Shown piece by piece: positions 1 through 64,000 of a DNA stretch of 64,000 bases; within the stretch, counting starts at the first letter, position 1, and every line of letters starts with the position of its first letter. The notes below the pieces were generated by a model that had not been told where the DNA came from, made no database searches, and saw nothing but the letters and a program-made list of their open reading frames with translations. Origin of the DNA: a virus. Lineage: Duplodnaviria > Heunggongvirae > Uroviricota > Caudoviricetes. The stretch spans positions 103,062-167,061 of IMG/VR virus record IMGVR_UViG_3300020576_001727. One strand, 5' to 3'. The position numbers and the translations under genes are program-made.

Positions 1-50
1 TGAAAAATCCGGATATCAGCACTTATCGCGCCTTCAAGGACGAATCGCGA

Positions 51-959
51 ATGTTCATCAACGCAATGGTTTCCGAATTCGAAATGAAGAAGAACGCCAA
101 TGCATTTGCTCGAATGACTGAAAGCAAGACCGGCATTCTGAATATGAATAAGATTTATGCTTATCGTATTTCGGAAGACGTGTTCAAGCGGTCAAGTCAG
201 GTTCCGGATGGAAAGAGTCATGGTTTCGTTTTCCTTCTGGATACTTCTTCTTCCATGTCGGAAGTTATGCGCGATACTCAAAAGCAGCTTGTGATTTTCG
301 CTCTTTTCGCACGGCGAATTGCAGTTCCTTTCGAAATTTACTCTTTCGGGGGTTGGAGTGGAACGACCATCTATCGCCTCTTGTCAAGCGACATGAACGT
401 TGTCGAATTTGATCAGCGTTGCGCTACGATGCTGGACGCTACTGCATCGGGTGTCTGTGCCAGCGGCGGAACTCCATTGAATGGTGCTTTGGTCAATATG
501 GTTAGCATTTGTGAAAAGTTCCTTGCCCAAAAAAAGGTTGATATTTTCAACATGGTAACTCTGACAGATGGAGGCGCAGGAGACACTACTATTGGTCGTA
601 ATGGATTTTTCGATAACAAGACCGGAAAGACCATTATTCATGGTAAGAATGGAATAGTGAATTCAACAGACTCTTGTTTGCACTTGATCAAGAATCGTCT
701 TGAATGTTTCTATCCAGAAACTTCGATTTCAATTCTGAATTTCAATATTCAACCGCAAACCGAAATTTTGAGTTATAATCGACTTTCTGGTTATGATGAA
801 AAGTTCTTCATCAATCCGCAAGATATGAAGAAAAATGATCTGGACATTTCCAAGTCGAAAAAATCGGCGGTTGATGCATATAAAACGTCTGTGTCAAACA
901 CTGCGAAATATATGAAGTTCCTGAAAAATTTTGCAAGTCGGGTGGCACAAACCGCTTGA
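51..959 (+). CDS. von Willebrand factor A (vWA) domain protein, CobT-like partner of downstream AAA ATPase; may be 5'-truncated by window edge
   Basis: MIDAS-like motif DTSSSM...T...D (LLDTSSSMSE, GGTPLNGAL, LTDGGAG); immediately upstream of AAA ATPase. Confidence 0.55.
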   Translation: MFINAMVSEFEMKKNANAFARMTESKTGILNMNKIYAYRISEDVFKRSSQVPDGKSHGFVFLLDTSSSMSEVMRDTQKQLVIFALFARRIAVPFEIYSFGGWSGTTIYRLLSSDMNVVEFDQRCATMLDATASGVCASGGTPLNGALVNMVSICEKFLAQKKVDIFNMVTLTDGGAGDTTIGRNGFFDNKTGKTIIHGKNGIVNSTDSCLHLIKNRLECFYPETSISILNFNIQPQTEILSYNRLSGYDEKFFINPQDMKKNDLDISKSKKSAVDAYKTSVSNTAKYMKFLKNFASRVAQTA

Positions 960-2317
960 CTTGCAACTCCAAAAGTTGTAAATTTCCAATATCAGAAACA
1001 GGGAAAATTTTCGTAATGGCTAACACTAAGCGAAGTGATGTTATTCGCGCGTTCAAAGCGGCTGGTCTTTCTGGACTGGTAAACCGCAAACGTATCAATG
1101 AAGTTTGTGAGGAATATTCAATCAAGTTTCCTCATTGGATTAAGGATTATAACGCCGGTTGGGGCGTCTTTAATATCGACTCTCTTTATGAGAAAGAGCC
1201 GATTGAAGATGCTGGCGCGGAAAAAGAAGAAGCTTCGGAAGAAGCTTCTTCGGTCGCCACCGAAACCGTCTTTACCAATCCAGTTTCCGAAAGTCTCATT
1301 CGAGACGCTTCGGTTGCGAATTCGTTCGTTCCTAAGCGATTTGATGGTTATGTTCCGTTCGGACATTATGATGATGTCAAGAGCATTATCAGTTCCAAGC
1401 GGTTCTATACCACGTTCGTTACCGGACTTTCCGGCAACGGCAAAACTCTTATGATCGAGGAAGTTTGTGGAGAACTCAATCGAGAATGTATCCGCGCCAA
1501 CATCACCATTGAAACCGATGAAGACGATCTTATCGGCGGTTTCCGCCTTATTCAGGGCGAAACCGTATGGCAGGACGGTCCTGTCATTACCGCAATGAAG
1601 CGAGGCGCAATTCTCTTGCTGGACGAAGTTGACTTGGGTTCTCACAAGATGATGTGCCTTCAGCCGGTTCTTGAAGGCAAGCCGATTTACATCAAGAAAA
1701 TCAATCAGGTCGTCTATCCAGCGCCCGGGTTCAATATCTTGGCGACTGCCAATACGAAGGGACGTGGTAACGATAACGGCAAGTTTGTCGGAACGATGAT
1801 CCTGAACGAAGCTTTTCTTGAACGTTTCTCTGTGACTTTTGAACAGGACTATCCTTCGGCGGAAACCGAAAAGAAAATTCTGAATTCGATTTTGAAGCGA
1901 AACGGCAAGCCGGATGAAGACTTCACGAATTGTTTGACTCGTTGGTCTAAGCAAATTCGAATGATGTATGAAAAGGGTGAAGAGGAAGAAATGATTTCGA
2001 CTCGTCGCCTCACTCATATCTGTGAAGCGTATTCGATCTTCGGTAAGCGCGAAAAGGCTTTGGACCTTTGCCTAAGCCGGTTCGATACAAGCACGAAGAA
2101 AAAGTTCATCGATTTTTATTCCAAGATCGATGTCGAAATCCGAAACGAGCGTGAAGCAGAACAGCGCCGGAAAGAGCGGGAAGCACAGGAAGCTAAGCGC
2201 CTAGAGGAACTGAAGAAGAATCCTCCAAAGACTTCGCCACAGACTGCGAATCCGATGTCACCGCCGCCAAAGTCTTCCAAGGCGGCTCTGGACCTTGAAA
2301 AGGATTTCCCGTTCTAA
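956..2317 (+). CDS. AAA+ ATPase, MoxR/CobS-like
   Basis: Walker A GLSGNGKT, Walker B ILLLDEVD, arginine-finger region; typical vWA+AAA pairing. Confidence 0.6.
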   Translation: MTCNSKSCKFPISETGKIFVMANTKRSDVIRAFKAAGLSGLVNRKRINEVCEEYSIKFPHWIKDYNAGWGVFNIDSLYEKEPIEDAGAEKEEASEEASSVATETVFTNPVSESLIRDASVANSFVPKRFDGYVPFGHYDDVKSIISSKRFYTTFVTGLSGNGKTLMIEEVCGELNRECIRANITIETDEDDLIGGFRLIQGETVWQDGPVITAMKRGAILLLDEVDLGSHKMMCLQPVLEGKPIYIKKINQVVYPAPGFNILATANTKGRGNDNGKFVGTMILNEAFLERFSVTFEQDYPSAETEKKILNSILKRNGKPDEDFTNCLTRWSKQIRMMYEKGEEEEMISTRRLTHICEAYSIFGKREKALDLCLSRFDTSTKKKFIDFYSKIDVEIRNEREAEQRRKEREAQEAKRLEELKKNPPKTSPQTANPMSPPPKSSKAALDLEKDFPF

Positions 2318-2342
2318 GTCGGGAAGACAATTAGAGCATACC

Positions 2343-2379
2343 AAAACGGCGGTCTTTCGATTGCCGTTTTGTTTATTTT
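2343..2379 (+). terminator. rho-independent terminator after AAA ATPase gene
   Basis: aaaacggc...gccgtttt stem followed by gtttatttt T-run. Confidence 0.55.
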
Positions 2380-2381
2380 GG

Positions 2382-2409
2382 TTGACTCTCTAATTTCGTT
2401 TGGTATATA
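2382..2409 (+). promoter_or_regulatory. sigma70-like promoter TTGACT-N16-TATATA
   Basis: read directly; upstream of ORF 2439. Confidence 0.45.
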
Positions 2410-2438
2410 CTTAGAGAAATAACCAAAATGGGGAAAAT

Positions 2439-3245
2439 ATGGAACTTAAATTTGATTGGAATGAACTAAGAAAAAACAAAATATTCATTGCAACCCCGAT
2501 GTATGGGGGACAGTGCTTAGGGACTTACACAACAGCCGCTCTTGAATTGCAGGGATTGCTAATTTCGCATGGCGTCGAATGTCGATTTTCGTTCCTGTTT
2601 AATGAAAGCCTGATTCCTAGAGCAAGAAATTATCTGGTTGATGAATTCCTTCGATCTGGATATACTCATTTGCTTTTTATTGACGCCGATATTCGTTTCA
2701 ATCCAATTGATATCGTCGCCATGCTCCATATGGACAAGGATATTATCGGCGGTCCTTATCCCAAGAAAGCCTTGAAGTGGAGCAATGTCATCAAGGCTTT
2801 TGAAGTCGCCCAACAAAGAGGCGTTCAGCTTAAGCCGGAACAACTTGAATTGCTGGTTGGTGATTATGTGTTCAACCCGGTTCCGGGCACTACGCAATTC
2901 AATTCGTCCGAACTCCTAGAAGTTATGGAAATTGGAACCGGCTTCATGCTGGTTAAGAGGGAAGTGTTTGAGAAATTCAAGCAAGAATATCCTCACCTTT
3001 CCTATAAGCCCGATCATGCGGGACAGGCAAATTTCGATGGAAGCCGCTATATTCATGCATATTTCCATTGCGATATCGATCCTGTTTCGCATCGATATTT
3101 GAGTGAAGACTATTTCTTCTGTCAGGCTTGCCGTGAAATCGGAATTCAGATTTGGTATTGTCCTTGGATGAAGACAGGACATACAGGAACCTATGAATTC
3201 AAGGGGGATATTCAGGCTGTTGCCGCCTTGATAGGACAACTTTAA
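2439..3245 (+). CDS. putative GT-A fold glycosyltransferase (DxD = DAD)
   Basis: LFIDADIRFNP motif, size 268 aa; sits where T4 has a DNA glucosyltransferase locus near gene 45. Confidence 0.35.
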   Translation: MELKFDWNELRKNKIFIATPMYGGQCLGTYTTAALELQGLLISHGVECRFSFLFNESLIPRARNYLVDEFLRSGYTHLLFIDADIRFNPIDIVAMLHMDKDIIGGPYPKKALKWSNVIKAFEVAQQRGVQLKPEQLELLVGDYVFNPVPGTTQFNSSELLEVMEIGTGFMLVKREVFEKFKQEYPHLSYKPDHAGQANFDGSRYIHAYFHCDIDPVSHRYLSEDYFFCQACREIGIQIWYCPWMKTGHTGTYEFKGDIQAVAALIGQL

Positions 3246-3254
3246 GGATAATTT

Positions 3255-3911
3255 ATGCAAGTGATTGGTATTTGTGGTTTTATTGGAAGTGGAAAGAACA
3301 CAGTCGGAAAAATCCTGAAAGAGGCTGGTTATAAACCAGTCTCGTTTGCAGAGACGTTGAAAGACGCGACTTCTGTAATATTTGGTTGGGAAAGAGCCTT
3401 GTTGGAAGGCGATACCGACGAAAGCAGAAAATTCAGAGAGCAACCCGACGAATTCTGGTCGGGTGTTTTCGGATATGAATTCACGCCGCGATTTGCATTG
3501 CAAAAAATGGGAACCGAAGCCGGAAGAAACGTCTTTGGTGAACAGATTTGGGTTGAATCTGTTGTGAAAAAGATGTATGATATCATTAACTCGGAAGGCG
3601 AAACCAAATTTGTCATTACCGATGTTCGATTCGAAAATGAAATCAAGACGATAGAACGTCTTGGCGGAAAGATTTTCGAAGTTGCCCGGGGTGAATCTCC
3701 CGAATGGTATGATTGTGCATTACGGACCAAATCCGGCGCTGCACCAAAATACGAAAGAATGGAAGTTCTCTATCCGAAAATTCATATTTCGGAATGGGAC
3801 TGGATTACTGTCAAGAAATCCGGAATCATTTGGAATAACAAGGATTTGGAACATCTTCATAATGAAGTGAACAGATTAATATTAAATGAGGAAAATAATG
3901 CAACTATCTGA
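3255..3911 (+). CDS. deoxynucleoside monophosphate kinase (T4 gene 1-like)
   Basis: P-loop GFIGSGKNT; recalled similarity to T4 gp1 blocks (ALQKMGTEAG, ITDVRFENE). Confidence 0.5.
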   Translation: MQVIGICGFIGSGKNTVGKILKEAGYKPVSFAETLKDATSVIFGWERALLEGDTDESRKFREQPDEFWSGVFGYEFTPRFALQKMGTEAGRNVFGEQIWVESVVKKMYDIINSEGETKFVITDVRFENEIKTIERLGGKIFEVARGESPEWYDCALRTKSGAAPKYERMEVLYPKIHISEWDWITVKKSGIIWNNKDLEHLHNEVNRLILNEENNATI

Positions 3912-4551
3912 TAATACTATTGAAGTGCTGAAAAATTTTGCCAAGATCGAAAATTCTCTCCTGATACAACCGGGCAAAATCCAGAAAACCCTAAGTGCTG
4001 ACCGTTCGGTAATGGCTAGTGTCGAGTTGGATGAAGAATTTCCAATCGAATTTGGCGTTTACGATCTATCCTCGTTTTTGGCAAACATTGGCTATGTCAA
4101 GAATGCAGAAGTCGAATTCAATGACGCCTTTGCCGAAATCAAGGGTGAAGGAACTACAATCAAGTTCTATGGCGCGGACAAGCGCATCCTGAAATATCCA
4201 AAGAAGCCCGATCCCATTGTGGAGTATGCGGCGACCTTTGAAATTACCCATGAAATTATGAAAAAAGCCGTTGGGCTTGCTTCCTTGAATGGATTGGAAC
4301 ACCTTTCCATCATTGGCAAGGCTGGCAAGGTCATGATCAAGGCGCACAATAGAGAAACCAAGGATTCCAATTTCGGCTCTATCCAAGTCGGGGAATATCA
4401 GGGACAGGACTTCTCTGTTGACTTGAAGGGTTCGAACCTGAACATGCTTCCGATGAATTACGAAGTAGGAGTATGTCTTGACGAATTTGTTCGATTTGTC
4501 GGACAAAACGGCAGAGTCAAATATTTTGTTGGAATTCTAGCAGACGAATAG
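3886..4551 (+). CDS. gp45: sliding clamp (T4 gp45 homolog)
   Basis: N-terminal LKNFAKIENSLLIQPG vs T4 LKNFATINSGIMLKSG; 221 aa; upstream of gp44/62. Confidence 0.75.
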   Translation: MRKIMQLSDNTIEVLKNFAKIENSLLIQPGKIQKTLSADRSVMASVELDEEFPIEFGVYDLSSFLANIGYVKNAEVEFNDAFAEIKGEGTTIKFYGADKRILKYPKKPDPIVEYAATFEITHEIMKKAVGLASLNGLEHLSIIGKAGKVMIKAHNRETKDSNFGSIQVGEYQGQDFSVDLKGSNLNMLPMNYEVGVCLDEFVRFVGQNGRVKYFVGILADE

Positions 4552-4553
4552 GA

Positions 4554-4850
4554 GTGATTATAATGGCAGAGATTGGACACAATAAAATCAGCTTGCAAAA
4601 CCTGAACGATGATGCTCGCAAGCGCGTCAAGAAAGCTATTTTGGAAATCGATGAATCATTGACTCGAATTGCATCCGAACGCGATTTACAGAAAGAAATC
4701 CTGAACAAGCTAGAGGAAGAGCTAGGAGTCGAAAAGAAGATGGTTCGCAAGCTGGCGAGAACCTATTTCAAACAGGATTTCAAGATGCAACTTGCCGACC
4801 AAGACGAATTTGAAACGGCGTATCAGGAAATTGTGGAGAAAACATCATGA
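4554..4850 (+). CDS. small acidic/basic protein at T4 rpbA position
   Basis: synteny only (between 45 and 44). Confidence 0.3.
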   Translation: MIIMAEIGHNKISLQNLNDDARKRVKKAILEIDESLTRIASERDLQKEILNKLEEELGVEKKMVRKLARTYFKQDFKMQLADQDEFETAYQEIVEKTS

Positions 4851-5438
4851 TTACCGATTTGTTTTAGGCTTTAACCTAAACCAATTAGGATGATGCGGAC
4901 TATCCAAACGTTTTCTAACAGAAACTTGAATGTTATTTTTTCGAAAATATTCTTCTGCTTCTCCAATGCTGGAAAAATGAATATTATCACATACACATGG
5001 ATTTTTTAGTGCTTTTGATATTTTTGGATTTGGTCCGTATATTTTGCCGTAATTTGGATTTAGTTTCCCTGTTTTGCCAAACATAGGGTTTCCAGAACCA
5101 GAGTATTTTTCGGATACTTTTTTTCTATATTCTTCGGTAATAGAAAATGTTAATCCACCGTCGCCACCGTCTGTCATATTGTATGATGGTTTTAGTTCGG
5201 ATATCCAATATCTTTCTTTTTCGTTTAGGATATCCGAACTAATGTTTTCCTCTAATGGAGAAACGCTAAAATTATGATCGCCATATTTTCTGATTGCTCT
5301 ATATAAATGTGTCTGTATTTCTGTGTATTTTTTGGCGTTGTATAGATGTTGATTAAACCGTTCTTTGATGGTTTTTGTTGTTTTTCCAATATAGATATCG
5401 TTGTTGGTATCGTTTCTAATTAAATATATGTTACCCAT
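4851..5438 (-). CDS. GIY-YIG homing endonuclease
   Basis: N-terminal IYLIRN..NDIYIGKT...R..H motif. Confidence 0.7.
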   Translation of the reverse strand: MGNIYLIRNDTNNDIYIGKTTKTIKERFNQHLYNAKKYTEIQTHLYRAIRKYGDHNFSVSPLEENISSDILNEKERYWISELKPSYNMTDGGDGGLTFSITEEYRKKVSEKYSGSGNPMFGKTGKLNPNYGKIYGPNPKISKALKNPCVCDNIHFSSIGEAEEYFRKNNIQVSVRKRLDSPHHPNWFRLKPKTNR

Positions 5439-5474
5439 GTTATTCCTTTACTTGAACTATATAGACCCTATTTA

Positions 5475-6428
5475 TTGATTTGGAGTTTTATGATGCAGGA
5501 ATTTTTGTTTGTAGAAAAATATCGCCCCAAGACCATTGATGAATGTATTTTGCCGGATCGAATCAAATCGATCCTGTCAGAATATATCAAGGCTGGACGT
5601 ATTCCCAATCTTCTTTTCGAAGGAACTCCCGGAACCGGTAAGACAACAGCGGCTAAGGCTCTTTGCGAAAGCACTGGCACCGATTACCTTTTCATCAACT
5701 CTTCAAACGAAAGAGGCGTTGATGTTTTTCGTAATAAAATCAGTAACTTTGCCGCAACAAAATCATTGACTGGCAAGCCAAAATGCGTCATACTTGACGA
5801 AGCTGATAACTTGACGCCAGATGCGCAAGCCGCGTTTCGTGGAATTGTCGAAACCTATTCCAGCAATTGCACGTTCATCATGACGTGCAATTTTGCTGCG
5901 AAATTGATGGAAGCCATCGACTCTCGAATGGCTTCTGTCTCGTTTCGTTTCAAGGAAAACGAGAAGGGCAAGCTTCAAGCCGCGATGTTTGTCCGCTTGA
6001 AACAGATACTTGATACCGAAAAAATCCCATATGAAGACAAGGTGATAGCCAAGCTGGTTGACAGATACTATCCAGACTTCCGCAAAACTCTTGGAGAACT
6101 CCAAAAGATTTCGAAGTTGGGAAAGATCGATATCGACTCCTTGTCTCAAATCGGATTTACCAAGAATATTCAGGAACTTGTCAAATTCCTTAAGAACAAG
6201 GAATTCGGGGAAATGAGAAAGTGGGTCGAATCCAATTCTGATCAGGATATCGCCTCTCTCTATCGCAAGATTTATGACGGACTTTACGAACATTGTCAAA
6301 AGTCAAGTATCGGTCAAGCTGTTATAATCATTGCTAAATATCAGTATCAGCACGCTTTTGTGGCAGACCCAAGCATCAACTTGGTTGCATGTTTGACCGA
6401 ATTAATGGTCGATTGTCAGTGGAATTGA
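5475..6428 (+). CDS. gp44: clamp loader large subunit (T4 gp44 homolog, RFC-like AAA+)
   Basis: KYRPKTIDE, GTPGTGKTT Walker A, VILDEAD Walker B, SRC-like motif. Confidence 0.8.
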   Translation: MIWSFMMQEFLFVEKYRPKTIDECILPDRIKSILSEYIKAGRIPNLLFEGTPGTGKTTAAKALCESTGTDYLFINSSNERGVDVFRNKISNFAATKSLTGKPKCVILDEADNLTPDAQAAFRGIVETYSSNCTFIMTCNFAAKLMEAIDSRMASVSFRFKENEKGKLQAAMFVRLKQILDTEKIPYEDKVIAKLVDRYYPDFRKTLGELQKISKLGKIDIDSLSQIGFTKNIQELVKFLKNKEFGEMRKWVESNSDQDIASLYRKIYDGLYEHCQKSSIGQAVIIIAKYQYQHAFVADPSINLVACLTELMVDCQWN

Positions 6429-6429
6429 A

Positions 6430-6828
6430 ATGCCAGACTTATTCAAAGAAGTGATCCCGGCTATCATGAATACCAAGAAACAGGTATTCCAGAGTGATGA
6501 AGAAGCCGACGAATATTACATTAAAAATGGCTATATGGTGAACAAGACGCTTTCGATGTATCTCGATTGCATTTTCCCTGCCAACATGATCAATTATTTT
6601 TGGAGCCTTGACGGCAAGATGAAGCATGACTTTTTCATGTCTGTTATTCGAGGATATAGACGATCCTTCAATTACGCCAAGGCGAAGAAGACAGAAGCCG
6701 ATTTGAAATCGGTTTCTGAATATTATGATTGCAGTTTTGCAAAGGCGAAGGAATATCTGTCAATCCTAGACGATGAACAGATTGCTATTATAAGAAAAAA
6801 ACTAGAAAAGGGTGGTAATTTGAAATGA
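6430..6828 (+). CDS. gp62: clamp loader small subunit (gp62-like)
   Basis: synteny immediately after gp44 with 1-nt gap. Confidence 0.4.
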   Translation: MPDLFKEVIPAIMNTKKQVFQSDEEADEYYIKNGYMVNKTLSMYLDCIFPANMINYFWSLDGKMKHDFFMSVIRGYRRSFNYAKAKKTEADLKSVSEYYDCSFAKAKEYLSILDDEQIAIIRKKLEKGGNLK

Positions 6829-7262
6829 CTTATGCACATGATTATCTGAATGAATTGATTTGGGTGAAGCTGAAGAAGCCGGATGATTTCTTGATTATTA
6901 AGGAAACTCTGACTCGAATTGGAATACCTTCGAAAATGGAGAAGAAATTGACCCAAACTTGTCATATTCTCCACAAGAAAGGAAGATATGCGATTGTTCA
7001 CTTCAAGGAATTGTTCATATTAGATGGAAAACCAACTGATTTTTCCGAAGAAGACAAGGAAAGACGTAATGCTATTGTTGCGTTATTGGAAATGTGGGGA
7101 TTGATCGAAAGAGAAAAGCCTTCGACTGGAAATGGTCCGGAATGGGCAAACAATCCGACGATCAAAATCATTTCGTCCAAGGAAAAATCCGAATGGCAAT
7201 TGATCAGCAAATATACAGTGGGCAACAAAGGAAGATATAATGCCGGTTCCTCCAATTCTTAG
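6825..7262 (+). CDS. regA: RegA translational repressor
   Basis: LKKPDDFLIIKETLTRIGI...CHILHKKGRYAIVHFKE matches T4 RegA; T4 synteny 45-44-62-regA. Confidence 0.8.
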   Translation: MTYAHDYLNELIWVKLKKPDDFLIIKETLTRIGIPSKMEKKLTQTCHILHKKGRYAIVHFKELFILDGKPTDFSEEDKERRNAIVALLEMWGLIEREKPSTGNGPEWANNPTIKIISSKEKSEWQLISKYTVGNKGRYNAGSSNS

Positions 7263-7752
7263 ATTTTTCAAACTGCATCCGAACGTGCAAATTCCAACGC
7301 TGGCAACGGCAGGAAGTGCATGTTTCGACTTGTCCTATTTTCCCCATGTTTCAAAGGTGAAGGGATTCAGCGCGACGAATGCGCCATTCGAGAGAGATAT
7401 CAACGCGGATGGCGGGATTGGTATCATGCAGGGGGAAAGATTGCTTCTGCCAACTGGACTGATCGCGGATATCCCATTGGGTTACTCAATGCGGGTTCAT
7501 CCGCGTTCGGGAACTTCCGTTAAATTGGGATTGACTTTGGCGAATGCGGAAGGTATCATTGACTCAGATTACGTCGAAGAAATTTTCTTGACGGCTCATA
7601 ACACTTCACAAAATCGAATTCTGATCAATCGGGGCGATCGTATTGCCCAAGGAGAATTGTATCAGGATTTGAAAAACATAATTCAGGAAACCTTGACTCG
7701 TCCTGTCCAGAAGACGACCCGCCAAGGTGGTTTTGGTTCTACTGGCGTATGA
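7240..7752 (+). CDS. dut: dUTPase
   Basis: conserved dUTPase motifs (RSG in HPRSGTSV, GIIDSDY, C-terminal GGFGSTG). Confidence 0.7.
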   Translation: MPVPPILRFFKLHPNVQIPTLATAGSACFDLSYFPHVSKVKGFSATNAPFERDINADGGIGIMQGERLLLPTGLIADIPLGYSMRVHPRSGTSVKLGLTLANAEGIIDSDYVEEIFLTAHNTSQNRILINRGDRIAQGELYQDLKNIIQETLTRPVQKTTRQGGFGSTGV

Positions 7753-8474
7753 TATATTCAACAGAAAGAGATAACCTAACGGTGTTCGCTCCCAAGCCAA
7801 AAGTCTTGGTAGTGACACCGACTGTTGATTCCGCCTATATCGTTTCGGATTCCGCCAAAAGTGTTCGTGAACAGAAGTCTGATTATGAATTCGAACACTT
7901 GATAGTTTATGATGGAATCAAGCCTAATGCGTATCGAGGATTGTTTCCTAATACCAAGACAATCGAGCTACCTTGGAACATTGGTGCCAATGGATTTTAT
8001 GGGCATAGAGTGTATGCCGCTATCGGTCATTTGGTCAATCATGATATTGTCTTTTTCCTAGACCAAGACAATTGGTATCAACCGGATCATGTCCAGACTT
8101 TGACCGATCTTTTGGTAAACAAGCCATATGCTCAATTCGGCTTCTCTTATCGGCAGATTTGGGATGGTTACGATTTTGTTTGTATCGATCAATTTGAGTC
8201 AATCGGTCAAGCGCCTCATTGGTTGGTCGATACGTCCAGTTTTGCTTTTCGCAGGACAACTCTTCTGCAATACGGTCATATCTGGCATAGCAAATGGGGT
8301 GCCGACAGACGATTTTTTCAGATAATGAGACAGAATAACATCGCCTATGCGACAACCGGGCTTCCGACTTTGAACTATCGTTTGAATGGAAATCCCAATT
8401 CCCCAACTAGAGAATTTTTCGAGCTAGGCAATCAACAGAATGGATGGAACAAAGATGGAAAACAACGGACTTAA
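7749..8474 (+). CDS. putative glycosyltransferase (GT-A like, DQD)
   Basis: FLDQDNWYQPDH motif; first gene of glycan island. Confidence 0.3.
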   Translation: MIYSTERDNLTVFAPKPKVLVVTPTVDSAYIVSDSAKSVREQKSDYEFEHLIVYDGIKPNAYRGLFPNTKTIELPWNIGANGFYGHRVYAAIGHLVNHDIVFFLDQDNWYQPDHVQTLTDLLVNKPYAQFGFSYRQIWDGYDFVCIDQFESIGQAPHWLVDTSSFAFRRTTLLQYGHIWHSKWGADRRFFQIMRQNNIAYATTGLPTLNYRLNGNPNSPTREFFELGNQQNGWNKDGKQRT

Positions 8475-9498
8475 TCTGGATAAACTTTTTGCCGAAGCCG
8501 GAAATTTATTACAACCATCGCGCGGACTTTTGGTCCCAAGAGAAATACCTAACAAAAATGTGCGTCTGTCTCACCAAGATATGATTATTGGTGCCATCAC
8601 CAATTATGAGCCGGAACATATTGAACAATGGATCGTCTCGATTGAGAAATCCAACTTTCCCGGCAAGCGCATTGCTTTGGTCTATAATGCAAAAAAGCCT
8701 GTCTTGGACAAGCTTCAGGAATATGGTTTCACCATTTGGGCATTGGCTAGAGCTACACCGGAAAAACAGGCGGAAGGTTGGGTTTATTATTACAAAGATT
8801 TGGACAAATTCAATGTCTGTCTTGAACGTTTCTGGCACACATGGATTTTCCTGAAAAAATTGAATCTGACTTCTGACAATGACGTTCGCGTCTATTTGAC
8901 AGACACAAAGGACGTTGTTTTCCAGCGTGATCCTTCCAATTATACCATGCCCGAAAATGTCAGTGTCATGCTGACTTCGGAAGGATTGACTTATGAGAAT
9001 GAGCCTTGGGGATGGAACAACATCACAGAGGCGTTTGGTAAGAACGTGGCAGAAACCATGCGCAATGTTGAAATCTCGAATGCGGGAGTCATTGTTGCTC
9101 GCCTGAACGATACGTTTCTCGATTTCCTTCAATCAGTCTATTTCTTTGGACGTTCAGCCAAGACAATCAACGGACATGTCCCGGGCGGGGGTGGTCCTGA
9201 TCAAGCGTCGGTAAATATCATCGCCAACATGAAAGTTTGGAAGCCTCATATTGCCTTTATCCAGACAACGGATGATTGGTGCTTGAATGCTGGCACAACA
9301 AACGACCCAAACAAGAATTTTGGTGACAAGTTTATTGGAACTCCCGGTATTCTGATTACTCCTAATGAAACGGATGATTTGTTTGTCTTCATTACAGGAG
9401 TCAAGAACATAGCTGGACAATTGTATCATGTTGTTCATCAATATGATAGAAATCCAGAGTGGAATGAGTATTTCAAAAAGGAATATAGATACAAATGA
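8440..9498 (+). CDS. putative nucleotide-diphospho-sugar transferase
   Basis: YLTDTKDVVFQRDP DxD-like segment; context. Confidence 0.3.
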   Translation: MDGTKMENNGLNLDKLFAEAGNLLQPSRGLLVPREIPNKNVRLSHQDMIIGAITNYEPEHIEQWIVSIEKSNFPGKRIALVYNAKKPVLDKLQEYGFTIWALARATPEKQAEGWVYYYKDLDKFNVCLERFWHTWIFLKKLNLTSDNDVRVYLTDTKDVVFQRDPSNYTMPENVSVMLTSEGLTYENEPWGWNNITEAFGKNVAETMRNVEISNAGVIVARLNDTFLDFLQSVYFFGRSAKTINGHVPGGGGPDQASVNIIANMKVWKPHIAFIQTTDDWCLNAGTTNDPNKNFGDKFIGTPGILITPNETDDLFVFITGVKNIAGQLYHVVHQYDRNPEWNEYFKKEYRYK

Positions 9499-10577
9499 AC
9501 ATTGATTTGATTTTGCCGTATGTGAAGCGTTATGCGAAAAAGAATGAAGAAAATTTGATTGCTTATGTAATGGAACATAAGGGTTCTATTCTGAAAAAAT
9601 TGGGAGAAACAGAACTCTTTTTGCTGGTTACAGGTCATGCCTTTCATGAAAACGAAGCCGATTTTGTGTTTGTTGATTATAACAGACTTCAAGATGTTGA
9701 AAAGCCTTGGTCTTTTGTTAAGTTAGGCGGCTGGATTGTCTTTGTCATGAACGAACATAATTGGTCTTTGATCAAGAAATTCCGTCAAGCCAATCGTATC
9801 AGTTCTTTTCCGAGAATCGCCGGGGAATTGGTGTTCTTTCAAAAGGAAGATTATGCAAATCGAAAGCCGGTTCCTCCTGCCAATGATAATTCTTTGTTAA
9901 GAATAGCCGATTTCTATGACGAGCCGGGAAGTATTCCGGTTCCGGACCCTGCCGGTTCTCATTTGAAGATCGATTATATTCAGAAATATGGTCAATTCGA
10001 TGCGTTTATCGAAACAGGAACATATCTTGGACAAACTGTTGAACTTATTCGTAATTCTGGACTTCCATTTGAGGAAATTTATTCGATTGAATTGGAACCA
10101 ACTCTTGCCAAGAATGCTCGCAAATATTTCGCGGGCGATACAAGAGTGTTTATTGTTGAAGGCGATTCGGTCGATATAGTGTCCAAAATTTGTAGTCAAA
10201 AATTGGACAACAAGAATGCCACGTTTTGGTTGGATGCACATGCTTCCGGTCCTTTGAAAGGTGGAAGAACCGGTCCAAATCCTCTTGTCGAGGAACTAGA
10301 AGCCATTCGACAAACTGGAAACCCAAATCATACAATCTTGATCGATGATCGCCGCTTGTTTGGTTCTGGCGAATGGGGATTTTTGAAAGAAGAGAAGGTA
10401 ATGGAAATGCTCAATAAAATCAACCCGAATTATACAATTTTGTATCTGGACGGGGAAGTGCCCGAAGATATTATCTGTGCAACAGTTGTCGAGAGAGAAA
10501 TTTCAGTCATTGAGCCTGTTTCAATTGTTGAAAATGCCCAAAATACTGAAATGATGGTCCTAGAGGATTTTGAATGA
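9495..10577 (+). CDS. SAM-dependent methyltransferase (FkbM/class I-like)
   Basis: FIETGTYLGQTVE...IELEP...IVEGDS motifs. Confidence 0.5.
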   Translation: MNIDLILPYVKRYAKKNEENLIAYVMEHKGSILKKLGETELFLLVTGHAFHENEADFVFVDYNRLQDVEKPWSFVKLGGWIVFVMNEHNWSLIKKFRQANRISSFPRIAGELVFFQKEDYANRKPVPPANDNSLLRIADFYDEPGSIPVPDPAGSHLKIDYIQKYGQFDAFIETGTYLGQTVELIRNSGLPFEEIYSIELEPTLAKNARKYFAGDTRVFIVEGDSVDIVSKICSQKLDNKNATFWLDAHASGPLKGGRTGPNPLVEELEAIRQTGNPNHTILIDDRRLFGSGEWGFLKEEKVMEMLNKINPNYTILYLDGEVPEDIICATVVEREISVIEPVSIVENAQNTEMMVLEDFE

Positions 10578-11500
10578 AAATAATCAAGCTTGGGTTTGTC
10601 GATACGTTTGATGGAACGGCTGAATTCTTTCTTGATACCTTGAAGGAATTATTCACTCTCGATATCAAGGATGAATTTTCTGGTGATATCTATGAGTTTG
10701 AACGCAATGATACAGACCCAAATATTCTCTTTTTTGGGGATGAAAACTTTGGCACTCGTAACTTGTCTTACGATCCGTCCAAAGTTCTGAAAATCTTCTA
10801 TACAGGAGAGAATCGACGTTTCTATAACTATCAGTGTCATTACGGAATCACTTTCGACCATATCGATGATGACCGGCATTTCCGTTTGCCTCTATATCTC
10901 CTGAATATGCATTACTTGAAAGAAAGACATAAAATCAGTTGGATGCCTGAATGGAAGCGCCGGGCTGATACTATGTCAACCAACAAGGATTATGATCGCG
11001 CATTCTGTGGTTATGTTCAAGCCAATCCCAACTGTGAAAAGCGTAATGATTTTTTCCAGAAATTGAATGCATACAAAAAGATCGACTCGGCTGGACCGCA
11101 TTTCAATAATACGGGCTTCATCCTTCCTAGAGGCGAAGATGGAATTCTGAAAAAAATGGATTTCCTTCGTGAAAAGAAATTCACTCTTGCATTCGAGAAT
11201 GGTTCATATCCCGGTTATGCAACAGAGAAGCTTTTGGAAGCGTGGTTGGCGGGAACGGTCCCGATCTATTGGGGTTCACCAACGGTCGCACTCGATTTCA
11301 ATCCGAAGGCTTTCATCAACTGGCATGATTTCTCGGATGATGGCAAGTTTATTGAATACATCAAGTTGGTCGATAGCGACAAATATATCTATAACGCAAT
11401 TCGCAATCAGCCTTTGTTTGTTGATTATGGTTATTATGATGGTTGGGAAAGTAGATTCTATAACTGGTTTAATAGAATAATCGAAAGACACATTCAATGA
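10574..11500 (+). CDS. GT10-family alpha-1,3/4-fucosyltransferase-like glycosyltransferase
   Basis: LAFENGSYPGYATEKLLEAWLAGTVPIYWG matches FucT FxFENSxxxxYVTEK...VPIYxG signature. Confidence 0.6.
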   Translation: MKIIKLGFVDTFDGTAEFFLDTLKELFTLDIKDEFSGDIYEFERNDTDPNILFFGDENFGTRNLSYDPSKVLKIFYTGENRRFYNYQCHYGITFDHIDDDRHFRLPLYLLNMHYLKERHKISWMPEWKRRADTMSTNKDYDRAFCGYVQANPNCEKRNDFFQKLNAYKKIDSAGPHFNNTGFILPRGEDGILKKMDFLREKKFTLAFENGSYPGYATEKLLEAWLAGTVPIYWGSPTVALDFNPKAFINWHDFSDDGKFIEYIKLVDSDKYIYNAIRNQPLFVDYGYYDGWESRFYNWFNRIIERHIQ

Positions 11501-12210
11501 GCTTCAAAGTAGCACTCTGCTTATCAGGACAACCAAGATCATACAAGAAAGGTTACGAGTATCACAAGCGTAACCTTTTAGATCATTTTGACGTTGATGT
11601 TTTCATGCATTCTTGGAATGACATTGGAGAAGAAACCAAAGCTGATCTAGTTAATCTTTATGGTTCGGATAATCGTAAAGTGGAGTCGTCTTTCGGACTT
11701 TTGGGGGAACATCTGCTTTCGGCAATAGATGAATTTTATTCCAGAATTCCAAATCCTCAATTCCCGGCACGTAACACATATCGTATGTTCTATTCCATTC
11801 GAGAATCCAAGCCCGATAGAATGGATAATTATGATGTAATCATTCGCTCCCGTTATGATTATGCCTTGAATGTCAAGCTTCCTTTGCAGGAAACGAAGGT
11901 TGGAAAGATTTATGTTCCTTCCGACAGAATGACTCCTGCCCATGATTTTTGTGCGGACATGTTTGCTTTCGGCACTCCCAAAGTAATGCGCTCGTATATG
12001 GATACGTTTTATAATCTCAAAAAACATTATGAAAACGGCGTGACCATGATCGGGGAAGACATGCTTGCCGCACAATTGAAACATCATGGTTTGATTGGTG
12101 AGAACATGGTTTACGTGAACATGGCCAATCCTTTTCCGCCCGGTAAATACAATGGAAATTGGCATTCTCTCATTCGAGAAGACTTTACAGATTGGAACAA
12201 ACTACGATGA
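11497..12210 (+). CDS. uncharacterized paralog family member 1 (VALxLxGQxR..DVDxxxHxW)
   Basis: paralogous to 14759..15472 and 15450..16229. Confidence 0.5.
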   Translation: MSFKVALCLSGQPRSYKKGYEYHKRNLLDHFDVDVFMHSWNDIGEETKADLVNLYGSDNRKVESSFGLLGEHLLSAIDEFYSRIPNPQFPARNTYRMFYSIRESKPDRMDNYDVIIRSRYDYALNVKLPLQETKVGKIYVPSDRMTPAHDFCADMFAFGTPKVMRSYMDTFYNLKKHYENGVTMIGEDMLAAQLKHHGLIGENMVYVNMANPFPPGKYNGNWHSLIREDFTDWNKLR

Positions 12211-12632
12211 TTTTCAAGGAATTGTCGGATTATCCGGGTTATTTTGCATGTTCTGATGGGTGGGTATATTCATCATGGAGGCAAACCAAAGATTCTTCCT
12301 ACATTGACTATTCCGTCAAACATAAACTTAAGCCGGGTTTAAGAGGAAAAAAGAAATATTATTTAATTTGCCCCAAAAATATAGATGGCAAACCGACAAC
12401 TAAGGATATTCATAGCTTAATTGCATCCGCATTCCTTGGTCCGAAACCAGAAGGCATGACCGTTTCACATAAGGACGGCAATTCTAAAAATAATAAACCT
12501 GAGAATTTGGTATATGAAACATATTCGGATAATCATAAGAGAAAAATAGAACATGGCACTTATGATGGTGGGACAAAAAATTCAAGGGCTATATTTTCTC
12601 TAGAAGATTTGCAAACAATGCTATCCTTGTGA
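12207..12632 (+). CDS. HNH homing endonuclease (NUMOD4-like N-term)
   Basis: HKDGNSKNNKPENL...SDNHKRK; DYPGYFACSDGWVYSS. Confidence 0.6.
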   Translation: MIFKELSDYPGYFACSDGWVYSSWRQTKDSSYIDYSVKHKLKPGLRGKKKYYLICPKNIDGKPTTKDIHSLIASAFLGPKPEGMTVSHKDGNSKNNKPENLVYETYSDNHKRKIEHGTYDGGTKNSRAIFSLEDLQTMLSL

Positions 12633-12717
12633 AACCAAAACTGGACACATAAGCAAATAGCAGACCATTTGAATACAGATTCACGAAACATTCAACGAAT
12701 TTTAGCAGGACAAAGAT

Positions 12718-14097
12718 ATGCAAGAGAAATACAATCGCTTAATAGTGTTTGATTTGGATGGTGTTTTGGTCGATACAAAAGACATTCATTATCATGCCTT
12801 GAATTATGCTCTTAATAAAGCTGGTGTAAAGACAATCGCTTATTCGGAACATGTTTCAACTTATGACGGACTTCCTACCAAGACCAAACTAGATATGCTA
12901 TCAGCAAAAGGTCTTGACCGTTCTTTGATTCCTCAAATTATCAAAGATAAAAATGAAATGACCAATCACAAACTCTATAATCTTCAAAAAGATGAAAAGC
13001 TTGTTGATTTGTTTGCTGCTTTGAAAATTCATGGCTATAAGATAGCGGTCGCCTCCAATGCGGTAAGAGATACTGTCAAGATTTGTATTGATCGCCTTGG
13101 TTTGAATCTCTTGGTTGATTTGTTTTTGTCCAATGAAGACGTTACCAACCAAAAGCCGCACCCCGAAATCTATTGGAAAGCCATGTCCAAGCTTAAGGCA
13201 TTGCCTGAAAATACAATCATTGTCGAGGATTCAGCCGTTGGTCGTGAAGGCGCGAACAAGACAGGAGCCTTGGTTTGGGGACTCGATCATCTTTACGAAT
13301 TGACTTTGGATAACATGCTGAATTATATAGACAAATTGGAAAAGACTCCAAACAAGACGGTTTGGAAAGACGAAAAGATGACCGTTCTCATTCCAATGGC
13401 TGGATTGGGGTCGCGCTTCGCCCAAGCCGGTTACACGTTCCCCAAGCCTTTGATCGAAGTCCGAAACAAGCCGATGATTCAGATTGTTGCCGAAAATCTA
13501 GGGATCGATGCCAAGTTCGTCTACATCGTTCAAAAGGAACATTACGAGAAATATAATCTGAAAAATGTCTTGAACCTGATCACTCCTAATTGTGAAATAG
13601 TTCAGACAGAAGGCTTGACAGAAGGCGCCGCTTGCACTACATTACTCGCTAAACATCTGATTGATAATGATCGTCGGTTGGTAATTGCCAACAGTGATCA
13701 GTTTGTCGAGTGGGATTCAGCCAAGACGCTTTATTCCTTGATTGAGTCTAAAGTGGACGGTGGAATTTTGACGTTCAAGTCAACGCATCCGAAATGGTCA
13801 TTTGCCAAGGTCGATGAATCTGGTTTTGTTACCGAAGTTGCTGAAAAGCAGCCAATCTCGGATAATGCAACCGTTGGTATCTATTATTGGAAGCATGGTT
13901 CGGATTACGTCAAGTATGCAGAACGAATGATCACAAAGAATATTCGCACCAATAATGAGTTCTATGTGTGTCCGGTCTTCAATCAGGCTATCGAGGATGG
14001 GAAGAAGATCGTTACCAGACAGATTGAAGCTATGTGGGGAATTGGCACTCCCGAAGATTTGAATTATTTCTTGAACAATTACAAAGGTGTAGTATGA
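12718..14097 (+). CDS. bifunctional HAD-family phosphatase / sugar-phosphate nucleotidyltransferase
   Basis: N-term LIVFDLDGVLVDT (HAD motif I); C-term LIPMAGLGSRF nucleotidyltransferase signature. Confidence 0.55.
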   Translation: MQEKYNRLIVFDLDGVLVDTKDIHYHALNYALNKAGVKTIAYSEHVSTYDGLPTKTKLDMLSAKGLDRSLIPQIIKDKNEMTNHKLYNLQKDEKLVDLFAALKIHGYKIAVASNAVRDTVKICIDRLGLNLLVDLFLSNEDVTNQKPHPEIYWKAMSKLKALPENTIIVEDSAVGREGANKTGALVWGLDHLYELTLDNMLNYIDKLEKTPNKTVWKDEKMTVLIPMAGLGSRFAQAGYTFPKPLIEVRNKPMIQIVAENLGIDAKFVYIVQKEHYEKYNLKNVLNLITPNCEIVQTEGLTEGAACTTLLAKHLIDNDRRLVIANSDQFVEWDSAKTLYSLIESKVDGGILTFKSTHPKWSFAKVDESGFVTEVAEKQPISDNATVGIYYWKHGSDYVKYAERMITKNIRTNNEFYVCPVFNQAIEDGKKIVTRQIEAMWGIGTPEDLNYFLNNYKGVV

Positions 14098-14762
14098 AAT
14101 TAGGTATTGTCAGTGACTTGCATCTTGAATTTCGAGATGCAAACTTTTTCTATGATATTTCCGACAAGCTTCATGAGAGTGAAGCCGATGTAATCATTTT
14201 GGCTGGTGATATTCATAGACAGAAGATAATGAGAGATTTGTTTCTGGAGTCAATTCAGAAGCCTTATTTCTTCGTGCATGGAAATCATGATTATTACAAC
14301 AAATTCGCCTTTGTGGAAGACGATTTCCATGAAGAAATCTTCGACGGCGTGAAGATAGCGGGAGCTTGTCTTTGGACTCATTTTGGGGATGATCCGATTG
14401 TGGAGATACATGCTCGCGAAGAAATCAACGATTTTCGAGTTATTCCGAACTTCACCACGTTCAAATGTAAGGAAATTTTCTCACAACAGTTTAAGAAGTT
14501 GATGCAGTCGGATGCTGATATCATTGTCACACATTTTCCACCGACTTATGCGACTGAAAATCCTTTATACAAGAACAGTCCTTTGAATCCATATTTCATG
14601 AACAATCTTGACGATCATGTTTATGATAAGAAGCTTTGGATTCATGGTCATACGCATACCAGACGCGAAGCTATGGTCGGGAATTGTCGAGTGATAACTA
14701 ATCAGTTGGGTTATCCCGGTGAAATCAAAGAACCATACGAAATCAAGATAGTGGAAGTGTGA
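14094..14762 (+). CDS. calcineurin-like metallophosphoesterase
   Basis: GIVSDLH, LAGDIH, GNHD motifs. Confidence 0.55.
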   Translation: MKLGIVSDLHLEFRDANFFYDISDKLHESEADVIILAGDIHRQKIMRDLFLESIQKPYFFVHGNHDYYNKFAFVEDDFHEEIFDGVKIAGACLWTHFGDDPIVEIHAREEINDFRVIPNFTTFKCKEIFSQQFKKLMQSDADIIVTHFPPTYATENPLYKNSPLNPYFMNNLDDHVYDKKLWIHGHTHTRREAMVGNCRVITNQLGYPGEIKEPYEIKIVEV

Positions 14763-15472
14763 TGAAAGTAGCTCTAATCCTTTATGGTCAGCCTCGTTTT
14801 ATTCAGAGGGATGATGTCTATAAATCCCATATCGATAATATCGTTTATAAGTATGATGATGTAGACATTTACGCGCATATGTGGTGGCATCCTTTTGATC
14901 ATTTTGGAACAACTTCAAGTTGGGCAAAGGATCATGGAACACAAGATTTTATGAGTTGCCCAATTGATGCACCAGCACTTATAGCGACAAAATATCATCC
15001 AAAACGTATGTTGATAATGCCTCCACAACGGTTTGAACCGGAACCTCAAACTAAACAGATTCTCGAATCTCGTTTTACCGGAAACAAGTATTTTTCATGG
15101 GAAAATTGGAGCAACATCGCCTCCCAACTAACCGCATTACAAGAAGCCTCACTTTTGGTTGAACAAGCGAACCAATACGATTGGTTGGTGATGGCTAGAT
15201 ATGATGCTCTCCTAGAGAATTTTCCTGACTTAACCACGTTGGAACCGGGCTTCTATTGTCCCCAAGGCGGTCATTTTAATGACTTGATTCACGTCTATAA
15301 ACCAGTCTATAATGAGTTTTTCAACTATCTGGCATCTGCTGCGAACGATCCTTGGATTCTTAACAAGATCGATTTGCCGATTCCCGAATTGTTCAAATAC
15401 TGGCACTACCAATCCTGTTTCATGCAGGAACCAAAGAAGATAGGAATGTATGCACATGTCATCCGAAACTAA
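14759..15472 (+). CDS. uncharacterized paralog family member 2
   Basis: MKVALILYGQPRF...DVDIYAHMWW. Confidence 0.5.
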   Translation: MMKVALILYGQPRFIQRDDVYKSHIDNIVYKYDDVDIYAHMWWHPFDHFGTTSSWAKDHGTQDFMSCPIDAPALIATKYHPKRMLIMPPQRFEPEPQTKQILESRFTGNKYFSWENWSNIASQLTALQEASLLVEQANQYDWLVMARYDALLENFPDLTTLEPGFYCPQGGHFNDLIHVYKPVYNEFFNYLASAANDPWILNKIDLPIPELFKYWHYQSCFMQEPKKIGMYAHVIRN

Positions 15473-16229
15473 GAAGGCTAAAGTTGCGCTCGTTCTGACA
15501 GGTCATATGCGTTGTTGGGAACAAGTCTATCCGAATATCAAGAAAAATTTCATTGATCCGTATGATACGGACGTTTTCATTTCGACTTGGGATGACGAAG
15601 GCTATTGGACTTCCCCGGAAAATGATCCGAAGGGAGTAGGCGTCAATACGGCTTCTCCCAAGCTGAATATCGAAAGAGTCAAGGAAATCTATAATCCGAT
15701 AAAATTTTATATTGACTCGAATGAAGAATATCGAGAAACTTATGATCATCAAGCCAAAATATTAGAACCATATTGTAAGCAAATTCGACCGCTGAATATT
15801 CTTTGTCAGTTTGACCGTATCTATAATGGATATGCCGACATGCTATCGACGGGAATACAATATGATTGGGTTGTTCGAATTCGCCCGGATTTGATAATTA
15901 ATTCTGGACTACCCAATCTGAATACAACGCCTAAAGATTTTGTTTTCACATTACATCATCCTAACCACGAAGGTCTTGGAACGGGTGATATGATGCTGAT
16001 TTCTTCCCTTAATTTTGCTTATTATTTTGGAATTGGTCATATATCAGTTCCGAGTGATGCAAACACAAAGAATCTTCTTGTTAATGGTCGTTTCTGCCCA
16101 CATGTCTATACCAAGCATGTAATCAAGAAATTGTGTGAAGAATTGCAACACAAGCACGTTGAATTGAGAGTGGATAAGTATCTTATGCATACCCCGCGCG
16201 GACAATATCAGGATGTTCCCAATGGCTAA
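15450..16229 (+). CDS. uncharacterized paralog family member 3
   Basis: KVALVLTGHMRCW...DTDVFISTWDDEG. Confidence 0.5.
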   Translation: MHMSSETKKAKVALVLTGHMRCWEQVYPNIKKNFIDPYDTDVFISTWDDEGYWTSPENDPKGVGVNTASPKLNIERVKEIYNPIKFYIDSNEEYRETYDHQAKILEPYCKQIRPLNILCQFDRIYNGYADMLSTGIQYDWVVRIRPDLIINSGLPNLNTTPKDFVFTLHHPNHEGLGTGDMMLISSLNFAYYFGIGHISVPSDANTKNLLVNGRFCPHVYTKHVIKKLCEELQHKHVELRVDKYLMHTPRGQYQDVPNG

Positions 16230-16740
16230 AATCATTTCACATAGAGGCAATCTATCCGGACCTAAAACCGCTCCAAGTGGAGAGAATAGCGGTCACGCCA
16301 TCAAACATGCGATAGCTGAAGGATTTGATGTCGAAGTCGATATTCAGGATTTTGACGGATATAATTTCATTACCGGACATGACGAAGCCGATCATGTTGT
16401 CGATTCGCAAAAACTTGATATAAATCGGGTTTGGTTTCATGCTAAAAGCATATACATCTTTGAAAAAATGTTGAACCATACCACCAAATTCAATGTCTTT
16501 TATCATACCAATGAAGACGTTGTTCTAACTTCCAAGGGAAATCTTTGGTTTTTCCCCAAGGCTATTATTCCATTCCATTCGAATAATGTCATGGTATTGC
16601 CCGAAGCCTTTTGGTTCAGGAAAAGGGAAAGTGGTTCTTACTGGAATATGTCATCTGACTTGAAATTGATGATGCAACAGCTTCATGGGGTTTGCACAGA
16701 TTATCCCTATGATTTTTATGAATTTTTTGGAGGAAAATAA
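16213..16740 (+). CDS. glycerophosphodiester phosphodiesterase (GDPD)-like
   Basis: ISHRGNLSGP...ENSGHAIKHAIAEGFDVEVDI matches GP-PDE N-terminal motifs. Confidence 0.45.
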   Translation: MFPMAKIISHRGNLSGPKTAPSGENSGHAIKHAIAEGFDVEVDIQDFDGYNFITGHDEADHVVDSQKLDINRVWFHAKSIYIFEKMLNHTTKFNVFYHTNEDVVLTSKGNLWFFPKAIIPFHSNNVMVLPEAFWFRKRESGSYWNMSSDLKLMMQQLHGVCTDYPYDFYEFFGGK

Positions 16741-17940
16741 GTGAAAACCGTATCTATCATTGGTGCTTGTGGGCATGTTGGTCTTCCTCTAACAGTGCTT
16801 GTCGCGGAAGCCGATTATAATACCATCGGCATTGATATAAACCGGGAAGCCGTTGATTTGGCAAACAATGGAATGGCTACGTTCAAGGAAAAGAATTTAA
16901 ACGAGCGCCTTGCCAACATCAAACAAAATGGCAACCTGCATTTTGTCATTGCAGACACCATTCAAGCCGATGCAGCCTTGATCGAATCGGACGTGATTGT
17001 CATCATTATCGGAACTCCAATCGATCACGAAAACAATCCGAGAATGGAGCCTCTTTTCGATCTTGCCGAAATGCTCAATCGAGTCGATCTTTCCAACAAG
17101 GTCATCATTTTACGTTCAACAGTATCGCCGGGAACAACTGCCGTCTTTGCCGAAAAGCTGAATCAGACTCCCAAGGCAATCGCTTTCTGTCCGGAACGTG
17201 TCCAGCAAGGCAATTCGTTAGTCGAACTCGAAAAATTTCCTCAAATCGTCGGAATGCATTCGGGCAATCGAGAAGCCGTCCATAATTTTTTCTGGAAAGT
17301 TCTTCCCGATATAGAACTTATCGAAGCTACCGATTTGGAAGCCGAAATTGGCAAGCTGTTTACCAACATGGCGCGTTATATCGAATTTGCCGTGGCGAAT
17401 GAATTTCAGATGATTGCCGCCTCGTTTGGTGTTGATGGAACCGACATTCTTGAAAAATTCAAGAAATCCTATCCTCGCATGAATCTCGCCAAACCCGGTC
17501 CAAATGTTGGCGGTCCTTGCCTGTTCAAGGATGGCAAGTTCTTGTTGAAAAACGTGAGTGGAATGACCATGACCGAAATGGCATTTCGAGTGAATGAGGG
17601 AATGCCAGCCTATATCGTCCAGCAAATGCAGCCGTTGCCGGGTGACAGAGTTTTGATCCTCGGAGCCGCTTTCAAGGCGGAAAGTGATGATATCCGCAAT
17701 TCCTTGTCATTCAAGCTGAAAAAACTCTTGATTAATGAAGGGGTTGACGTTACAATTTACGATCCTCATGTGAAGGGGTATGAAAAACTTCCTAGTTTGG
17801 ATGGTTTTGAATATTTCGTGGTAATGACGCCTCATTCACAGTTCGCGGAATTGCTATATCAAATCGATGATGAACGGAACGCCAATTCCACAATCGTTGA
17901 TTTCTGGAAAATAAATCCAGATAAAGGAATAATGTATTAA
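16741..17940 (+). CDS. NDP-sugar (UDP-glucose/GDP-mannose) 6-dehydrogenase, GTG start
   Basis: Rossmann VSIIGACGHVGLPL; central and C-terminal dehydrogenase domains (GGPCL catalytic Cys region). Confidence 0.6.
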   Translation: MKTVSIIGACGHVGLPLTVLVAEADYNTIGIDINREAVDLANNGMATFKEKNLNERLANIKQNGNLHFVIADTIQADAALIESDVIVIIIGTPIDHENNPRMEPLFDLAEMLNRVDLSNKVIILRSTVSPGTTAVFAEKLNQTPKAIAFCPERVQQGNSLVELEKFPQIVGMHSGNREAVHNFFWKVLPDIELIEATDLEAEIGKLFTNMARYIEFAVANEFQMIAASFGVDGTDILEKFKKSYPRMNLAKPGPNVGGPCLFKDGKFLLKNVSGMTMTEMAFRVNEGMPAYIVQQMQPLPGDRVLILGAAFKAESDDIRNSLSFKLKKLLINEGVDVTIYDPHVKGYEKLPSLDGFEYFVVMTPHSQFAELLYQIDDERNANSTIVDFWKINPDKGIMY

Positions 17941-17951
17941 AGGAAAACAAT

Positions 17952-18932
17952 ATGACAATTTTAGTAACTGGTTCAGCCGGATCATTGGGTTCGGAAATCG
18001 TCAAGCAACTGAAAGACAATCAAACAGATTTCAATTCTGTCTATGGAATAGATATTAATGAAGGCGAACATGTTGATTTCAAAATTGATTTGGTTGATAA
18101 TGTTTCTGAATTAGAACGGGTTTTTGGTGATATACAACCCGATATCATAGTGCATTGCGCAGCGAATATCTATGGAATCGGTGGTTTTAATGCCTTGCCA
18201 GCAACCATCCTTGGCAAAGACGTTGCCATGCTCTATAACACTTTGAATTTGTTCAAGAATTTACCGAAAAAAACCAAGTTTGTTTATATTTCTTCTTCAA
18301 TGGTGTATGAGCAAGTTCGGGGTGATCCTGAACTTTCCGAACATCTGGTTGACGATTCGATTGCTCCTAAGACAGAATATGGAATGTCCAAGTTTGTTGG
18401 GGAGAGATTGGTTAAAGCCTTTGGCAAGGAATATGGCATCGAATATACAATCTGGCGTCCTTTCAATATCATTACTCCATATGAGAAGCCCAAGGAAGGA
18501 AGAAACAGACAGGGATACTCCCATGTCTTTGCGGATTTCTTTGAAAATATTCTAATCAACAAACTGAATCCATTGCCTATCATTGGTTCTGGTAGTCAAG
18601 TTCGATGCTTTACGTGGTATGAGGAAGTCGCTGATTGTATCGTCTCAAATCTGTGGAACAAGAAGACCGTCAATGAAGTTTACAACATTGGCAACAATGA
18701 ACCTGTCAACATGATGCAGTTGGCGCATATGATCGTGGACGAATCCAAGGAAAGAGGATATTTGTCCAAGGATTTCCGATTGGAATTCAAATCGGTCAAG
18801 GACTATCCCAATGATGTCATGGTAAGAGTTCCTAACGTGTTCAAGGCTCTTGGTGATCTTGGTTTCTCTGCTTCGATCAAGACCAAGGAATCGATCAAGC
18901 GTTGTATGAATGAATGGGAAAAACTCCTATGA
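17952..18932 (+). CDS. NAD-dependent epimerase/dehydratase (SDR)
   Basis: ILVTGSAGSLGS, YGMSK (YxxxK). Confidence 0.6.
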   Translation: MTILVTGSAGSLGSEIVKQLKDNQTDFNSVYGIDINEGEHVDFKIDLVDNVSELERVFGDIQPDIIVHCAANIYGIGGFNALPATILGKDVAMLYNTLNLFKNLPKKTKFVYISSSMVYEQVRGDPELSEHLVDDSIAPKTEYGMSKFVGERLVKAFGKEYGIEYTIWRPFNIITPYEKPKEGRNRQGYSHVFADFFENILINKLNPLPIIGSGSQVRCFTWYEEVADCIVSNLWNKKTVNEVYNIGNNEPVNMMQLAHMIVDESKERGYLSKDFRLEFKSVKDYPNDVMVRVPNVFKALGDLGFSASIKTKESIKRCMNEWEKLL

Positions 18933-19888
18933 CCAAGAAAAACTTCCTGATTATTGGCGGCTATGGTTATGTCGGCACTCATTTGCGAAAGTATCTGACT
19001 CAAAAATATGATTTGAGTGAAGAATTTGGTTCGGCTCGAAAAAACAACGGCAAAATCTATGATATAGATATTTTGTCGAGTGATTATCAGTCTCAATTGA
19101 AAGAATCTCTTTTGCATGAATATGATGCGGTGTTCTATCTTGCTGCAAATTCTATGGTTTCGGACGGCATTCTTTCTCCATTTTCAACACTTGAAAACAA
19201 TGTCGGTCAATTGATGTATTATCTCAAAATGTTGAAAGGCAAAGCCAAGACTTGGGTTTTTGCTTCATCTTCTTCGGTTTATGCATCCGACTCAAAGCTT
19301 GTCAAGGATGGTGATGGATATTCTGAAAATAGTCCAACCAAAATCTATGCAATGTCAGCCGCCGCCAATGCCAATGACAGCATTTATGCGGTTTCAAAGA
19401 TTTTGGGAGAGAGAATTTTACAAGCCGCGAATCATGAATATGGTTTGAAGTCGATTTCTCTTCGATTTGGTAATATCGCCGGTAATGAAATTCAATCATA
19501 TGTCTGGAAAAATCATCTAATTCCCAAGCTTCTTTTATCAGAAGATCGAAAGATTACTTTTTATGGCAATCCTAATTCCTTTTCAAGGGATTATGTTCAT
19601 ATCAATGATGTTTGTATTGCCTTGGATTTGGCTTGGCAATATTCTTTGACGACTGGATTGGGTTATGAAGTGTTCAACATTGCTTCTGGACAAGACACAA
19701 CTAACGCGGCAATTCTGAAAAAAGTCGAAACCTATTTGGATAAAAAATTTGATACCGTCATAGGAGACGAACGAATTGGGGAAGAATACAACATCAAGCT
19801 TGACATTACCAAGGCAAAACAGTATCTTGGTTGGGAGCCTAAGAAAAATTTGAATGATATAATTCAGTCATATGTAGGAGTGGTTTGA
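18914..19888 (+). CDS. NAD-dependent epimerase/dehydratase (SDR)
   Basis: LIIGGYGYVGTH, YAVSK. Confidence 0.6.
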   Translation: MGKTPMTKKNFLIIGGYGYVGTHLRKYLTQKYDLSEEFGSARKNNGKIYDIDILSSDYQSQLKESLLHEYDAVFYLAANSMVSDGILSPFSTLENNVGQLMYYLKMLKGKAKTWVFASSSSVYASDSKLVKDGDGYSENSPTKIYAMSAAANANDSIYAVSKILGERILQAANHEYGLKSISLRFGNIAGNEIQSYVWKNHLIPKLLLSEDRKITFYGNPNSFSRDYVHINDVCIALDLAWQYSLTTGLGYEVFNIASGQDTTNAAILKKVETYLDKKFDTVIGDERIGEEYNIKLDITKAKQYLGWEPKKNLNDIIQSYVGVV

Positions 19889-20331
19889 TGTTTGATTCTG
19901 ATTATGTGAAGAAGTGGGGCAAAGGTCCGTTTGTCACTGTTGACGTGGTTCTCTATGACACTCTCAATCGATTTTTGTTGATTCAGAGACAGGATGGCCA
20001 ATGGGCAAATCCCGGTGGGTTTGTCGAAGCCGAAGAAGAGTTGATCGACGCGGCGAAGCGCGAAATGCTTGAAGAAACAGGCGTTGATTTGGACGCGATT
20101 CATGCACGAATGCCTTATGCAGTTCATCCGTTTTCGTCTGTCAATCGTGATCCTCGCGCCAGAATCATAACGTTTGCTCATTATTTCATCGTCTTGGATT
20201 TGAATAAGATAGATTTCAAGGCGGGCGACGATGCAAAAGATGCGCGAATTTTCCGATTGGATGAAATCAAGGAAATGGATTTGTATGGCGATCATAAAAA
20301 AATTATCGCAATGGTCGATTATCTGGATTGA
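19885..20331 (+). CDS. Nudix hydrolase
   Basis: Nudix box GGFVEAEEELIDAAKREMLEETG. Confidence 0.65.
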   Translation: MMFDSDYVKKWGKGPFVTVDVVLYDTLNRFLLIQRQDGQWANPGGFVEAEEELIDAAKREMLEETGVDLDAIHARMPYAVHPFSSVNRDPRARIITFAHYFIVLDLNKIDFKAGDDAKDARIFRLDEIKEMDLYGDHKKIIAMVDYLD

Positions 20332-20393
20332 CAAACGACTCGAAATCTCCTAGATTGTTTTCGTAAAAAGAAACGACGAACTAGGAGATTTCG
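20328..20393 (+). promoter_or_regulatory. promoter TTGACA-N17-TAGATT overlapping 13-bp perfect inverted repeat (operator-like)
   Basis: cgaaatctcctag ... ctaggagatttcg read directly. Confidence 0.5.
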
Positions 20394-20396
20394 TCA

Positions 20397-20780
20397 ATGA
20401 CTGCTCTTTTCCAGACCATCTATGATGAAGCCCACAAGGCGGGCATGGACGCACTTGACGCCATGAAGCCGGTTCCCATGATCGTCGGTGATGCCGTTGG
20501 TCTTTTCGGCAACCAGATCGATCCTTCCAAGCCGACCTACTATGTCGCAGATGGCGTCTGTGGGTTCGCATGGGTGAACGTTCGGGACGGACGCAAGCCG
20601 TTTACCAAGTGGCTTGTGAAGAAGGGTTATGGTCGGAAGGACGACTATTACAAGGGCGTTACCGTTTGGGTTCGGGCTGGCAACCAGTCGATGCAGAAGA
20701 AGGAAGCCTATGCCCGGGCAATGGCTGGTGTCTTTTCCAAGTATGGAATCGATTGCTACGCTGATAGCCGGATGGATTAA
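20397..20780 (+). CDS. hypothetical protein
   Basis: ORF with RBS, follows promoter. Confidence 0.45.
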   Translation: MTALFQTIYDEAHKAGMDALDAMKPVPMIVGDAVGLFGNQIDPSKPTYYVADGVCGFAWVNVRDGRKPFTKWLVKKGYGRKDDYYKGVTVWVRAGNQSMQKKEAYARAMAGVFSKYGIDCYADSRMD

Positions 20781-20791
20781 CAAAAATCGAT

Positions 20792-20836
20792 AATGGGGAT
20801 TGACATTTGTTTTAATCCCCATTATTTTATTTTTGA
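20792..20836 (+). terminator. rho-independent terminator (10-bp stem aatggggatt/aatccccatt + T-run) with TTGACA in loop
   Basis: read directly. Confidence 0.55.
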
Positions 20837-20845
20837 AAATAAACG

Positions 20846-21304
20846 TTGCGGGACGTTATCATGTTTGGAGATAATCTGAAATGGGCTGGAAATGTCCCAT
20901 TTCGTAATGTCGAAGAAATCACGCTTTACAAGAGAGTCCTTCTCGAATATCACCATGTTTGTCAGAACGGACTTTGTTTCTATTGCGAAGAAACTTCGCC
21001 TCTGAAACCGGCTGGTTGTCCGACTCAGCCAAAGCCTTATCACGCCACTATCGAGCATCTAGAACCGGCTTCTGTCACCAAGAAAAGGTGGATTGTTGAA
21101 TCGCCTGACTTGGTTCGTAAGTGGGGAGACATTTCAATCGACAATACTGTGATGGCGTGCAAGCGTTGCAACAACAGCCGTCCGAATGAAATGAATCCTT
21201 GGGAATATAAGGCTTATGTCTTGCGCAACAAGAAGAAACAGAAAAAGCGTGAAGCCGGAAAAATTTGGTTGACAAATAATCGGATCGATGCTAGTGTTGC
21301 ATAA
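20846..21304 (+). CDS. HNH endonuclease
   Basis: CFYCEE...HATIEHLEP...CKRCNNSRPN. Confidence 0.55.
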   Translation: MRDVIMFGDNLKWAGNVPFRNVEEITLYKRVLLEYHHVCQNGLCFYCEETSPLKPAGCPTQPKPYHATIEHLEPASVTKKRWIVESPDLVRKWGDISIDNTVMACKRCNNSRPNEMNPWEYKAYVLRNKKKQKKREAGKIWLTNNRIDASVA

Positions 21305-21316
21305 ATAAACAACTAT

Positions 21317-21395
21317 GGGGGATTAGGCTAATTGGTATCGCCGGTAGTTTCAAAAACTACGCCGTTTGAGGGTTCGACTCCCTTGTTCCCTACCA
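21317..21395 (+). tRNA. tRNA, anticodon CAA (Leu-like but short variable arm)
   Basis: hand fold: acceptor gggggat/gttccct with G-U pairs, AC stem gtagt/actac loop ttcaaaa, T-loop ttcgact, CCA encoded. Confidence 0.45.
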
Positions 21396-21426
21396 ATTTT
21401 TTTTTTTGTTATGGAAAGGTCATTGT

Positions 21427-21727
21427 GATGACTTATAGACTTTTCGTTTCGCCATCCAATAGTGCTTTTGAGGAAGATTTTATCACGGTAAAGTCTTTGG
21501 AACAGGCAAAGCAGACAGTCGAGACTCTTGGATTTCCGTCTTATGTCAGTTTCGATGAAGACGCGGACTTCGGAGAAGAATTCGCGTATTGGCTTCTTGA
21601 TCTTGATATGATTTCTGATTATTGGTCATATCCGTCTCGATTTGAATGGTATGTTCATCCAAAAATGCCCATTCGAAATATGATCAATATGCAATTTGAA
21701 GGTTATAAGAAACATAAATTCAGATAA
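21427..21727 (+). CDS. hypothetical protein (internal ATG of ORF 21332..21727)
   Basis: ORF track; upstream part overlaps tRNA. Confidence 0.4.
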
Positions 21728-21730
21728 TTT

Positions 21731-21809
21731 GGGGTATTAGGCTAATTGGCATCGCCGGAACGCTTAAAACGTTCGTCGTCTGTGGGTTCGACTCCCTCAT
21801 GCCCTACCA
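21731..21809 (+). tRNA. tRNA, anticodon UAA (Leu-like, paralog of 21317)
   Basis: shares D-arm/T-arm sequence with 21317 tRNA; AC stem gaacg/cgttc loop cttaaaa. Confidence 0.45.
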
Positions 21810-21903
21810 ATATTTCTTCCTCTGTATGTGTCGGTTTGCGCAAAGCACCATTGACATTCGGTAATTTCTTTGTTATGTTGATTCCGTAATAACGGAGATA
21901 AAC

Positions 21904-22173
21904 ATGTCTGGTTATGTGAAGATTACCGAAGAGAACGTTGCCGACTATCCAGTTGGCACAATTGTCGAATTCTTTTGGGGTGCTATGTATCCCAAGGAAG
22001 AGGGAATTATCACCGGATTTGAAATTACCAAGTGGGGTGCCCATTTGGTCGCCAAGACCAATTCAGGAGATATCCATACGATCTCGGGATTTTCGTCGGT
22101 TGGTATTGGAACCTATCTGGTTAAGGTTCCGGAAACGAAGGTTAACAAGGCTTCGCCTTGGTATCGAGAATAA
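21904..22173 (+). CDS. hypothetical protein
   Basis: ORF track. Confidence 0.4.
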   Translation: MSGYVKITEENVADYPVGTIVEFFWGAMYPKEEGIITGFEITKWGAHLVAKTNSGDIHTISGFSSVGIGTYLVKVPETKVNKASPWYRE

Positions 22174-22261
22174 GGAAGGTAAAGCGAACGGGGTTCGTCC
22201 TCGCTTGGAAAGCGAGTGGTGCTGCAATACGCATGTGAGTCGGGATCACTGCCTTCCGCCA
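22174..22261 (+). tRNA. type II tRNA-Ser (anticodon GGA)
   Basis: 88 nt, acceptor ggaaggt/gccttcc, AC stem ctcgc/gcgag loop ttggaaa, long variable arm, CCA; paralog of Ser tRNAs at 30344-30622. Confidence 0.5.
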
Positions 22262-22266
22262 GAATT

Positions 22267-22362
22267 ATGAAACATAAACATCATATCATTCCTAAACATA
22301 TGGGCGGGAATGATAAAACAGAAACAAAATTTGGATTAATAATTCTCAAAAATCGAAAATGA
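22267..22362 (+). pseudogene. 31-codon remnant of HNH endonuclease N-terminus
   Basis: MKHKHHIIPKHMGGNDK resembles NHHIIPKCMGGSNDD of 28857..29498 HNH. Confidence 0.35.
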
Positions 22363-22422
22363 TTCTTAGAGAAGATTTGAACAAATATCAGGTTGATGGT
22401 TGGGCTGTTGGTAGATTAAAAC

Positions 22423-22818
22423 ATGTTGTATGTAATTCGAAAAAATGATATTAATTTAGATTGGTTCTCGGGAACTGGTCCCGGCGGACAAAACAGAAAT
22501 AAAGTAAAAAATTGTTTGCGCTTGACTCACAAGCCTTCGGGCATTAAAGTTATAGCTCAAACCAATCGAGATAGAATTTCAAATCTGAAAGAAGCTTATA
22601 TCAAGTTACAGCCTTTAGTGGCGCAATGGCTTCTAAAAGATCGGATTCAGCCGGAACGAATTGATACTGTCATACGTTCTTACAAGTTAGAAGATAATTT
22701 GGTTATTGATCATGTCTTGGGAAGACAGGAAGTCATGTTAAATCTCGATTCTATTGATCTTGATAGCTTTTTGGAAGAGAAATTGAGTCGTAATGAGCGA
22801 ACTGAAGTATTTCGATGA
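22423..22818 (+). CDS. hypothetical protein
   Basis: ORF track. Confidence 0.4.
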   Translation: MLYVIRKNDINLDWFSGTGPGGQNRNKVKNCLRLTHKPSGIKVIAQTNRDRISNLKEAYIKLQPLVAQWLLKDRIQPERIDTVIRSYKLEDNLVIDHVLGRQEVMLNLDSIDLDSFLEEKLSRNERTEVFR

Positions 22819-23230
22819 TCAGACATTCTTTCTAGATGCTGTTGATTTTGAAGAGGATGATATAAGCGACAAGGATGCAAGATGCATCCGTTTTCGTTTG
22901 GATGGTGTTGTCTATATCGCAGTTGAAGACCCTGAAGATGGATATCTTTCTTGTTTGAACGAAATTTTGATTGGTGACAAAATTACCAATCAGTTCAAAA
23001 AATGTCCGGTTCGCGGGAAATGGATTGACAAAAACGAATATGGTAGTGACTGTGACATAATTCAATTTATTGATGACTTGACAAACAAGGTTGTTTTGGA
23101 AATTGGGACGGATCATGCATACAATTACTATCCATCTTTCGTTGCCAATTTCAATCCAGAGAACATGTCGATAAATAAGAAAGCCGATGAATTGATAGAT
23201 AATGTGGTTATGAAAAACTGCTTGACATGA
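22793..23230 (+). CDS. hypothetical protein
   Basis: ORF track. Confidence 0.4.
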   Translation: MSELKYFDDQTFFLDAVDFEEDDISDKDARCIRFRLDGVVYIAVEDPEDGYLSCLNEILIGDKITNQFKKCPVRGKWIDKNEYGSDCDIIQFIDDLTNKVVLEIGTDHAYNYYPSFVANFNPENMSINKKADELIDNVVMKNCLT

Positions 23231-23266
23231 AATCGTGAGTGAGATAATATCTAGATAACAGTTAAT

Positions 23267-23350
23267 GAACCGATGACCCAAGAGGCGAAGGGCGCTGGCT
23301 TTTAACCAGTTAAACAAACACCGTGGGTTCGAGTCCCACTCGGTTCACCA
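23267..23350 (+). tRNA. tRNA-like, 84 nt, anticodon candidate UUU; irregular D-arm/long variable region
   Basis: acceptor gaaccga/tcggttc, T-arm gtgggttcgagtcccac, CCA. Confidence 0.4.
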
Positions 23351-23399
23351 ATATTAAAAGTCTCGGATCAATACGCCAATCCAAATAGAGACTTTTAAT

Positions 23400-23481
23400 G
23401 GACATGAAGTGTAAACGTCTTCGGAAGCGAAGTTGCCTCTTAAGCAACGCACAAATGGTTCGACTCCATTCATGTCCTCCA
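23400..23481 (+). tRNA. tRNA-like, anticodon candidate CUU; enlarged D region
   Basis: acceptor ggacatg/catgtcc, AC stem gttgc/gcaac loop ctcttaa, T-loop ttcgact, CCA. Confidence 0.4.
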
Positions 23482-23961
23482 ATTTTTTATATATTCTAGA
23501 ACTTTATCTTCAACAAGATATTTATATCTAGAATGCCAATATTGATGATGTGTTGGACACATTGGAATGAGATTTTCGGGAGAATTATTCGTTTTATCTT
23601 CATCAAGATGATGAACCGCTACGATATTTTCTTCCGAACAAATGACACATTTTTTGTCGTGATATTGAAAGCATGTTGAACGATAACTACTCTCTTTCCA
23701 AGCACCATTGCTGGAACCGGTTCTGAAATGTTTGTTAGAACAAGAATATCCGCATGTTGTGGATGTTTTGAAATTTTTAATTGGCTGTTCACATACAACA
23801 CAGAGCTTGATGTTAATGGGATTTAAATAACAATTGTTGTTGTGTCTCTTATAGTTTAATTTAGAAAAGAGTTTATTACAATGGTTGCATTGTATTTTTT
23901 CTTTTCCTGCGAGTCTTGCGTTTTCTAATAAAATTTTGTGAGATTCGTAATCATATGACAT
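23470..23961 (-). CDS. HNH homing endonuclease
   Basis: C-terminal VAVHHLDEDKTNNSPENLIPMCPTHH; multiple CxxC. Confidence 0.6.
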   Translation of the reverse strand: MSYDYESHKILLENARLAGKEKIQCNHCNKLFSKLNYKRHNNNCYLNPINIKLCVVCEQPIKNFKTSTTCGYSCSNKHFRTGSSNGAWKESSYRSTCFQYHDKKCVICSEENIVAVHHLDEDKTNNSPENLIPMCPTHHQYWHSRYKYLVEDKVLEYIKNWRT

Positions 23962-24003
23962 TTGATTTTCTAGCGTTGGTTGTTTGGAACGCTATTATTT
24001 AGT

Positions 24004-24074
24004 TTACGGAGCGTGGGAAAGTCTGGTAATCCGCCTGATTTGGGATCAGGAGTATCGTCGGGTTCAAGTCCCAC
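24004..24074 (+). tRNA. irregular tRNA-like element (anticodon-like hairpin UGG, GGTTCAAGTCC T-motif, acceptor does not pair canonically)
   Basis: cctga-tttggga-tcagg hairpin; gtcggg...cccgac helix; ends cca. Confidence 0.3.
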
Positions 24075-24105
24075 AGTCCCGACCAAAAATTTTTCATTTT
24101 GTCTA

Positions 24106-24134
24106 TTGACAAAGATTGAAACATGCACTATATT
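24106..24134 (+). promoter_or_regulatory. promoter TTGACA-N17-TATATT
   Basis: read directly. Confidence 0.5.
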
Positions 24135-24158
24135 CCAAATTGAGGAATGATCCTCTAG

Positions 24159-24398
24159 TTGAAACGAAAGGAAATGATCATGAAGAAGGTTTTTCTCGCA
24201 TTTGTAATGTCTCTCGCAGTCGCAAGTTCTGCATTCGCTGCTGGATTTGTCGATGGTAACGATGGTTCCAAGTATGGTGGTCCACAGCCTTGTGGTTGCA
24301 GTGGTCCTCCGTCCGGTGGTGGTGTTTCGACCGGTCCCGAAGGTGACGGTTCGGGTGCTACCGGTGGTGGTTCCGGCGAAGGCGGCAACGGTCGATAA
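24159..24398 (+). CDS. small secreted Gly-rich protein with signal peptide
   Basis: MKRKEMIMKKVFLAFVMSLAVASSAFA then G/S/P-rich. Confidence 0.45.
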   Translation: MKRKEMIMKKVFLAFVMSLAVASSAFAAGFVDGNDGSKYGGPQPCGCSGPPSGGGVSTGPEGDGSGATGGGSGEGGNGR

Positions 24399-24475
24399 TC
24401 AGAATTTTCAAACTAAGTTCCTACCGGGACGCCAAGCGCCTCGGTAGGATTTTTTTATCTAATTATGGAGATATT

Positions 24476-25456
24476 ATGTCATACGATTTTGTTTTGCCTG
24501 AAAAATTTTATGTGGCGGTTCAAGAAAGAACCGGGTTCAGCACCGATACCTTTCCTCTTGGTTTTGCTACTCATTTTGGCACAGACAAGGCTTTTGCGAA
24601 GCGAAAGGAAACTGTCGATAATTGGGCTGGAATTAACAACACTACGGAAAGCTATGTTGAAAAGGACGCCGATGGTAAAAATGTCTGGAAAAACAGACCC
24701 GCGCCAGAACACAAGGGTTTTATGACGTTTGATAACGTGCCAATTGAAGGCTTCTCGTTTGATCGAGTCGTCGCTCGATACAGAACAGACAACAAGCTTT
24801 TTCGAATTCAAGACCCGCGCGGCTTCACTCTCGAAATTTCATCGGAAAATCTTGGTGATGTTCTCCTGAATTCCTCTATTTCCAAGGGTTATTTCGTTGG
24901 TGAATATGTGTGGGCAAGAACAGCCGGAAAGAACTACCTGCTTCGAACCGATCATCCGGTTTATCTGGAATTGACCAAGACAAAAAATAAGGATGATTTG
25001 ACCATCCAAGTCGGTGATGTAATCAAATGCAAGACTGGCACTTTGAAATATTTTGGCAAATTCTATTTTGCACAAAAGAAAGAACAAACTGAATATGATT
25101 ATGGAAATGGATGGCAGAATAAGCCAGAATATTCATTTTCCTATTATAATGTAAACAGACTCAAAAGAAAAAGAAACGCGACAATCTATTCGAAGATCGA
25201 AAAGCCTCACCACGTTTTTATGCAAGTTGATGAAAATCATTATTATAAGGATCGTCTGTATCTTATGACTTCATTGCCGAAGAAATTCGACAAGACAACC
25301 ATTCCGGATGAACAATACATCAAAACGATTCTTCCAACGGATGAATGGGTTAAAACCGATAGTTGGTCAAGGGGTGATGTCAAGATTTTTGTCGATAGAA
25401 AGTCTTTGAACGAATATCCTTTGCCAGATACCGAATATCGTGATGAAAGTTCATAA
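24476..25456 (+). CDS. hypothetical protein
   Basis: ORF track, 326 aa. Confidence 0.45.
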   Translation: MSYDFVLPEKFYVAVQERTGFSTDTFPLGFATHFGTDKAFAKRKETVDNWAGINNTTESYVEKDADGKNVWKNRPAPEHKGFMTFDNVPIEGFSFDRVVARYRTDNKLFRIQDPRGFTLEISSENLGDVLLNSSISKGYFVGEYVWARTAGKNYLLRTDHPVYLELTKTKNKDDLTIQVGDVIKCKTGTLKYFGKFYFAQKKEQTEYDYGNGWQNKPEYSFSYYNVNRLKRKRNATIYSKIEKPHHVFMQVDENHYYKDRLYLMTSLPKKFDKTTIPDEQYIKTILPTDEWVKTDSWSRGDVKIFVDRKSLNEYPLPDTEYRDESS

Positions 25457-25463
25457 ATAGGGG

Positions 25464-25492
25464 TTGACATTGGTTGGCGAATCCATTATCCT
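25464..25492 (+). promoter_or_regulatory. promoter TTGACA-N17-TATCCT
   Basis: read directly. Confidence 0.4.
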
Positions 25493-25521
25493 ATTTTGGT
25501 AATAATGATTGAGGCTAACCA

Positions 25522-25911
25522 ATGCCAACAGTTCGTGAAATGGCTGCATATCTTTTCGTCACAGAATTCAAGGAAGACGAGAATGCAGAAATCGACAATA
25601 CCGAAGCGGCTCTAGCAAGAGCGAACAGTTTTTGCCTTGCTATCGAGAAGCTGGTTGGATGGCTTCCGACCTTGCCTGAAACGGCAACTGAAGAAGAAAT
25701 CCAATATGTCTACTATGAAGTAGGCAAGGAATTTTATGGAGTCGAAGGACCGGTCTTACGCCAGTTTTTCAAGGACTTCTATTTGTTGATGTTTGGAAGC
25801 GCGAATGGTCCCCGTCTTGGGATTTTCACCAAGCTTCTAGGTATTGACAAGACTGTTGAAAGAGTGCAGTATCGTATGAACGATCTGTTTTCAGTTCGCG
25901 GTATTTTTTGA
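25522..25911 (+). CDS. hypothetical protein
   Basis: ORF track. Confidence 0.4.
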   Translation: MPTVREMAAYLFVTEFKEDENAEIDNTEAALARANSFCLAIEKLVGWLPTLPETATEEEIQYVYYEVGKEFYGVEGPVLRQFFKDFYLLMFGSANGPRLGIFTKLLGIDKTVERVQYRMNDLFSVRGIF

Positions 25912-25918
25912 GTTTAAT

Positions 25919-25994
25919 GTCTGATAAGCTAACTTAGTAGAAGCGCCTGCCTGAAGAGCAGGAGGATACGGGGCGGAACCGTGATCAGACACCA
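25919..25994 (+). tRNA. tRNA-Phe (GAA), noncanonical T-loop
   Basis: acceptor gtctgat/atcagac, AC stem cctgc/gcagg loop ctgaaga, CCA. Confidence 0.5.
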
Positions 25995-25999
25995 TTTTT

Positions 26000-26073
26000 G
26001 GGTCATTAATTCAATGGGAGAATGTCTGTTTTACACACAGAATACGGCGGATCGTAACCGTCATGACCTACCA
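26000..26073 (+). tRNA. tRNA-Val (UAC)
   Basis: acceptor gggtcat/atgacct, D-stem attc/gaat, AC stem tctgt/acaga loop tttacac, CCA. Confidence 0.55.
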
Positions 26074-26077
26074 TTTT

Positions 26078-26151
26078 GCGGGCTTCGTATAATGAAAGTA
26101 TAATTGATTTCCACTCAATGGGTTAGGGTTTGATTCCCTAAGTCCGCGCCA
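26078..26151 (+). tRNA. tRNA-Gly (UCC)
   Basis: acceptor gcgggct/agtccgc, AC stem attga/tcaat loop tttccac, T-arm tagggtttgattcccta, CCA. Confidence 0.55.
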
Positions 26152-26159
26152 TTATATAA

Positions 26160-26234
26160 TCTCCCAAAGCATTGCTGGCGATGCGAGACTCTTGTAAGGT
26201 CGGGAATTCGGTTCGATTCCGGATGGGAGAACCA
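26160..26234 (+). tRNA. tRNA-Thr (UGU)
   Basis: perfect acceptor tctccca/tgggaga, D-stem gcat/atgc, loop cttgtaa, T-loop ttcgatt, CCA. Confidence 0.55.
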
Positions 26235-26235
26235 T

Positions 26236-26874
26236 TCAATAACTCTTATTTTCTGCATATCGCTGTCTTCTATATGCTCTACCATTACCTTTGTTTTTAG
26301 CTTTGTATGTATCGGTTTGGGCATCACAATTACAGCAAATATAGCGTAAATTATCAATTCGCCAATCATCCGAGTTGCCGTTGATATGATCTAAAACCAA
26401 CGGAATTGGTTTGTCATTCCAAGTTTCTCGGTTACATATTTTGCAATTATGCCCTTGTTGATTTTTAATGTAATATCTCGCTTTGACCAAACTGGGTAAA
26501 ATACCTGTTTTTTCGCTTTCTTCTATCCAAATATTTCTTTTATGTTCAATTGTGCATTTTTTAGAACAAAATTTGCCTTTGCTATATCTCAATTTATCTC
26601 CACAATTCATACAATGTGATTTTGTTTTTGGCGATAGTTGATATTTTGTATTATTTGACGATTTATTTCCTCTGTTTAAATTATTATATGTGGCTGAACA
26701 ACTTTGATTGCAAAATTTCTTATTTCTTTCCGCATATGAAAAAGAAACAAAACAGTGTTGACATTTAGTTGGATTTTGGTTATAATTCAAAATACGTAAT
26801 TTTTTCTGTTCTTGTTTGGTTTGGTTAGATGCCGCTGCTCCTAGTCTACCTCTTTCAGAATGTGATAACATCAT
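26236..26874 (-). CDS. HNH homing endonuclease with Zn-ribbon repeats
   Basis: HNCKICN...LVLDHINGNSDDWRIDNLRYICCNCDAQTD. Confidence 0.65.
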   Translation of the reverse strand: MMLSHSERGRLGAAASNQTKQEQKKLRILNYNQNPTKCQHCFVSFSYAERNKKFCNQSCSATYNNLNRGNKSSNNTKYQLSPKTKSHCMNCGDKLRYSKGKFCSKKCTIEHKRNIWIEESEKTGILPSLVKARYYIKNQQGHNCKICNRETWNDKPIPLVLDHINGNSDDWRIDNLRYICCNCDAQTDTYKAKNKGNGRAYRRQRYAENKSY

Positions 26875-26950
26875 TAGCCTTTCATTAGTTTCGAATATGT
26901 GTTAATGATATTTAGTGAATATAGAATTTTCGAATCGGAGAAATAGCTAA

Positions 26951-27586
26951 ATGACTTGTGCTTGTGAAACCTGCCCATTCGAAAATCCTCCTACAGACAA
27001 GATTTTTTACGAAATTCATGTGACAGTCGAAATGTCAGATGTCGAGAAGTTCAAATCTCTTTGTGCAGAAATCGATTCCAAGGCAATCATCATCGCTTTC
27101 GACAAAGACACGATTCCAAGTCAGTTCATGACTTCGGACAATATTCCAGACGATCTGCTTAAGACGTATGCTCGTATGTCAGAAGTCGTCAATTTCTTCA
27201 AATCCAAGGGTATCAACGTTCTTCGCAAAAAGATCGAAACCGTCCCTTGGCATCCGGACGCCAAGAAAAAGAAACTCTCCAAGAAACAATATTTCGAAAC
27301 CCATTTTGGTATCGAGTTGGCTTCCCAAGCCGAAAAGGAATTGCTGAAAAAGGAAATTCCCATTCACTGGTCGCGCAATGCGTTCAAGAAATTGGAAGAT
27401 GGCAAATTCATCCAAATGGGCACTCTTCGATTGGCAGAGTGTGGCGCAACGTATTTTCCTTTGAAAGCGCATTACAAGCGATTGATCACAGAACTTGGCT
27501 TTTGTATCAAAAAAGAAATTACCGAATTTTGTCTCTATGATTCGAATTTGGACCTTGACAAAGAATGGATGAAGAGATATGATTGA
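26951..27586 (+). CDS. hypothetical protein
   Basis: ORF track. Confidence 0.4.
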   Translation: MTCACETCPFENPPTDKIFYEIHVTVEMSDVEKFKSLCAEIDSKAIIIAFDKDTIPSQFMTSDNIPDDLLKTYARMSEVVNFFKSKGINVLRKKIETVPWHPDAKKKKLSKKQYFETHFGIELASQAEKELLKKEIPIHWSRNAFKKLEDGKFIQMGTLRLAECGATYFPLKAHYKRLITELGFCIKKEITEFCLYDSNLDLDKEWMKRYD

Positions 27587-27932
27587 CAAAATTATATTAC
27601 CCAATCTCACAGACCGAAATGGCAGAAAATATAGCCAAGAAGAGTTGGAAAAACAGCCAAAATCTGTCTATGGTTCATTGGATGCACGCGATCCTAGAGA
27701 TTTGGATACGATTAGTCATAGAATTGACAATTTAAGAGTCGAGAATGGTAATTATGTTGGAACCTTCCATTTTCTGGAAACTCCATTGGGTAAAATCGCG
27801 AAATCTTTGGTTGATTCCAAGGTGGAATTACAGACAAATATAATCGGTCTTGGAAAATTGACCAAAACAGAAGATGGATATTTGGTCGAAGATTTCACAC
27901 TTATAGGGATTAATTTGACTTATGACAATTGA
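27579..27932 (+). CDS. hypothetical protein
   Basis: ORF track. Confidence 0.4.
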   Translation: MIDKIILPNLTDRNGRKYSQEELEKQPKSVYGSLDARDPRDLDTISHRIDNLRVENGNYVGTFHFLETPLGKIAKSLVDSKVELQTNIIGLGKLTKTEDGYLVEDFTLIGINLTYDN

Positions 27933-28182
27933 TATCAAGAATGCCGTCAAAGACGGAAAGAGAGTTCGATTCGCCTATTATTTCGACGGTGATCTTTGGT
28001 ATCAGACAGAAGATAAGGAACTTTTTCCGGTTCCAATCGCTGATATCGGAAACGCAACTTTCCTGAATGAAGACAAGGCAATTCTGTTCATGCGATATAT
28101 GCGCAAGTGGAACAAATCCTTGGCTGACTTGAACCGGAAGAGACGGGCTTTGAACGAGTATGGCCAAAATTCTATCGTATGA
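27922..28182 (+). CDS. hypothetical protein
   Basis: ORF track. Confidence 0.35.
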   Translation: MTIDIKNAVKDGKRVRFAYYFDGDLWYQTEDKELFPVPIADIGNATFLNEDKAILFMRYMRKWNKSLADLNRKRRALNEYGQNSIV

Positions 28183-28193
28183 GGAAGTGAAAG

Positions 28194-28448
28194 ATGGCAA
28201 GATTTAACAGTGAAGATTATTCGACTCATGCCTTGATGGCAGAATTGAATCAGTATCTTGATATTATTGACGAAAAACCCGTTTCCTTTAGTAAAGATGA
28301 TATTGCTTTGGCTAAAAAGGTGAGAATGCAAATTCAAACCATGTCTTTCGCCAAGCTTTGCGGTATGTTGGGATTCTTTCAATCACTTTTCCATTACCAT
28401 AAGGATTTTAAGGGAAAGCAGATTTTTCATCACGATTGGGATAACTAG
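28194..28448 (+). CDS. hypothetical protein
   Basis: ORF track. Confidence 0.35.
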   Translation: MARFNSEDYSTHALMAELNQYLDIIDEKPVSFSKDDIALAKKVRMQIQTMSFAKLCGMLGFFQSLFHYHKDFKGKQIFHHDWDN

Positions 28449-28505
28449 TTGACAATCCCTAGAATCATGCTATGTTAAGGCAAGATCGAAACAGGAGATT
28501 TTGTC

Positions 28506-28883
28506 ATGGCTTATGTGTCGAAGGAAACCAAGGCGGCTGTTATGGTTGCTCTTGCTGCAACCGGCGCTAAGAAGGAAGGTTTTTCTTGGACGGTCGGCGT
28601 TCGCGACCACATGACCTTGCAAGTCAAGATTTGGAAGTATCCGACTTGGTTCAAGCTGAATCAGAAGTGGAGCGAATACGACTCCGAATATGGAATTGAT
28701 CTGAACACGTATCATCCTCATATGTATTTCGATGATACGCCGGAAGGGCAGAAGTCGCTTGAATGGATTAAGAAGTTCATCGCGGCAATGAACACTGGCA
28801 ATTGGGACAAGTCGGACGTGATGACTGATTATTTCAATGTTGGGTTTTTCGTGTCATTAAGGTTGTTTCCTAATAAGAAATGA
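28506..28883 (+). CDS. hypothetical protein
   Basis: ORF track; promoter TTGACA at 28449. Confidence 0.4.
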   Translation: MAYVSKETKAAVMVALAATGAKKEGFSWTVGVRDHMTLQVKIWKYPTWFKLNQKWSEYDSEYGIDLNTYHPHMYFDDTPEGQKSLEWIKKFIAAMNTGNWDKSDVMTDYFNVGFFVSLRLFPNKK

Positions 28884-29498
28884 TTTACAATTTTCGTTAT
28901 GAAAACGAGATAATATGTTTGCGGCGACCGATTTATCACAATATTTACATTTAATTTTGGGTTTCGGTCTCCCTTTTTGTTTTGTGCTAGAAGCAATTTT
29001 GATTTTTTCGATAGTTTCTGGCGAATGTGTCTTTCCATAAAATGGATTTTTTTCACCTATACATTTACCTTTTCTGTTTTGTGATATTAGTAATTTAGAT
29101 TCTTCTGTGTGGGGCTTTCTTTTTATGCCTAATTTGGAGAGACTCATATTTCTTCTGGTTTTTTCTGAAAAAGGTTTTCTCTTTCTGCCGATATATGAAA
29201 TGGATAATTCTTTTTTTAATTGTTCGTATTGACGTGCCGTAATTTTAATTTTATTTTTACGCATAGTAAATTGCCAAGCCGCATATGCAAGTTTTTCTTT
29301 ATATGGAGCATCGACCATTCTTATCAGAAGCAGATGGCATAAAAAGTGTTGACGGGCAGATAAACGTATGATATTATTGTCATCGTTAGAACCTCCCATG
29401 CATTTTGGAATAATATGATGATTTTCAACATATATGTCATTTTGGGGTTTTGAAATTATATCAAAATACCATTTGGTATATTTGTTATCTTTAAACAT
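28857..29498 (-). CDS. HNH homing endonuclease with NUMOD3 repeats
   Basis: NHHIIPKCMGGSNDDNNIIRL; repeated GRKRKPFSEKT/GIKRKPHTEES. Confidence 0.65.
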   Translation of the reverse strand: MFKDNKYTKWYFDIISKPQNDIYVENHHIIPKCMGGSNDDNNIIRLSARQHFLCHLLLIRMVDAPYKEKLAYAAWQFTMRKNKIKITARQYEQLKKELSISYIGRKRKPFSEKTRRNMSLSKLGIKRKPHTEESKLLISQNRKGKCIGEKNPFYGKTHSPETIEKIKIASSTKQKGRPKPKIKCKYCDKSVAANILSRFHNENCKSFLIRKQP

Positions 29499-29554
29499 TA
29501 GGGAATCCTCCTAATGAGTATATATGAAATTTTAATGTTGGAAGGTATGTGAAA

Positions 29555-29650
29555 ATGGCACATGAACGAAAAAATCGCCCGCGAAAGGGAAGACGTAAGG
29601 TCGGCTCTGCCAAGCGTCTTGCTCGACGCAAGCGCAAACAGAGAAAGTGA
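29555..29650 (+). CDS. 31-aa highly basic peptide (MAHERKNRPRKGRRKVGSAKRLARRKRKQRK)
   Basis: RBS ggaagg 6 nt upstream; 17 of 31 residues R/K. Confidence 0.35.
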   Translation: MAHERKNRPRKGRRKVGSAKRLARRKRKQRK

Positions 29651-29694
29651 CGAATCGATTCATATCGTTACATATTTCGACTAAATAAGAAACA

Positions 29695-29775
29695 TGCCTC
29701 TGTATCAGTCCCGGCTTCGAACCGGTCGTTAAAGCTGTAATGGAGTATGGGGGTTCGAATCCCTTCAGGGGCACC
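29695..29775 (+). tRNA. noncanonical tRNA-like, anticodon-like loop UCG (Arg), canonical acceptor/T-arm, apparent D-arm missing/rearranged
   Basis: acceptor gcctctg/caggggc, hairpin ccgg-cttcgaa-ccgg, T-arm gggggttcgaatccctt, CCA; paralog at 29995. Confidence 0.4.
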
Positions 29776-29780
29776 AATTT

Positions 29781-29855
29781 TGCTTTGTAAGCATTGACGG
29801 TGATGCAGGAGTTTCGTAAACTTCAGAGGATGGTTCGATCCCGTCACAAAGCACC
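29781..29855 (+). tRNA. tRNA-Thr (CGU)
   Basis: acceptor gctttgt/acaaagc, D-stem gcat/atgc, AC stem ggagt/acttc loop ttcgtaa, CCA. Confidence 0.5.
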
Positions 29856-29912
29856 AAATTTTTCTTGACAACGTTCAAAAACACATATATACTAAACCAG
29901 AATTAGAAATTT

Positions 29913-29987
29913 GCGGGTATAACTCAAAGGTAGAGTGTCAGCCTTCCAAGCTGTATGTTGTCGGTTCGAGTCCGATTGCCCGCTCCA
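29913..29987 (+). tRNA. tRNA-Gly (UCC), second copy
   Basis: acceptor gcgggta/tgcccgc, D-stem actc/gagt, loop cttccaa, T-loop ttcgagt, CCA. Confidence 0.5.
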
Positions 29988-29994
29988 GTTTAAT

Positions 29995-30075
29995 GCTTCC
30001 GTATCGCCACCGGCTTCTACCCGGTCGTTAACAGCGTAATGGAGTATGGGGGTTCGAGTCCCTCCGGGAGCACCA
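29995..30075 (+). tRNA. noncanonical tRNA-like, anticodon-like loop UCU (Arg), paralog of 29695
   Basis: acceptor gcttccg/cgggagc covaries with paralog; hairpin accgg-cttctac-ccggt. Confidence 0.4.
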
Positions 30076-30084
30076 GAATTTATA

Positions 30085-30159
30085 GGAATAGTGCCGGAAC
30101 GGTAACGGGACGATCTGCAAAATCGTTTTTAACGGGTTCGACTCCCGTCTATTCCTCCA
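30085..30159 (+). tRNA. tRNA-Cys (GCA)
   Basis: perfect acceptor ggaatag/ctattcc, AC stem acgat/atcgt loop ctgcaaa, T-loop ttcgact, CCA. Confidence 0.55.
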
Positions 30160-30171
30160 AAATTAGAAATT

Positions 30172-30244
30172 GGCTTTGTGGCGGAATTGGCAACGCGGGC
30201 ACCTGCAAAGTGACCAGATTCAGGTTCAAGTCCTGACAAAGCCT
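30172..30244 (+). tRNA. tRNA-like, loop ctgcaaa (GCA) with weak AC stem; no encoded CCA
   Basis: acceptor ggctttg/caaagcc, T-arm tcaggttcaagtcctga. Confidence 0.4.
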
Positions 30245-30263
30245 CAAATTATTTAAGTTTAAT

Positions 30264-30337
30264 ACCCGTATGGTGTAATGGTAGCACAAGAGCCTCCAAA
30301 ACTTTTAGTCTCGATTCGATTTCGGGTGCGGGTGCCA
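30264..30337 (+). tRNA. tRNA-Trp (CCA)
   Basis: acceptor acccgta/tgcgggt, D-arm gtgtaatggtagcac, loop ctccaaa, CCA. Confidence 0.5.
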
Positions 30338-30343
30338 ATAAAT

Positions 30344-30432
30344 GGAAAGTAAAGCAGCCGGGGTGCTGCCGGGGCTTGCTAAGCCTTGGGTGCTGAAATA
30401 TGCATGGGAGTCGGAATCTCTGCTTTCCGCCA
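30344..30432 (+). tRNA. type II tRNA-Ser (GCU)
   Basis: 89 nt; acceptor ggaaagt/gctttcc; AC loop ttgctaa; variable arm hairpin; CCA; T-loop tcggaat noncanonical. Confidence 0.5.
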
Positions 30433-30440
30433 GATTTAAT

Positions 30441-30529
30441 GGAAAATGAACCGGACAGGCGAGCCGGAACCGCCTTGAAAGCGGATTGTCCCGAAAGGGA
30501 TGGATTTCGAGTATGCCCGTCTTCCGCCA
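30441..30529 (+). tRNA. type II tRNA-Ser (UGA)
   Basis: 89 nt; acceptor ggaaaat/gtcttcc (A6-U67 covaries with G6-C67 of paralogs); AC ccgc-cttgaaa-gcgg; variable arm tccc-gaaa-ggga. Confidence 0.45.
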
Positions 30530-30534
30530 TTCAT

Positions 30535-30622
30535 GGAAAGTAAACCGGTTGGGAACCGGACACGTTTCGAAAACGTTGTGACCCGGTAACGGGTTATGGA
30601 TCGATACCATTGCTTTCCTCCA
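30535..30622 (+). tRNA. type II tRNA-Ser (CGA)
   Basis: 88 nt; acceptor ggaaagt/gctttcc; AC loop ttcgaaa; variable arm acccg-gtaa-cgggt; CCA. Confidence 0.5.
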
Positions 30623-30627
30623 TTCAT

Positions 30628-30698
30628 GCCCATGTAGTATAAAGGTATTACGGCGCTTTGGTAAAGCGTAAAATCAGGATCGTTCCCTGACTTGGGCT
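30628..30698 (+). tRNA. tRNA-Thr (GGU), no encoded CCA, one acceptor mismatch
   Basis: D-stem gta/tac, AC stem gcgct/agcgt loop ttggtaa, T-arm tcagg-atcgttc-cctga. Confidence 0.4.
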
Positions 30699-30702
30699 CA
30701 TT

Positions 30703-30749
30703 GAAATCCTAGAATCCATAAATAATAGTAAACTGGATTCTAGGATTTC
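30703..30749 (+). promoter_or_regulatory. 16-bp perfect stem hairpin (gaaatcctagaatcca / tggattctaggatttc, 15-nt loop) immediately upstream of GIY-YIG gene
   Basis: read directly. Confidence 0.55.
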
Positions 30750-30754
30750 CTTAT

Positions 30755-31357
30755 TTGCTATACACGATCTATAAAATTACGAATAATATTAACGGTAAAA
30801 TTTATATTGGTAAACATCAAACTAAAAATTTAGATGATGGGTATTTTGGTTCTGGTAAAAATCTAAAACGTGCGATATCGAAATACGGTATAGAGAACTT
30901 TAACAAAGAAATTCTTTATGTATTCGACAACGAGTCGGATATGAATGTTAAGGAACGTGAATTAGTAACCGAAGAATTTTGTAAACGTCTAGATACCTAC
31001 AATATTTGTGAAGGTGGTAAAGGCGGATTTGGTTATATAAATTCGATTGTATCAAATGAAGATAAATCTAGGTTTGGAAAATTTGGCGCGCAAAAATATG
31101 TCGAACGTTTAAAATCAGACAAAAATTTTGCAGATTTGAGAATTTCTTCTTTCAAAGAAAGTATTCAAAAGTTAAGAGACTCTGGTTGGAAATCGTCCGA
31201 ATCTCATATGAAGTTGATGACTGAAAAAGCAGCCGAAAAAACACGTAACATGATATGGATTACAGACGGTGTTGCTAATAAAAAAATACTAAAAACTAAT
31301 AAAATTCCTCCAAATTTTTATAGAGGAAGAATTGTAAATAAACGTCAATCGTCATGA
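30755..31357 (+). CDS. GIY-YIG homing endonuclease (TTG start)
   Basis: [22 protein letters not shown]...YFGSG...NxE. Confidence 0.65.
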
Positions 31358-31361
31358 AAGG

Positions 31362-31577
31362 ATGACTATGCGTAACGATTTGATTATAATTGGACTTGCA
31401 TTCTTTGCGGTGTTTGTATTTCCAGTTCCCGCTATGATTTCGGCGGCAAGCACTGTAATGGTTTTGCTAGGAATTGGTATCGTCCTTCTAGGAGGATATG
31501 CGGCTTGGACTTCTGGAATGAAGATTTTCAAGAAGTTTCTGAACAATGATGTTGATAACAATGGAGAAAATGGATGA
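31362..31577 (+). CDS. small two-TM membrane protein
   Basis: two hydrophobic helices; overlaps start of SPFH gene. Confidence 0.45.
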   Translation: MTMRNDLIIIGLAFFAVFVFPVPAMISAASTVMVLLGIGIVLLGGYAAWTSGMKIFKKFLNNDVDNNGENG

Positions 31578-32446
31578 TTCGTAAGATTATGATTGCTGGA
31601 ATGCTCGGAATTTCCTTGCTTTCCTTGGCTGGTTGCGGAAAAGTTCCGGCTGGTAACGTGGGTGTCAAGGTCTATCTGCTAGGTGGCAGCAAGGGTGTTG
31701 ACAGTGAAGTTCTAACTCCCGGGCGCTATTTCATCGGCTGGAATGAAGACCTTTATTTGTTCCCTACGTTCACTCAAAACTATGTTTGGACCAAGGATTC
31801 AAGACCCGGTTCCGAGACAGACGAATCATTTACTTTCCAAACAAAGGAAGGCATGGCGGTAACAGCCGATATCGGTATCAGCTATGCAATTCGTCCAGAA
31901 AGTGTCAGCACGATCTTTCAGAAGTATCGTCGCGGGGTGGATGAAATCACAGATACTTTCTTGCGCAACATGGTAAGAGACGCCTTGGTTGTCGAAGCCT
32001 CGAAACTTCCAATCGAGTCGGTTTATGGTGCTGGTAAGGAAGATTTGATCAAGTCGGTTGAAAATCGCGTCAAATCGCAAGTCAATGAACTTGGTATCAA
32101 CATTGAGCGCATTTATTGGATTAATAGTCTTGAACTTCCTCCGGAAGTCGTCGGATTGATCAATGCTAAGATTGGTGCAACTCAAAAGACTCAACAGCGC
32201 CAGAATGAAATCGAGCAAGTCAAGGCTGAAGCTCAAAAGGCAATTGAAGAAGCGCGCGGTCTTGCTGAATCGGTCAAGCTAAGAGCGCAAGCCGAAGCAG
32301 AAGCCAACCGGATCATTAATCAGTCTTTGACCGATGACTTGGTTCGTTATAAGGCTTTGGAAAAATGGGATGGCGTATTGCCTCGTATGACGGGCGGCGG
32401 TGCAGTTCCTTTCATTGATGTAGAAAAAACCATTTCCAATCAATGA
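31574..32446 (+). CDS. SPFH/band-7 (prohibitin-like) domain lipoprotein
   Basis: lipobox LLSLAGCG; band-7 like core; C-terminal coiled-coil AQAEAEANRI. Confidence 0.55.
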   Translation: MIRKIMIAGMLGISLLSLAGCGKVPAGNVGVKVYLLGGSKGVDSEVLTPGRYFIGWNEDLYLFPTFTQNYVWTKDSRPGSETDESFTFQTKEGMAVTADIGISYAIRPESVSTIFQKYRRGVDEITDTFLRNMVRDALVVEASKLPIESVYGAGKEDLIKSVENRVKSQVNELGINIERIYWINSLELPPEVVGLINAKIGATQKTQQRQNEIEQVKAEAQKAIEEARGLAESVKLRAQAEAEANRIINQSLTDDLVRYKALEKWDGVLPRMTGGGAVPFIDVEKTISNQ

Positions 32447-32481
32447 ATTAAGAAAAAAATTAGTCGAATCGAAAAAAGTGG

Positions 32482-32510
32482 TTGACATTCGTTTCCGGTT
32501 CGACTAAATT
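32482..32510 (+). promoter_or_regulatory. promoter TTGACA-N17-TAAATT
   Basis: read directly. Confidence 0.5.
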
Positions 32511-32641
32511 AAGAGCATAGAGATTGAAGGGAAGCCGGTGGGTTTCCAGTTCTTTGAAAATTGAAGCGAAAGAAAAGAGGCGTGTCCCGCGCGTGAGTCC
32601 GGTTTACCGGACAGGGAATGAGTTAATCATCCAAAGATTTT

Positions 32642-33196
32642 TTGTTGACAACATCAAATGTCACATATATAGTAACACAGAATATGAAACTCTGCGAAAC
32701 TTGTCATAATCAACATGATGGTAATTTTGGTTCCGGAAGATTTTGTTGCAAAAAATGCGCTTGTTCATATAGCACCAAAAATTCTAGACATGAGATTAAT
32801 CAGAAGGTCAAAAATGCTTTAATTGGTCGAAAAGCTTCGATTGAAACGATAGACAAGATGAAAGAATCTTGGAAATCGAGAAAATCAAGCAATTCCTATT
32901 ATAGGCGTTCGCAAACGAATATTGAAGATATTTGTGTAGTCGATTCTATCTATACTACTAAATATGTTAAAGAAAGATTATTTCGCGACAATCTAAAAAA
33001 ATATGAATGTGAAGAATGTGGATTATATGAGTGGCGAAATAAGCCAATAACATTACAACTTCATCACAGAAATGGTAAAAATAAAGATCATAGATTAGAA
33101 AATCTGCAAATCTTATGTCCAATGTGTCATTCTCAAACGGACAATTATGCAGGAAGAAATAGAAGGCTTCGTATTTTAACTGGAAAGATGCATTGA
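32642..33196 (+). CDS. HNH homing endonuclease
   Basis: LQLHHRNGKNKDHRLENLQILCPMCH; N-terminal Zn ribbons; own promoter TTGACA-N17-TATAGT upstream. Confidence 0.65.
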   Translation: MLTTSNVTYIVTQNMKLCETCHNQHDGNFGSGRFCCKKCACSYSTKNSRHEINQKVKNALIGRKASIETIDKMKESWKSRKSSNSYYRRSQTNIEDICVVDSIYTTKYVKERLFRDNLKKYECEECGLYEWRNKPITLQLHHRNGKNKDHRLENLQILCPMCHSQTDNYAGRNRRLRILTGKMH

Positions 33197-33241
33197 CTAC
33201 GAATCAATGAGGTAAAGGTTCGAATCCTTTCGAAGTCGCCA
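33195..33241 (+). pseudogene. tRNA 3' fragment / minihelix (acceptor + T-arm + CCA, no D or anticodon arm) abutting HNH stop codon
   Basis: gactacg..aaaggttcgaatccttt cgaagtc g cca. Confidence 0.4.
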
Positions 33242-33244
33242 ATA

Positions 33245-33319
33245 CAGGGTGTAAGAGATAAGATCATCGGTCGGTTTTGGAAACCGGCTAAGCTGGAGCG
33301 TTACCAGCCATCCTGACCA
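33245..33319 (+). tRNA. tRNA-Pro (UGG), weak D-stem, noncanonical T-loop
   Basis: acceptor cagggtg/catcctg, AC stem gtcggt/accggc loop tttggaa, CCA. Confidence 0.45.
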
Positions 33320-33401
33320 ATTCTCTCTTAAGTGTTGGCGCACGAAAGAGAGATAAGCAAAGCCCGAAAAAGCAAATCACGCCAATGATTTGTGAGTAAC
33401 G

Positions 33402-33470
33402 AGTCATATCGTCTAGGGCGGAAGGACGCCCCTGTTGAAGGGGGAAACGTGGGTTCGAATCCCATTATGT
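33402..33470 (+). tRNA. tRNA-like (D-arm cgtc/gacg, T-arm gtgggttcgaatcccat) whose acceptor halves do not pair; possible pseudo-tRNA
   Basis: hand fold. Confidence 0.3.
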
Positions 33471-33862
33471 TTAGCTTTGCTTTAAAATTTCGGATTAAGT
33501 TCCCGTCAACGCACACTAGCGACGTTAACTTTGGGTGCCGTGTTTTGTTGCTTCCTCCCGTTAAGAAAGCAATCCTTTTGATTATTTTCGGCGAAAAATA
33601 ATCGGTCATGCGTGAGTGTCTACAATTCTTACGCCGTATGGTAGCACGGATGCACCATGTCAATGCCAGTCAGACATACCCAAAAATGTGATATAATTGG
33701 AAAAAAATATCAATCTGGCAACCTATTAAATGCTTGATTTGACTATAAAATCAGGTATAATACAGTAAACAGGAACGATGAATCAGATAGTTTTCGTCCT
33801 ATCGTTCAAAGCGTCGTAAAGTCCGCCCGGTCTGTTCAAAACGGTGGCGGGTTAGAATTTAT

Positions 33863-33940
33863 TCCTCAGAGGCGAGCAAGGTGCACGCGGCGGTCTGTTA
33901 AACCGAGTTAAGGCAGGTTCGATTCCTGCTTGGGGAGCCA
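33863..33940 (+). tRNA. tRNA-Asn (GUU), U1-A72
   Basis: acceptor tcctcag/ttgggga with wobbles, AC loop ctgttaa, T-arm gcaggttcgattcctgc, CCA. Confidence 0.45.
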
Positions 33941-34138
33941 AAATAAGTTATTGACAAGCTTGAAGAAATTCGCTAGGATATGTCAATAATAGGAACCGGA
34001 AGTGGGGTATCAAATCCTCGATCCCGCCCAACAAATTCAAGCATGGCCAACGCTATGTGATGATCGGATCGCTACCGACGAATTTGTATTATCGGGATTT
34101 GGTGTAAGAAAGCACGCCGGACGAATTTTTTGAATAAT

Positions 34139-34212
34139 GCGGGTATCGTATAACGGAATTATGCGACGTTGCCAACGTTGAGAAGTCGGATCGTCCCCGA
34201 CTACCCGCACCA
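34139..34212 (+). tRNA. tRNA-Gly (GCC)
   Basis: perfect acceptor gcgggta/tacccgc, AC stem cgacg/cgttg loop ttgccaa, CCA. Confidence 0.55.
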
Positions 34213-34275
34213 AGAATGAGCCTTTGGAAACGATCACTGTGCTTTGACACAAATCCCCAAGGGACGTGAATAAAT

Positions 34276-34350
34276 GGCGCATTAGTTTAGTGGCTAGAAT
34301 CCTCGGCTTTCAACCGGGAGGAAGGGGATCGAAACCCCTATGCGCTACCA
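34276..34350 (+). tRNA. tRNA-Glu (UUC)
   Basis: acceptor ggcgcat/atgcgct, loop ctttcaa, T-arm aggggatcgaaacccct, CCA. Confidence 0.55.
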
Positions 34351-34377
34351 AATTGGAATAGAAATATTCCTACGTTT

Positions 34378-34452
34378 TGCGGGGTAGAGAAGCAGCATCT
34401 CGCCACTCTCATAAAGTGGAAATCATCGGTGCGAGTCCGGTCCCCGCAACCA
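34378..34452 (+). tRNA. tRNA with CAU anticodon (Met/fMet/Ile2)
   Basis: D-stem gaga/tctc, AC stem ccact/agtgg loop ctcataa, CCA. Confidence 0.55.
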
Positions 34453-34504
34453 ATAATACGTTATAAGGTAAAGTTCGGATGGCTGACTTAAGCAGCGTAA
34501 AACC

Positions 34505-34918
34505 TTAAGAATTTCGTAAATTATAATGTAGTTTACGATGACAGTTTGAACAAAGAATATCACATTTTTCGATTTCTTTCTTGATACGATCAAGCGATAT
34601 TCCGTTTCTAGATAATCTGGCAATTGACTGTTCTTTTTGATTAGGATCACGATGATGAAAATCAAGTGCTGCAATGTGATTTTCTGGACATTGACTGCAT
34701 GATTTATCAGAAAGATATTGCAATACATATTCTCTGTTACGATTGTATATGTTTTTGACGTTTTTGCGAACACGTTTGCGTTCATCAGAATTATTTTTAT
34801 ATTTTTCTCTATTATGAGTTCGAATACATTCTTTACACCAAGAATTAAGTTTTCCGTTTGTCTTGGGTGAAAATTGATTTTCCTCTTTTAGAGATTGACA
34901 TTTAGAACAAATTTTCAT
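34505..34918 (-). CDS. HNH homing endonuclease
   Basis: CSQCPENHIAALDFHHRDPNQKE...CSNCHRKLH. Confidence 0.65.
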   Translation of the reverse strand: MKICSKCQSLKEENQFSPKTNGKLNSWCKECIRTHNREKYKNNSDERKRVRKNVKNIYNRNREYVLQYLSDKSCSQCPENHIAALDFHHRDPNQKEQSIARLSRNGISLDRIKKEIEKCDILCSNCHRKLHYNLRNS

Positions 34919-34962
34919 AGATTTAGATATCCTTTTAATTTCTAAATCTATTTATGATTATT

Positions 34963-35040
34963 GCCCGACTGACGAAAATGGAAGCCGTGTCAGACTTAGA
35001 ATCTGAATTTTTGGGGGTTCGACTCCCCCGTTGGGCACCA
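34963..35040 (+). tRNA. tRNA, anticodon UAG (Leu-like, short variable arm)
   Basis: acceptor gcccgac/gttgggc, AC stem tcaga/tctga loop cttagaa, T-arm gggggttcgactccccc, CCA. Confidence 0.5.
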
Positions 35041-35047
35041 AATTAAT

Positions 35048-35122
35048 GCCGGTATAGTGCTAATGGTAACACGCCTGTTTGTGGAGCAGGAATCAAAGGA
35101 TCGATACCTTTTGCCGGTGCCA
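35048..35122 (+). tRNA. tRNA-His (GUG)
   Basis: acceptor gccggta/tgccggt, AC stem cctgt/gcagg loop ttgtgga, CCA. Confidence 0.5.
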
Positions 35123-35343
35123 TTTAGACTTTAGGGCGCGCGGAATGCCGTTGCTTCCCTAATGTCTAGACCCAAAGATTATGGGCGATTGGGTCTATAA
35201 ATATAAGGCTTGTTGAAAGACAAGAATTCGTCGCGGTCATGCTCTTTGAGTTCATTCCGTAAAGGTTGGACACTCCTTTCAAAAGTGCTATCGAGGGTTT
35301 AGGTGATTTTCCCGCGTAAGCAAAAAATCATACCAGTTTTAAT

Positions 35344-35417
35344 GGTCCCTTGATGTAATGGTAGCATACCACTCTGTCTAAGTGAGAGCAGCGGATCGTA
35401 ACCGCTAGGGATCGCCA
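35344..35417 (+). tRNA. tRNA-Asp (GUC)
   Basis: acceptor ggtccct/agggatc, D-stem atgt/gcat, loop ctgtcta, CCA. Confidence 0.45.
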
Positions 35418-35560
35418 ATGAGAACGCACAGCCCGAATGCCTAATTATGGTCAAGACTGTGGTTCAATAGTCCGGTGGCTACCTTTGCCCGTAAGGGTGT
35501 GGAACCAACCACTTAATAGTTAGACGACTGAACGGTGTCGGCAAACCCGGAAGTTGGGTG

Positions 35561-35585
35561 GAAATCCCAACAACTTTTTAAAAAG
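35561..35585 (+). terminator. rho-independent terminator gttggg-tggaaat-cccaac + T-run
   Basis: read directly. Confidence 0.5.
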
Positions 35586-35649
35586 TCTCTTGACAATCTT
35601 TCGGTCAAGAGATAATATATACATAACATGAACGAAAGGAATTAATCAG

Positions 35650-35745
35650 ATGGCGTGGGTAAAAGAAACGGTTCCTTATACTCCCGAATCTTTTGGAATG
35701 GCAATAGCTATTGCCATTTTGATGATCGAATATCTGATTTTCTAG
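35650..35745 (+). CDS. 31-aa hydrophobic peptide (MAWVKETVPYTPESFGMAIAIAILMIEYLIF)
   Basis: TTGACA-N17-TAATAT promoter within 9-bp inverted repeat upstream; RBS aagga. Confidence 0.35.
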   Translation: MAWVKETVPYTPESFGMAIAIAILMIEYLIF

Positions 35746-35748
35746 TGT

Positions 35749-35824
35749 CAGAAACAAGCCTTGGTAGGCTAACTTGTCTCATAAGCAAGCCAAATTGTGA
35801 GTTCGATTCTCACTTCCGCAACCA
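35749..35824 (+). tRNA. tRNA-like with CAU anticodon arm and canonical T-arm, acceptor not pairing as drawn
   Basis: D-arm agcc-ttggta-ggct, AC cttgt-ctcataa-gcaag, T gtgagttcgattctcac, ...cca. Confidence 0.35.
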
Positions 35825-35973
35825 AAGTGGGTGACGCTGCGAAATTGCGAAAGTAACAGCGAAAATTCCCGAATAGGCAAAAACCGAAATCCTAAGCGCG
35901 CTCAAGATGGTCGGTTTGGTTGACAAGCGGGGTTAAGTTTCTTAGCGGGGGCTATGTCAACATTTGAATTCAT

Positions 35974-36049
35974 GGCAGTATGGGGTAGCTGGTGCGCCCG
36001 TCCGTCTCATAAGCGGAAAGAACCTGATCGTAACAGGTTACTGCTACCA
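35974..36049 (+). tRNA. tRNA with CAU anticodon (third copy)
   Basis: acceptor ggcagta/tactgct, D-stem gggt/gccc, AC tccgt-ctcataa-gcgga, CCA. Confidence 0.55.
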
Positions 36050-36058
36050 ATTAATTTA

Positions 36059-36105
36059 GTGCCAAACGGACACGTTGAAAGAACTCTGTTTGGTTTATTT
36101 TATGG
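36059..36105 (+). terminator. hairpin ccaaac...gtttgg followed by tttatttt
   Basis: read directly. Confidence 0.4.
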
Positions 36106-36194
36106 GGAGTGCAAATAAGGGTTGCTGGTGCAGCCGCCGAGTTGTAGCCTCGGTCCTTAATGGCAGGAGATTCGATTTCGTCCATTCCCCACCA
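36104..36194 (+). tRNA. type II tRNA-Tyr (GUA)
   Basis: 88 nt, acceptor ggggagt/attcccc, AC ccgag-ttgtagc-ctcgg, variable arm, CCA. Confidence 0.45.
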
Positions 36195-36202
36195 ATAAAT
36201 AT

Positions 36203-36276
36203 GTCCTCATAGCTTAGTGGCAAAGCGGGCGCTTGATAGGCGTTTGACCTTAGTTCGATTCTAGGTGGGGACACCA
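36203..36276 (+). tRNA. tRNA-Ile (GAU)
   Basis: acceptor gtcctca/tggggac, D-stem gctt/aagc, loop ttgatag, CCA. Confidence 0.5.
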
Positions 36277-36291
36277 ATTCAAGATTGCTGA

Positions 36292-36981
36292 TTGATGTAT
36301 TTTACCATCTATAAAATAACGAATAAAATCAATGGTAAAACTTATATCGGAAAGCATCAAACCGAAAATTTAAACGATGGTTACTTCGGTTCCGGTAATG
36401 GAATAAAATACGCCATTGCTAAATATGGCAAGGATAACTTTGTCAAAGAAATTCTTCATGTTTTTGACAATGAATCCGATATGAACGCTAAAGAAGCTGA
36501 ATTAGTTACCGAAGAATTTTGTAAACGTTTGGATACTTATAACATCATGACCGGTGGTTATGGAGATTTTAATTTCATAACTCCTGAAGAAAGAACAAAA
36601 AATGCTAAAAAGGGTATATCTTGTTTGAATAAAAAATTGGATTCGGACCCAATGTTCCGACAACAATTTTATAAAAAACGAACTGAAGCAATCAGAAATG
36701 TCGATTGGTCATCAATCAATTTGATTGGAAGAACTCATACAAAAATATCCAAAGATAAAATGAGGGAAAAGGCTCTTGGTAGAAAACGTTCCGAATTGTC
36801 TATAAAATTTCAGAAAATAAATTCATTAGGTGAAAAAAATTCTCAATATGGGACTCGTTGGTCTTGGATTACAGATGGCCAAACGAACAAAAAAGTGCCA
36901 TATTTAGAGGATAAGGATATTCCAGAAGGCTGGAAAAGAGGAAGAAGTCGGACAGGACAACTAGTGGAGTCGTTCGCTTGA
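36292..36981 (+). CDS. GIY-YIG homing endonuclease
   Basis: YFTIYKITNKINGKTYIGKHQT; paralog of 30755 gene. Confidence 0.65.
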   Translation: MMYFTIYKITNKINGKTYIGKHQTENLNDGYFGSGNGIKYAIAKYGKDNFVKEILHVFDNESDMNAKEAELVTEEFCKRLDTYNIMTGGYGDFNFITPEERTKNAKKGISCLNKKLDSDPMFRQQFYKKRTEAIRNVDWSSINLIGRTHTKISKDKMREKALGRKRSELSIKFQKINSLGEKNSQYGTRWSWITDGQTNKKVPYLEDKDIPEGWKRGRSRTGQLVESFA

Positions 36982-37023
36982 CATGCGAAAGATGGTAGGC
37001 GCGAAACCTACGTTCGACACCAT
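36969..37023 (+). pseudogene. tRNA 3'-fragment-like element (T-arm-like hairpin + acceptor-like + ACCA) overlapping GIY-YIG stop
   Basis: gtagg-cgcgaaa-cctac gttcgac a cca. Confidence 0.3.
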
Positions 37024-37030
37024 TTAGAAG

Positions 37031-37059
37031 TTGACATGGAGAGTAAAATTAGGTATATT
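37031..37059 (+). promoter_or_regulatory. promoter TTGACA-N17-TATATT
   Basis: read directly. Confidence 0.5.
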
Positions 37060-37169
37060 GAATCATCGAAATCTATGAAGGTTGGTGATATGATTTGCCA
37101 GATTGGTTTTTATGTATCTGTCGCTTTTATTATATGTATCATTTTGGGAATTATGTGAAAGGATTTGAA

Positions 37170-37310
37170 ATGGCTTGGTATTTGTATGGTATTGGCGCTG
37201 CTTTGATATCAATTTCGATTGGTTTGGCGGCTGGTTTCGTTCCTTTTCTTGCTGCATTAGGATTTTCGGCACTTGTCGCCGGTTTTCTTCATGCGATTAT
37301 AAATAGTTAA
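37170..37310 (+). CDS. 46-aa small membrane protein
   Basis: RBS aaagga; single long hydrophobic stretch. Confidence 0.4.
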   Translation: MAWYLYGIGAALISISIGLAAGFVPFLAALGFSALVAGFLHAIINS

Positions 37311-37313
37311 TTT

Positions 37314-37388
37314 GGGCTGTTGGTGATAATGGGAGCATCCCGCACTTGCAATGCGGGGGAGACGGATCGTAACCGTCACAGTCCACCA
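37314..37388 (+). tRNA. tRNA-Ala (UGC)
   Basis: acceptor gggctgt/acagtcc (G3-U70), AC ccgca-cttgcaa-tgcgg, CCA. Confidence 0.55.
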
Positions 37389-37395
37389 AGTTTAA

Positions 37396-37468
37396 TGCGG
37401 GGTAGTAGAAGTTAGAACGCCGGTCTTTGAAACCGGAGATACTGGTTCAAGTCCAGTCCGCGCAGCCA
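37396..37468 (+). tRNA. tRNA-Gln (UUG), U1-A72
   Basis: AC ccggt-ctttgaa-accgg, T-arm actggttcaagtccagt, CCA. Confidence 0.5.
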
Positions 37469-37479
37469 ATTTTAACAAT

Positions 37480-37570
37480 GGTTCCATAGCATAAAGGTAA
37501 TGCGCCGAGCTTATACCTCGTTACTCCTGATTAGAGGGTGATACAGGTTCGAATCCTGTTGGAACTACCA
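37480..37570 (+). tRNA. type II-length tRNA (88 nt), anticodon candidate UAU; identity uncertain
   Basis: acceptor ggttcca/tggaact, D-stem gcat/atgc, 21-nt variable arm, T-arm acaggttcgaatcctgt, CCA then T9 run. Confidence 0.45.
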
Positions 37571-37585
37571 ATTTTTTTTTATTTT

Positions 37586-37978
37586 ATGTTGTTGATAGAA
37601 GAATATATTAAAAAATCAATAGAAGATCGCCAAAAACATCTAGATTTACAATCTGAATGTGATGAAAGGGGCGGATTTTCTTCTTATTATAAAGGATTAA
37701 TGGCATATTATCTTGACACAACAATTCCTTCCGGAAATCGTATTTTAGTTTGTCATGCTTGCCATAATTCAAAATGTAGTAATCCAAAACATTTATATTT
37801 TGGAACACCAAAAGAAAATGTAGCAGATATGAAATCTGTAGGTAATTTTAAAAATGCGTGGCAAGCTAAAGTTGATAAATATGGTCATGATGAAGCACTT
37901 AAAATGGTCCGAGAACATTTGAATAAAGTAAGATATCTAGGAACCATAGCTTCGCCAGTAACTAAAAAAAGAAAATAA
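37586..37978 (+). CDS. HNH (His-Me finger) endonuclease
   Basis: ILVCHACHNSKCSNPKHLYFGTPKEN. Confidence 0.55.
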   Translation: MLLIEEYIKKSIEDRQKHLDLQSECDERGGFSSYYKGLMAYYLDTTIPSGNRILVCHACHNSKCSNPKHLYFGTPKENVADMKSVGNFKNAWQAKVDKYGHDEALKMVREHLNKVRYLGTIASPVTKKRK

Positions 37979-37985
37979 ATTTTAT

Positions 37986-38060
37986 TCCCCGTTCGTCTAA
38001 CGGTAGGACCACACGCTTTGAACGTGTCCAATGGAGGTTCGAATCCTTCGCGGGGAGCCA
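37986..38060 (+). tRNA. tRNA-Gln (UUG) second copy
   Basis: D-arm gtctaacggtaggac, AC acacg-ctttgaa-cgtgt, CCA. Confidence 0.5.
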
Positions 38061-38068
38061 AATCATGT

Positions 38069-38142
38069 TTCCGAGTCGTCTAGTGGTAGGACGTTTCTCT
38101 CTGAAAGAAAAGACGGTTGTTCGAATCAACCCTTGGAAGCCA
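38069..38142 (+). tRNA. tRNA-Gln (CUG)
   Basis: acceptor ttccgag/cttggaa, AC tttct-ctctgaa-agaaa, T-arm ggttgttcgaatcaacc, CCA. Confidence 0.5.
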
Positions 38143-38292
38143 AATTTAGAAAGAATTTGTAATGAACGAAATCAATTTGACAGGTAATTGGCAAAAAACC
38201 CCTTGGTATTTCACTCTGTTTGGCTTTTCTGCCAAACGTCGCAAAATTCATCACTCCAAAAATCCAGAACTTTATGTATGGGAATATCAGTA

Positions 38293-38700
38293 ATGGCATA
38301 TAGACTTTACATCATCATGCGAACTGATATGGCTTCAATGAACGCTGGTAAGGCGATGGCACATGCTGCACATGCCGCCAATGATTTCGAAGACAGAATT
38401 CAAAAATACATCAAGAAACATGATGAAGATGAATGGCTTGTCAATCGTTATCTAGACTGGAAAGAAGATCGTTCGTTTGGAACGACTCTTGTTTTTGGCG
38501 GAAAAGAAAATGATATCATGACCGTAACAGGATCACATTTCGAAGATGGTATGTCCGGTCTTGTGATCGATCCTACTTATCCAATTCGTGATGGTGAAAT
38601 CGTTCATCATATCAGTATCATGACTTGTGGTTGGGTCTTCTGTGATGAAGACGAGTGGAAATCCAATCCAAACGCGGCTTCTCTGTCGCTTCATCCTTAG
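38293..38700 (+). CDS. peptidyl-tRNA hydrolase, Pth2 family-like
   Basis: IIMRTDMASMNAGKAMAHAAHAAND resembles Pth2 motif (RTDL.MGKGK.AAQ..HA). Confidence 0.45.
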   Translation: MAYRLYIIMRTDMASMNAGKAMAHAAHAANDFEDRIQKYIKKHDEDEWLVNRYLDWKEDRSFGTTLVFGGKENDIMTVTGSHFEDGMSGLVIDPTYPIRDGEIVHHISIMTCGWVFCDEDEWKSNPNAASLSLHP

Positions 38701-38711
38701 TTCAAAAAATC

Positions 38712-38785
38712 GCCCCTATCGTCTAGTGGTAGGACATTAGATTCTCAATCTAAAGGTGTCGGATCGTAACCGACTAGGGGAACCA
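38712..38785 (+). tRNA. tRNA-Glu (CUC), G1-A72 mismatch
   Basis: D-arm gtctagtggtaggac, AC ttaga-ttctcaa-tctaa, CCA. Confidence 0.45.
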
Positions 38786-38828
38786 TTTCTCTCTTGACAT
38801 TTCCTTTCGCTTCCATTAAGTTATTAGT

Positions 38829-39278
38829 ATGACAAAGATTGAAGATCATATTCGAACCGAAATCGAAATGTGGGCAAAGGTCGGGCATCCTGCATTGATG
38901 CAGAAGTTCATTCTTAACGAAGGTCGCCTTTTCGAAAATCCGGTTGCCGCCAAGAAGTTTGGCAAGCAGAAGGAATGCTTCAAGAATGCATTCCATTATG
39001 CGCAAGATGAAGAAGTTGAATATGTAGAAGGTTATATTCTTTTGCCAAACATTCCAATTCTCATTCATCATGCTTGGTGCTGCGAATTTGGCGATACCGT
39101 TCCGATTGAAACCACGATCAAGGATTTCGAGGGAATTCAGTATTTTGGTTTTGAATTCGATTATGAAACCGTCGTCGCCTATTTGATCAAGCATGGTGTT
39201 TATGGCATCATTGATCCGGGTTTTGGTCTGAACATCGATTTGTTCAAGAGATATGGAATGGAGATATCGGATGGCTAA
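38829..39278 (+). CDS. hypothetical protein
   Basis: ORF track; TTGACA promoter at 38785. Confidence 0.4.
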   Translation: MTKIEDHIRTEIEMWAKVGHPALMQKFILNEGRLFENPVAAKKFGKQKECFKNAFHYAQDEEVEYVEGYILLPNIPILIHHAWCCEFGDTVPIETTIKDFEGIQYFGFEFDYETVVAYLIKHGVYGIIDPGFGLNIDLFKRYGMEISDG

Positions 39279-39495
39279 GTTTCGAGTTCTTTATCGTGAA
39301 TCTGAACGTGGGTGGGGAACCAAGCTTTTCTCTGGCGTTGAACGCGATTATTTGGCAGAAGCACAAGCAGAATTTTCCAAGTGTAATGCTGAAAATTTTG
39401 CCGATTATGCCAAGACCGCACAAGTTCCCGATTACTATATTCAGCCGGAAGGCATTGAAACCCTTGTCGAAGGTAAATGGATAAGGTATTCGTGA
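39253..39495 (+). CDS. hypothetical protein
   Basis: ORF track. Confidence 0.35.
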   Translation: MEWRYRMAKFRVLYRESERGWGTKLFSGVERDYLAEAQAEFSKCNAENFADYAKTAQVPDYYIQPEGIETLVEGKWIRYS

Positions 39496-39671
39496 TGTTA
39501 CATAAATTGAAAGAATATGCGGTTGATAGAGAATTGATCGCAAAAGCCGCTTTAGATAAAAATCTAAGTGAACAGTCTTTTCGACTCCTTTGCACCTTAC
39601 AAAAAGGTGAAATAACAAAAGAAGTTCAAGATTGGGTGGATTTCGTCATTTTGTCAATTACCAAAGGATGA
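39477..39671 (+). CDS. hypothetical protein
   Basis: ORF track. Confidence 0.3.
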   Translation: MDKVFVMLHKLKEYAVDRELIAKAALDKNLSEQSFRLLCTLQKGEITKEVQDWVDFVILSITKG

Positions 39672-39675
39672 TAAT

Positions 39676-39864
39676 ATGCATCTGATCATTGGAGCATATC
39701 TATTCCTTGGCGGAATCTATTCGGCTTGGTCGCTCAAATGGACCAAAAAGAATTTTGAACAGTTCAAGGATTATTTCTGGCATGTGGTTCTCACAACCTT
39801 CCTTTGGCCATTGTTTGCCTTCAAGGATGGTATCTTGAAACTCTATGACATGGTGTTTGGATAA
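39676..39864 (+). CDS. small membrane protein
   Basis: hydrophobic, W-rich. Confidence 0.35.
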   Translation: MHLIIGAYLFLGGIYSAWSLKWTKKNFEQFKDYFWHVVLTTFLWPLFAFKDGILKLYDMVFG

Positions 39865-40256
39865 TGGCATATTGGATTCCGAAAAAAGATTGGGCTGAAT
39901 GGATAGAAACCCACCAAAAAATGTCTGATTTTTTTGGTATTAAAAAACCATTTCGAGAAGCATCGAAAAGCTTAAAAGATATTGTCCTGTTTTTTGAAGA
40001 GAATTCTTTTCAAGATAATAAATTTACAAAACAGACGATTGGTTACAATTGGTTGTATTGGGCGATAGAATCAATTTATGAAATGCTTTCTAAAGAGAAA
40101 GAATCATATGATAAGCTGGTTGATCGACTCGATTCGATGTCTGGATGGCTGAATTCCAAGGAAAATCAACAGGTTTTGGAAGCCAAGGTAAAGAGTCTGG
40201 AATCCACGGTCGAACGTCTCGAAAAAAAGTTGGCACAATTCGAAAAAAGCGATTGA
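39864..40256 (+). CDS. hypothetical protein with C-terminal coiled coil
   Basis: ORF track. Confidence 0.4.
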   Translation: MAYWIPKKDWAEWIETHQKMSDFFGIKKPFREASKSLKDIVLFFEENSFQDNKFTKQTIGYNWLYWAIESIYEMLSKEKESYDKLVDRLDSMSGWLNSKENQQVLEAKVKSLESTVERLEKKLAQFEKSD

Positions 40257-40348
40257 CTTGGGAACCGAAACGTCCTATATTAAGTTTGTAAGCAGGAAAG
40301 AGAAAACAGCGGAGACAAAAAAAATGTAACCGAACCTCAAAAAAACTC

Positions 40349-40377
40349 TTGACAAAGAGAGATAGATAGAGTAGAAT
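40349..40377 (+). promoter_or_regulatory. promoter TTGACA-N17-TAGAAT facing ORF-free region
   Basis: read directly. Confidence 0.5.
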
Positions 40378-41167
40378 TTAAAAATAGAAACGATCTAGAC
40401 AAGAGAGTAAAGCAATGGCTAGAGACTCGCCCTAGAAAGTAACTTAAAGCCTCAAAGAGGCAACTTAGATAGAGATATTAGATATAGTATGTTAAAATGA
40501 AACTTGGTTTACCGATGGAGCGAAGTTGGGCAATGTCAATAAGTCCCGCCAGCATAGAAGTCGGACCAACGAGAGAAGAACGTTAACTCGCTAAATCAAC
40601 GTGACAGTCCGGAGAGACGGACACTTTAATTCAATGAAAACAAGAACAGTCCTGTCCTGAAAATAGCTCTAAGACATGATAATATTGGATATCTGCTTGT
40701 TTTCATTTAATTAAAGATTGGCGTGTATGGCGTCGTCAGAATAAGGTTGGCAACAACCCCAACGGGAAAAATCTCACGATATCCCACCTAGCAATAGGGT
40801 CAACCATGCAAGCCTCCCCGGTCTGGTAACAGATGTTTCGCTGATAAGAGCGGCGGAACGAACGAGGAAGCCGATGTAGTGGAAAGAACCTTCGTTTAAG
40901 CGCCCGCAAGGGAAACGCAAGCGAAGGGAAAGTAACGGGTGGTGCCGACTTCACTACAAAACCAATCGGTCATTCGGGACGGGAAAGGGTAGGGTATTTG
41001 TCCGAGTCTTACAAACAAGGGCTTATATCCAGTCTGATAGGTCGGTGGTAACGAAACGCTGGTCTTGAAAGACCGCTAAGTAGTCGGTAGACAAAAGGCA
41101 TGAAGGCGTGTTGTATTTTGGTTCCCAAAAGGAATTGAAGCAACAGGGGCAGCACGTCTCGGTGAGT

Positions 41168-41237
41168 TAGCAAGTAGCTCAATGGTAGGGCAATCGCATT
41201 TGAAGCGATGACTGTTGGTTCAATTCCAACCTTCATA
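41168..41237 (+). tRNA. tRNA-like element (UUG anticodon arm atcgc-atttgaa-gcgat, T-arm gttggttcaattccaac) without pairing acceptor
   Basis: hand fold. Confidence 0.3.
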
Positions 41238-41572
41238 TAAAAAAGCAAAGACTGTCCCAGTTGATGGTGAAAATGGTTTAATACTACACTCGAAAGAGAA
41301 TGTAGTTACAAAAAGTCCGCAAGACAATTTGTATTTGTTTTAGAAATTTCGTAACAACTTAGCGGTTGTGAATGGTTCGCAAGATCAGCGGGAAAGAAGA
41401 AACAGAGTAGCTATCAGCGATACGAGAAACGCGACTCGTCAAACGCAACCATGATGTTGTAGAAAGATACCGAAAGGATTTTTCTGGATATGGAAGGAAA
41501 GCAGTCCGCAAAACTGCCATAATCTTCTTAAAGCAGCATTGGTAAACGTGTAATCTCAACGTTTTACAATAG

Positions 41573-41590
41573 CCCTTCGGGGCTATTTTC
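41573..41590 (+). promoter_or_regulatory. UUCG-tetraloop hairpin atagccc-ttcg-gggctat just upstream of HNH-like ORF start
   Basis: read directly. Confidence 0.4.
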
Positions 41591-41605
41591 ATTTATGGGC
41601 TAGTT

Positions 41606-42211
41606 ATGACAAGAACACAAACAGAACGCAAAATTTCGTCTCTACTTAAAAACGTTAATACATTACAAGGACTCAAAGTTTGTCTTAGTAAATGTGATCA
41701 GCAGATACATAATCTCTCCATAATGAGAAAAAATTTAACTAAAAAACACGCTAAAGAAAAGAATTCTATTAGACGTGAAATGAAATTCTGGTATCTGTTT
41801 AGAAACAGAATTTATCTAACATCTGAAATGTGGGTTAATGATGCTCTAGACGAGCAGTTATATCAGATAATTCCAGAGCATGAACGAACGTCTATAACAA
41901 AATACAGATATCTCGCGCGCTTTCGGCTAAATGCTGTTGAGTTGAATCGTGTCATTGGTTATGATAAACTAGTAAAATATGGATGGTATTCCTCCACAAA
42001 CCCAACGGGTGTAGTTAAAGATCATCGTCTTTCAATAAAATTTGGATTTGAAAATAAAATTGATCCAAAGATATTATCGCATCCTTGTAATTGTGAATTT
42101 TTGACGTTCAAAGAAAATGGATTGAAAAGTGATAATTGTTCAATAGGACTAATTTTACTTCAAGAATCTATAGAAAATTGGAAAATCGATGCATCTACCA
42201 AAAGAAGCTAG
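41606..42211 (+). CDS. putative HNH-like endonuclease
   Basis: VVKDHRLSIKFGFEN...HPCNCEFL..EN. Confidence 0.35.
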   Translation: MTRTQTERKISSLLKNVNTLQGLKVCLSKCDQQIHNLSIMRKNLTKKHAKEKNSIRREMKFWYLFRNRIYLTSEMWVNDALDEQLYQIIPEHERTSITKYRYLARFRLNAVELNRVIGYDKLVKYGWYSSTNPTGVVKDHRLSIKFGFENKIDPKILSHPCNCEFLTFKENGLKSDNCSIGLILLQESIENWKIDASTKRS

Positions 42212-42515
42212 ACGAATTCTAGACCGTTATAGACGGCGCGAAAGAAAGCATCGAATTGGTTGTCGCGGTAAAGTTCGTAACGGTTCGACTGGTTTGATAG
42301 ATGATCTGTTACTGGAAAATATGATTCGGAATTCGAAGAAAAGATATGCAAGGAAAGGAAAACTTAGTGTTTATCAAAGACTTATATGAAATGTATGATC
42401 GATGGCAGAGAGAACGAAACACGATTAGAGAACTGTCCAGATTGACAGACAGAGAATTGTCGGATTTGGGTATCAATCGAGGAAGCATCCGCCATGTAGC
42501 AAGAAAGGTTTACAA

Positions 42516-43088
42516 ATGATTTTTTCACGTAATGAATTGGTTGAATTGTCCAAGGAAGTTGCAATTGTTAATGAAAAATGGAATATCGATCCCGTCACTG
42601 GACTGAAGAAAGAACCTGTAATGGGTAGATGTCTTATGTTGATTGTTTCCGAACTTTCGGAGGCATTAGAAGGCATTCGAAAAGATTTATGGGATACACA
42701 TTTACCCCATAGAAAAATGGAAGAAGTTGAAATGGCGGATGCATTGATTCGTCTTCTTGATTTTGTAAATCGTTTTGATATCGATATTCTCGCAGACATA
42801 AAAGAAATTCCTTCTGATATATTTGAGAATAATCCATTCTCTAGTAATACTAAAGAAGAAAATTTATTTGAAATTGTTGGTGAATTGAGTAATTTAAATC
42901 CATATCAGATGGATGATGAATGGTGGATGAATACTAATACTATTTACGCGATTACCAGCGTTTTACAATATTGTCGTGATTGGAATCTCGATCTTCGCGG
43001 TGCTGTTCGCGAAAAGATGGAATACAACAAAAATCGCGAAGATCACAAAATCGAATCTCGTTTGGCAGAGAACGGAAAAAAGTGGTGA
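42516..43088 (+). CDS. MazG-like nucleotide pyrophosphohydrolase
   Basis: EExxE-type motifs VSELSEALEGIRK, EMADALIRLLD. Confidence 0.55.
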   Translation: MIFSRNELVELSKEVAIVNEKWNIDPVTGLKKEPVMGRCLMLIVSELSEALEGIRKDLWDTHLPHRKMEEVEMADALIRLLDFVNRFDIDILADIKEIPSDIFENNPFSSNTKEENLFEIVGELSNLNPYQMDDEWWMNTNTIYAITSVLQYCRDWNLDLRGAVREKMEYNKNREDHKIESRLAENGKKW

Positions 43089-43148
43089 TCGTCCTTGACA
43101 AGCGAATCCCCCCTCTGATACATTTATCGACATAAAGGGGGATTCGTC

Positions 43149-43364
43149 ATGTTCATATCACTTTATTTCATTATCGGCGTTTGCTATTACGTCGCTCTTT
43201 TGCAATTCGATTGGGAGTTGTCGAGAGAGATTCGAGAAATCAACAGAAAGTATCCGGTTTGGGGTATCATTCTGTTTTTCTTCATTTCCTTCATTTTCCC
43301 GATATCGTTCGTTTTTCGATATCTTCGCGGTTTAATAAAGACCGACAAGCCCGGTCGCGGTTGA
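43149..43364 (+). CDS. small membrane protein
   Basis: two hydrophobic segments. Confidence 0.35.
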   Translation: MFISLYFIIGVCYYVALLQFDWELSREIREINRKYPVWGIILFFFISFIFPISFVFRYLRGLIKTDKPGRG

Positions 43365-43653
43365 CGTGTTTGAAACATGCACCGCGCGGACTTTCAACAT
43401 GGTTCCGGCTGGCACATTGGCGAATGATCGACTAGCTCCGTCATTCGCCAAAAGAGCAACAACCGAACCGGCACCGCCGACATAGATGGCGCGAGTCACG
43501 TAAGCAAAGGTGTTTGCTACGTTCGCGGTAGGGGTGATATCGAAACTGTTCGAATATGGATCATCCAAAAGAGCGGTGAATTTTGAAAAATTATCAACGG
43601 CAGTCATGTCATTTCCTTCTTTTTTCTAGACTATTTATGATTTTGGAGTTGTA

Positions 43654-44289
43654 ATGATCAATTTCTATTCAGGAGGCGCGGAAGGTGCGGATTGTGTATT
43701 TGGCAATCTGGCATTGTCTCTAGGGCACCACGTCACTCATTTTTCTTTCAAAAATCACAAGGGTTTCATGGCAGATCGAAAGTATGCCTTGGAGTTGACT
43801 CATGATCAGTTGAAAAAAGCAGATTCTTCTCTAATTCGAGCAAATCAAACTCTCGGGAGAAGTTTTCCTAGTCAAAATCATGGGGTTAATTGCCTCCTGC
43901 GAAGAAATTATTATCAGGTTTTGAATACCGATGCTGTTTTTGCGGCTTGCTCATTCGAGAATGTTGATTCTTTGTTCGCGTCCGAACCAAAAGGCGGCAC
44001 CGCATGGGCAATTCAGATGTTCATCGATAGAAATTTCTATGATGCGACTCAAGATGTTGTCGGATTGACCAAACTTCCGTTATTTATTTTGAACACCAAG
44101 ACAAATCAATGGTATGAGCATAATTCGACATATCCTTGCACTTCCAGCAAGGGAAAGTTGATTTCGATCTATGAAAAGATGATCGATCCTCCTAAAATTC
44201 TGAATGAGGATGGAAAAAACTGGACAGGAATCGGCACAAGAGAGTTGACTCATGCCAATGAACAGGCTATCATGTCTCTAAATAGTTGA
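43654..44289 (+). CDS. hypothetical protein, possible SLOG/Rossmann-like nucleotide-binding (GGAEGAD)
   Basis: N-terminal FYSGGAEGAD. Confidence 0.3.
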   Translation: MINFYSGGAEGADCVFGNLALSLGHHVTHFSFKNHKGFMADRKYALELTHDQLKKADSSLIRANQTLGRSFPSQNHGVNCLLRRNYYQVLNTDAVFAACSFENVDSLFASEPKGGTAWAIQMFIDRNFYDATQDVVGLTKLPLFILNTKTNQWYEHNSTYPCTSSKGKLISIYEKMIDPPKILNEDGKNWTGIGTRELTHANEQAIMSLNS

Positions 44290-44301
44290 AAGGATTGAGA
44301 A

Positions 44302-44574
44302 ATGGGAAAGAAACGAACTCGGGCTAAATATACGTCGAAGGGACAAAGAGGATCGATGGATACTCGTCCTTTGAAGCAATTGCATCGGGAACGAAGCGTT
44401 CTGGATATTGCACTTCAAAAGATCGATGCGTTCTTGAACGGCAAAGACGTTTGGATTACCATTGACAATCCAAATCCGAAGGAAACCAACAAGCGAAAGA
44501 TTCGTGTCAAAGCGAAGTCCTTGTATGGAGATTATCGAAAGTTCAAACAGGGAATTGTCATGCGAACTGAATAG
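44302..44574 (+). CDS. hypothetical basic protein
   Basis: ORF track. Confidence 0.35.
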   Translation: MGKKRTRAKYTSKGQRGSMDTRPLKQLHRERSVLDIALQKIDAFLNGKDVWITIDNPNPKETNKRKIRVKAKSLYGDYRKFKQGIVMRTE

Positions 44575-44585
44575 GGAATGGAATA

Positions 44586-45062
44586 ATGCAGAAAATCGAC
44601 ATCGAAAAATTGAAGACTTTCATCAAGAGTCAGTCGCCAGATTCGAGAATTTATATCGGTTGTGACTCCTTCTGTCACAAGAAGGGTGATGGTAAGTGGT
44701 ATGCCTCTTACACAACCGTTGTTGTTGTCCATATGAACGGTCGTAACGGTTGCCGTGTTTTCGGTAACATCGATACCGAACCGGTCTATGACAAGAACAA
44801 GAGTCGTCCAGCCTTGCGTTTGATGAACGAAGTGTATCGCGCCGTTCAGATGATGCAGGAATTGATCGACGCGATTGATGACAGAGAAGTCGAATTGCAC
44901 TTGGACATTAACCCGAACAAGATGCATGGTTCGTCCTGTGTTGTCGATCAGGCTATTGGTTACGTTCGAGGCGTTGCCGGAGTCGATCCGAAAGTCAAGC
45001 CCGATGGTTGGGCTGCTACTCACGCCGCCGACCATTTCCGAACCTATAGGGGACGTGAATGA
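44586..45062 (+). CDS. RNase H-like fold protein
   Basis: RIYIGCDSF...KWYASYTTVVVVH resembles RNase HI N-terminal strand motif. Confidence 0.35.
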   Translation: MQKIDIEKLKTFIKSQSPDSRIYIGCDSFCHKKGDGKWYASYTTVVVVHMNGRNGCRVFGNIDTEPVYDKNKSRPALRLMNEVYRAVQMMQELIDAIDDREVELHLDINPNKMHGSSCVVDQAIGYVRGVAGVDPKVKPDGWAATHAADHFRTYRGRE

Positions 45063-45424
45063 TCGGTGAGCTTGTTAAAAACGCAAAGCCCAATTATGGT
45101 TTTAGTTGGGCTTTGCGAAATAAGGGCAAGGTTTTTCGTTATCAGAAATCAAACGAATCGTTTCATATCCGTATTCTAGGTTTCGCGGAAGATGCCATGC
45201 AGGGTTTTTTCATCGTGACGAGCGATGAAGAACCAGAAGGCAAGCAATTCATGATTTCGACTAGTAACATCATTCCTTTGGAAATCGTTGATGAAACCAT
45301 CTTGAAACGTGTTCCTCTGCCGAAGAAAGATCAGTTTCAATTCTTCTTTGCTGGACCGGAACACAACATACACTTTTACGGGAAGATGGTCATGACTCCC
45401 GAAGGAAGGAAGGAAATGCGATGA
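45059..45424 (+). CDS. hypothetical protein
   Basis: ORF track. Confidence 0.4.
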   Translation: MIGELVKNAKPNYGFSWALRNKGKVFRYQKSNESFHIRILGFAEDAMQGFFIVTSDEEPEGKQFMISTSNIIPLEIVDETILKRVPLPKKDQFQFFFAGPEHNIHFYGKMVMTPEGRKEMR

Positions 45425-45556
45425 AGACAGTGAGAATCTATCGAGCTAGAACAGAAGGCGAATTCAAAGTCAATACCTATTTTCAATATTTTGACTCAAT
45501 GAAGGAAGCCAAGAAATCTCCCTCCCGCGACCGTTGGCACTGCACTAAAGTTCGGT

Positions 45557-46201
45557 ATGAAAAGTTCGATGCCGAAAAAAATAAATGGATTCCCGCTTGA
45601 CTCTCTCTTAGACGCATGTTATTATTTTAATATAATGATTCGGGTGAGGGATGAAATGATTTATAACATAAATCTAGAACATTTCATTGCTACCAACGGA
45701 AAGTTGGGCTGGCGCGTTCTTGTTATTCTGGACGAGATTGTCCAGAAGTTTCCAAGCATTCCTTGGGATAAGTTGAAGATCACTTCATACAAGAGCAACG
45801 GCTATGGTGGGTATTTTACCCACAAGCCTTTTTCCTTGAACTTTTTTGTCAGTCCTTGGACGAGCAACAAGGATTTGCGCTTTCTTGTTTATCACGAAGT
45901 CGGTCATTTGCTGGACTATGTTCATGGTGACATGATGGTTGACGATCAGAACAAGGTTTATTTCAAGGGCAAGCTGCTGAATACCGAATTTGCCAATGAT
46001 GTTCTAGCCGAAGCGCAGATGCACGAATTGAATTGCAATGACGAAGATGCAAAGTTCATGATTCGGGTTTATGCCTCACTTCCTCTTGAATATTCAGCCA
46101 ACTGTTTCGCGGTTGCTCATTGTCCCTATGTTCCGGATGATGGTAATTTCGAAATTATGTATAAGGTCGCTAATGGAGAAATTCCGTTGTATCGGTTCTG
46201 A
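45557..46201 (+). CDS. putative zinc metallopeptidase (HExxH)
   Basis: LVYHEVGHLLDYVHGD. Confidence 0.4.
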   Translation: MKSSMPKKINGFPLDSLLDACYYFNIMIRVRDEMIYNINLEHFIATNGKLGWRVLVILDEIVQKFPSIPWDKLKITSYKSNGYGGYFTHKPFSLNFFVSPWTSNKDLRFLVYHEVGHLLDYVHGDMMVDDQNKVYFKGKLLNTEFANDVLAEAQMHELNCNDEDAKFMIRVYASLPLEYSANCFAVAHCPYVPDDGNFEIMYKVANGEIPLYRF

Positions 46202-46210
46202 TATATAATT

Positions 46211-46696
46211 GTGACGAAAGGTTTCTTTATGCGTCCAAACAACTATCTCATTCCTTGGGCTTTCGTCTGCTTTGATGTTTTCTTGGCAGTCGTCGCCTCC
46301 CAAATCGGTCTTTTCCAAATGATCATGTTGGATACCAGTTTCATTTCTCTTGGCATCTTCATCGTCTATCTTCTAGCCAATATACTGCCGTTCGCCTTGG
46401 TCTATTTCGACCGACACAATTCCAAGATTCGAGAATATATCGCCCGCGTGTCATGGTGGATTGTCAGTGCTTTCCCAATGTTTGGTATGTTAGGAACTGT
46501 GTTGGGTTTCTCTTGGCTTTTTTTGGACTTTTTTCAGGGAGATTTTTCCAACGTCGCTGGCGAAGAACTATTTCGTGAAAAAATTGGTCCGATGGGTTCG
46601 AACATTTTCATCGCGCTAATTTCTACGGCTTCCGGCATCGTCGCCACTGTTGCTCTTTCTCTAAAATTGGTGATCATGAACAATGCGGAAGAATAA
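46211..46696 (+). CDS. integral membrane protein (4 TM)
   Basis: hydrophobicity. Confidence 0.4.
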   Translation: MTKGFFMRPNNYLIPWAFVCFDVFLAVVASQIGLFQMIMLDTSFISLGIFIVYLLANILPFALVYFDRHNSKIREYIARVSWWIVSAFPMFGMLGTVLGFSWLFLDFFQGDFSNVAGEELFREKIGPMGSNIFIALISTASGIVATVALSLKLVIMNNAEE

Positions 46697-47258
46697 TCTC
46701 GCCATCGCTGTTTATATCGATCTGGTTTTCAATCTGGCGACGGCATTTATCGTTTTGTTCATGCTGGTAATCATGCTGATCAATCCGATTGCGAAACAAA
46801 ATGATATCGATACGGTTGACAATTTGATGATTACGCTTGACTGGAATAACGATTCCGGTTATGATATGGACTTACATTTCAAACAACCAGACGGCAGAGT
46901 CATTTTTTTCAATGATCGCGAATCGTTGCTGGCGTCTCTCGAAAGAGACGATCTAGGAAAGACGAACGATGTTGACGGCTTTGTGGTGAACCGGGAAGTT
47001 CTCCATATTCGCCATTTGGTTGACGGCAACTATGTGGTAAACGTTCATTTCTATTCAACCCCCGCTGGCGAAGCTTTGCCACAAAATATCGAAATCGAGT
47101 TTGTCAAAATCCAGCCTGACTATCGGATTTACGTCAAGAAGAAATTGACGATCCCATTGGTTGTAAAAGAAGAAGTAACGATGTTCTCGTTTTCGGTTGT
47201 GAATGGTGAAGTTGTGGTTCCGATTGATACGTCAACTCAATACAAAGTGGTGCGATGA
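46683..47258 (+). CDS. hypothetical protein with N-terminal TM
   Basis: ORF track. Confidence 0.4.
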   Translation: MRKNNLAIAVYIDLVFNLATAFIVLFMLVIMLINPIAKQNDIDTVDNLMITLDWNNDSGYDMDLHFKQPDGRVIFFNDRESLLASLERDDLGKTNDVDGFVVNREVLHIRHLVDGNYVVNVHFYSTPAGEALPQNIEIEFVKIQPDYRIYVKKKLTIPLVVKEEVTMFSFSVVNGEVVVPIDTSTQYKVVR

Positions 47259-47704
47259 TGGATTTTTTCTGGATTTTTGTCCTGTTTTTGTTGTTGGTTG
47301 CGGTTATTCCTCACTACGGAACCATTCTCAAATACTTCATTGTGGCGTCGGTTTGTCTCACTGTTTTGGTAGCATATAATCACGAAGCATCCTTGTATTT
47401 TAAGCCAATCGAAGGATATCCCAAGAGTGATATCGATTATACGTTCAATCATTACAAGTTCGTCGCCAACCCGGAAAGCACTGTTCCTGATATCATCGTA
47501 TGGCTTTCGGATGATGGTGAGAAGCAATATCTCTTCAAGTTTCCTTATGACGAAAAGTCAAAGGAATTGAAAAAGAAATATGATGAACTAAAAGCGAAAA
47601 ACGAAAGAGGGGAACCAACCCGTCACAGAATGCAGAATTATCAAAATCAGATTTATGATTTGATATTATCTCCAAATTTGATTGAAGGACAGACTAAGGA
47701 TTAA
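47255..47704 (+). CDS. hypothetical membrane-anchored protein
   Basis: ORF track. Confidence 0.4.
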   Translation: MMDFFWIFVLFLLLVAVIPHYGTILKYFIVASVCLTVLVAYNHEASLYFKPIEGYPKSDIDYTFNHYKFVANPESTVPDIIVWLSDDGEKQYLFKFPYDEKSKELKKKYDELKAKNERGEPTRHRMQNYQNQIYDLILSPNLIEGQTKD

Positions 47705-47916
47705 CATGAAGAATTTTCAAACACAGATTCTTGAAATCTTTTTTCACTATCGCCGTTTCGATTCGAAATGGGAAGTTCTAGGTAAGATTTTCGACACCGA
47801 AAATGTCTATTCTTATAAGAACGAACATGGAAAGACCGTCACTACTTCGCCCACAAAATGGGTTTGTATTGACGTTCTGGACAATCAAGATCAACTAGCT
47901 CAATATAAGGTATAAC

Positions 47917-48354
47917 ATGACTGAAAAGAATGATAAAATCAAATTGGTTGTCAATAATGACAATCCCGATTTCAAGAAAGACTTGAAGAATTCAACGGCT
48001 GACAAGCCAATCCTGAACGTTATCGAGAATGATAACAATCGCTATGCTGGCAAGGGAATGGTGAAGCTAGTTCGCTTGATCACTGGCGAAGTCATCATGG
48101 GCTTTTATAAGCCAAATGGAGACTACTCTGTCAGAATTTCCGATCCTGTCTTGGTTCATGCAATGGCTGATCAGAGTGGACAGATGCGCTTGGGAATGAT
48201 GCCTTATATGGCATACTCCAAGGATGAAAGCTTCGAATTCAGCTTGGTGAACATCTTGAATGTTGCCAATCCAGCCGATGGCTTGAAGCAACAGTATATC
48301 CAGTCAATGACTGGTTTGATCCTTCCGGAACAAGGAAGCGGTTTGGTTCTATAA
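47917..48354 (+). CDS. hypothetical protein
   Basis: ORF track. Confidence 0.4.
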   Translation: MTEKNDKIKLVVNNDNPDFKKDLKNSTADKPILNVIENDNNRYAGKGMVKLVRLITGEVIMGFYKPNGDYSVRISDPVLVHAMADQSGQMRLGMMPYMAYSKDESFEFSLVNILNVANPADGLKQQYIQSMTGLILPEQGSGLVL

Positions 48355-48842
48355 TGTGTGAGTTAACTCACAAAAGATTATGTTCTATATTGAATTATGA
48401 TCCGTTAACAGGACATTTTTCTAGAAAAACAAAGAGAAGAACGAATGCTTTCGGGACGATAGGAAACTATCGTCCCGATGGCTATCTTGTTATATCTATA
48501 GACAAAAAACTATACCTTGCTCATAGATTGGCTTGGTTCTTTGTAACCGGCAAATGGCCAAAAGAAACAATCGACCATATAAATTGCGATAAATCAGATA
48601 ATCGATGGTGCAACTTGCGAGAGGCGTCATTGACTCAAAACAATTTCAATGTTGGAATATTCAAAACCAATACGACTGGCTATAAGGGTGTCTCAAAAGC
48701 CAAATTTGGAAAATATAGAGCGGTCATTAGTTTAAATAATAAACAACTTCATTTAGGAACATTTGATACGCCAGAAGAAGCATATCAAGTTTATTGTCAA
48801 AAAGCATTTGAATTAAGAGAAGAGTTTACTAACGTTGGGTAA
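48354..48842 (+). CDS. HNH endonuclease with AP2-like DNA-binding domain
   Basis: LAHRLAWFFVTGKWPKETIDHINCDKSDNRWCNL; YKGVSKAKFGKYRAVI. Confidence 0.6.
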   Translation: MCELTHKRLCSILNYDPLTGHFSRKTKRRTNAFGTIGNYRPDGYLVISIDKKLYLAHRLAWFFVTGKWPKETIDHINCDKSDNRWCNLREASLTQNNFNVGIFKTNTTGYKGVSKAKFGKYRAVISLNNKQLHLGTFDTPEEAYQVYCQKAFELREEFTNVG

Positions 48843-49368
48843 AAGATCAAATTTTGAAAAAATTACTAAAGATCAATATTATACAATCGATATTAGGGCA
48901 GTAAATACACTGCTTCCATATCTGAAAGAAAAAACAAAATTCATAGAACCATGTGCCGGGTCTGGAATGTTGATAGATCAATTAGGAAAAAATGGCCATA
49001 CATGCGTCTATGCTTGTGATATTGATCCAAAACGAGAAGATATATTTCAAAAAGATGTTTTTGAAATCGAAAGTTTTGATGTCGATTTTGATTGTATAAT
49101 TACTAATCCATGTTGGACTAGAAAAATCCTGCATCCGATGATTGAGAAGTTCTTGTCTCTGACTGACAAGCCTGTTTGGCTGCTTTTCGATGCTGATTGG
49201 ATGCATACTAAACAGTCCGCCGCCTTGATGCAGCATTGCCTAAGCGTTGTCTCTATCGGTCGCCTGATATGGATTCCCGATACCACAATGTCTGGAAAGG
49301 ACAATTGTTGCTGGTATCAATTTTCGCGAGAAAAGGTGCGAACGTCTTTTTATGGGAGAAAATCATGA
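48835..49368 (+). CDS. putative DNA methyltransferase (amino-MTase-like)
   Basis: motif I EPCAGSG, motif IV-like ITNPCW. Confidence 0.4.
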   Translation: MGKRSNFEKITKDQYYTIDIRAVNTLLPYLKEKTKFIEPCAGSGMLIDQLGKNGHTCVYACDIDPKREDIFQKDVFEIESFDVDFDCIITNPCWTRKILHPMIEKFLSLTDKPVWLLFDADWMHTKQSAALMQHCLSVVSIGRLIWIPDTTMSGKDNCCWYQFSREKVRTSFYGRKS

Positions 49369-49628
49369 AAGTGGAATTCAAAGTGACGTATGACACAGAG
49401 ACAGAAAAAATTGGAATTGATCCTCTTAGTGATAATGTCGATCTTCGCCATTCGGGTTCTAGTTATTTGAGAATTAGAGATTTGACCAAAAAAGTTTCTG
49501 ATTTAAATGAATATGGAGTGAACGATCCTGTATATACATCAATTGGCACTGTGGGTCATGCAGTCCATTCGGGAAACGCCAGCCATAGAACTTTGACTAT
49601 ATGGTTTTATGGAAATGACGGTCGATAA
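49365..49628 (+). CDS. hypothetical protein
   Basis: ORF track (internal ATG with spacing). Confidence 0.35.
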   Translation: MKVEFKVTYDTETEKIGIDPLSDNVDLRHSGSSYLRIRDLTKKVSDLNEYGVNDPVYTSIGTVGHAVHSGNASHRTLTIWFYGNDGR

Positions 49629-49674
49629 AAAATTTTTCTTGCAATCCGATAACCGATTGGTCTATAATCCATAA

Positions 49675-52209
49675 ATGCATAATTTTTACACCAACGTTCA
49701 AACCCATTTCGGGAAAATCCTCTTTCGCGGCGTCATGAACGGTAATCGAGTTTCCAAGAGATTCGATTACCGTCCTTGTTTGTTTGTTCCCGACGAAGCA
49801 GGAGAGTATCAGACGATCAAGGGAAAGTTCTGTGCCAAGCGCGAATTCTCTCGAATTTCGGAGGCACGGAAATTCATTCGAGAAATGGGAGAAATTCCCA
49901 ACTTTCCAGTCTATGGAATGCGTCGTTTCGAATATCCGTTCATCAATGAACATTTCTCGGAAGATATCAATTTCGATATCAACAAAATTCTCGTCGCTCG
50001 AATCGATATCGAAGTCATGTCCGACAACGGCTTTCCAGAACCGGAACGCGCCGATGATGAAATTACCGCCATCACAATCAAGCTGAACAATCACATTCAT
50101 GTTTTCGGAATTAAGCCGTTCATCCATGAACGGAAGGATTTGACGTATTATAGATGCGCTGATGAAATCGAATTGATTGAAAAATTCATGTCTCTCTGGA
50201 CTTCGGACCATCCCGATATCGTGACAGGATGGTTTATCGAAGGATTCGACATTCCTTACCTGATCAATCGTATCGGCAAGGTAATGGGCGAAGATGTAAT
50301 GAAGAAGCTGTCGCCGTGGGGAGAGATTTCGGAAAAAACCAATTTCTTCAAGGGGCGTGAACAGAAGACATACAACATTCTTGGAGTCGCCATCCTCGAT
50401 TCTATCGAACTCTATAAGAGATACAGTCCCAAGGGAATGAGTCAAGATAGTTATGCCTTGGATAATATCGGCTTGGTTGAATTGAAAGAAAGAAAGACCG
50501 ACTATTCGGCATATGGCAATCTGAACGATCTTTATAAGAAAAATCCACAACTCTATTATGAATACAACATTCAAGACGTTGAATTGGATGAAAAAATTGC
50601 CAAGAAATATGACGTGATCCGTCTCGCCTTGACCATCGCTTACATGAACAAGGTTAATTACGAGGATATTTTCAAACAGGTTCGTATGTGGGCTGCAATT
50701 GTCGATAGAACTTTGTTGGAAAAAAAGATTGTTCTTGATCATAACCTTGATACCAGTCGCGGTCAATATTCGGGCGGGTTCGTCAAGGAACCGGTTCCGG
50801 GAATGTATGACTGGATTGTCTCATTCGACTTGAACTCTCTTTACCCTCACTTGATTATGCAATATAACATTTCCCCGGAAACGCTGGTTGAACCAAGCGA
50901 ATATACGCCGGGAATGCGTTCCATCCTGAACCAATCCATTAGCGTTGAACGGCTTTTGGAAAAAGGCGTCGATACGTCCAAGTTGAAAGACGAAGGCGTG
51001 ACACTCACTCCAAACAAGCAACTGTTTCGAACGGACAAGCGCGGGTTTTTGCCGGAAATCATGCAGAAAATGTATGATGACCGTAAAAAATACAAGAAAA
51101 TGCAGATCGAATTTTCCAAACAAGCGCAAGTTGCCAAGACCGAAACGGAAAAGGAACGTCTTAAGGACGAATCAGCCAAATATAAGTCGATTCAGGAAGC
51201 TTTGAAGGTATGTCTCAATTCGGCTTACGGTGCTTTGGGTTCGGAATATTTTGTCATTTATGATACTCGGATGGCGGAAGCTATTACGTCTGGCGGTCGC
51301 CTGTCAATCCAATGGGTGGGCAATGATATCAACCAAAATCTGCAAAAACTGACAAAGACAACCGACGATTTTGTTCTTGCCCAAGACACAGATTCTATGT
51401 ATCTCGTTTTGGAGAAAATCGTCAACGTCGCATTTGAAGGAAAAAATCCAAGCAAGGAAAAAGTTGTTGATTTTCTAGATAAAATCTGCGAAGATACTAT
51501 TCAGAAGATGATTGATAAATCCTTCATCGAATTGAAGGATTATCTAAACGCATATGAACAAAAAATGTTCATGAAGCGGGAAAATATCGCTTCGATGGGT
51601 GTCTGGACAGGAAAGAAACGCTATTTCCTGAATGTCTATGATTCCGAAGGTGTTCGCTATAAAAAGCCGGAAATCAAGATCACTGGACTAGAGCCGGTTC
51701 GATCTTCGGTTCCTATCACCGCTCGAAATGCGATGAAAAAGTGCTATAAAATCATCGCAGAGAAGAACCAAATCAAGCTGCACAAGTTCATCGCTCGAAT
51801 CAAGCGAAACTGGCACAAAGCCGATTTGAATCGAATTTCGTTCCCTGTCGGTGTCAATGGGTTGGATAAGTATTCCGATCACAAAACAATTTGGTCGAAA
51901 GGAACTCCTGAACACGTTCGCGCCTGTCTGATCTATAATCATCTGATCAAAGAGAACGGCTTGGACAAGAAATACGAAACCATCAAAAACGGCAATAAAA
52001 TCAGATATGTCTATATGAAAGAACCAAATCCTTTGAGAACAGACGTGATTGCCTATGAAAAGACACTCCCAACCGAACTGGAAATAAGACAACATATTGA
52101 TTATCGAGCGTGTTACGAAAAGGCGTTTGGTAAGCCAATGGACGATCTTCTCTCCAAATTCGGCTGGACTTCCAAGAAAACCAACTCACTCGATAAATTT
52201 TTCATGTAA
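49675..52209 (+). CDS. gp43: DNA polymerase, family B (T4 gp43-like)
   Basis: exo motif DIEV, DLNSLYPH, KxxxNSxYG, YGDTDS-type LAQDTDSMY, KKRY. Confidence 0.85.
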   Translation: MHNFYTNVQTHFGKILFRGVMNGNRVSKRFDYRPCLFVPDEAGEYQTIKGKFCAKREFSRISEARKFIREMGEIPNFPVYGMRRFEYPFINEHFSEDINFDINKILVARIDIEVMSDNGFPEPERADDEITAITIKLNNHIHVFGIKPFIHERKDLTYYRCADEIELIEKFMSLWTSDHPDIVTGWFIEGFDIPYLINRIGKVMGEDVMKKLSPWGEISEKTNFFKGREQKTYNILGVAILDSIELYKRYSPKGMSQDSYALDNIGLVELKERKTDYSAYGNLNDLYKKNPQLYYEYNIQDVELDEKIAKKYDVIRLALTIAYMNKVNYEDIFKQVRMWAAIVDRTLLEKKIVLDHNLDTSRGQYSGGFVKEPVPGMYDWIVSFDLNSLYPHLIMQYNISPETLVEPSEYTPGMRSILNQSISVERLLEKGVDTSKLKDEGVTLTPNKQLFRTDKRGFLPEIMQKMYDDRKKYKKMQIEFSKQAQVAKTETEKERLKDESAKYKSIQEALKVCLNSAYGALGSEYFVIYDTRMAEAITSGGRLSIQWVGNDINQNLQKLTKTTDDFVLAQDTDSMYLVLEKIVNVAFEGKNPSKEKVVDFLDKICEDTIQKMIDKSFIELKDYLNAYEQKMFMKRENIASMGVWTGKKRYFLNVYDSEGVRYKKPEIKITGLEPVRSSVPITARNAMKKCYKIIAEKNQIKLHKFIARIKRNWHKADLNRISFPVGVNGLDKYSDHKTIWSKGTPEHVRACLIYNHLIKENGLDKKYETIKNGNKIRYVYMKEPNPLRTDVIAYEKTLPTELEIRQHIDYRACYEKAFGKPMDDLLSKFGWTSKKTNSLDKFFM

Positions 52210-52219
52210 AGGAATATAA

Positions 52220-53287
52220 ATGGCAAAAAAAGAAGTCAAGGTAACAGGTTCTCTAAAAGAACGTATTCTAAAAAATTCCACTAGCAAATATGCTGCAATG
52301 ATTGGGGAATCGGAAATTTATGACAAGCGTTGGACGGCTTCGACCAATATTCCTCTAATGGACGTAGCTGTTTCTGGAAAAATGAATGGTGGTTTCCAGC
52401 CGGGATTTACTGTTATTGCGGGTCCGTCCAAGCATTTCAAGACTGGTTTTTGTCTCGAATTCGCGGCTGCTTTCCAACGCAAGTTTCCAGAAGGTATTGT
52501 CATTTTCTATGATTCGGAATTTGGGTCGCCTCCTGCATACTTCGCTTCACGCGGAGTCGATATGGATAGAGTGATTCATATTCCAATCACGAATATTGAG
52601 GATTTGCAATTCGATATTGCTTCGCAACTGGATAATATTGAAAGAAACGAGCCTGTTTTCATCATGGTTGACTCGTTGGGCAATCTTCCTTCCAAGAAAG
52701 AAAAGGAAGACATGTTGAAACAGGATATCAAGGCTGACATGGGCGTTCGCTCCAAAGCCTTCAAATCTCTTTTCCGCGTCATTACTCCAATGTTGAATTT
52801 GAAAAATATTCCGATGTTCGGTATTGCCCATGTTTACGATACGATGGAAATGTTTTCGAAAAAGGTCGTATCGGGTGGAACTGGCATCATGCTTTCTGCT
52901 GATAACGTCTGGATTGTCGGTCGCGAACAATACAAGGAAGGAACCGAAATCAAGGGTTATAATTTCAACATCAATATCGAAAAGTCTCGATTTGTCAAGG
53001 AAAAATCCAAGTTTCAAATCGAAGTTCGTTGGGATGGTGGTATCAACAAGTATTCAGGCATTATCGATCTAGCTATTGAAGCTGGAATTGTTGTTCGACC
53101 AACTCTTCAGACATATCAATTGTTTGGTGTTGACTATAAGAAGAGAGAACTTCTGGACGCGGATACTAATGCACTTGAAAAATTGCTTCATGATCCATCT
53201 TTCATAGCCTTTGTGGAAGACAAATACCGCATTCCGGACGGACAACATTTCAAGGAAGTGGAGATTCCAGATGACGATATTGAGTGA
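52220..53287 (+). CDS. uvsX: UvsX recombinase (RecA-like)
   Basis: LKNSTSKYAA, AGPSKHFKT, IFYDSEFG match T4 UvsX. Confidence 0.8.
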   Translation: MAKKEVKVTGSLKERILKNSTSKYAAMIGESEIYDKRWTASTNIPLMDVAVSGKMNGGFQPGFTVIAGPSKHFKTGFCLEFAAAFQRKFPEGIVIFYDSEFGSPPAYFASRGVDMDRVIHIPITNIEDLQFDIASQLDNIERNEPVFIMVDSLGNLPSKKEKEDMLKQDIKADMGVRSKAFKSLFRVITPMLNLKNIPMFGIAHVYDTMEMFSKKVVSGGTGIMLSADNVWIVGREQYKEGTEIKGYNFNINIEKSRFVKEKSKFQIEVRWDGGINKYSGIIDLAIEAGIVVRPTLQTYQLFGVDYKKRELLDADTNALEKLLHDPSFIAFVEDKYRIPDGQHFKEVEIPDDDIE

Positions 53288-53636
53288 CAAACGCCGATTT
53301 GAGAATGTCGATTACAAATTTCGAGACGATTTAATCAAAAATATCAACGATTTCACTCCGATTGAAATTTTGGTTGAACCATACAAAGGAATTGTTTATC
53401 ATTATGAGAATGTAATTTTGAGGGGCGAAGAACACAACCAATTAGGGTTTACTGTGATTTTTGTTCAAGGTGAAGCTGATCTAAAAGACCCCGCTTTCGT
53501 CCAGTTGGCGGGGGATATCCTACTCTCAATCTTCATCGAAGGCAAAGGCTATAATGAATCTAGAAAAGACAATCTTAAAAAATCTCGTTCAAAACGACAA
53601 ATTCGCGCAAAAAGTCCTGCCGTATCTAAAGGTTAA
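53271..53636 (+). CDS. hypothetical protein at T4 gene 40 position
   Basis: synteny uvsX-40-41 only. Confidence 0.3.
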   Translation: MTILSDKRRFENVDYKFRDDLIKNINDFTPIEILVEPYKGIVYHYENVILRGEEHNQLGFTVIFVQGEADLKDPAFVQLAGDILLSIFIEGKGYNESRKDNLKKSRSKRQIRAKSPAVSKG

Positions 53637-54918
53637 GTATTTTCATGATGCAGTCGAAAAGCGGCTGTTCATGGAAATCAAGGATTTCATTCTTCAATAC
53701 AACAAAAGCCCGGAATATGACATTCTCGATTTGGAGTTGCAACAGTCTAAGGGAATGACTGAAGAGTCGTTGAAAGAATGTCAGAAAGTCATTGCCGATA
53801 TCAAGGCGGATAACTCTCCAATCAATTTGGATTGGCTTGTGGATAGCACCGAAAAGTTCTGTAAGAACAAGGCTATCTATAACGCCATGCTGGAATCTAT
53901 GGAAATTATCGAGGGAAAGAACAAGCAAAAGCAGGAAGGCGAAATCCCTGTCTTGCTTCAAGAGGCATTGTCTATTTCGTTCGATCCGAATGTTGGACAT
54001 GACTATTTTGGCGACATTACCAAACAGTATGAATTCTATCATAAGATTGAAAACATTATCAAATTCAACATGAATTCATTCAACAAGATGACAAATGGCG
54101 GTCTTCCGGAAAAGACGTTTACATGTATTCTTGGAGGAATTCACGTAGGTAAGACTCTCGCCATGTGTTCAATCGCTGCGGACTATCTTACCCAAGGCTA
54201 TGACGTTCTCTATATTTCCTTGGAAATGGCGGAAGAACAAATAGTTCATCGTATTGACGCCAACTTGATGAACATGAATTTGAAAGATATCAAGGCTCTT
54301 CCAAAAGACGAGTATATTCGTAAAGCTAGTGTTCTGAAATCCAAGACAAACGGTCAATTGATCGTCAAGGAATTTCCTACAGGTGGAGCGGGTGCTTTGC
54401 ACTTCAAGGCTCTTCTGGACGAATTGCGCTTGAAGAAGAATTTCAAGCCTCATATCATTTTCATCGATTATATCAATCTGTGCATGTCCAGCCGGTTGAA
54501 GCCGGGAACGACTAATTCGTATGGATATATCAAGGCGATTGCAGAAGAGTTGCGCGGTTTGGCGGTTTCCTTCAACACTCGTATCTTTACCGCAACCCAA
54601 GTCAATCGAGACGGCTTCAAGTCGTCGGATATCGACTTGACCAATACGGCTGAATCCTTTGGATTGCCCGCAACGGCTGACTTGATGTTTGGTATCATCC
54701 GAACCGAAGATTTGGACAAGCTTGGACAAGTTCTGATTATTCAGATGAAAAACCGCTTCGAGTCAATGGGCATCATGCCTCGTTTCGTCATAGGAGTGGA
54801 TTTGCTGCGAATGAAGCTGTTTGATGTGGAATCGTCTGCCCAAAAGGATTTGATTGATCCTGATATTGGCAGAGTGGTGAAGGAAAACAAGAAAGAATTT
54901 GGAGATTTCAAATGGTGA
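53554..54918 (+). CDS. gp41: replicative DNA helicase (T4 gp41 / DnaB-like)
   Basis: N-term matches gp41; Walker A GGIHVGKT, RecA-like core. Confidence 0.75.
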   Translation: MNLEKTILKNLVQNDKFAQKVLPYLKVKYFHDAVEKRLFMEIKDFILQYNKSPEYDILDLELQQSKGMTEESLKECQKVIADIKADNSPINLDWLVDSTEKFCKNKAIYNAMLESMEIIEGKNKQKQEGEIPVLLQEALSISFDPNVGHDYFGDITKQYEFYHKIENIIKFNMNSFNKMTNGGLPEKTFTCILGGIHVGKTLAMCSIAADYLTQGYDVLYISLEMAEEQIVHRIDANLMNMNLKDIKALPKDEYIRKASVLKSKTNGQLIVKEFPTGGAGALHFKALLDELRLKKNFKPHIIFIDYINLCMSSRLKPGTTNSYGYIKAIAEELRGLAVSFNTRIFTATQVNRDGFKSSDIDLTNTAESFGLPATADLMFGIIRTEDLDKLGQVLIIQMKNRFESMGIMPRFVIGVDLLRMKLFDVESSAQKDLIDPDIGRVVKENKKEFGDFKW

Positions 54919-55208
54919 TCGATGAAGCAACCGATAAGGCGTTTGATCGTTACAGAGACATGTTGACAAACAGGGGTGTTCATCCTTATAATCATGCTGA
55001 TAAGGATTTTTCCAAGCTGACTCGAAAAGAGCAATTGGAACACGCATATTGGATGTGTGATGAAGTTTTGAAGTTGGAAAATCGTCATTGGTCTGTGGAT
55101 AAGCGCCATAGATGGCTAGGATTCTGTCAAGCTGTTTTAATTATAAATGGACTCACGACAATCGAAAAAGAGCGCAATATAACAAGACCTTGGTTTAATC
55201 CTCAATAA
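54912..55208 (+). CDS. hypothetical protein
   Basis: ORF track. Confidence 0.35.
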   Translation: MVIDEATDKAFDRYRDMLTNRGVHPYNHADKDFSKLTRKEQLEHAYWMCDEVLKLENRHWSVDKRHRWLGFCQAVLIINGLTTIEKERNITRPWFNPQ

Positions 55209-55870
55209 TTTCCCTTGCCATATAATCTCGCTTTGCGTAAATTTTCTTTGTGTTCTTCTGAAAATTTCATGCCTTTTCTGCTTTTTGATATTTTGTCTTT
55301 GTGTTCTTGGGAATATTTTTTGTTTTTATGAGTCAATGAAATTTTCATTCGTCCTTCTAATGTAAAAATCCTTTTGACCGTTCTTGCATTTTCTGTGAGT
55401 TTTGAAATAGTTTCTTCCGAATGTTTTTTACCAGTTAGAGATTTTCGAATTTTTTCTTTGGTTTCTGTCGAATGGTTAATTTTTTGTTTGGCTCTGGCTT
55501 CTCTAATTTTTTGTTTGGTTTCTTCCGAATGTTTCTTACCTAACATATTTTTGTTTCCGTAAGGAATTGAATAGAAATTTGTTTGTGTGATGCATTGATT
55601 AATATACATAGAATTTTTATGCACTTGAAATGCCAACTGAAATTTCTTTTCTTTGTTATTAGCTTCTTCTTTGCTGTTATGATAACTTAGAATGGTTGTT
55701 TTAAATAAATGTGGGTTTTCTTTTAATTCGGCTTTCCATATCGATTGATATAATTTAGATTGGACCGAACCATGATAACCCTTTTGGATTCGTTTAATGT
55801 AGGTGTGGCCAATATAGAATGGCGGCATTTTGTTTCCTGTATATACAGTAAGATATGTGCAGTATGTCAT
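55202..55870 (-). CDS. GIY-YIG homing endonuclease with NUMOD3 repeats
   Basis: PPFYIGHTYIKRIQKGYHGS; repeats GKKHSEETKQKI. Confidence 0.6.
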   Translation of the reverse strand: MTYCTYLTVYTGNKMPPFYIGHTYIKRIQKGYHGSVQSKLYQSIWKAELKENPHLFKTTILSYHNSKEEANNKEKKFQLAFQVHKNSMYINQCITQTNFYSIPYGNKNMLGKKHSEETKQKIREARAKQKINHSTETKEKIRKSLTGKKHSEETISKLTENARTVKRIFTLEGRMKISLTHKNKKYSQEHKDKISKSRKGMKFSEEHKENLRKARLYGKGNY

Positions 55871-55903
55871 TTCTAATCCTAACTAACTAGTCTATTTATT
55901 GAT

Positions 55904-56371
55904 TTGGATATTTATATGAAGGTTTTGTTTTTGGATTGTGACGGCGTTCTTAACTCGAATCGATCCGGCTCTTTCCTTGCCTTGTCGAAACCCGCTTTGC
56001 GTCGTCTGGAAAGAATCGTCAAGGAAACTGGTTGTAAGATCGTCCTTTCTTCGACTTGGAGAAAAGACGAAAGAGCATTTCGCCGCTTGACTCGCGTATT
56101 GTCTTATCGTGGTTTGTCGATCTTTGATAGAACTCCTGTCATGTGGAAAAATGACCAAACAGGAGACAGATATTTTCGCGGTCATGAAATCCAAACGTGG
56201 TTGGACAATCATCCGGAAGTTACCGAATATTGCATTGTTGATGATGATGGTGACATGCTGGATTCTCAATTGCGAAATTTTATCCAAACCACGATGGAAC
56301 ATGGCTTGACAGATACCCATGCATACCGTATAATTTACATTCTGAATAATGGACCTAGAAATATAACATGA
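55904..56371 (+). CDS. HAD-superfamily phosphatase (polynucleotide 3'-phosphatase-like)
   Basis: motif I FLDCDGVL, motif II SSTW. Confidence 0.45.
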   Translation: MDIYMKVLFLDCDGVLNSNRSGSFLALSKPALRRLERIVKETGCKIVLSSTWRKDERAFRRLTRVLSYRGLSIFDRTPVMWKNDQTGDRYFRGHEIQTWLDNHPEVTEYCIVDDDGDMLDSQLRNFIQTTMEHGLTDTHAYRIIYILNNGPRNIT

Positions 56372-57006
56372 AACTAATAGCAATTGGCGATATTCATGGT
56401 TGTTTGGATGAACTTATCGAACTGTATGACAAGATCATTGGAGAAATTGGCAATGAAGATGCCAAAATCATTTTCCTTGGTGATTATGTTGATCGCGGTC
56501 CTAACGTCAAAGGCGTCTTGGATTTCTGCATGTCTTTGCGGAATACCGACAACATTCAACACGTCTTCCTAATGGGTAATCACGAAGATATCTTGCTGAC
56601 TACGGTTTATGCAGACATTGCAGAGGCAACGTATCGTAGCTTCGGTGTGAACAATGGAGACGGAATTCCTTTTGAGTATCGAGTATGGATGCAGAAGCTT
56701 GGATTGATTCATACTCATGGTCGCTATGTGTTTGTTCACGCCGGGATTGATCCGAGTATTGCCGATATTTATGATCAAAGGGGATTAAATCTGCTTTGGA
56801 CTCGTGATTTTGACGGTTATAAAGGCGATTATGAAGGCGGCTGGTTTGTTGTGCGCGGTCATACTCCCGTATTTGATGGACCGATTGTGACCAAAAACCA
56901 GATCAATCTTGATACCGGTTGCGTTTTTGGTGGAAAATTGTCGGCAGTTATTATTGATGAAAATCAAGGGTTTGTAAAATTTCTGGACGTAAAATCAAAA
57001 AAGTGA
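56368..57006 (+). CDS. PPP-family Ser/Thr phosphatase / ApaH-like metallophosphoesterase
   Basis: GDIHG, GDYVDRG, GNHE motifs. Confidence 0.6.
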   Translation: MKLIAIGDIHGCLDELIELYDKIIGEIGNEDAKIIFLGDYVDRGPNVKGVLDFCMSLRNTDNIQHVFLMGNHEDILLTTVYADIAEATYRSFGVNNGDGIPFEYRVWMQKLGLIHTHGRYVFVHAGIDPSIADIYDQRGLNLLWTRDFDGYKGDYEGGWFVVRGHTPVFDGPIVTKNQINLDTGCVFGGKLSAVIIDENQGFVKFLDVKSKK

Positions 57007-57016
57007 CAAAACCCCA

Positions 57017-57045
57017 TTGACAAAAAGAATGAAATCTCCTAAATT
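57017..57045 (+). promoter_or_regulatory. promoter TTGACA-N17-TAAATT
   Basis: read directly. Confidence 0.5.
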
Positions 57046-57105
57046 GTATTTGTGACGTTGAGGGAAATGGTTCCCCGACAAAAACCTGAAAATGGAGAAG
57101 TGAAA

Positions 57106-57201
57106 ATGGCTAAGGTTCAGAAGCGCGGTCGTCCCGCCTACCAGTATGTTCCGACTGCCAAGGGCAAGGCGCTGGTTACTCTCGCTAAGCAGTGGCAGTA
57201 A
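57106..57201 (+). CDS. 31-aa basic peptide with AT-hook-like KRGRP (MAKVQKRGRPAYQYVPTAKGKALVTLAKQWQ)
   Basis: RBS ggag; promoter upstream; terminator hairpin downstream at 57273. Confidence 0.35.
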   Translation: MAKVQKRGRPAYQYVPTAKGKALVTLAKQWQ

Positions 57202-57272
57202 CAAGAAAGGGTGTGTCTCTGAAGTAAGACACATAAAAACCAAAACGTTTGTATGGCGTGAGTAGTTTTTAG

Positions 57273-57306
57273 ACCGGGAAAGGTTCGTCCTTCCCGGTCT
57301 TTCCCT
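57273..57306 (+). terminator. hairpin agaccgggaaagg...ccttcccggtct followed by T-rich
   Basis: read directly. Confidence 0.45.
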
Positions 57307-57325
57307 ATAAAATGAAAGGAAATCA

Positions 57326-57778
57326 ATGAGATACGTTAAAGGCAATTTGGTTGATGCGAAAGAGCGAATTATTGCGCATGGTTGCAATTCCCAAGGTAAA
57401 ATGGGTAAAGGTGTCGCTCTTGATATCAAGAACAAATGGCCATTAGCTTATCAGCTTTATGTAAACCGACACAAGGTCCGTCCTCTTAAGCTAGGAGAAG
57501 TCGTTTCGGCACCAGTTGATGATAAAATCATTTGTAATCTTATTACACAAGAATTTTATGGATATGGGAGACGGTTTGTGAACTATGCCGCTATCCTTGT
57601 TTGTCTCGATAAAGTCGCTCTTGCTTTCGAAGGTGTTGGTGCGCCTACTGGCGAGATAGCAATTTCCAAAATCGGTGCGAAAAATGGCGGTGGTGACTGG
57701 AAAATCATCGAAACCATGATTCTTGATCTGGAAAGAATGAGAAATGTGGAGTTCGTTATTTACTCTCTTGACAACTGA
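57326..57778 (+). CDS. macro domain protein (ADP-ribose binding / ADP-ribosylhydrolase-like)
   Basis: IAHGCNSQGKMGKGVALDI matches macro N-terminal motif. Confidence 0.5.
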   Translation: MRYVKGNLVDAKERIIAHGCNSQGKMGKGVALDIKNKWPLAYQLYVNRHKVRPLKLGEVVSAPVDDKIICNLITQEFYGYGRRFVNYAAILVCLDKVALAFEGVGAPTGEIAISKIGAKNGGGDWKIIETMILDLERMRNVEFVIYSLDN

Positions 57779-57817
57779 TATTTTCCTGCTTACGATGTGA
57801 AAATCAAAACCCAATGA

Positions 57818-58126
57818 ATGGAATTTGAAATGAAAGATAATATTTTGGAAGTTATGGTTAATGCCATTACCGAAACCAGAGCCGTTTTGACGGAAATGGA
57901 AACAGCCGACGAGCGCGCTGTTGTCGATTCCGACTTTATTATGTGTGCTTATGGCAACGCTGTTTTGGCGCTTCGATTGAGTCTTGTCTATATGGCGGAA
58001 AATCCGGAAGCTCTAGCTGCCTATGCAGCCGATGGCTTCAAATCTTGGACAGATGACATGATCGAGAAATTCGACATTATGGTTGTCGGAACCGAAAAGA
58101 CTGTCCCTAACCCTTTCAAAAAGTGA
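57818..58126 (+). CDS. hypothetical protein
   Basis: ORF track. Confidence 0.4.
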   Translation: MEFEMKDNILEVMVNAITETRAVLTEMETADERAVVDSDFIMCAYGNAVLALRLSLVYMAENPEALAAYAADGFKSWTDDMIEKFDIMVVGTEKTVPNPFKK

Positions 58127-58132
58127 TTTCTC

Positions 58133-58567
58133 ATGAATTTGAAACTGTTTGATCGTCGTCGTTACGTTTTTGATGATGATGATCTTTTCTCCCATTCTCA
58201 CGAACCTGATGAAGAATCCCCAACCTTCCCTTGGTGGAAGCCACGTTGGAATGGTTCTGCATGGGAATTTGTAAATCCCAACGGCAAGGTTCTGGATACG
58301 ACTCGTCTCTATTCGACGCTCTATCCAACCTACTCGAAACTTATGCGGGAAGGCGCGGAATACGAACACTCTCCCAAGTTTTTTGTTGATTGGGCGAAAA
58401 AGATCGTGTATTATATGTCTTGCGTCGTATATACGGAAGCCGAACGAGAGAATCAGGCGGCTATCCCAAAGGGTCTTTCTCCAAAGGAAGCAACTAAAGC
58501 TTCCAAGGAAGCAGATCGAAAGACCGAAGCAACCGTTCAGGAATTTTTCAACTCTTTTAAGGAATAA
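58133..58567 (+). CDS. hypothetical protein
   Basis: ORF track. Confidence 0.4.
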   Translation: MNLKLFDRRRYVFDDDDLFSHSHEPDEESPTFPWWKPRWNGSAWEFVNPNGKVLDTTRLYSTLYPTYSKLMREGAEYEHSPKFFVDWAKKIVYYMSCVVYTEAERENQAAIPKGLSPKEATKASKEADRKTEATVQEFFNSFKE

Positions 58568-58624
58568 TTGCTATGACACCTTATGTTTTGGGATGGATTG
58601 CTAGTGGATTGTTCATAACTCACC

Positions 58625-58822
58625 ATGCACCAAAGGGAAATGATTAAAATGAATATTATCAAGGTTTATGATTTGGCTTATGATCGGTATGTGCAGTATG
58701 CCATTCCGACCAAGAAAGAAGCCATCAAGCATATGGAAAACACTTGGGGAAGCCAATGGGATTCCGTTGAAAAGGAAGTTGTCGAGGGTGGAGTCCCCAC
58801 CCCTTGGAGAAAGGTAATCTGA
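58625..58822 (+). CDS. hypothetical small protein
   Basis: ORF track. Confidence 0.3.
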   Translation: MHQREMIKMNIIKVYDLAYDRYVQYAIPTKKEAIKHMENTWGSQWDSVEKEVVEGGVPTPWRKVI

Positions 58823-58823
58823 A

Positions 58824-59045
58824 ATGAGAGACAAGGCAAAGGAAACGATTGACAAGGCTTTTGATCTTGGTGAAGACGCCAAGGAAAAGGCAAAGGAATT
58901 GGCCAATGAAACGCTTGAAGGGGCAGACGAAATCAAGGACAAGGCAATTGAAGTTGCCTTGGAGTCCGCTGATCAAGCAATTCAAAAAGCGAAAGAAATT
59001 ACTGAAACGGGACAAAAAATCCTTGAAAAGATGAAGTTCTGGTAA
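58824..59045 (+). CDS. K/E-rich coiled-coil small protein
   Basis: ORF track. Confidence 0.35.
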   Translation: MRDKAKETIDKAFDLGEDAKEKAKELANETLEGADEIKDKAIEVALESADQAIQKAKEITETGQKILEKMKFW

Positions 59046-59053
59046 GGGAATTT

Positions 59054-59662
59054 ATGCAAGAAAAATTGATACTTACAGACTGTGACGGGGTTTTGCTTGA
59101 TTGGGAGCGTGGTTTTGAAAATTGGATGGCTGAAAAAGGCTATGTAAAGCTTCCCGATTATGACATGAAAGCCTATTCATTAAGCATTCACTATGGAATT
59201 CCCAAGGAAGAAATTAAGCATCTGATCAAACAATTCAATGAATCGGCTGCAATCGGTTATCTTGAACCATATCACGATGCCCATGAATTCATTCCTAAAT
59301 TTTGGGAATTTGGATATGATTTTCATGTGATTACGTCTTTGTCCCATGACAAACATTCCAAGATGGCGAGGATCGACAATCTCAATCGAGAAATTCCGAG
59401 TTGGGATCATGATGGCTATTTTTGGGAAAAAAATGTAACCTGCCTTGATGTAGGAGCCGATAAGGATTCGGCGTTGTTGCCTTATAAGGACACCGGGCTT
59501 TGGTGGATCGAAGACAAGTATGAAAACGCAATGGCTGGTTTCAAGCTTGGTCTTAAGCCTTTGCTTTTGGTGCATGATCATAATGGCCATATCGAAACGC
59601 CGTTTCCCAAAGTGAAGAACTGGAAAGAGATTTATGAAATCGTTACAGCTTCCGAAAACTAA
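59054..59662 (+). CDS. HAD-family hydrolase, 5'(3')-deoxyribonucleotidase-like
   Basis: LILTDCDGVLLDWE motif I. Confidence 0.45.
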   Translation: MQEKLILTDCDGVLLDWERGFENWMAEKGYVKLPDYDMKAYSLSIHYGIPKEEIKHLIKQFNESAAIGYLEPYHDAHEFIPKFWEFGYDFHVITSLSHDKHSKMARIDNLNREIPSWDHDGYFWEKNVTCLDVGADKDSALLPYKDTGLWWIEDKYENAMAGFKLGLKPLLLVHDHNGHIETPFPKVKNWKEIYEIVTASEN

Positions 59663-59933
59663 TCTTTATGAAACTTGTCCGACTTGTGGCGGAAGTGGTT
59701 TGCAATTGTCAGCCTATGACGGGGAGCCGGATCATTGTCACGAATGCAAAGGGAACACTGTTGTTCCCAAGATCAAAATAAGGAAAAAGTGAGGTTGACA
59801 TTGCCGTTTATGAAGTCGAGACGCTTTTTGCCGGCAACACGCAAGCGGTCTTTCCCAAGGACGCGAAGAAGATTTTGGTTGACAAGATCGAATTTTAGTC
59901 CTATATTCCCTTTGTAACAAAGAGGAAGTTGTC

Positions 59934-60158
59934 ATGGCTTATGTGGTTCAGACTTCTATCGCAAATCCCATTATCGGCATCAAGAACAAGACCCATGCCG
60001 AAGTTGAAACTATCGCGGAAGGTGTTGCCTACGTCCAGAACGAGTTTCCCGGTTGGAATATGTATTGGGAAATGGACGCCGATGGTGCGGATGCCGCTGA
60101 TATCTTCATCTACAAGGGCGCAATGTCCCATGTCTACAGCATCGAAAAGGTGAAGTGA
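59934..60158 (+). CDS. hypothetical small protein
   Basis: ORF track. Confidence 0.35.
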   Translation: MAYVVQTSIANPIIGIKNKTHAEVETIAEGVAYVQNEFPGWNMYWEMDADGADAADIFIYKGAMSHVYSIEKVK

Positions 60159-60159
60159 C

Positions 60160-60572
60160 ATGTTCACGCGAGAAGGACATTTTTGGGTTTATCCAATCAA
60201 TAACAAGGCGAAAGGACGTTGGATTTACGCCTTTAACATGAAAAGTGCCATTACTGCCATATCAAAAAAGCCAAAACATTAGATCATAAAATTCCCGTTT
60301 CCAAAGGTGGTGAAGATACGCCAGAAAATTTAGTTCCTTGTTGTTTTGTCTGTAACCATGAAAGAGGAAGTGAGATATCATACGAATTGTTCGTAAGATT
60401 TACTCGCCGCTTTGGTGGTCCTGATACTGGTTGGTATAAATCGACAATGAAATATAAAATCAATGCATCCAAAATGATTTTGAAAAATCTTGCGCAAAAT
60501 ATTGCTCTTGAAATAATCTCCGAAAAATATCCATATGATTATGAACGAATTGTAAGAAGATTGAAATTGTAA
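60160..60572 (+). pseudogene. HNH endonuclease gene disrupted by frameshift in A6 run (60264-60269)
   Basis: frame 1 stops after AISKKPKH; shifted frame continues LDHKIPVSKGGEDTPENLVPCCFVCNHERG. Confidence 0.5.
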
Positions 60573-60580
60573 TATCCCTC

Positions 60581-60934
60581 TTGACAGGCGAGCCGAAAAC
60601 GACTAGATTACCATCATCAACAGAGGGTAATGACATGACTATGCAGGTAGCACAGACGATCCTTCAGCAGTTGGGCGGAAAGCGTTTCGCCATGATGACC
60701 GGTGCCAAGGATTTCATCGGTGGTGACAACAAGCTGAAGTTCCGCATTCCCATGACGAAGAACATCACTCACGTTGTTGTCGAGTTGACTCCGGCTGATC
60801 TTTACAAGATGACGTTCTATCGCTTCAACAAGGCTAAGCTGGAAATGAAGGTTGTTGCCGAAGAGGATGGCGTTTACTGCGATATGTTGCAGGACGTTTT
60901 CACCGAAAAGACCGGGCTTTACACTCAACTCTAG
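60581..60934 (+). CDS. hypothetical protein
   Basis: ORF track. Confidence 0.4.
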   Translation: MTGEPKTTRLPSSTEGNDMTMQVAQTILQQLGGKRFAMMTGAKDFIGGDNKLKFRIPMTKNITHVVVELTPADLYKMTFYRFNKAKLEMKVVAEEDGVYCDMLQDVFTEKTGLYTQL

Positions 60935-60943
60935 GAGATTTCG

Positions 60944-61102
60944 ATGTTCAAGGTTGTTGTTGATCGACTCGAAGCACGGCACGCTACGCGGATCGAACAC
61001 CTTACCCAAACTTTTGCGACGGAAGCAGAAGCACGCGCAAGACAACGTGAAATCAATGACAAGGCTTTCACGCCGTTCATGGCTTATGTGTTGCCAGCGT
61101 GA
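60944..61102 (+). CDS. 52-aa hypothetical protein
   Basis: RBS aggag upstream; not in ORF track (below length cut). Confidence 0.3.
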   Translation: MFKVVVDRLEARHATRIEHLTQTFATEAEARARQREINDKAFTPFMAYVLPA

Positions 61103-61398
61103 CTGACTTCAGCAATCTTCGACTCAAATATCTGTCCTTGGATGCAGAAGTCCAAGGACACATTCATGCAGGATTGCGTTCCGCTCCTACGTCCAAGGTC
61201 TATAAGCGTTGGTATGAAAAACGCTTGGTCGAACTTCAAGACGCAAGGGACAAGGCAAGGGAAGAATGGCGGAAAGTTGCGCCTCCTGAACCTTCCTATC
61301 GGGACAAGCTGATTATGGCTGCAAATGGCCATGAAGATTTGGAATCGACCAAGGCTGCTAGACGACTTTGTGATAAAAAAGGTTTTAAATATCAATGA
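61099..61398 (+). CDS. hypothetical protein
   Basis: ORF track. Confidence 0.4.
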   Translation: MTDFSNLRLKYLSLDAEVQGHIHAGLRSAPTSKVYKRWYEKRLVELQDARDKAREEWRKVAPPEPSYRDKLIMAANGHEDLESTKAARRLCDKKGFKYQ

Positions 61399-61976
61399 TT
61401 TATGAAGAAGCTTTCAAATATATTTCCAAAAAGTTCAAGACTAATGATTTCTTGATCGCTGGCGGTTCGGTCTATCGAGCATTTCACAGAGAAGATTTTC
61501 ATGCGTCTGGTTCGGACATTGATGTTTTCTTGTCACGTAGCTGTTTCGTGGGTCGCTCCAAATATGATCTAATGACCAAAACAGAAGAATATTTTATCAA
61601 TTCCAGACTAAAGAAATCCAAAGATTACCCCTCCGAATCTTATAAATTTTTCGATTCCCATCTTCGGAAAAATATCGAATATATCGTGATCGATGACAAT
61701 GTTTTTGATAAAGGAAATATCATCAAGCATTTCGACTTGAATTGTTCTCGTTACTATTGGAATTCTGCCAAGGAAGTCATCGAAAACGAAGACCCTTATC
61801 CAAATGAAATCGCAATCATGAAGCTTAAACCCGGATATACCTTTCAGAAGTTGTTCGAAAGAGTTTCAAAATATCGCCAGATCATGCCTAAAGCAGTCGT
61901 TTTCCGAGTTGAACCGGAATTGACTGTTACTATTACTAATGAAAAACCCAAGAAAAACATAATAGATGGTTATTGA
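61395..61976 (+). CDS. hypothetical protein
   Basis: ORF track. Confidence 0.4.
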   Translation: MIYEEAFKYISKKFKTNDFLIAGGSVYRAFHREDFHASGSDIDVFLSRSCFVGRSKYDLMTKTEEYFINSRLKKSKDYPSESYKFFDSHLRKNIEYIVIDDNVFDKGNIIKHFDLNCSRYYWNSAKEVIENEDPYPNEIAIMKLKPGYTFQKLFERVSKYRQIMPKAVVFRVEPELTVTITNEKPKKNIIDGY

Positions 61977-62302
61977 TGGAAACGACGAAGCGTGATGAAC
62001 GATTGAAACATTGTCCGCATTGTGGACCATTTCAAAGCTACTGTGACGTGGTTCAATCCGATATCAATCACAGATGGCAGGTTTTTTGTGGGCGTTGCGG
62101 TTCATCTTCGGGATCGTGCAGGACAGAAGACAAGGCAATTGAATTGTGGAATCAACGTCCTGTCGAGAATTTGGCGATTGCTGAATATGCCAACATGATG
62201 ATTGCTTATGAAAATTGCAATCCGGAAGTCGGTTTTGGACCATCCGATTCATATATTCGAGAAAAATGCGAAAAATACATCTTGACGGATGCGTGGCGAT
62301 AA
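61973..62302 (+). CDS. C4 zinc-ribbon protein
   Basis: CPHC...CGRC. Confidence 0.4.
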   Translation: MMETTKRDERLKHCPHCGPFQSYCDVVQSDINHRWQVFCGRCGSSSGSCRTEDKAIELWNQRPVENLAIAEYANMMIAYENCNPEVGFGPSDSYIREKCEKYILTDAWR

Positions 62303-62340
62303 GCTATATTCATTTCGTAATCAAAGAAAAGGTGATTGAA

Positions 62341-62670
62341 ATGGCGTATAAGCTGACTTTCAAGAAGCAGAAGGCGGCAACCGGTCTTAGAGCAGTTGGA
62401 AACGGAATGCCAAATACCAACATCAAGGCGAATGGAAAGTATGTTGGTGAAATCGTTGCACCAAATTGGATGACAAAGGATCGTCTTTATGGTATTCGTT
62501 TTGCCGTGAAAAAGAATGTTACGGAGGAAGACCCGGCTGCTTTCGGGTGGATAACTCTAAAGGCGCGGGCTGAAATGGAATCTGACGCCCGGGCGTTAAT
62601 AATCCGCAATTGGGAAAAGATTTGTGAAAAGTATGATCTTTACCTTTTTGAAGATTTTATGCCGGAATAA
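62341..62670 (+). CDS. hypothetical protein
   Basis: ORF track internal start MAYKLTF. Confidence 0.35.
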   Translation: MAYKLTFKKQKAATGLRAVGNGMPNTNIKANGKYVGEIVAPNWMTKDRLYGIRFAVKKNVTEEDPAAFGWITLKARAEMESDARALIIRNWEKICEKYDLYLFEDFMPE

Positions 62671-62728
62671 AAAAAAACTTCTTGACATTCGATTTTTTCC
62701 TATTATATTGATGATGTAACAAGGAAAG

Positions 62729-62923
62729 GTGATCGAAATGTTTTACGCCGCTCTTCCGTTCTATGCACTCGCAATTTTCATGTATCTGTGCATTCCGTTC
62801 GGGCGTGTCGAAATTAACGGTGAAGTTCTCCGGGGATTCGTTCCCAACTTGAAAGCAAAGATTGAACTTTTCCTTTTTGCCAATTTTGTTTTTGCGATTG
62901 GTGACTATGTAGGAGCAATGTGA
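62729..62923 (+). CDS. small membrane protein
   Basis: hydrophobic; TTGACA promoter at 62683. Confidence 0.35.
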   Translation: MIEMFYAALPFYALAIFMYLCIPFGRVEINGEVLRGFVPNLKAKIELFLFANFVFAIGDYVGAM

Positions 62924-63150
62924 TGATACCGATTGATATGCTGGATAAAGAAGTCCAAAAAGCTATTAGAAAAGCAGAAAAATCGGATGGATTTAAATAT
63001 GGAGCGCAAGTGCATTCCACTCGCGGCGAATGTTTTGTAAGTGTTCAATTTTATCCAAAAAGACAGTGGTATGTGACATTTAAAGACACAAAAGAAATTA
63101 TAGTATGCACAAAAGAATTAATGTCAAATATCAAACAATTAAAATTATAA
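62920..63150 (+). CDS. hypothetical small protein
   Basis: ORF track. Confidence 0.35.
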   Translation: MMIPIDMLDKEVQKAIRKAEKSDGFKYGAQVHSTRGECFVSVQFYPKRQWYVTFKDTKEIIVCTKELMSNIKQLKL

Positions 63151-64000
63151 ATGGCTAATCTGAAATACGCCGATCTTCTAAAACGGCAGAATCTTCAACT
63201 TTTCCTTGATCGAAGGCAATTTACAGTGGATGGTCAAGAAACGCTCGTAACCGGGCGTTTTTTTGTATCCAACGTCGAAAAAGTCTTTGATTCCAATAGC
63301 TTAAAAACGTGGTTATTGGAGAGAAAGCCGAATGATGTTCTGGAAATCGAAACGGTTTCCGGGGAGCGTTTGAAGTTGTCTCGACTCCTGAAAGATGCTG
63401 AATTTGGAGGCAAGACAGGAGGGAAAAAACATTGGGAGAGACAGGAGATTGGTTTGATTGAGGCTTTGGATAAAGCCATTGAAACCAAGTCATCCGTTCC
63501 CGGCTTAAGCTTTGCCGTTCATCACGTCACAAAGGCTTATGGACTGGCACAGACCGGATGGGAACCCTATGCCGATATCAAGATCAATCATACGCTAGGA
63601 GTGTCCTGTAAAGGCGATCATGCGGCTTCTTTGGCAGGAGGCGGATTGCTTGGATTGAAGGCAACCGTTCCGGATTTGGTCGATCATCTGTATGCAAAGG
63701 TCGAAAATGTCATTTGTGGAGAACTTGGCTATTCGTCGGGTGATATCACACAGAACACCAACGTTCCTGATCTATTTCATGAAATTCCCGAAACCAAGAT
63801 ACGAGAAATCCTGATCGGTAACGAGTATATCGGTGGTCCGGTCGATTACATGTATGTCGGCGGAATGAACGTCACTTACTCGATTGAGAACAAGAAATTG
63901 AAGCTGAATGGAGAGTTCTATTCGATTGACGATTATGTCAAAAAAATCAATAGGTTCTTCTTTCGAGTGAGAAAACGCGACCTTGACAAGTCGGGTGAAA
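63151..64000 (+). CDS. hypothetical protein, 3'-partial (runs off window end)
   Basis: open frame from ATG 63151 to window end (hand translation: MANLKYADLLKRQ...). Confidence 0.4.
   Translation, partial: MANLKYADLLKRQNLQLFLDRRQFTVDGQETLVTGRFFVSNVEKVFDSNSLKTWLLERKPNDVLEIETVSGERLKLSRLLKDAEFGGKTGGKKHWERQEIGLIEALDKAIETKSSVPGLSFAVHHVTKAYGLAQTGWEPYADIKINHTLGVSCKGDHAASLAGGGLLGLKATVPDLVDHLYAKVENVICGELGYSSGDITQNTNVPDLFHEIPETKIREILIGNEYIGGPVDYMYVGGMNVTYSIENKKLKLNGEFYSIDDYVKKINRFFFRVRKRDLDKSGE

Follow-up and report, generated by a model that had tools for sequence, protein, structure and literature searches.

Within a 64,000-nucleotide stretch of a tailed-phage genome (the window hereafter), genes for a HAD phosphatase, a PPP-type phosphatase, a small peptide and a macrodomain protein follow one another, raising the question of whether such a cluster is a single counter-defence module, as a sequence-only reading of the DNA had proposed, or a set of enzymes that act separately. 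The view favoured here, to which we give about an even chance of being right, is that the cluster encodes enzymes that would directly reverse nucleic-acid damage inflicted by the host, and that these make up two functional units and not one pathway. The first would be a translationally coupled pair, a HAD_SAK_2 phosphatase and a metallophosphoesterase, with a predicted role in the healing of RNA 3' ends; the second would be a stand-alone macrodomain acting on nucleic acid as an orphan-antitoxin-like ADP-ribosyl hydrolase.

The locus and its setting

All four ORFs of the cluster are present on the + strand where the sequence-only reading had placed them (Table 1), and its calls of a HAD phosphatase, a PPP-type phosphatase and a macrodomain protein proved right on Pfam, phrog, PDB-profile and structure-model evidence. 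The gene structures, the family assignments, the intact catalytic residues, the purifying selection and the recurrent gene neighbourhoods described below are established. A gp43-like DNA polymerase, UvsX and a DnaB-like helicase are encoded just upstream of the cluster, the window holds 31 tRNA genes, and 3.6 kb downstream of the cluster lie a Lar gene and a weak Gad2-like gene. The cluster is probably a stretch of the early-gene accessory island of a tRNA-rich phage of the T4 superfamily, that is, of an early-expressed anti-defence island.

Table 1. Features of the cluster and its flank (window coordinates)
Feature	Position	Strand	Remarks
Sigma-70-like promoter, TTGACA-18-TATAAT, 12/12	54963..54992	+	Consensus scan; upstream of cluster
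GIY-YIG/NUMOD3 homing endonuclease	55202..55870	-	Pfam NUMOD3 1e-9; phrog_314 2e-23
HAD_SAK_2 capless HAD phosphatase (ORF-A)	55916..56371	+	151 aa from ATG; Pfam HAD_SAK_2 PF18143
Sigma-70-like promoter, 12/12	56306..56334	+	Consensus scan; inside HAD 3' end, 34 nt before metallophosphoesterase start
Lambda-phosphatase/CthPnkp-like binuclear metallophosphoesterase (ORF-B)	56368..57006	+	212 aa; Pfam Metallophos, phrog_246
Sigma-70-like promoter, TTGACA-17-TAAATT, 10/12	57017..57045	+	Before small ORF; kept in L020
31-aa remnant of small protein	57106..57201	+	ATG likely; GTG ORF from 57052
GC-rich hairpin	57271..57300	+	Between small ORF and macro gene
ALC1-like macrodomain, SCO6735/Bt_1257 (Gln-type) subclass (ORF-D)	57326..57778	+	Stand-alone, 150 aa

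The open frame of ORF-A extends from a TTG over positions 55904-56371, and the likelier start is the ATG at 55916, where the gene is also called on contigs L016 and L020. The start of ORF-B overlaps the stop of ORF-A by four bases (ATGA), an arrangement also found in the sister phage (contig L020). Several sigma-70-like sites, two of them perfect, were found in and just before the cluster by the consensus scan and may function as promoters. In the sister phage, the one inside the HAD gene keeps its -10 element and differs by one base in its -35 element; since the site overlaps coding sequence, its conservation is ambiguous. The 65-nt stretch that includes the hairpin before the macro gene folds at -22.7 kcal/mol (RNAfold); the hairpin was passed over by the terminator scan because of its short T-run, and the sister phage has a canonical stem and T-run terminator at this place.

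ORF-A, ORF-B and ORF-D have all been under purifying selection relative to the sister phage (dN/dS 0.06-0.21, the value being 0.06 for ORF-D and 0.21 for ORF-B). The block of the macro gene with genes E and F has diverged from the sister phage far less (dS 0.08-0.14) than the HAD-metallophosphoesterase block (dS 0.7-0.9), and this shows a mosaic ancestry. Moreover, a 142-aa NADAR gene (PF08719; L020 4359-4805, aligned to window 55201-55910) occupies the slot of the window's homing endonuclease in the sister phage, three genes upstream of its macro gene. No NADAR gene was found anywhere in the window, which has either lost it or never had it. AdfN, a factor directed against DarT1, is a NADAR protein (PMC11825919), and this polymorphism between sister phages amounts to a natural experiment in the gain or loss of anti-DarT1 capacity.

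The macrodomain

The assignment of ORF-D to the macrodomains is secure in spite of a Pfam score marginally below the cut-off (PF01661, 21.5 against 22 bits), because PF01661 is present in almost every homologue with 35-51% identity, the family profile finds Bt_1257 (1e-27) and SCO6735 (6e-25) in the PDB, the PADLOC DarG model matches at 2e-17, over its macro part only (model positions 3-144 of 329), and the AlphaFold (AF2) model (pLDDT 90) has the macro fold, in which an alpha/beta/alpha sandwich of three layers forms an ADP-ribose cleft, and superposes on Bt_1257, DarG, SCO6735, Poa1p and TARG1 with TM 0.79-0.84 and a probability of 1.00 (Foldseek). The macro call of the sequence-only reading is upheld by these profile searches. 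In bits, the family profile scores 100 against Bt_1257, 91 against SCO6735, 77 against DarG, 70 against TARG1 and 69 against Poa1p.

Judged from its sequence, ORF-D is a member of the SCO6735/Bt_1257 subclass, with Gln replacing the catalytic Lys of DarG and TARG1. Q75, invariant in 24 family members, falls at the position of DarG K80, TARG1 K84 and SCO6735 Q85 (aligned to 5E3B), and the family-invariant H18 and N21 correspond to SCO6735 H24 and N27. K28 is equivalent to SCO6735 K34 and is Ser in most family members; the loop after the catalytic Gln has 11 residues (Q75-Y87; 13 in SCO6735 and 10 in DarG) and is basic at R82 and R83. SCO6735, from Streptomyces coelicolor, frees DNA of the dT-ADP-ribose that DarT makes and rescues DarT-exposed cells, and mutating its equivalents of H18, N21 and Q75 abolishes dT-ADP-ribose hydrolysis (PMC9411070). 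The idea of a link to DarT is therefore a reasonable one for the macro gene. SCO6735 and Bt_1257 are the proteins closest to ORF-D in sequence and fold (TM 0.80-0.84), and ORF-D shares with them a stand-alone form, a length of about 150 aa and the lack of a DarT-binding domain; it differs from them in its phage origin, in sharing only 25-28% identity, in a mobile loop that is two residues shorter and in having Lys119 for Gly128.

This Lys119, which is shared with the 98%-identical sister protein, sits at a position where the family consensus is Gly and some members have Asp or Asn. In SCO6735, Gly128 belongs to the phosphate-binding loop and the G128E mutation strongly reduces activity (PMC9411070), and a Lys at this position counts against the predicted hydrolase role.

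There is a precedent for a phage macrodomain that counteracts DarT2, namely AdfM (PhiKZ gp104), a stand-alone protein that removes DarT2-made ADP-ribose from DNA (PMC13309987). AdfM and DarG2 have a catalytic Lys (AdfM K78, TaqDarG K80; PMC13309987) where ORF-D has Gln75, whereas the active-site Asn (TaqDarG N22) is kept in ORF-D as N21. DarG2 is further marked by a DarT-binding domain at its C-terminus and by a DarT gene next to its own; ORF-D has neither, and no DarT match was found among the ten neighbouring proteins scanned with PADLOC. The same concept of an orphan-antitoxin-like hydrolase is embodied in the NADAR protein AdfN (T4 gp30.3), with which T4-like phages counter DarTG (PMC11825919), although NADAR has a fold other than that of ORF-D and is specific for guanine-linked ADP-ribose. 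The most likely target of the ORF-D macrodomain would be the thymidine-linked ADP-ribose that DarT2-type toxins put on phage ssDNA, and in the sister phage the NADAR enzyme would complement it by acting on guanine-linked ADP-ribose. The connection with DarT that had been suggested for the macro gene has thus gained support, from the SCO6735-type subclass (PMC9411070), from the NADAR gene of the sister phage and from AdfM (PMC13309987). If it is true, the Gln-type (SCO6735-like) macrodomains, a family with members in no fewer than 895 records of sequenced phages, would represent a second and mechanistically distinct class of phage anti-DarT2 factor beside the Lys-type AdfM.

The phosphatase pair

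ORF-A matches Pfam HAD_SAK_2 with an E-value of 4.7e-31 (108 bits, cut-off 27.5). The DxD, S/T, K/R and DD motifs are present, and D7, D9, G10, S46, R88, D109 and D110 are invariant in 45 sequences, R88 being the probable HAD motif III residue. The structure model has no cap, and its nearest folds are MDP-1, Scp1, HisB and GmhB. Capless HADs usually act on macromolecular substrates. The family is the ‘Swiss-army-knife’ HAD of phage and bacterial RNA repair described by Burroughs and Aravind, which is predicted to be an RNA-end phosphatase (PMC7824862, PMC9503650), and ORF-A resembles it in the strength of the Pfam match and in being a stand-alone phage form. This family function is a prediction only. 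RNA ligase, Thg1 and metallophosphoesterase genes are neighbours in related loci; no ligase, kinase or sirtuin gene lies near ORF-A, and no RNA-repair gene of the ligase, kinase or nucleotidyltransferase kind was found in the window. The best fold matches of the model include protein phosphatases, an observation that counts against a role at RNA ends.

For ORF-B, the Pfam match is Metallophos (1.9e-18) and the phrog match is phrog_246, ‘NinI-like Ser/Thr phosphatase’ (1.7e-45), and its GDIHG, GDYVDRGP and GNHE motifs together with H124 and H165 do not vary across 40 homologues. Whether sought with the single sequence or with the profile, its nearest solved relative is the RNA 2',3'-phosphatase of Clostridium thermocellum Pnkp (CthPnkp; 4J6O, 123 bits), the profile scores being 105 for lambda phosphatase (1G5B) and 80-95 for ApaH-like proteins. 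Nine residues that are invariant in the homologue alignment (D8, H10, D39, R43, N71, H72, H124, H165 and D182) correspond to CthPnkp D187, H189, D233, R237, N263, H264, H323, H376 and D392, all of which are essential for 2',3'-phosphatase activity (PMC3675462). The binuclear-metal and phosphate-binding residues are identical to those of CthPnkp and lambda phosphatase; both of these are 2',3'-cyclic phosphodiesterases and phosphomonoesterases, lambda phosphatase too hydrolysing 2',3'-cyclic phosphates (PMC3675462), and ORF-B may have the same activity. In contrast to CthPnkp, ORF-B is a stand-alone protein of lambda-phosphatase size that has no fused kinase or ligase and no Hen1 partner, and the Cth-specific beta-hairpin and Cth-loop are missing from it in the alignment to 4J6O (PMC3675462). 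All of the 120 best homologues listed are likewise stand-alone, ‘Ser/Thr phosphatase’-like proteins, without a kinase or ligase fusion, which, like the missing Cth elements, counts against a role in RNA-end healing.

We infer the activities and the substrates of all these proteins, as well as the anti-defence role of the cluster. The phosphatase pair fits RNA 3'-end healing better than the processing of ADP-ribose signals. Where anticodon nucleases or other defence ribonucleases have left 2',3'-cyclic phosphate ends, the metalloenzyme would open them, both phosphatases would then take off the resulting 2'/3'-phosphates, and the healed ends would be sealed by an RNA ligase encoded elsewhere, in the phage or the host. 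No gene for an RNA ligase, a kinase or a DarT-like partner was found in the roughly 71 kb examined, and none for a polynucleotide kinase, KptA, a 2H or a sirtuin protein in the window or the 4.7 kb beyond; the proposed healing unit is therefore one without a visible sealing partner. If the proposal is true, the two genes would form a kinase-independent unit for RNA 3'-end healing that helps to explain how tRNA-rich phages withstand RNA-cleaving defences. The suggestion of the sequence-only reading that signals made of ADP-ribose or nucleotides are the substrates of this pair found nothing to bear it out, the HAD being of the capless RNA-repair type, ORF-B being closest to CthPnkp and lambda phosphatase, and the neighbours of such genes being RNA ligases, Thg1 and metallophosphoesterases.

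One pathway or separate enzymes

The neighbourhood counts that follow are raw counts over dereplicated loci or groups (66 for HAD_SAK_2 and 78 for the macro family). Among the related loci examined, the exact trio of HAD, PPP and macro genes occurs only in the lineage of the window; most macro loci and most HAD loci lack the trio partners, and in phiM12-type phages macro and PPP genes are both present, about 35 kb apart. The limited distribution of the trio, the separate promoter-like sites and the hairpin before the macro gene argue for an island of separately acting repair enzymes, so that of the proposed counter-defence module the counter-defence role is plausible but the single module is not borne out.

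Parts of the cluster recur elsewhere, in support of the two proposed units and of the island. A metallophosphoesterase gene lies within 8 kb in 14 of the 66 HAD_SAK_2 loci and is adjacent in four, and RNA ligase and Thg1 genes accompany nine and four loci, respectively. The metallophosphoesterases flanking HAD_SAK_2 on the contigs examined belong to four different families; in one locus (L172) a PPP-type enzyme gene overlaps the HAD gene in reversed order, and a metallophosphoesterase also stands beside the closest HAD relatives, in the orders MPE-HAD-YAcAr(SLOG)-x-30.3 (L186) and MPE-HNH-HAD...YAcAr (L187). Around the macro genes, RNA-repair-type genes occur within 8 kb in 36 of the 78 loci, an RNA ligase within 2 kb in 11, and NADAR or T4 30.3 (AdfN) within 8 kb in 13. 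In L054 the macro gene forms an unbroken run with metallophosphoesterase and RNA ligase genes, and in L115 with HAD and NADAR genes.

Associations of this kind also bear on an alternative that we consider unlikely, in which the whole cluster serves a single NAD+-dependent pathway of RNA repair and the macrodomain is a Poa1p-like metabolite phosphatase rather than a DNA repair enzyme. By opening the 2',3'-cyclic phosphate, the metallophosphoesterase would produce a 2'-phosphate; an enzyme of the KptA/Tpt1 type or a sirtuin, of host or phage, would move this phosphate to NAD+ and yield ADP-ribose 1''-2'' cyclic phosphate, and the phosphoesterases and the macrodomain (with NADAR in the sister phage) would turn the by-product via ADP-ribose-1''-phosphate into ADP-ribose. 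Such a scheme accords with a model from the Aravind laboratory that ties KptA, 2H, Macro, NADAR, HAD and calcineurin-like enzymes together in phage RNA repair (PMC7824862, PMC9503650), and with the genes found within 8 kb of the macro gene, which include a ligase (Rnl-type or RtcB) in 16 of the 78 groups, HAD_SAK_2 in 10 and PTH2 in eight. Poa1p, a yeast ADP-ribose-1''-phosphate phosphatase that connects macrodomains with RNA-repair by-products, has an ALC1-like macro fold and an HxCN...GxG motif similar to that of ORF-D (69 bits with the family profile; TM 0.79-0.83), and many phage homologues of ORF-D are annotated as ‘Appr-1-p processing’. However, Poa1p scores below Bt_1257 and SCO6735 with this profile, the Gln and Asn for dT-ADP-ribose hydrolysis are kept in the family, a promoter-like site and the hairpin lie between the macro gene and the phosphatase pair, and the context of ORF-D lacks a 2'-phosphotransferase, there being none of the KptA, 2H, sirtuin, kinase and ligase genes in the stretch searched.

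Quite unlikely, in our estimate, is the proposal made in the sequence-only reading of an ADP-ribose-centred module, which would degrade soluble immune signals or toxins derived from ADP-ribose or nucleotides (e.g., cyclic ADP-ribose isomers from TIR systems, or phosphorylated ADP-ribose) or feed ADP-ribose into NAD+ recycling. It has been argued that phage ADP-ribose-processing domains target mostly soluble derivatives (PMC9503650), and the pairs of metallophosphoesterase and HAD_SAK_2 do recur beside ADP-ribose-linked domains, as seen in L186, in L187 and in the macro-HAD-NADAR array of L115. In 14 of the 78 macro groups, a gene of NAD+ salvage (NAMPT, NMNAT-Nudix or PRPP synthetase) is no more than 8 kb away (NAMPT in 13 and NMNAT in six), the NAMPT and macro genes overlap in L018, L103 and L104, and SLOG/DrHyd-like genes are near the macro gene in 17 groups. 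Against this, local HMMs found no NAMPT, NMNAT or PRPP synthetase gene in the window, which has neither gene of NARP2, the phage NAD+ reconstitution pathway of NAMPT and NMNAT, and has only a stand-alone Nudix at 19885-20331. The HAD is of the capless type, and no ADP-ribose substrate is known for either phosphatase family; the nearest relatives that have been characterised act on RNA ends or proteins.

In the window, as in L020, L115, L186 and L187, metallophosphoesterase and HAD_SAK_2 are joined by a domain that handles ADP-ribose (Macro, NADAR/30.3 or YAcAr-SLOG), and this recurrence could also reflect one dedicated pathway for cleaning chemically blocked nucleic-acid termini, an idea to which we assign a low probability. 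For example, ADP-ribose would first be taken off phosphate-linked ADP-ribose caps by the macro or NADAR enzyme, after which the two phosphoesterases would clear away the 2'/3'-phosphate that is left, or a toxSAS-type 3'-pyrophosphate on tRNA; if true, this would be an anti-defence mechanism so far undescribed.

Little likelihood attaches to the view that the proteins are erasers of protein modifications in host takeover, in which a NinI/lambda-type Ser/Thr/Tyr phosphatase and an FCP/MDP-1-like HAD take phosphates off host or phage proteins, for instance against kinase-based defences, and the macrodomain reverses the ADP-ribosylation of proteins by the host or by Alt/Mod-type enzymes of the phage itself: even for lambda phosphatase no physiological substrate is known (PMC3675462), and the genes seen beside HAD_SAK_2 encode RNA ligases, Thg1 and NADAR, not kinases. 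Equally improbable is a chance assembly of unrelated accessory genes for nucleotide metabolism or housekeeping in a hyperplastic region, with no anti-defence role, for although the lineage-specific trio, the mosaic ancestry, the distant genes of phiM12-type phages and the separate promoter-like sites would agree with it, the HAD_SAK_2-metallophosphoesterase partnership recurs independently in varied order and with non-orthologous replacements, as do those of macro genes with NADAR, RNA ligase or HAD genes, the 4-bp overlap is found in two diverged phages, and anti-toxin activity has been demonstrated for close relatives of the macro and NADAR genes (PMC9411070, PMC11825919).

Under the favoured reading of two damage-reversing units, the HAD phosphatase, the metallophosphoesterase and the macrodomain are each a new member of a known family and not a new system. 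The cluster is thus a plausible but fairly ordinary anti-defence toolkit, which leaves current concepts unchanged and offers testable candidates inside known families.

The small ORF between the phosphatase pair and the macro gene had been described as an AT-hook-like peptide. The KRGRP motif is indeed there, but the 31-aa ORF is what was left when 153 bp were deleted in frame between two repeats that code for KRGR(G)RP; L020 and L022 have the intact, full-length form of 82-83 aa. The ORF has a weak match to phrog_26287 (0.006); searches for relatives of the small protein found none among phage or PDB proteins, the sole PDB similarity being to an Lrs14-like regulator (E 1.3). In the full-length protein, the KRGRP sequence would belong to the wing of a winged helix rather than to an AT-hook.

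The macrodomain and its sister contig

All four ORFs of the cluster described in a sequence-only reading are present on the plus strand, and the assignment of the last of them, ORF-D, to the macrodomains holds. ORF-D itself scores 21.5 bits against Pfam Macro (threshold 22), its homologues carry PF01661, and the family profile matches Bt_1257 (100 bits), SCO6735 (91), DarG (77), TARG1 (70) and Poa1p (69) in the PDB. The PADLOC DarG model matches ORF-D at 2e-17, over the macro part only, and the structure model (pLDDT 90) superposes on the same five proteins. From homologues, profile, PADLOC and structure model, ORF-D can be securely predicted to be a macrodomain protein. H18, G19, C20, N21 and T74-Q75 are invariant in the family.

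Whereas DarG and TARG1 have a catalytic lysine (K80 and K84, respectively), ORF-D has Gln75 at that position, and its residue pattern, as read from the sequence, is the exact signature of the SCO6735/Bt_1257 subclass. SCO6735, which depends on Gln85 (the Q85A mutant has no activity) and also uses Asn27 and Lys34, strips the thymidine-ADP-ribose made by the defence toxin DarT from DNA more efficiently than DarG does, and its expression rescues cells from DarT (PMC9411070). ORF-D retains H18, N21, K28 and Q75, but the glycine whose mutation G128E cripples SCO6735 (PMC9411070) is Lys119 in ORF-D, although most family members have Gly there. The absent DarG/TARG1 lysine was considered as an argument against DNA de-ADP-ribosylation and set aside, as SCO6735 has Gln there and is highly active on dT-ADP-ribose. 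By residue pattern and analogy, ORF-D is a good candidate enzyme for undoing DNA ADP-ribosylation of the DarT type, and its mechanism would be that of SCO6735 rather than that of DarG. A phage macrodomain of the Lys type, PhiKZ AdfM, has been shown to counteract DarTG2 (PMC13309987).

The sister phage contig L020 (Logan SRR17591873) is collinear with the window at 82-94% DNA identity. Compared with the window, its HAD, metallophosphoesterase and macro genes give dN/dS of 0.07, 0.21 and 0.06, respectively, which indicates that all three are functional genes. Directly upstream of its HAD gene lies a 142-aa NADAR gene (PF08719; 4359-4805), whereas the window has a GIY-YIG/NUMOD3 homing endonuclease in that slot; NADAR was not detected anywhere in the 64-kb window. 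Phage NADARs (AdfN, T4 gp30.3) have been shown to act as orphan antitoxins against DarTG1 (PMC11825919). The two phages differ in the presence or absence of this likely anti-DarT1 gene, a polymorphism apparently linked to homing-endonuclease activity. Divergence is also mosaic. The macro gene with the two genes after it, ORFs E and F, both of unknown function (57306-58566), is 94% identical to L020, with dS of 0.08-0.14 in the macro gene and in ORF F but 0.44 in ORF E between them, whereas the HAD-metallophosphoesterase block (55910-57132) is 82.6% identical with dS of 0.7-0.9. At dS of about 0.1, compared with about 0.8 for the other block, the macro block is the less diverged, which points to its recent exchange.

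The HAD and PPP phosphatases

ORF-A likely starts at ATG 55916, the start chosen by gene callers on two contigs; 55904, given previously, is a TTG upstream. Its Pfam family, with an E-value of 4.7e-31, is HAD_SAK_2 ('HAD domain in Swiss Army Knife RNA repair proteins'), and DxDG, S46, R88 and D109-D110 are invariant across 45 homologues. With homologues taken from the database, it is predicted to be a capless HAD (pLDDT 95) whose nearest solved folds are MDP-1, UBLCP1, Scp1, HisB-N and GmhB. Capless HADs typically have macromolecular substrates, and we know of no characterised member of HAD_SAK_2. In PMC7824862 and PMC9503650, an RNA-end phosphatase role for the SAK-HAD is given as a prediction of the Aravind group. 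Single-sequence scans of IMG/VR returned only distant HAD loci, none with a metallophosphoesterase or macro gene nearby. In phage RB16, a HAD_SAK_2 homologue adjoins two genes annotated as 5'-3' deoxyribonucleotidases.

ORF-B overlaps the ORF-A stop by 4 bases in both the window and L020, and encodes a PPP enzyme of lambda-phosphatase size (motifs GDIHG, GDYVDRGP and GNHE) whose match in PHROGs is phrog_246, 'NinI-like Ser/Thr phosphatase' (E 1.7e-45). Its top PDB match is 4J6O, the 2',3'-phosphatase domain from the RNA-repair enzyme Pnkp of C. thermocellum (63 bits with the single sequence, 123 with a 40-member profile), followed by lambda phosphatase (105 bits) and ApaH-like enzymes (80-95 bits). 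All nine essential residues of CthPnkp (roles from PMC3675462) are invariant in the ORF-B family, whereas the Cth-specific insertions are absent, and the best 120 homologues listed all stand alone, usually under the name 'Ser/Thr protein phosphatase 1'. Lambda phosphatase hydrolyses both phosphoproteins and 2',3'-cyclic phosphates, its physiological substrate being unknown (PMC3675462), so the substrate of ORF-B cannot be fixed from sequence alone. For ORF-A and ORF-B, a joint role in RNA 3'-end healing is a better explanation than the processing of ADP-ribose or nucleotide signals that had been proposed. The counter-defence reading of the cluster is partly supported.

The small ORF, neighbouring genes and explanations of the cluster

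The ORF between ORF-B and ORF-D, first taken for an AT-hook-like peptide, is a degraded gene. Its 31 aa are what a 153-bp in-frame deletion has left of a protein of 82-83 aa, intact in L020 (5998-6249) and in L022 (376-624), in which the KRGR(G)RP motif occurs twice; the deletion lies between the two direct repeats that code for the motif. The surviving motif lies in a winged-helix-wing-like segment (a non-significant similarity, E 1.3, and the only one found), and there is no support for the AT-hook label; the full-length protein has no significant match in the PDB or among phages. Upstream of the small ORF is a promoter-like TTGACA-17-TAAATT, and downstream a strong hairpin, at whose position L020 has a canonical terminator. 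Two perfect sigma-70-like sites lie within coding sequence, against about 0.002 expected by chance in 5 kb (a rough estimate), which suggests a dense early-promoter architecture. With these promoter-like sites and the hairpin/terminator, the cluster has the look of successive early genes, each under its own promoter, and not of a single operon.

The macro family was surveyed over ±8 kb in 85 loci (78 groups once dereplicated). Within 8 kb of the macro gene were an Rnl-type or RtcB RNA ligase in 16 of the 78 groups, HAD_SAK_2 in 10, metallophosphoesterases in about 14, PTH2 in 8, NADAR or T4 30.3 in 13, NAMPT, NMNAT or PRPP synthetase in 14, and SLOG/DrHyd-like genes in 17. RNA ligase lay within 2 kb in 11 groups, about 3 being expected by chance (a rough estimate, with no proper null model). 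Contiguous sets include macro-metallophosphoesterase-RNA ligase (L054), macro-RNA ligase (L068) and macro-HAD-NADAR (L115). The NAMPT gene overlaps the macro gene in three loci (L018, L103, L104), and in the first, Rhizobium phage RHph_I1_18, the macro orthologue directly follows the NAD+ salvage genes NAMPT and NMNAT-Nudix. In two further T4-like lineages (contigs L023 and L024) it lies about 1-1.5 kb downstream of these genes and adjoins a nucleoside deoxyribosyltransferase-like gene, with a DNA ligase near; gp30.3/AdfN also occurs in L023. None of the first 11 families scored was found in 26 of the 85 loci, and 42 of the 78 groups have no RNA-repair-type gene.

Among 66 HAD_SAK_2 groups (82 loci), a metallophosphoesterase occurs in 14, directly adjacent in 4, RNA ligase in 9, Thg1 in 4 and ADP-ribose-linked genes in 9. 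In L172 a PPP-type enzyme overlaps the HAD gene in reversed order, and the closest HAD relatives stand in the arrangements Gad2-HAD (L185), MPE-HAD-YAcAr-x-30.3 (L186) and MPE-HNH-HAD...YAcAr (L187), MPE being a metallophosphoesterase. The HAD-metallophosphoesterase partnership is therefore recurrent, as is that of the macro family with RNA-repair, NADAR and NAD+ genes; the exact HAD-PPP-macro trio was found in this lineage only among the loci surveyed. The metallophosphoesterases flanking HAD_SAK_2 in the contigs examined belong to four different families, and the 'small' ones beside macro and HAD genes in other phages were rejected as ORF-B orthologues. Being of other families, they support an analogous, not an orthologous, partnership. 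In other phages, genes of the SLOG type (DprA-like, cpYpsA, YAcAr) are repeatedly found immediately next to macro and HAD_SAK_2 genes, and the closest HAD_SAK_2 relative (75% identity), in L185, directly overlaps a strong Gad2 homologue.

The most likely picture, with roughly an even chance of being right, is that of an early-expressed island of damage-reversal enzymes that would act separately. The main rival, which we consider unlikely, is one NAD+-dependent pathway of RNA repair that would use the macrodomain to clear ADP-ribose-1''-phosphate; the RNA ligase genes near macro relatives are in keeping with it. The ORFs scanned across the window and 4.7 kb beyond gave no RNA ligase, polynucleotide kinase, KptA or DarT-like gene, and locally built HMMs run on all six frames of the window gave no RNA ligase, NAMPT, NMNAT, NADAR or DNA ligase, the sole finds being a Nudix and a second metallophosphoesterase. 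Lesser explanations are that the enzymes degrade signals or metabolites, that they are erasers directed at proteins, or that the genes adjoin by chance. All components belong to described families, and orphan antitoxins and phage RNA repair are already published concepts; the interest of the cluster lies mainly in the testable candidates it supplies.

The phage and its wider gene content

The window comes from a T4-superfamily phage without a close cultured relative; a megablast search with the 55-60 kb region matched none of 50,697 phage records. Its gp43-type DNA polymerase is 44% identical to cyanomyovirus counterparts, and shortly upstream of the cluster are genes for a UvsX-like recombinase and a DnaB-like helicase. 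The nucleotide-sugar genes may have a role in DNA hypermodification or glycan synthesis. Past the window end, L019 adds only a homing endonuclease, DUF6267 and proteins without known function.

Features of the window
Feature	Position	Remark
Nucleotide-sugar metabolism cluster	12718-20331	
HAD + nucleotidyltransferase fusion	12718-14097	
Second calcineurin-like phosphoesterase	14034-14762	
UDP-glucose/GDP-mannose dehydrogenase	16741-17940	
Two NAD-dependent epimerases/dehydratases	17952-19888	
Nudix hydrolase	19885-20331	
tRNA genes	21317-41238	31 genes
Homing endonucleases among tRNA genes	28857-29498, 30755-31357, 32642-33196, 36292-36981, 37538-37978	at least five
SPFH/Band-7 protein	31574-32446	tRNA region
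PTH2-like peptidyl-tRNA hydrolase	38188-38700	tRNA region
Two MazG-like pyrophosphatases and DprA/SLOG-like protein	42516-43088, 26951-27586, 43654-44289	
gp43-type DNA polymerase	49675-52209	
Sigma-70-like promoter, in coding sequence	54963-54992	12/12 consensus match, TTGACA-17/18-TATAAT
Slot with homing endonuclease (NADAR gene in L020)	55201-55910	endonuclease on minus strand
ORF-A	55916-56371	plus strand
Sigma-70-like promoter, in coding sequence	56306-56334	12/12 consensus match, TTGACA-17/18-TATAAT
ORF-B	56368-57006	plus strand
Small ORF	57106-57201	plus strand
ORF-D	57326-57778	plus strand
Second HAD-like protein	59054-59662	motif DCDGVL; phrog_420, function unknown
Gad2-like (anti-Gabija) nucleotidyltransferase, then Lar restriction-alleviation protein	61395-62302	PF26128, weak match

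Homologues of the second HAD-like protein lie near the macro family in five loci. Two of the predicted tRNAs stand out: the anticodon call is abnormal for the one at 33402-33473, and tRNA-Ile(tat) (37480-37570) has an unusual length of 91 nt, longer than normal.
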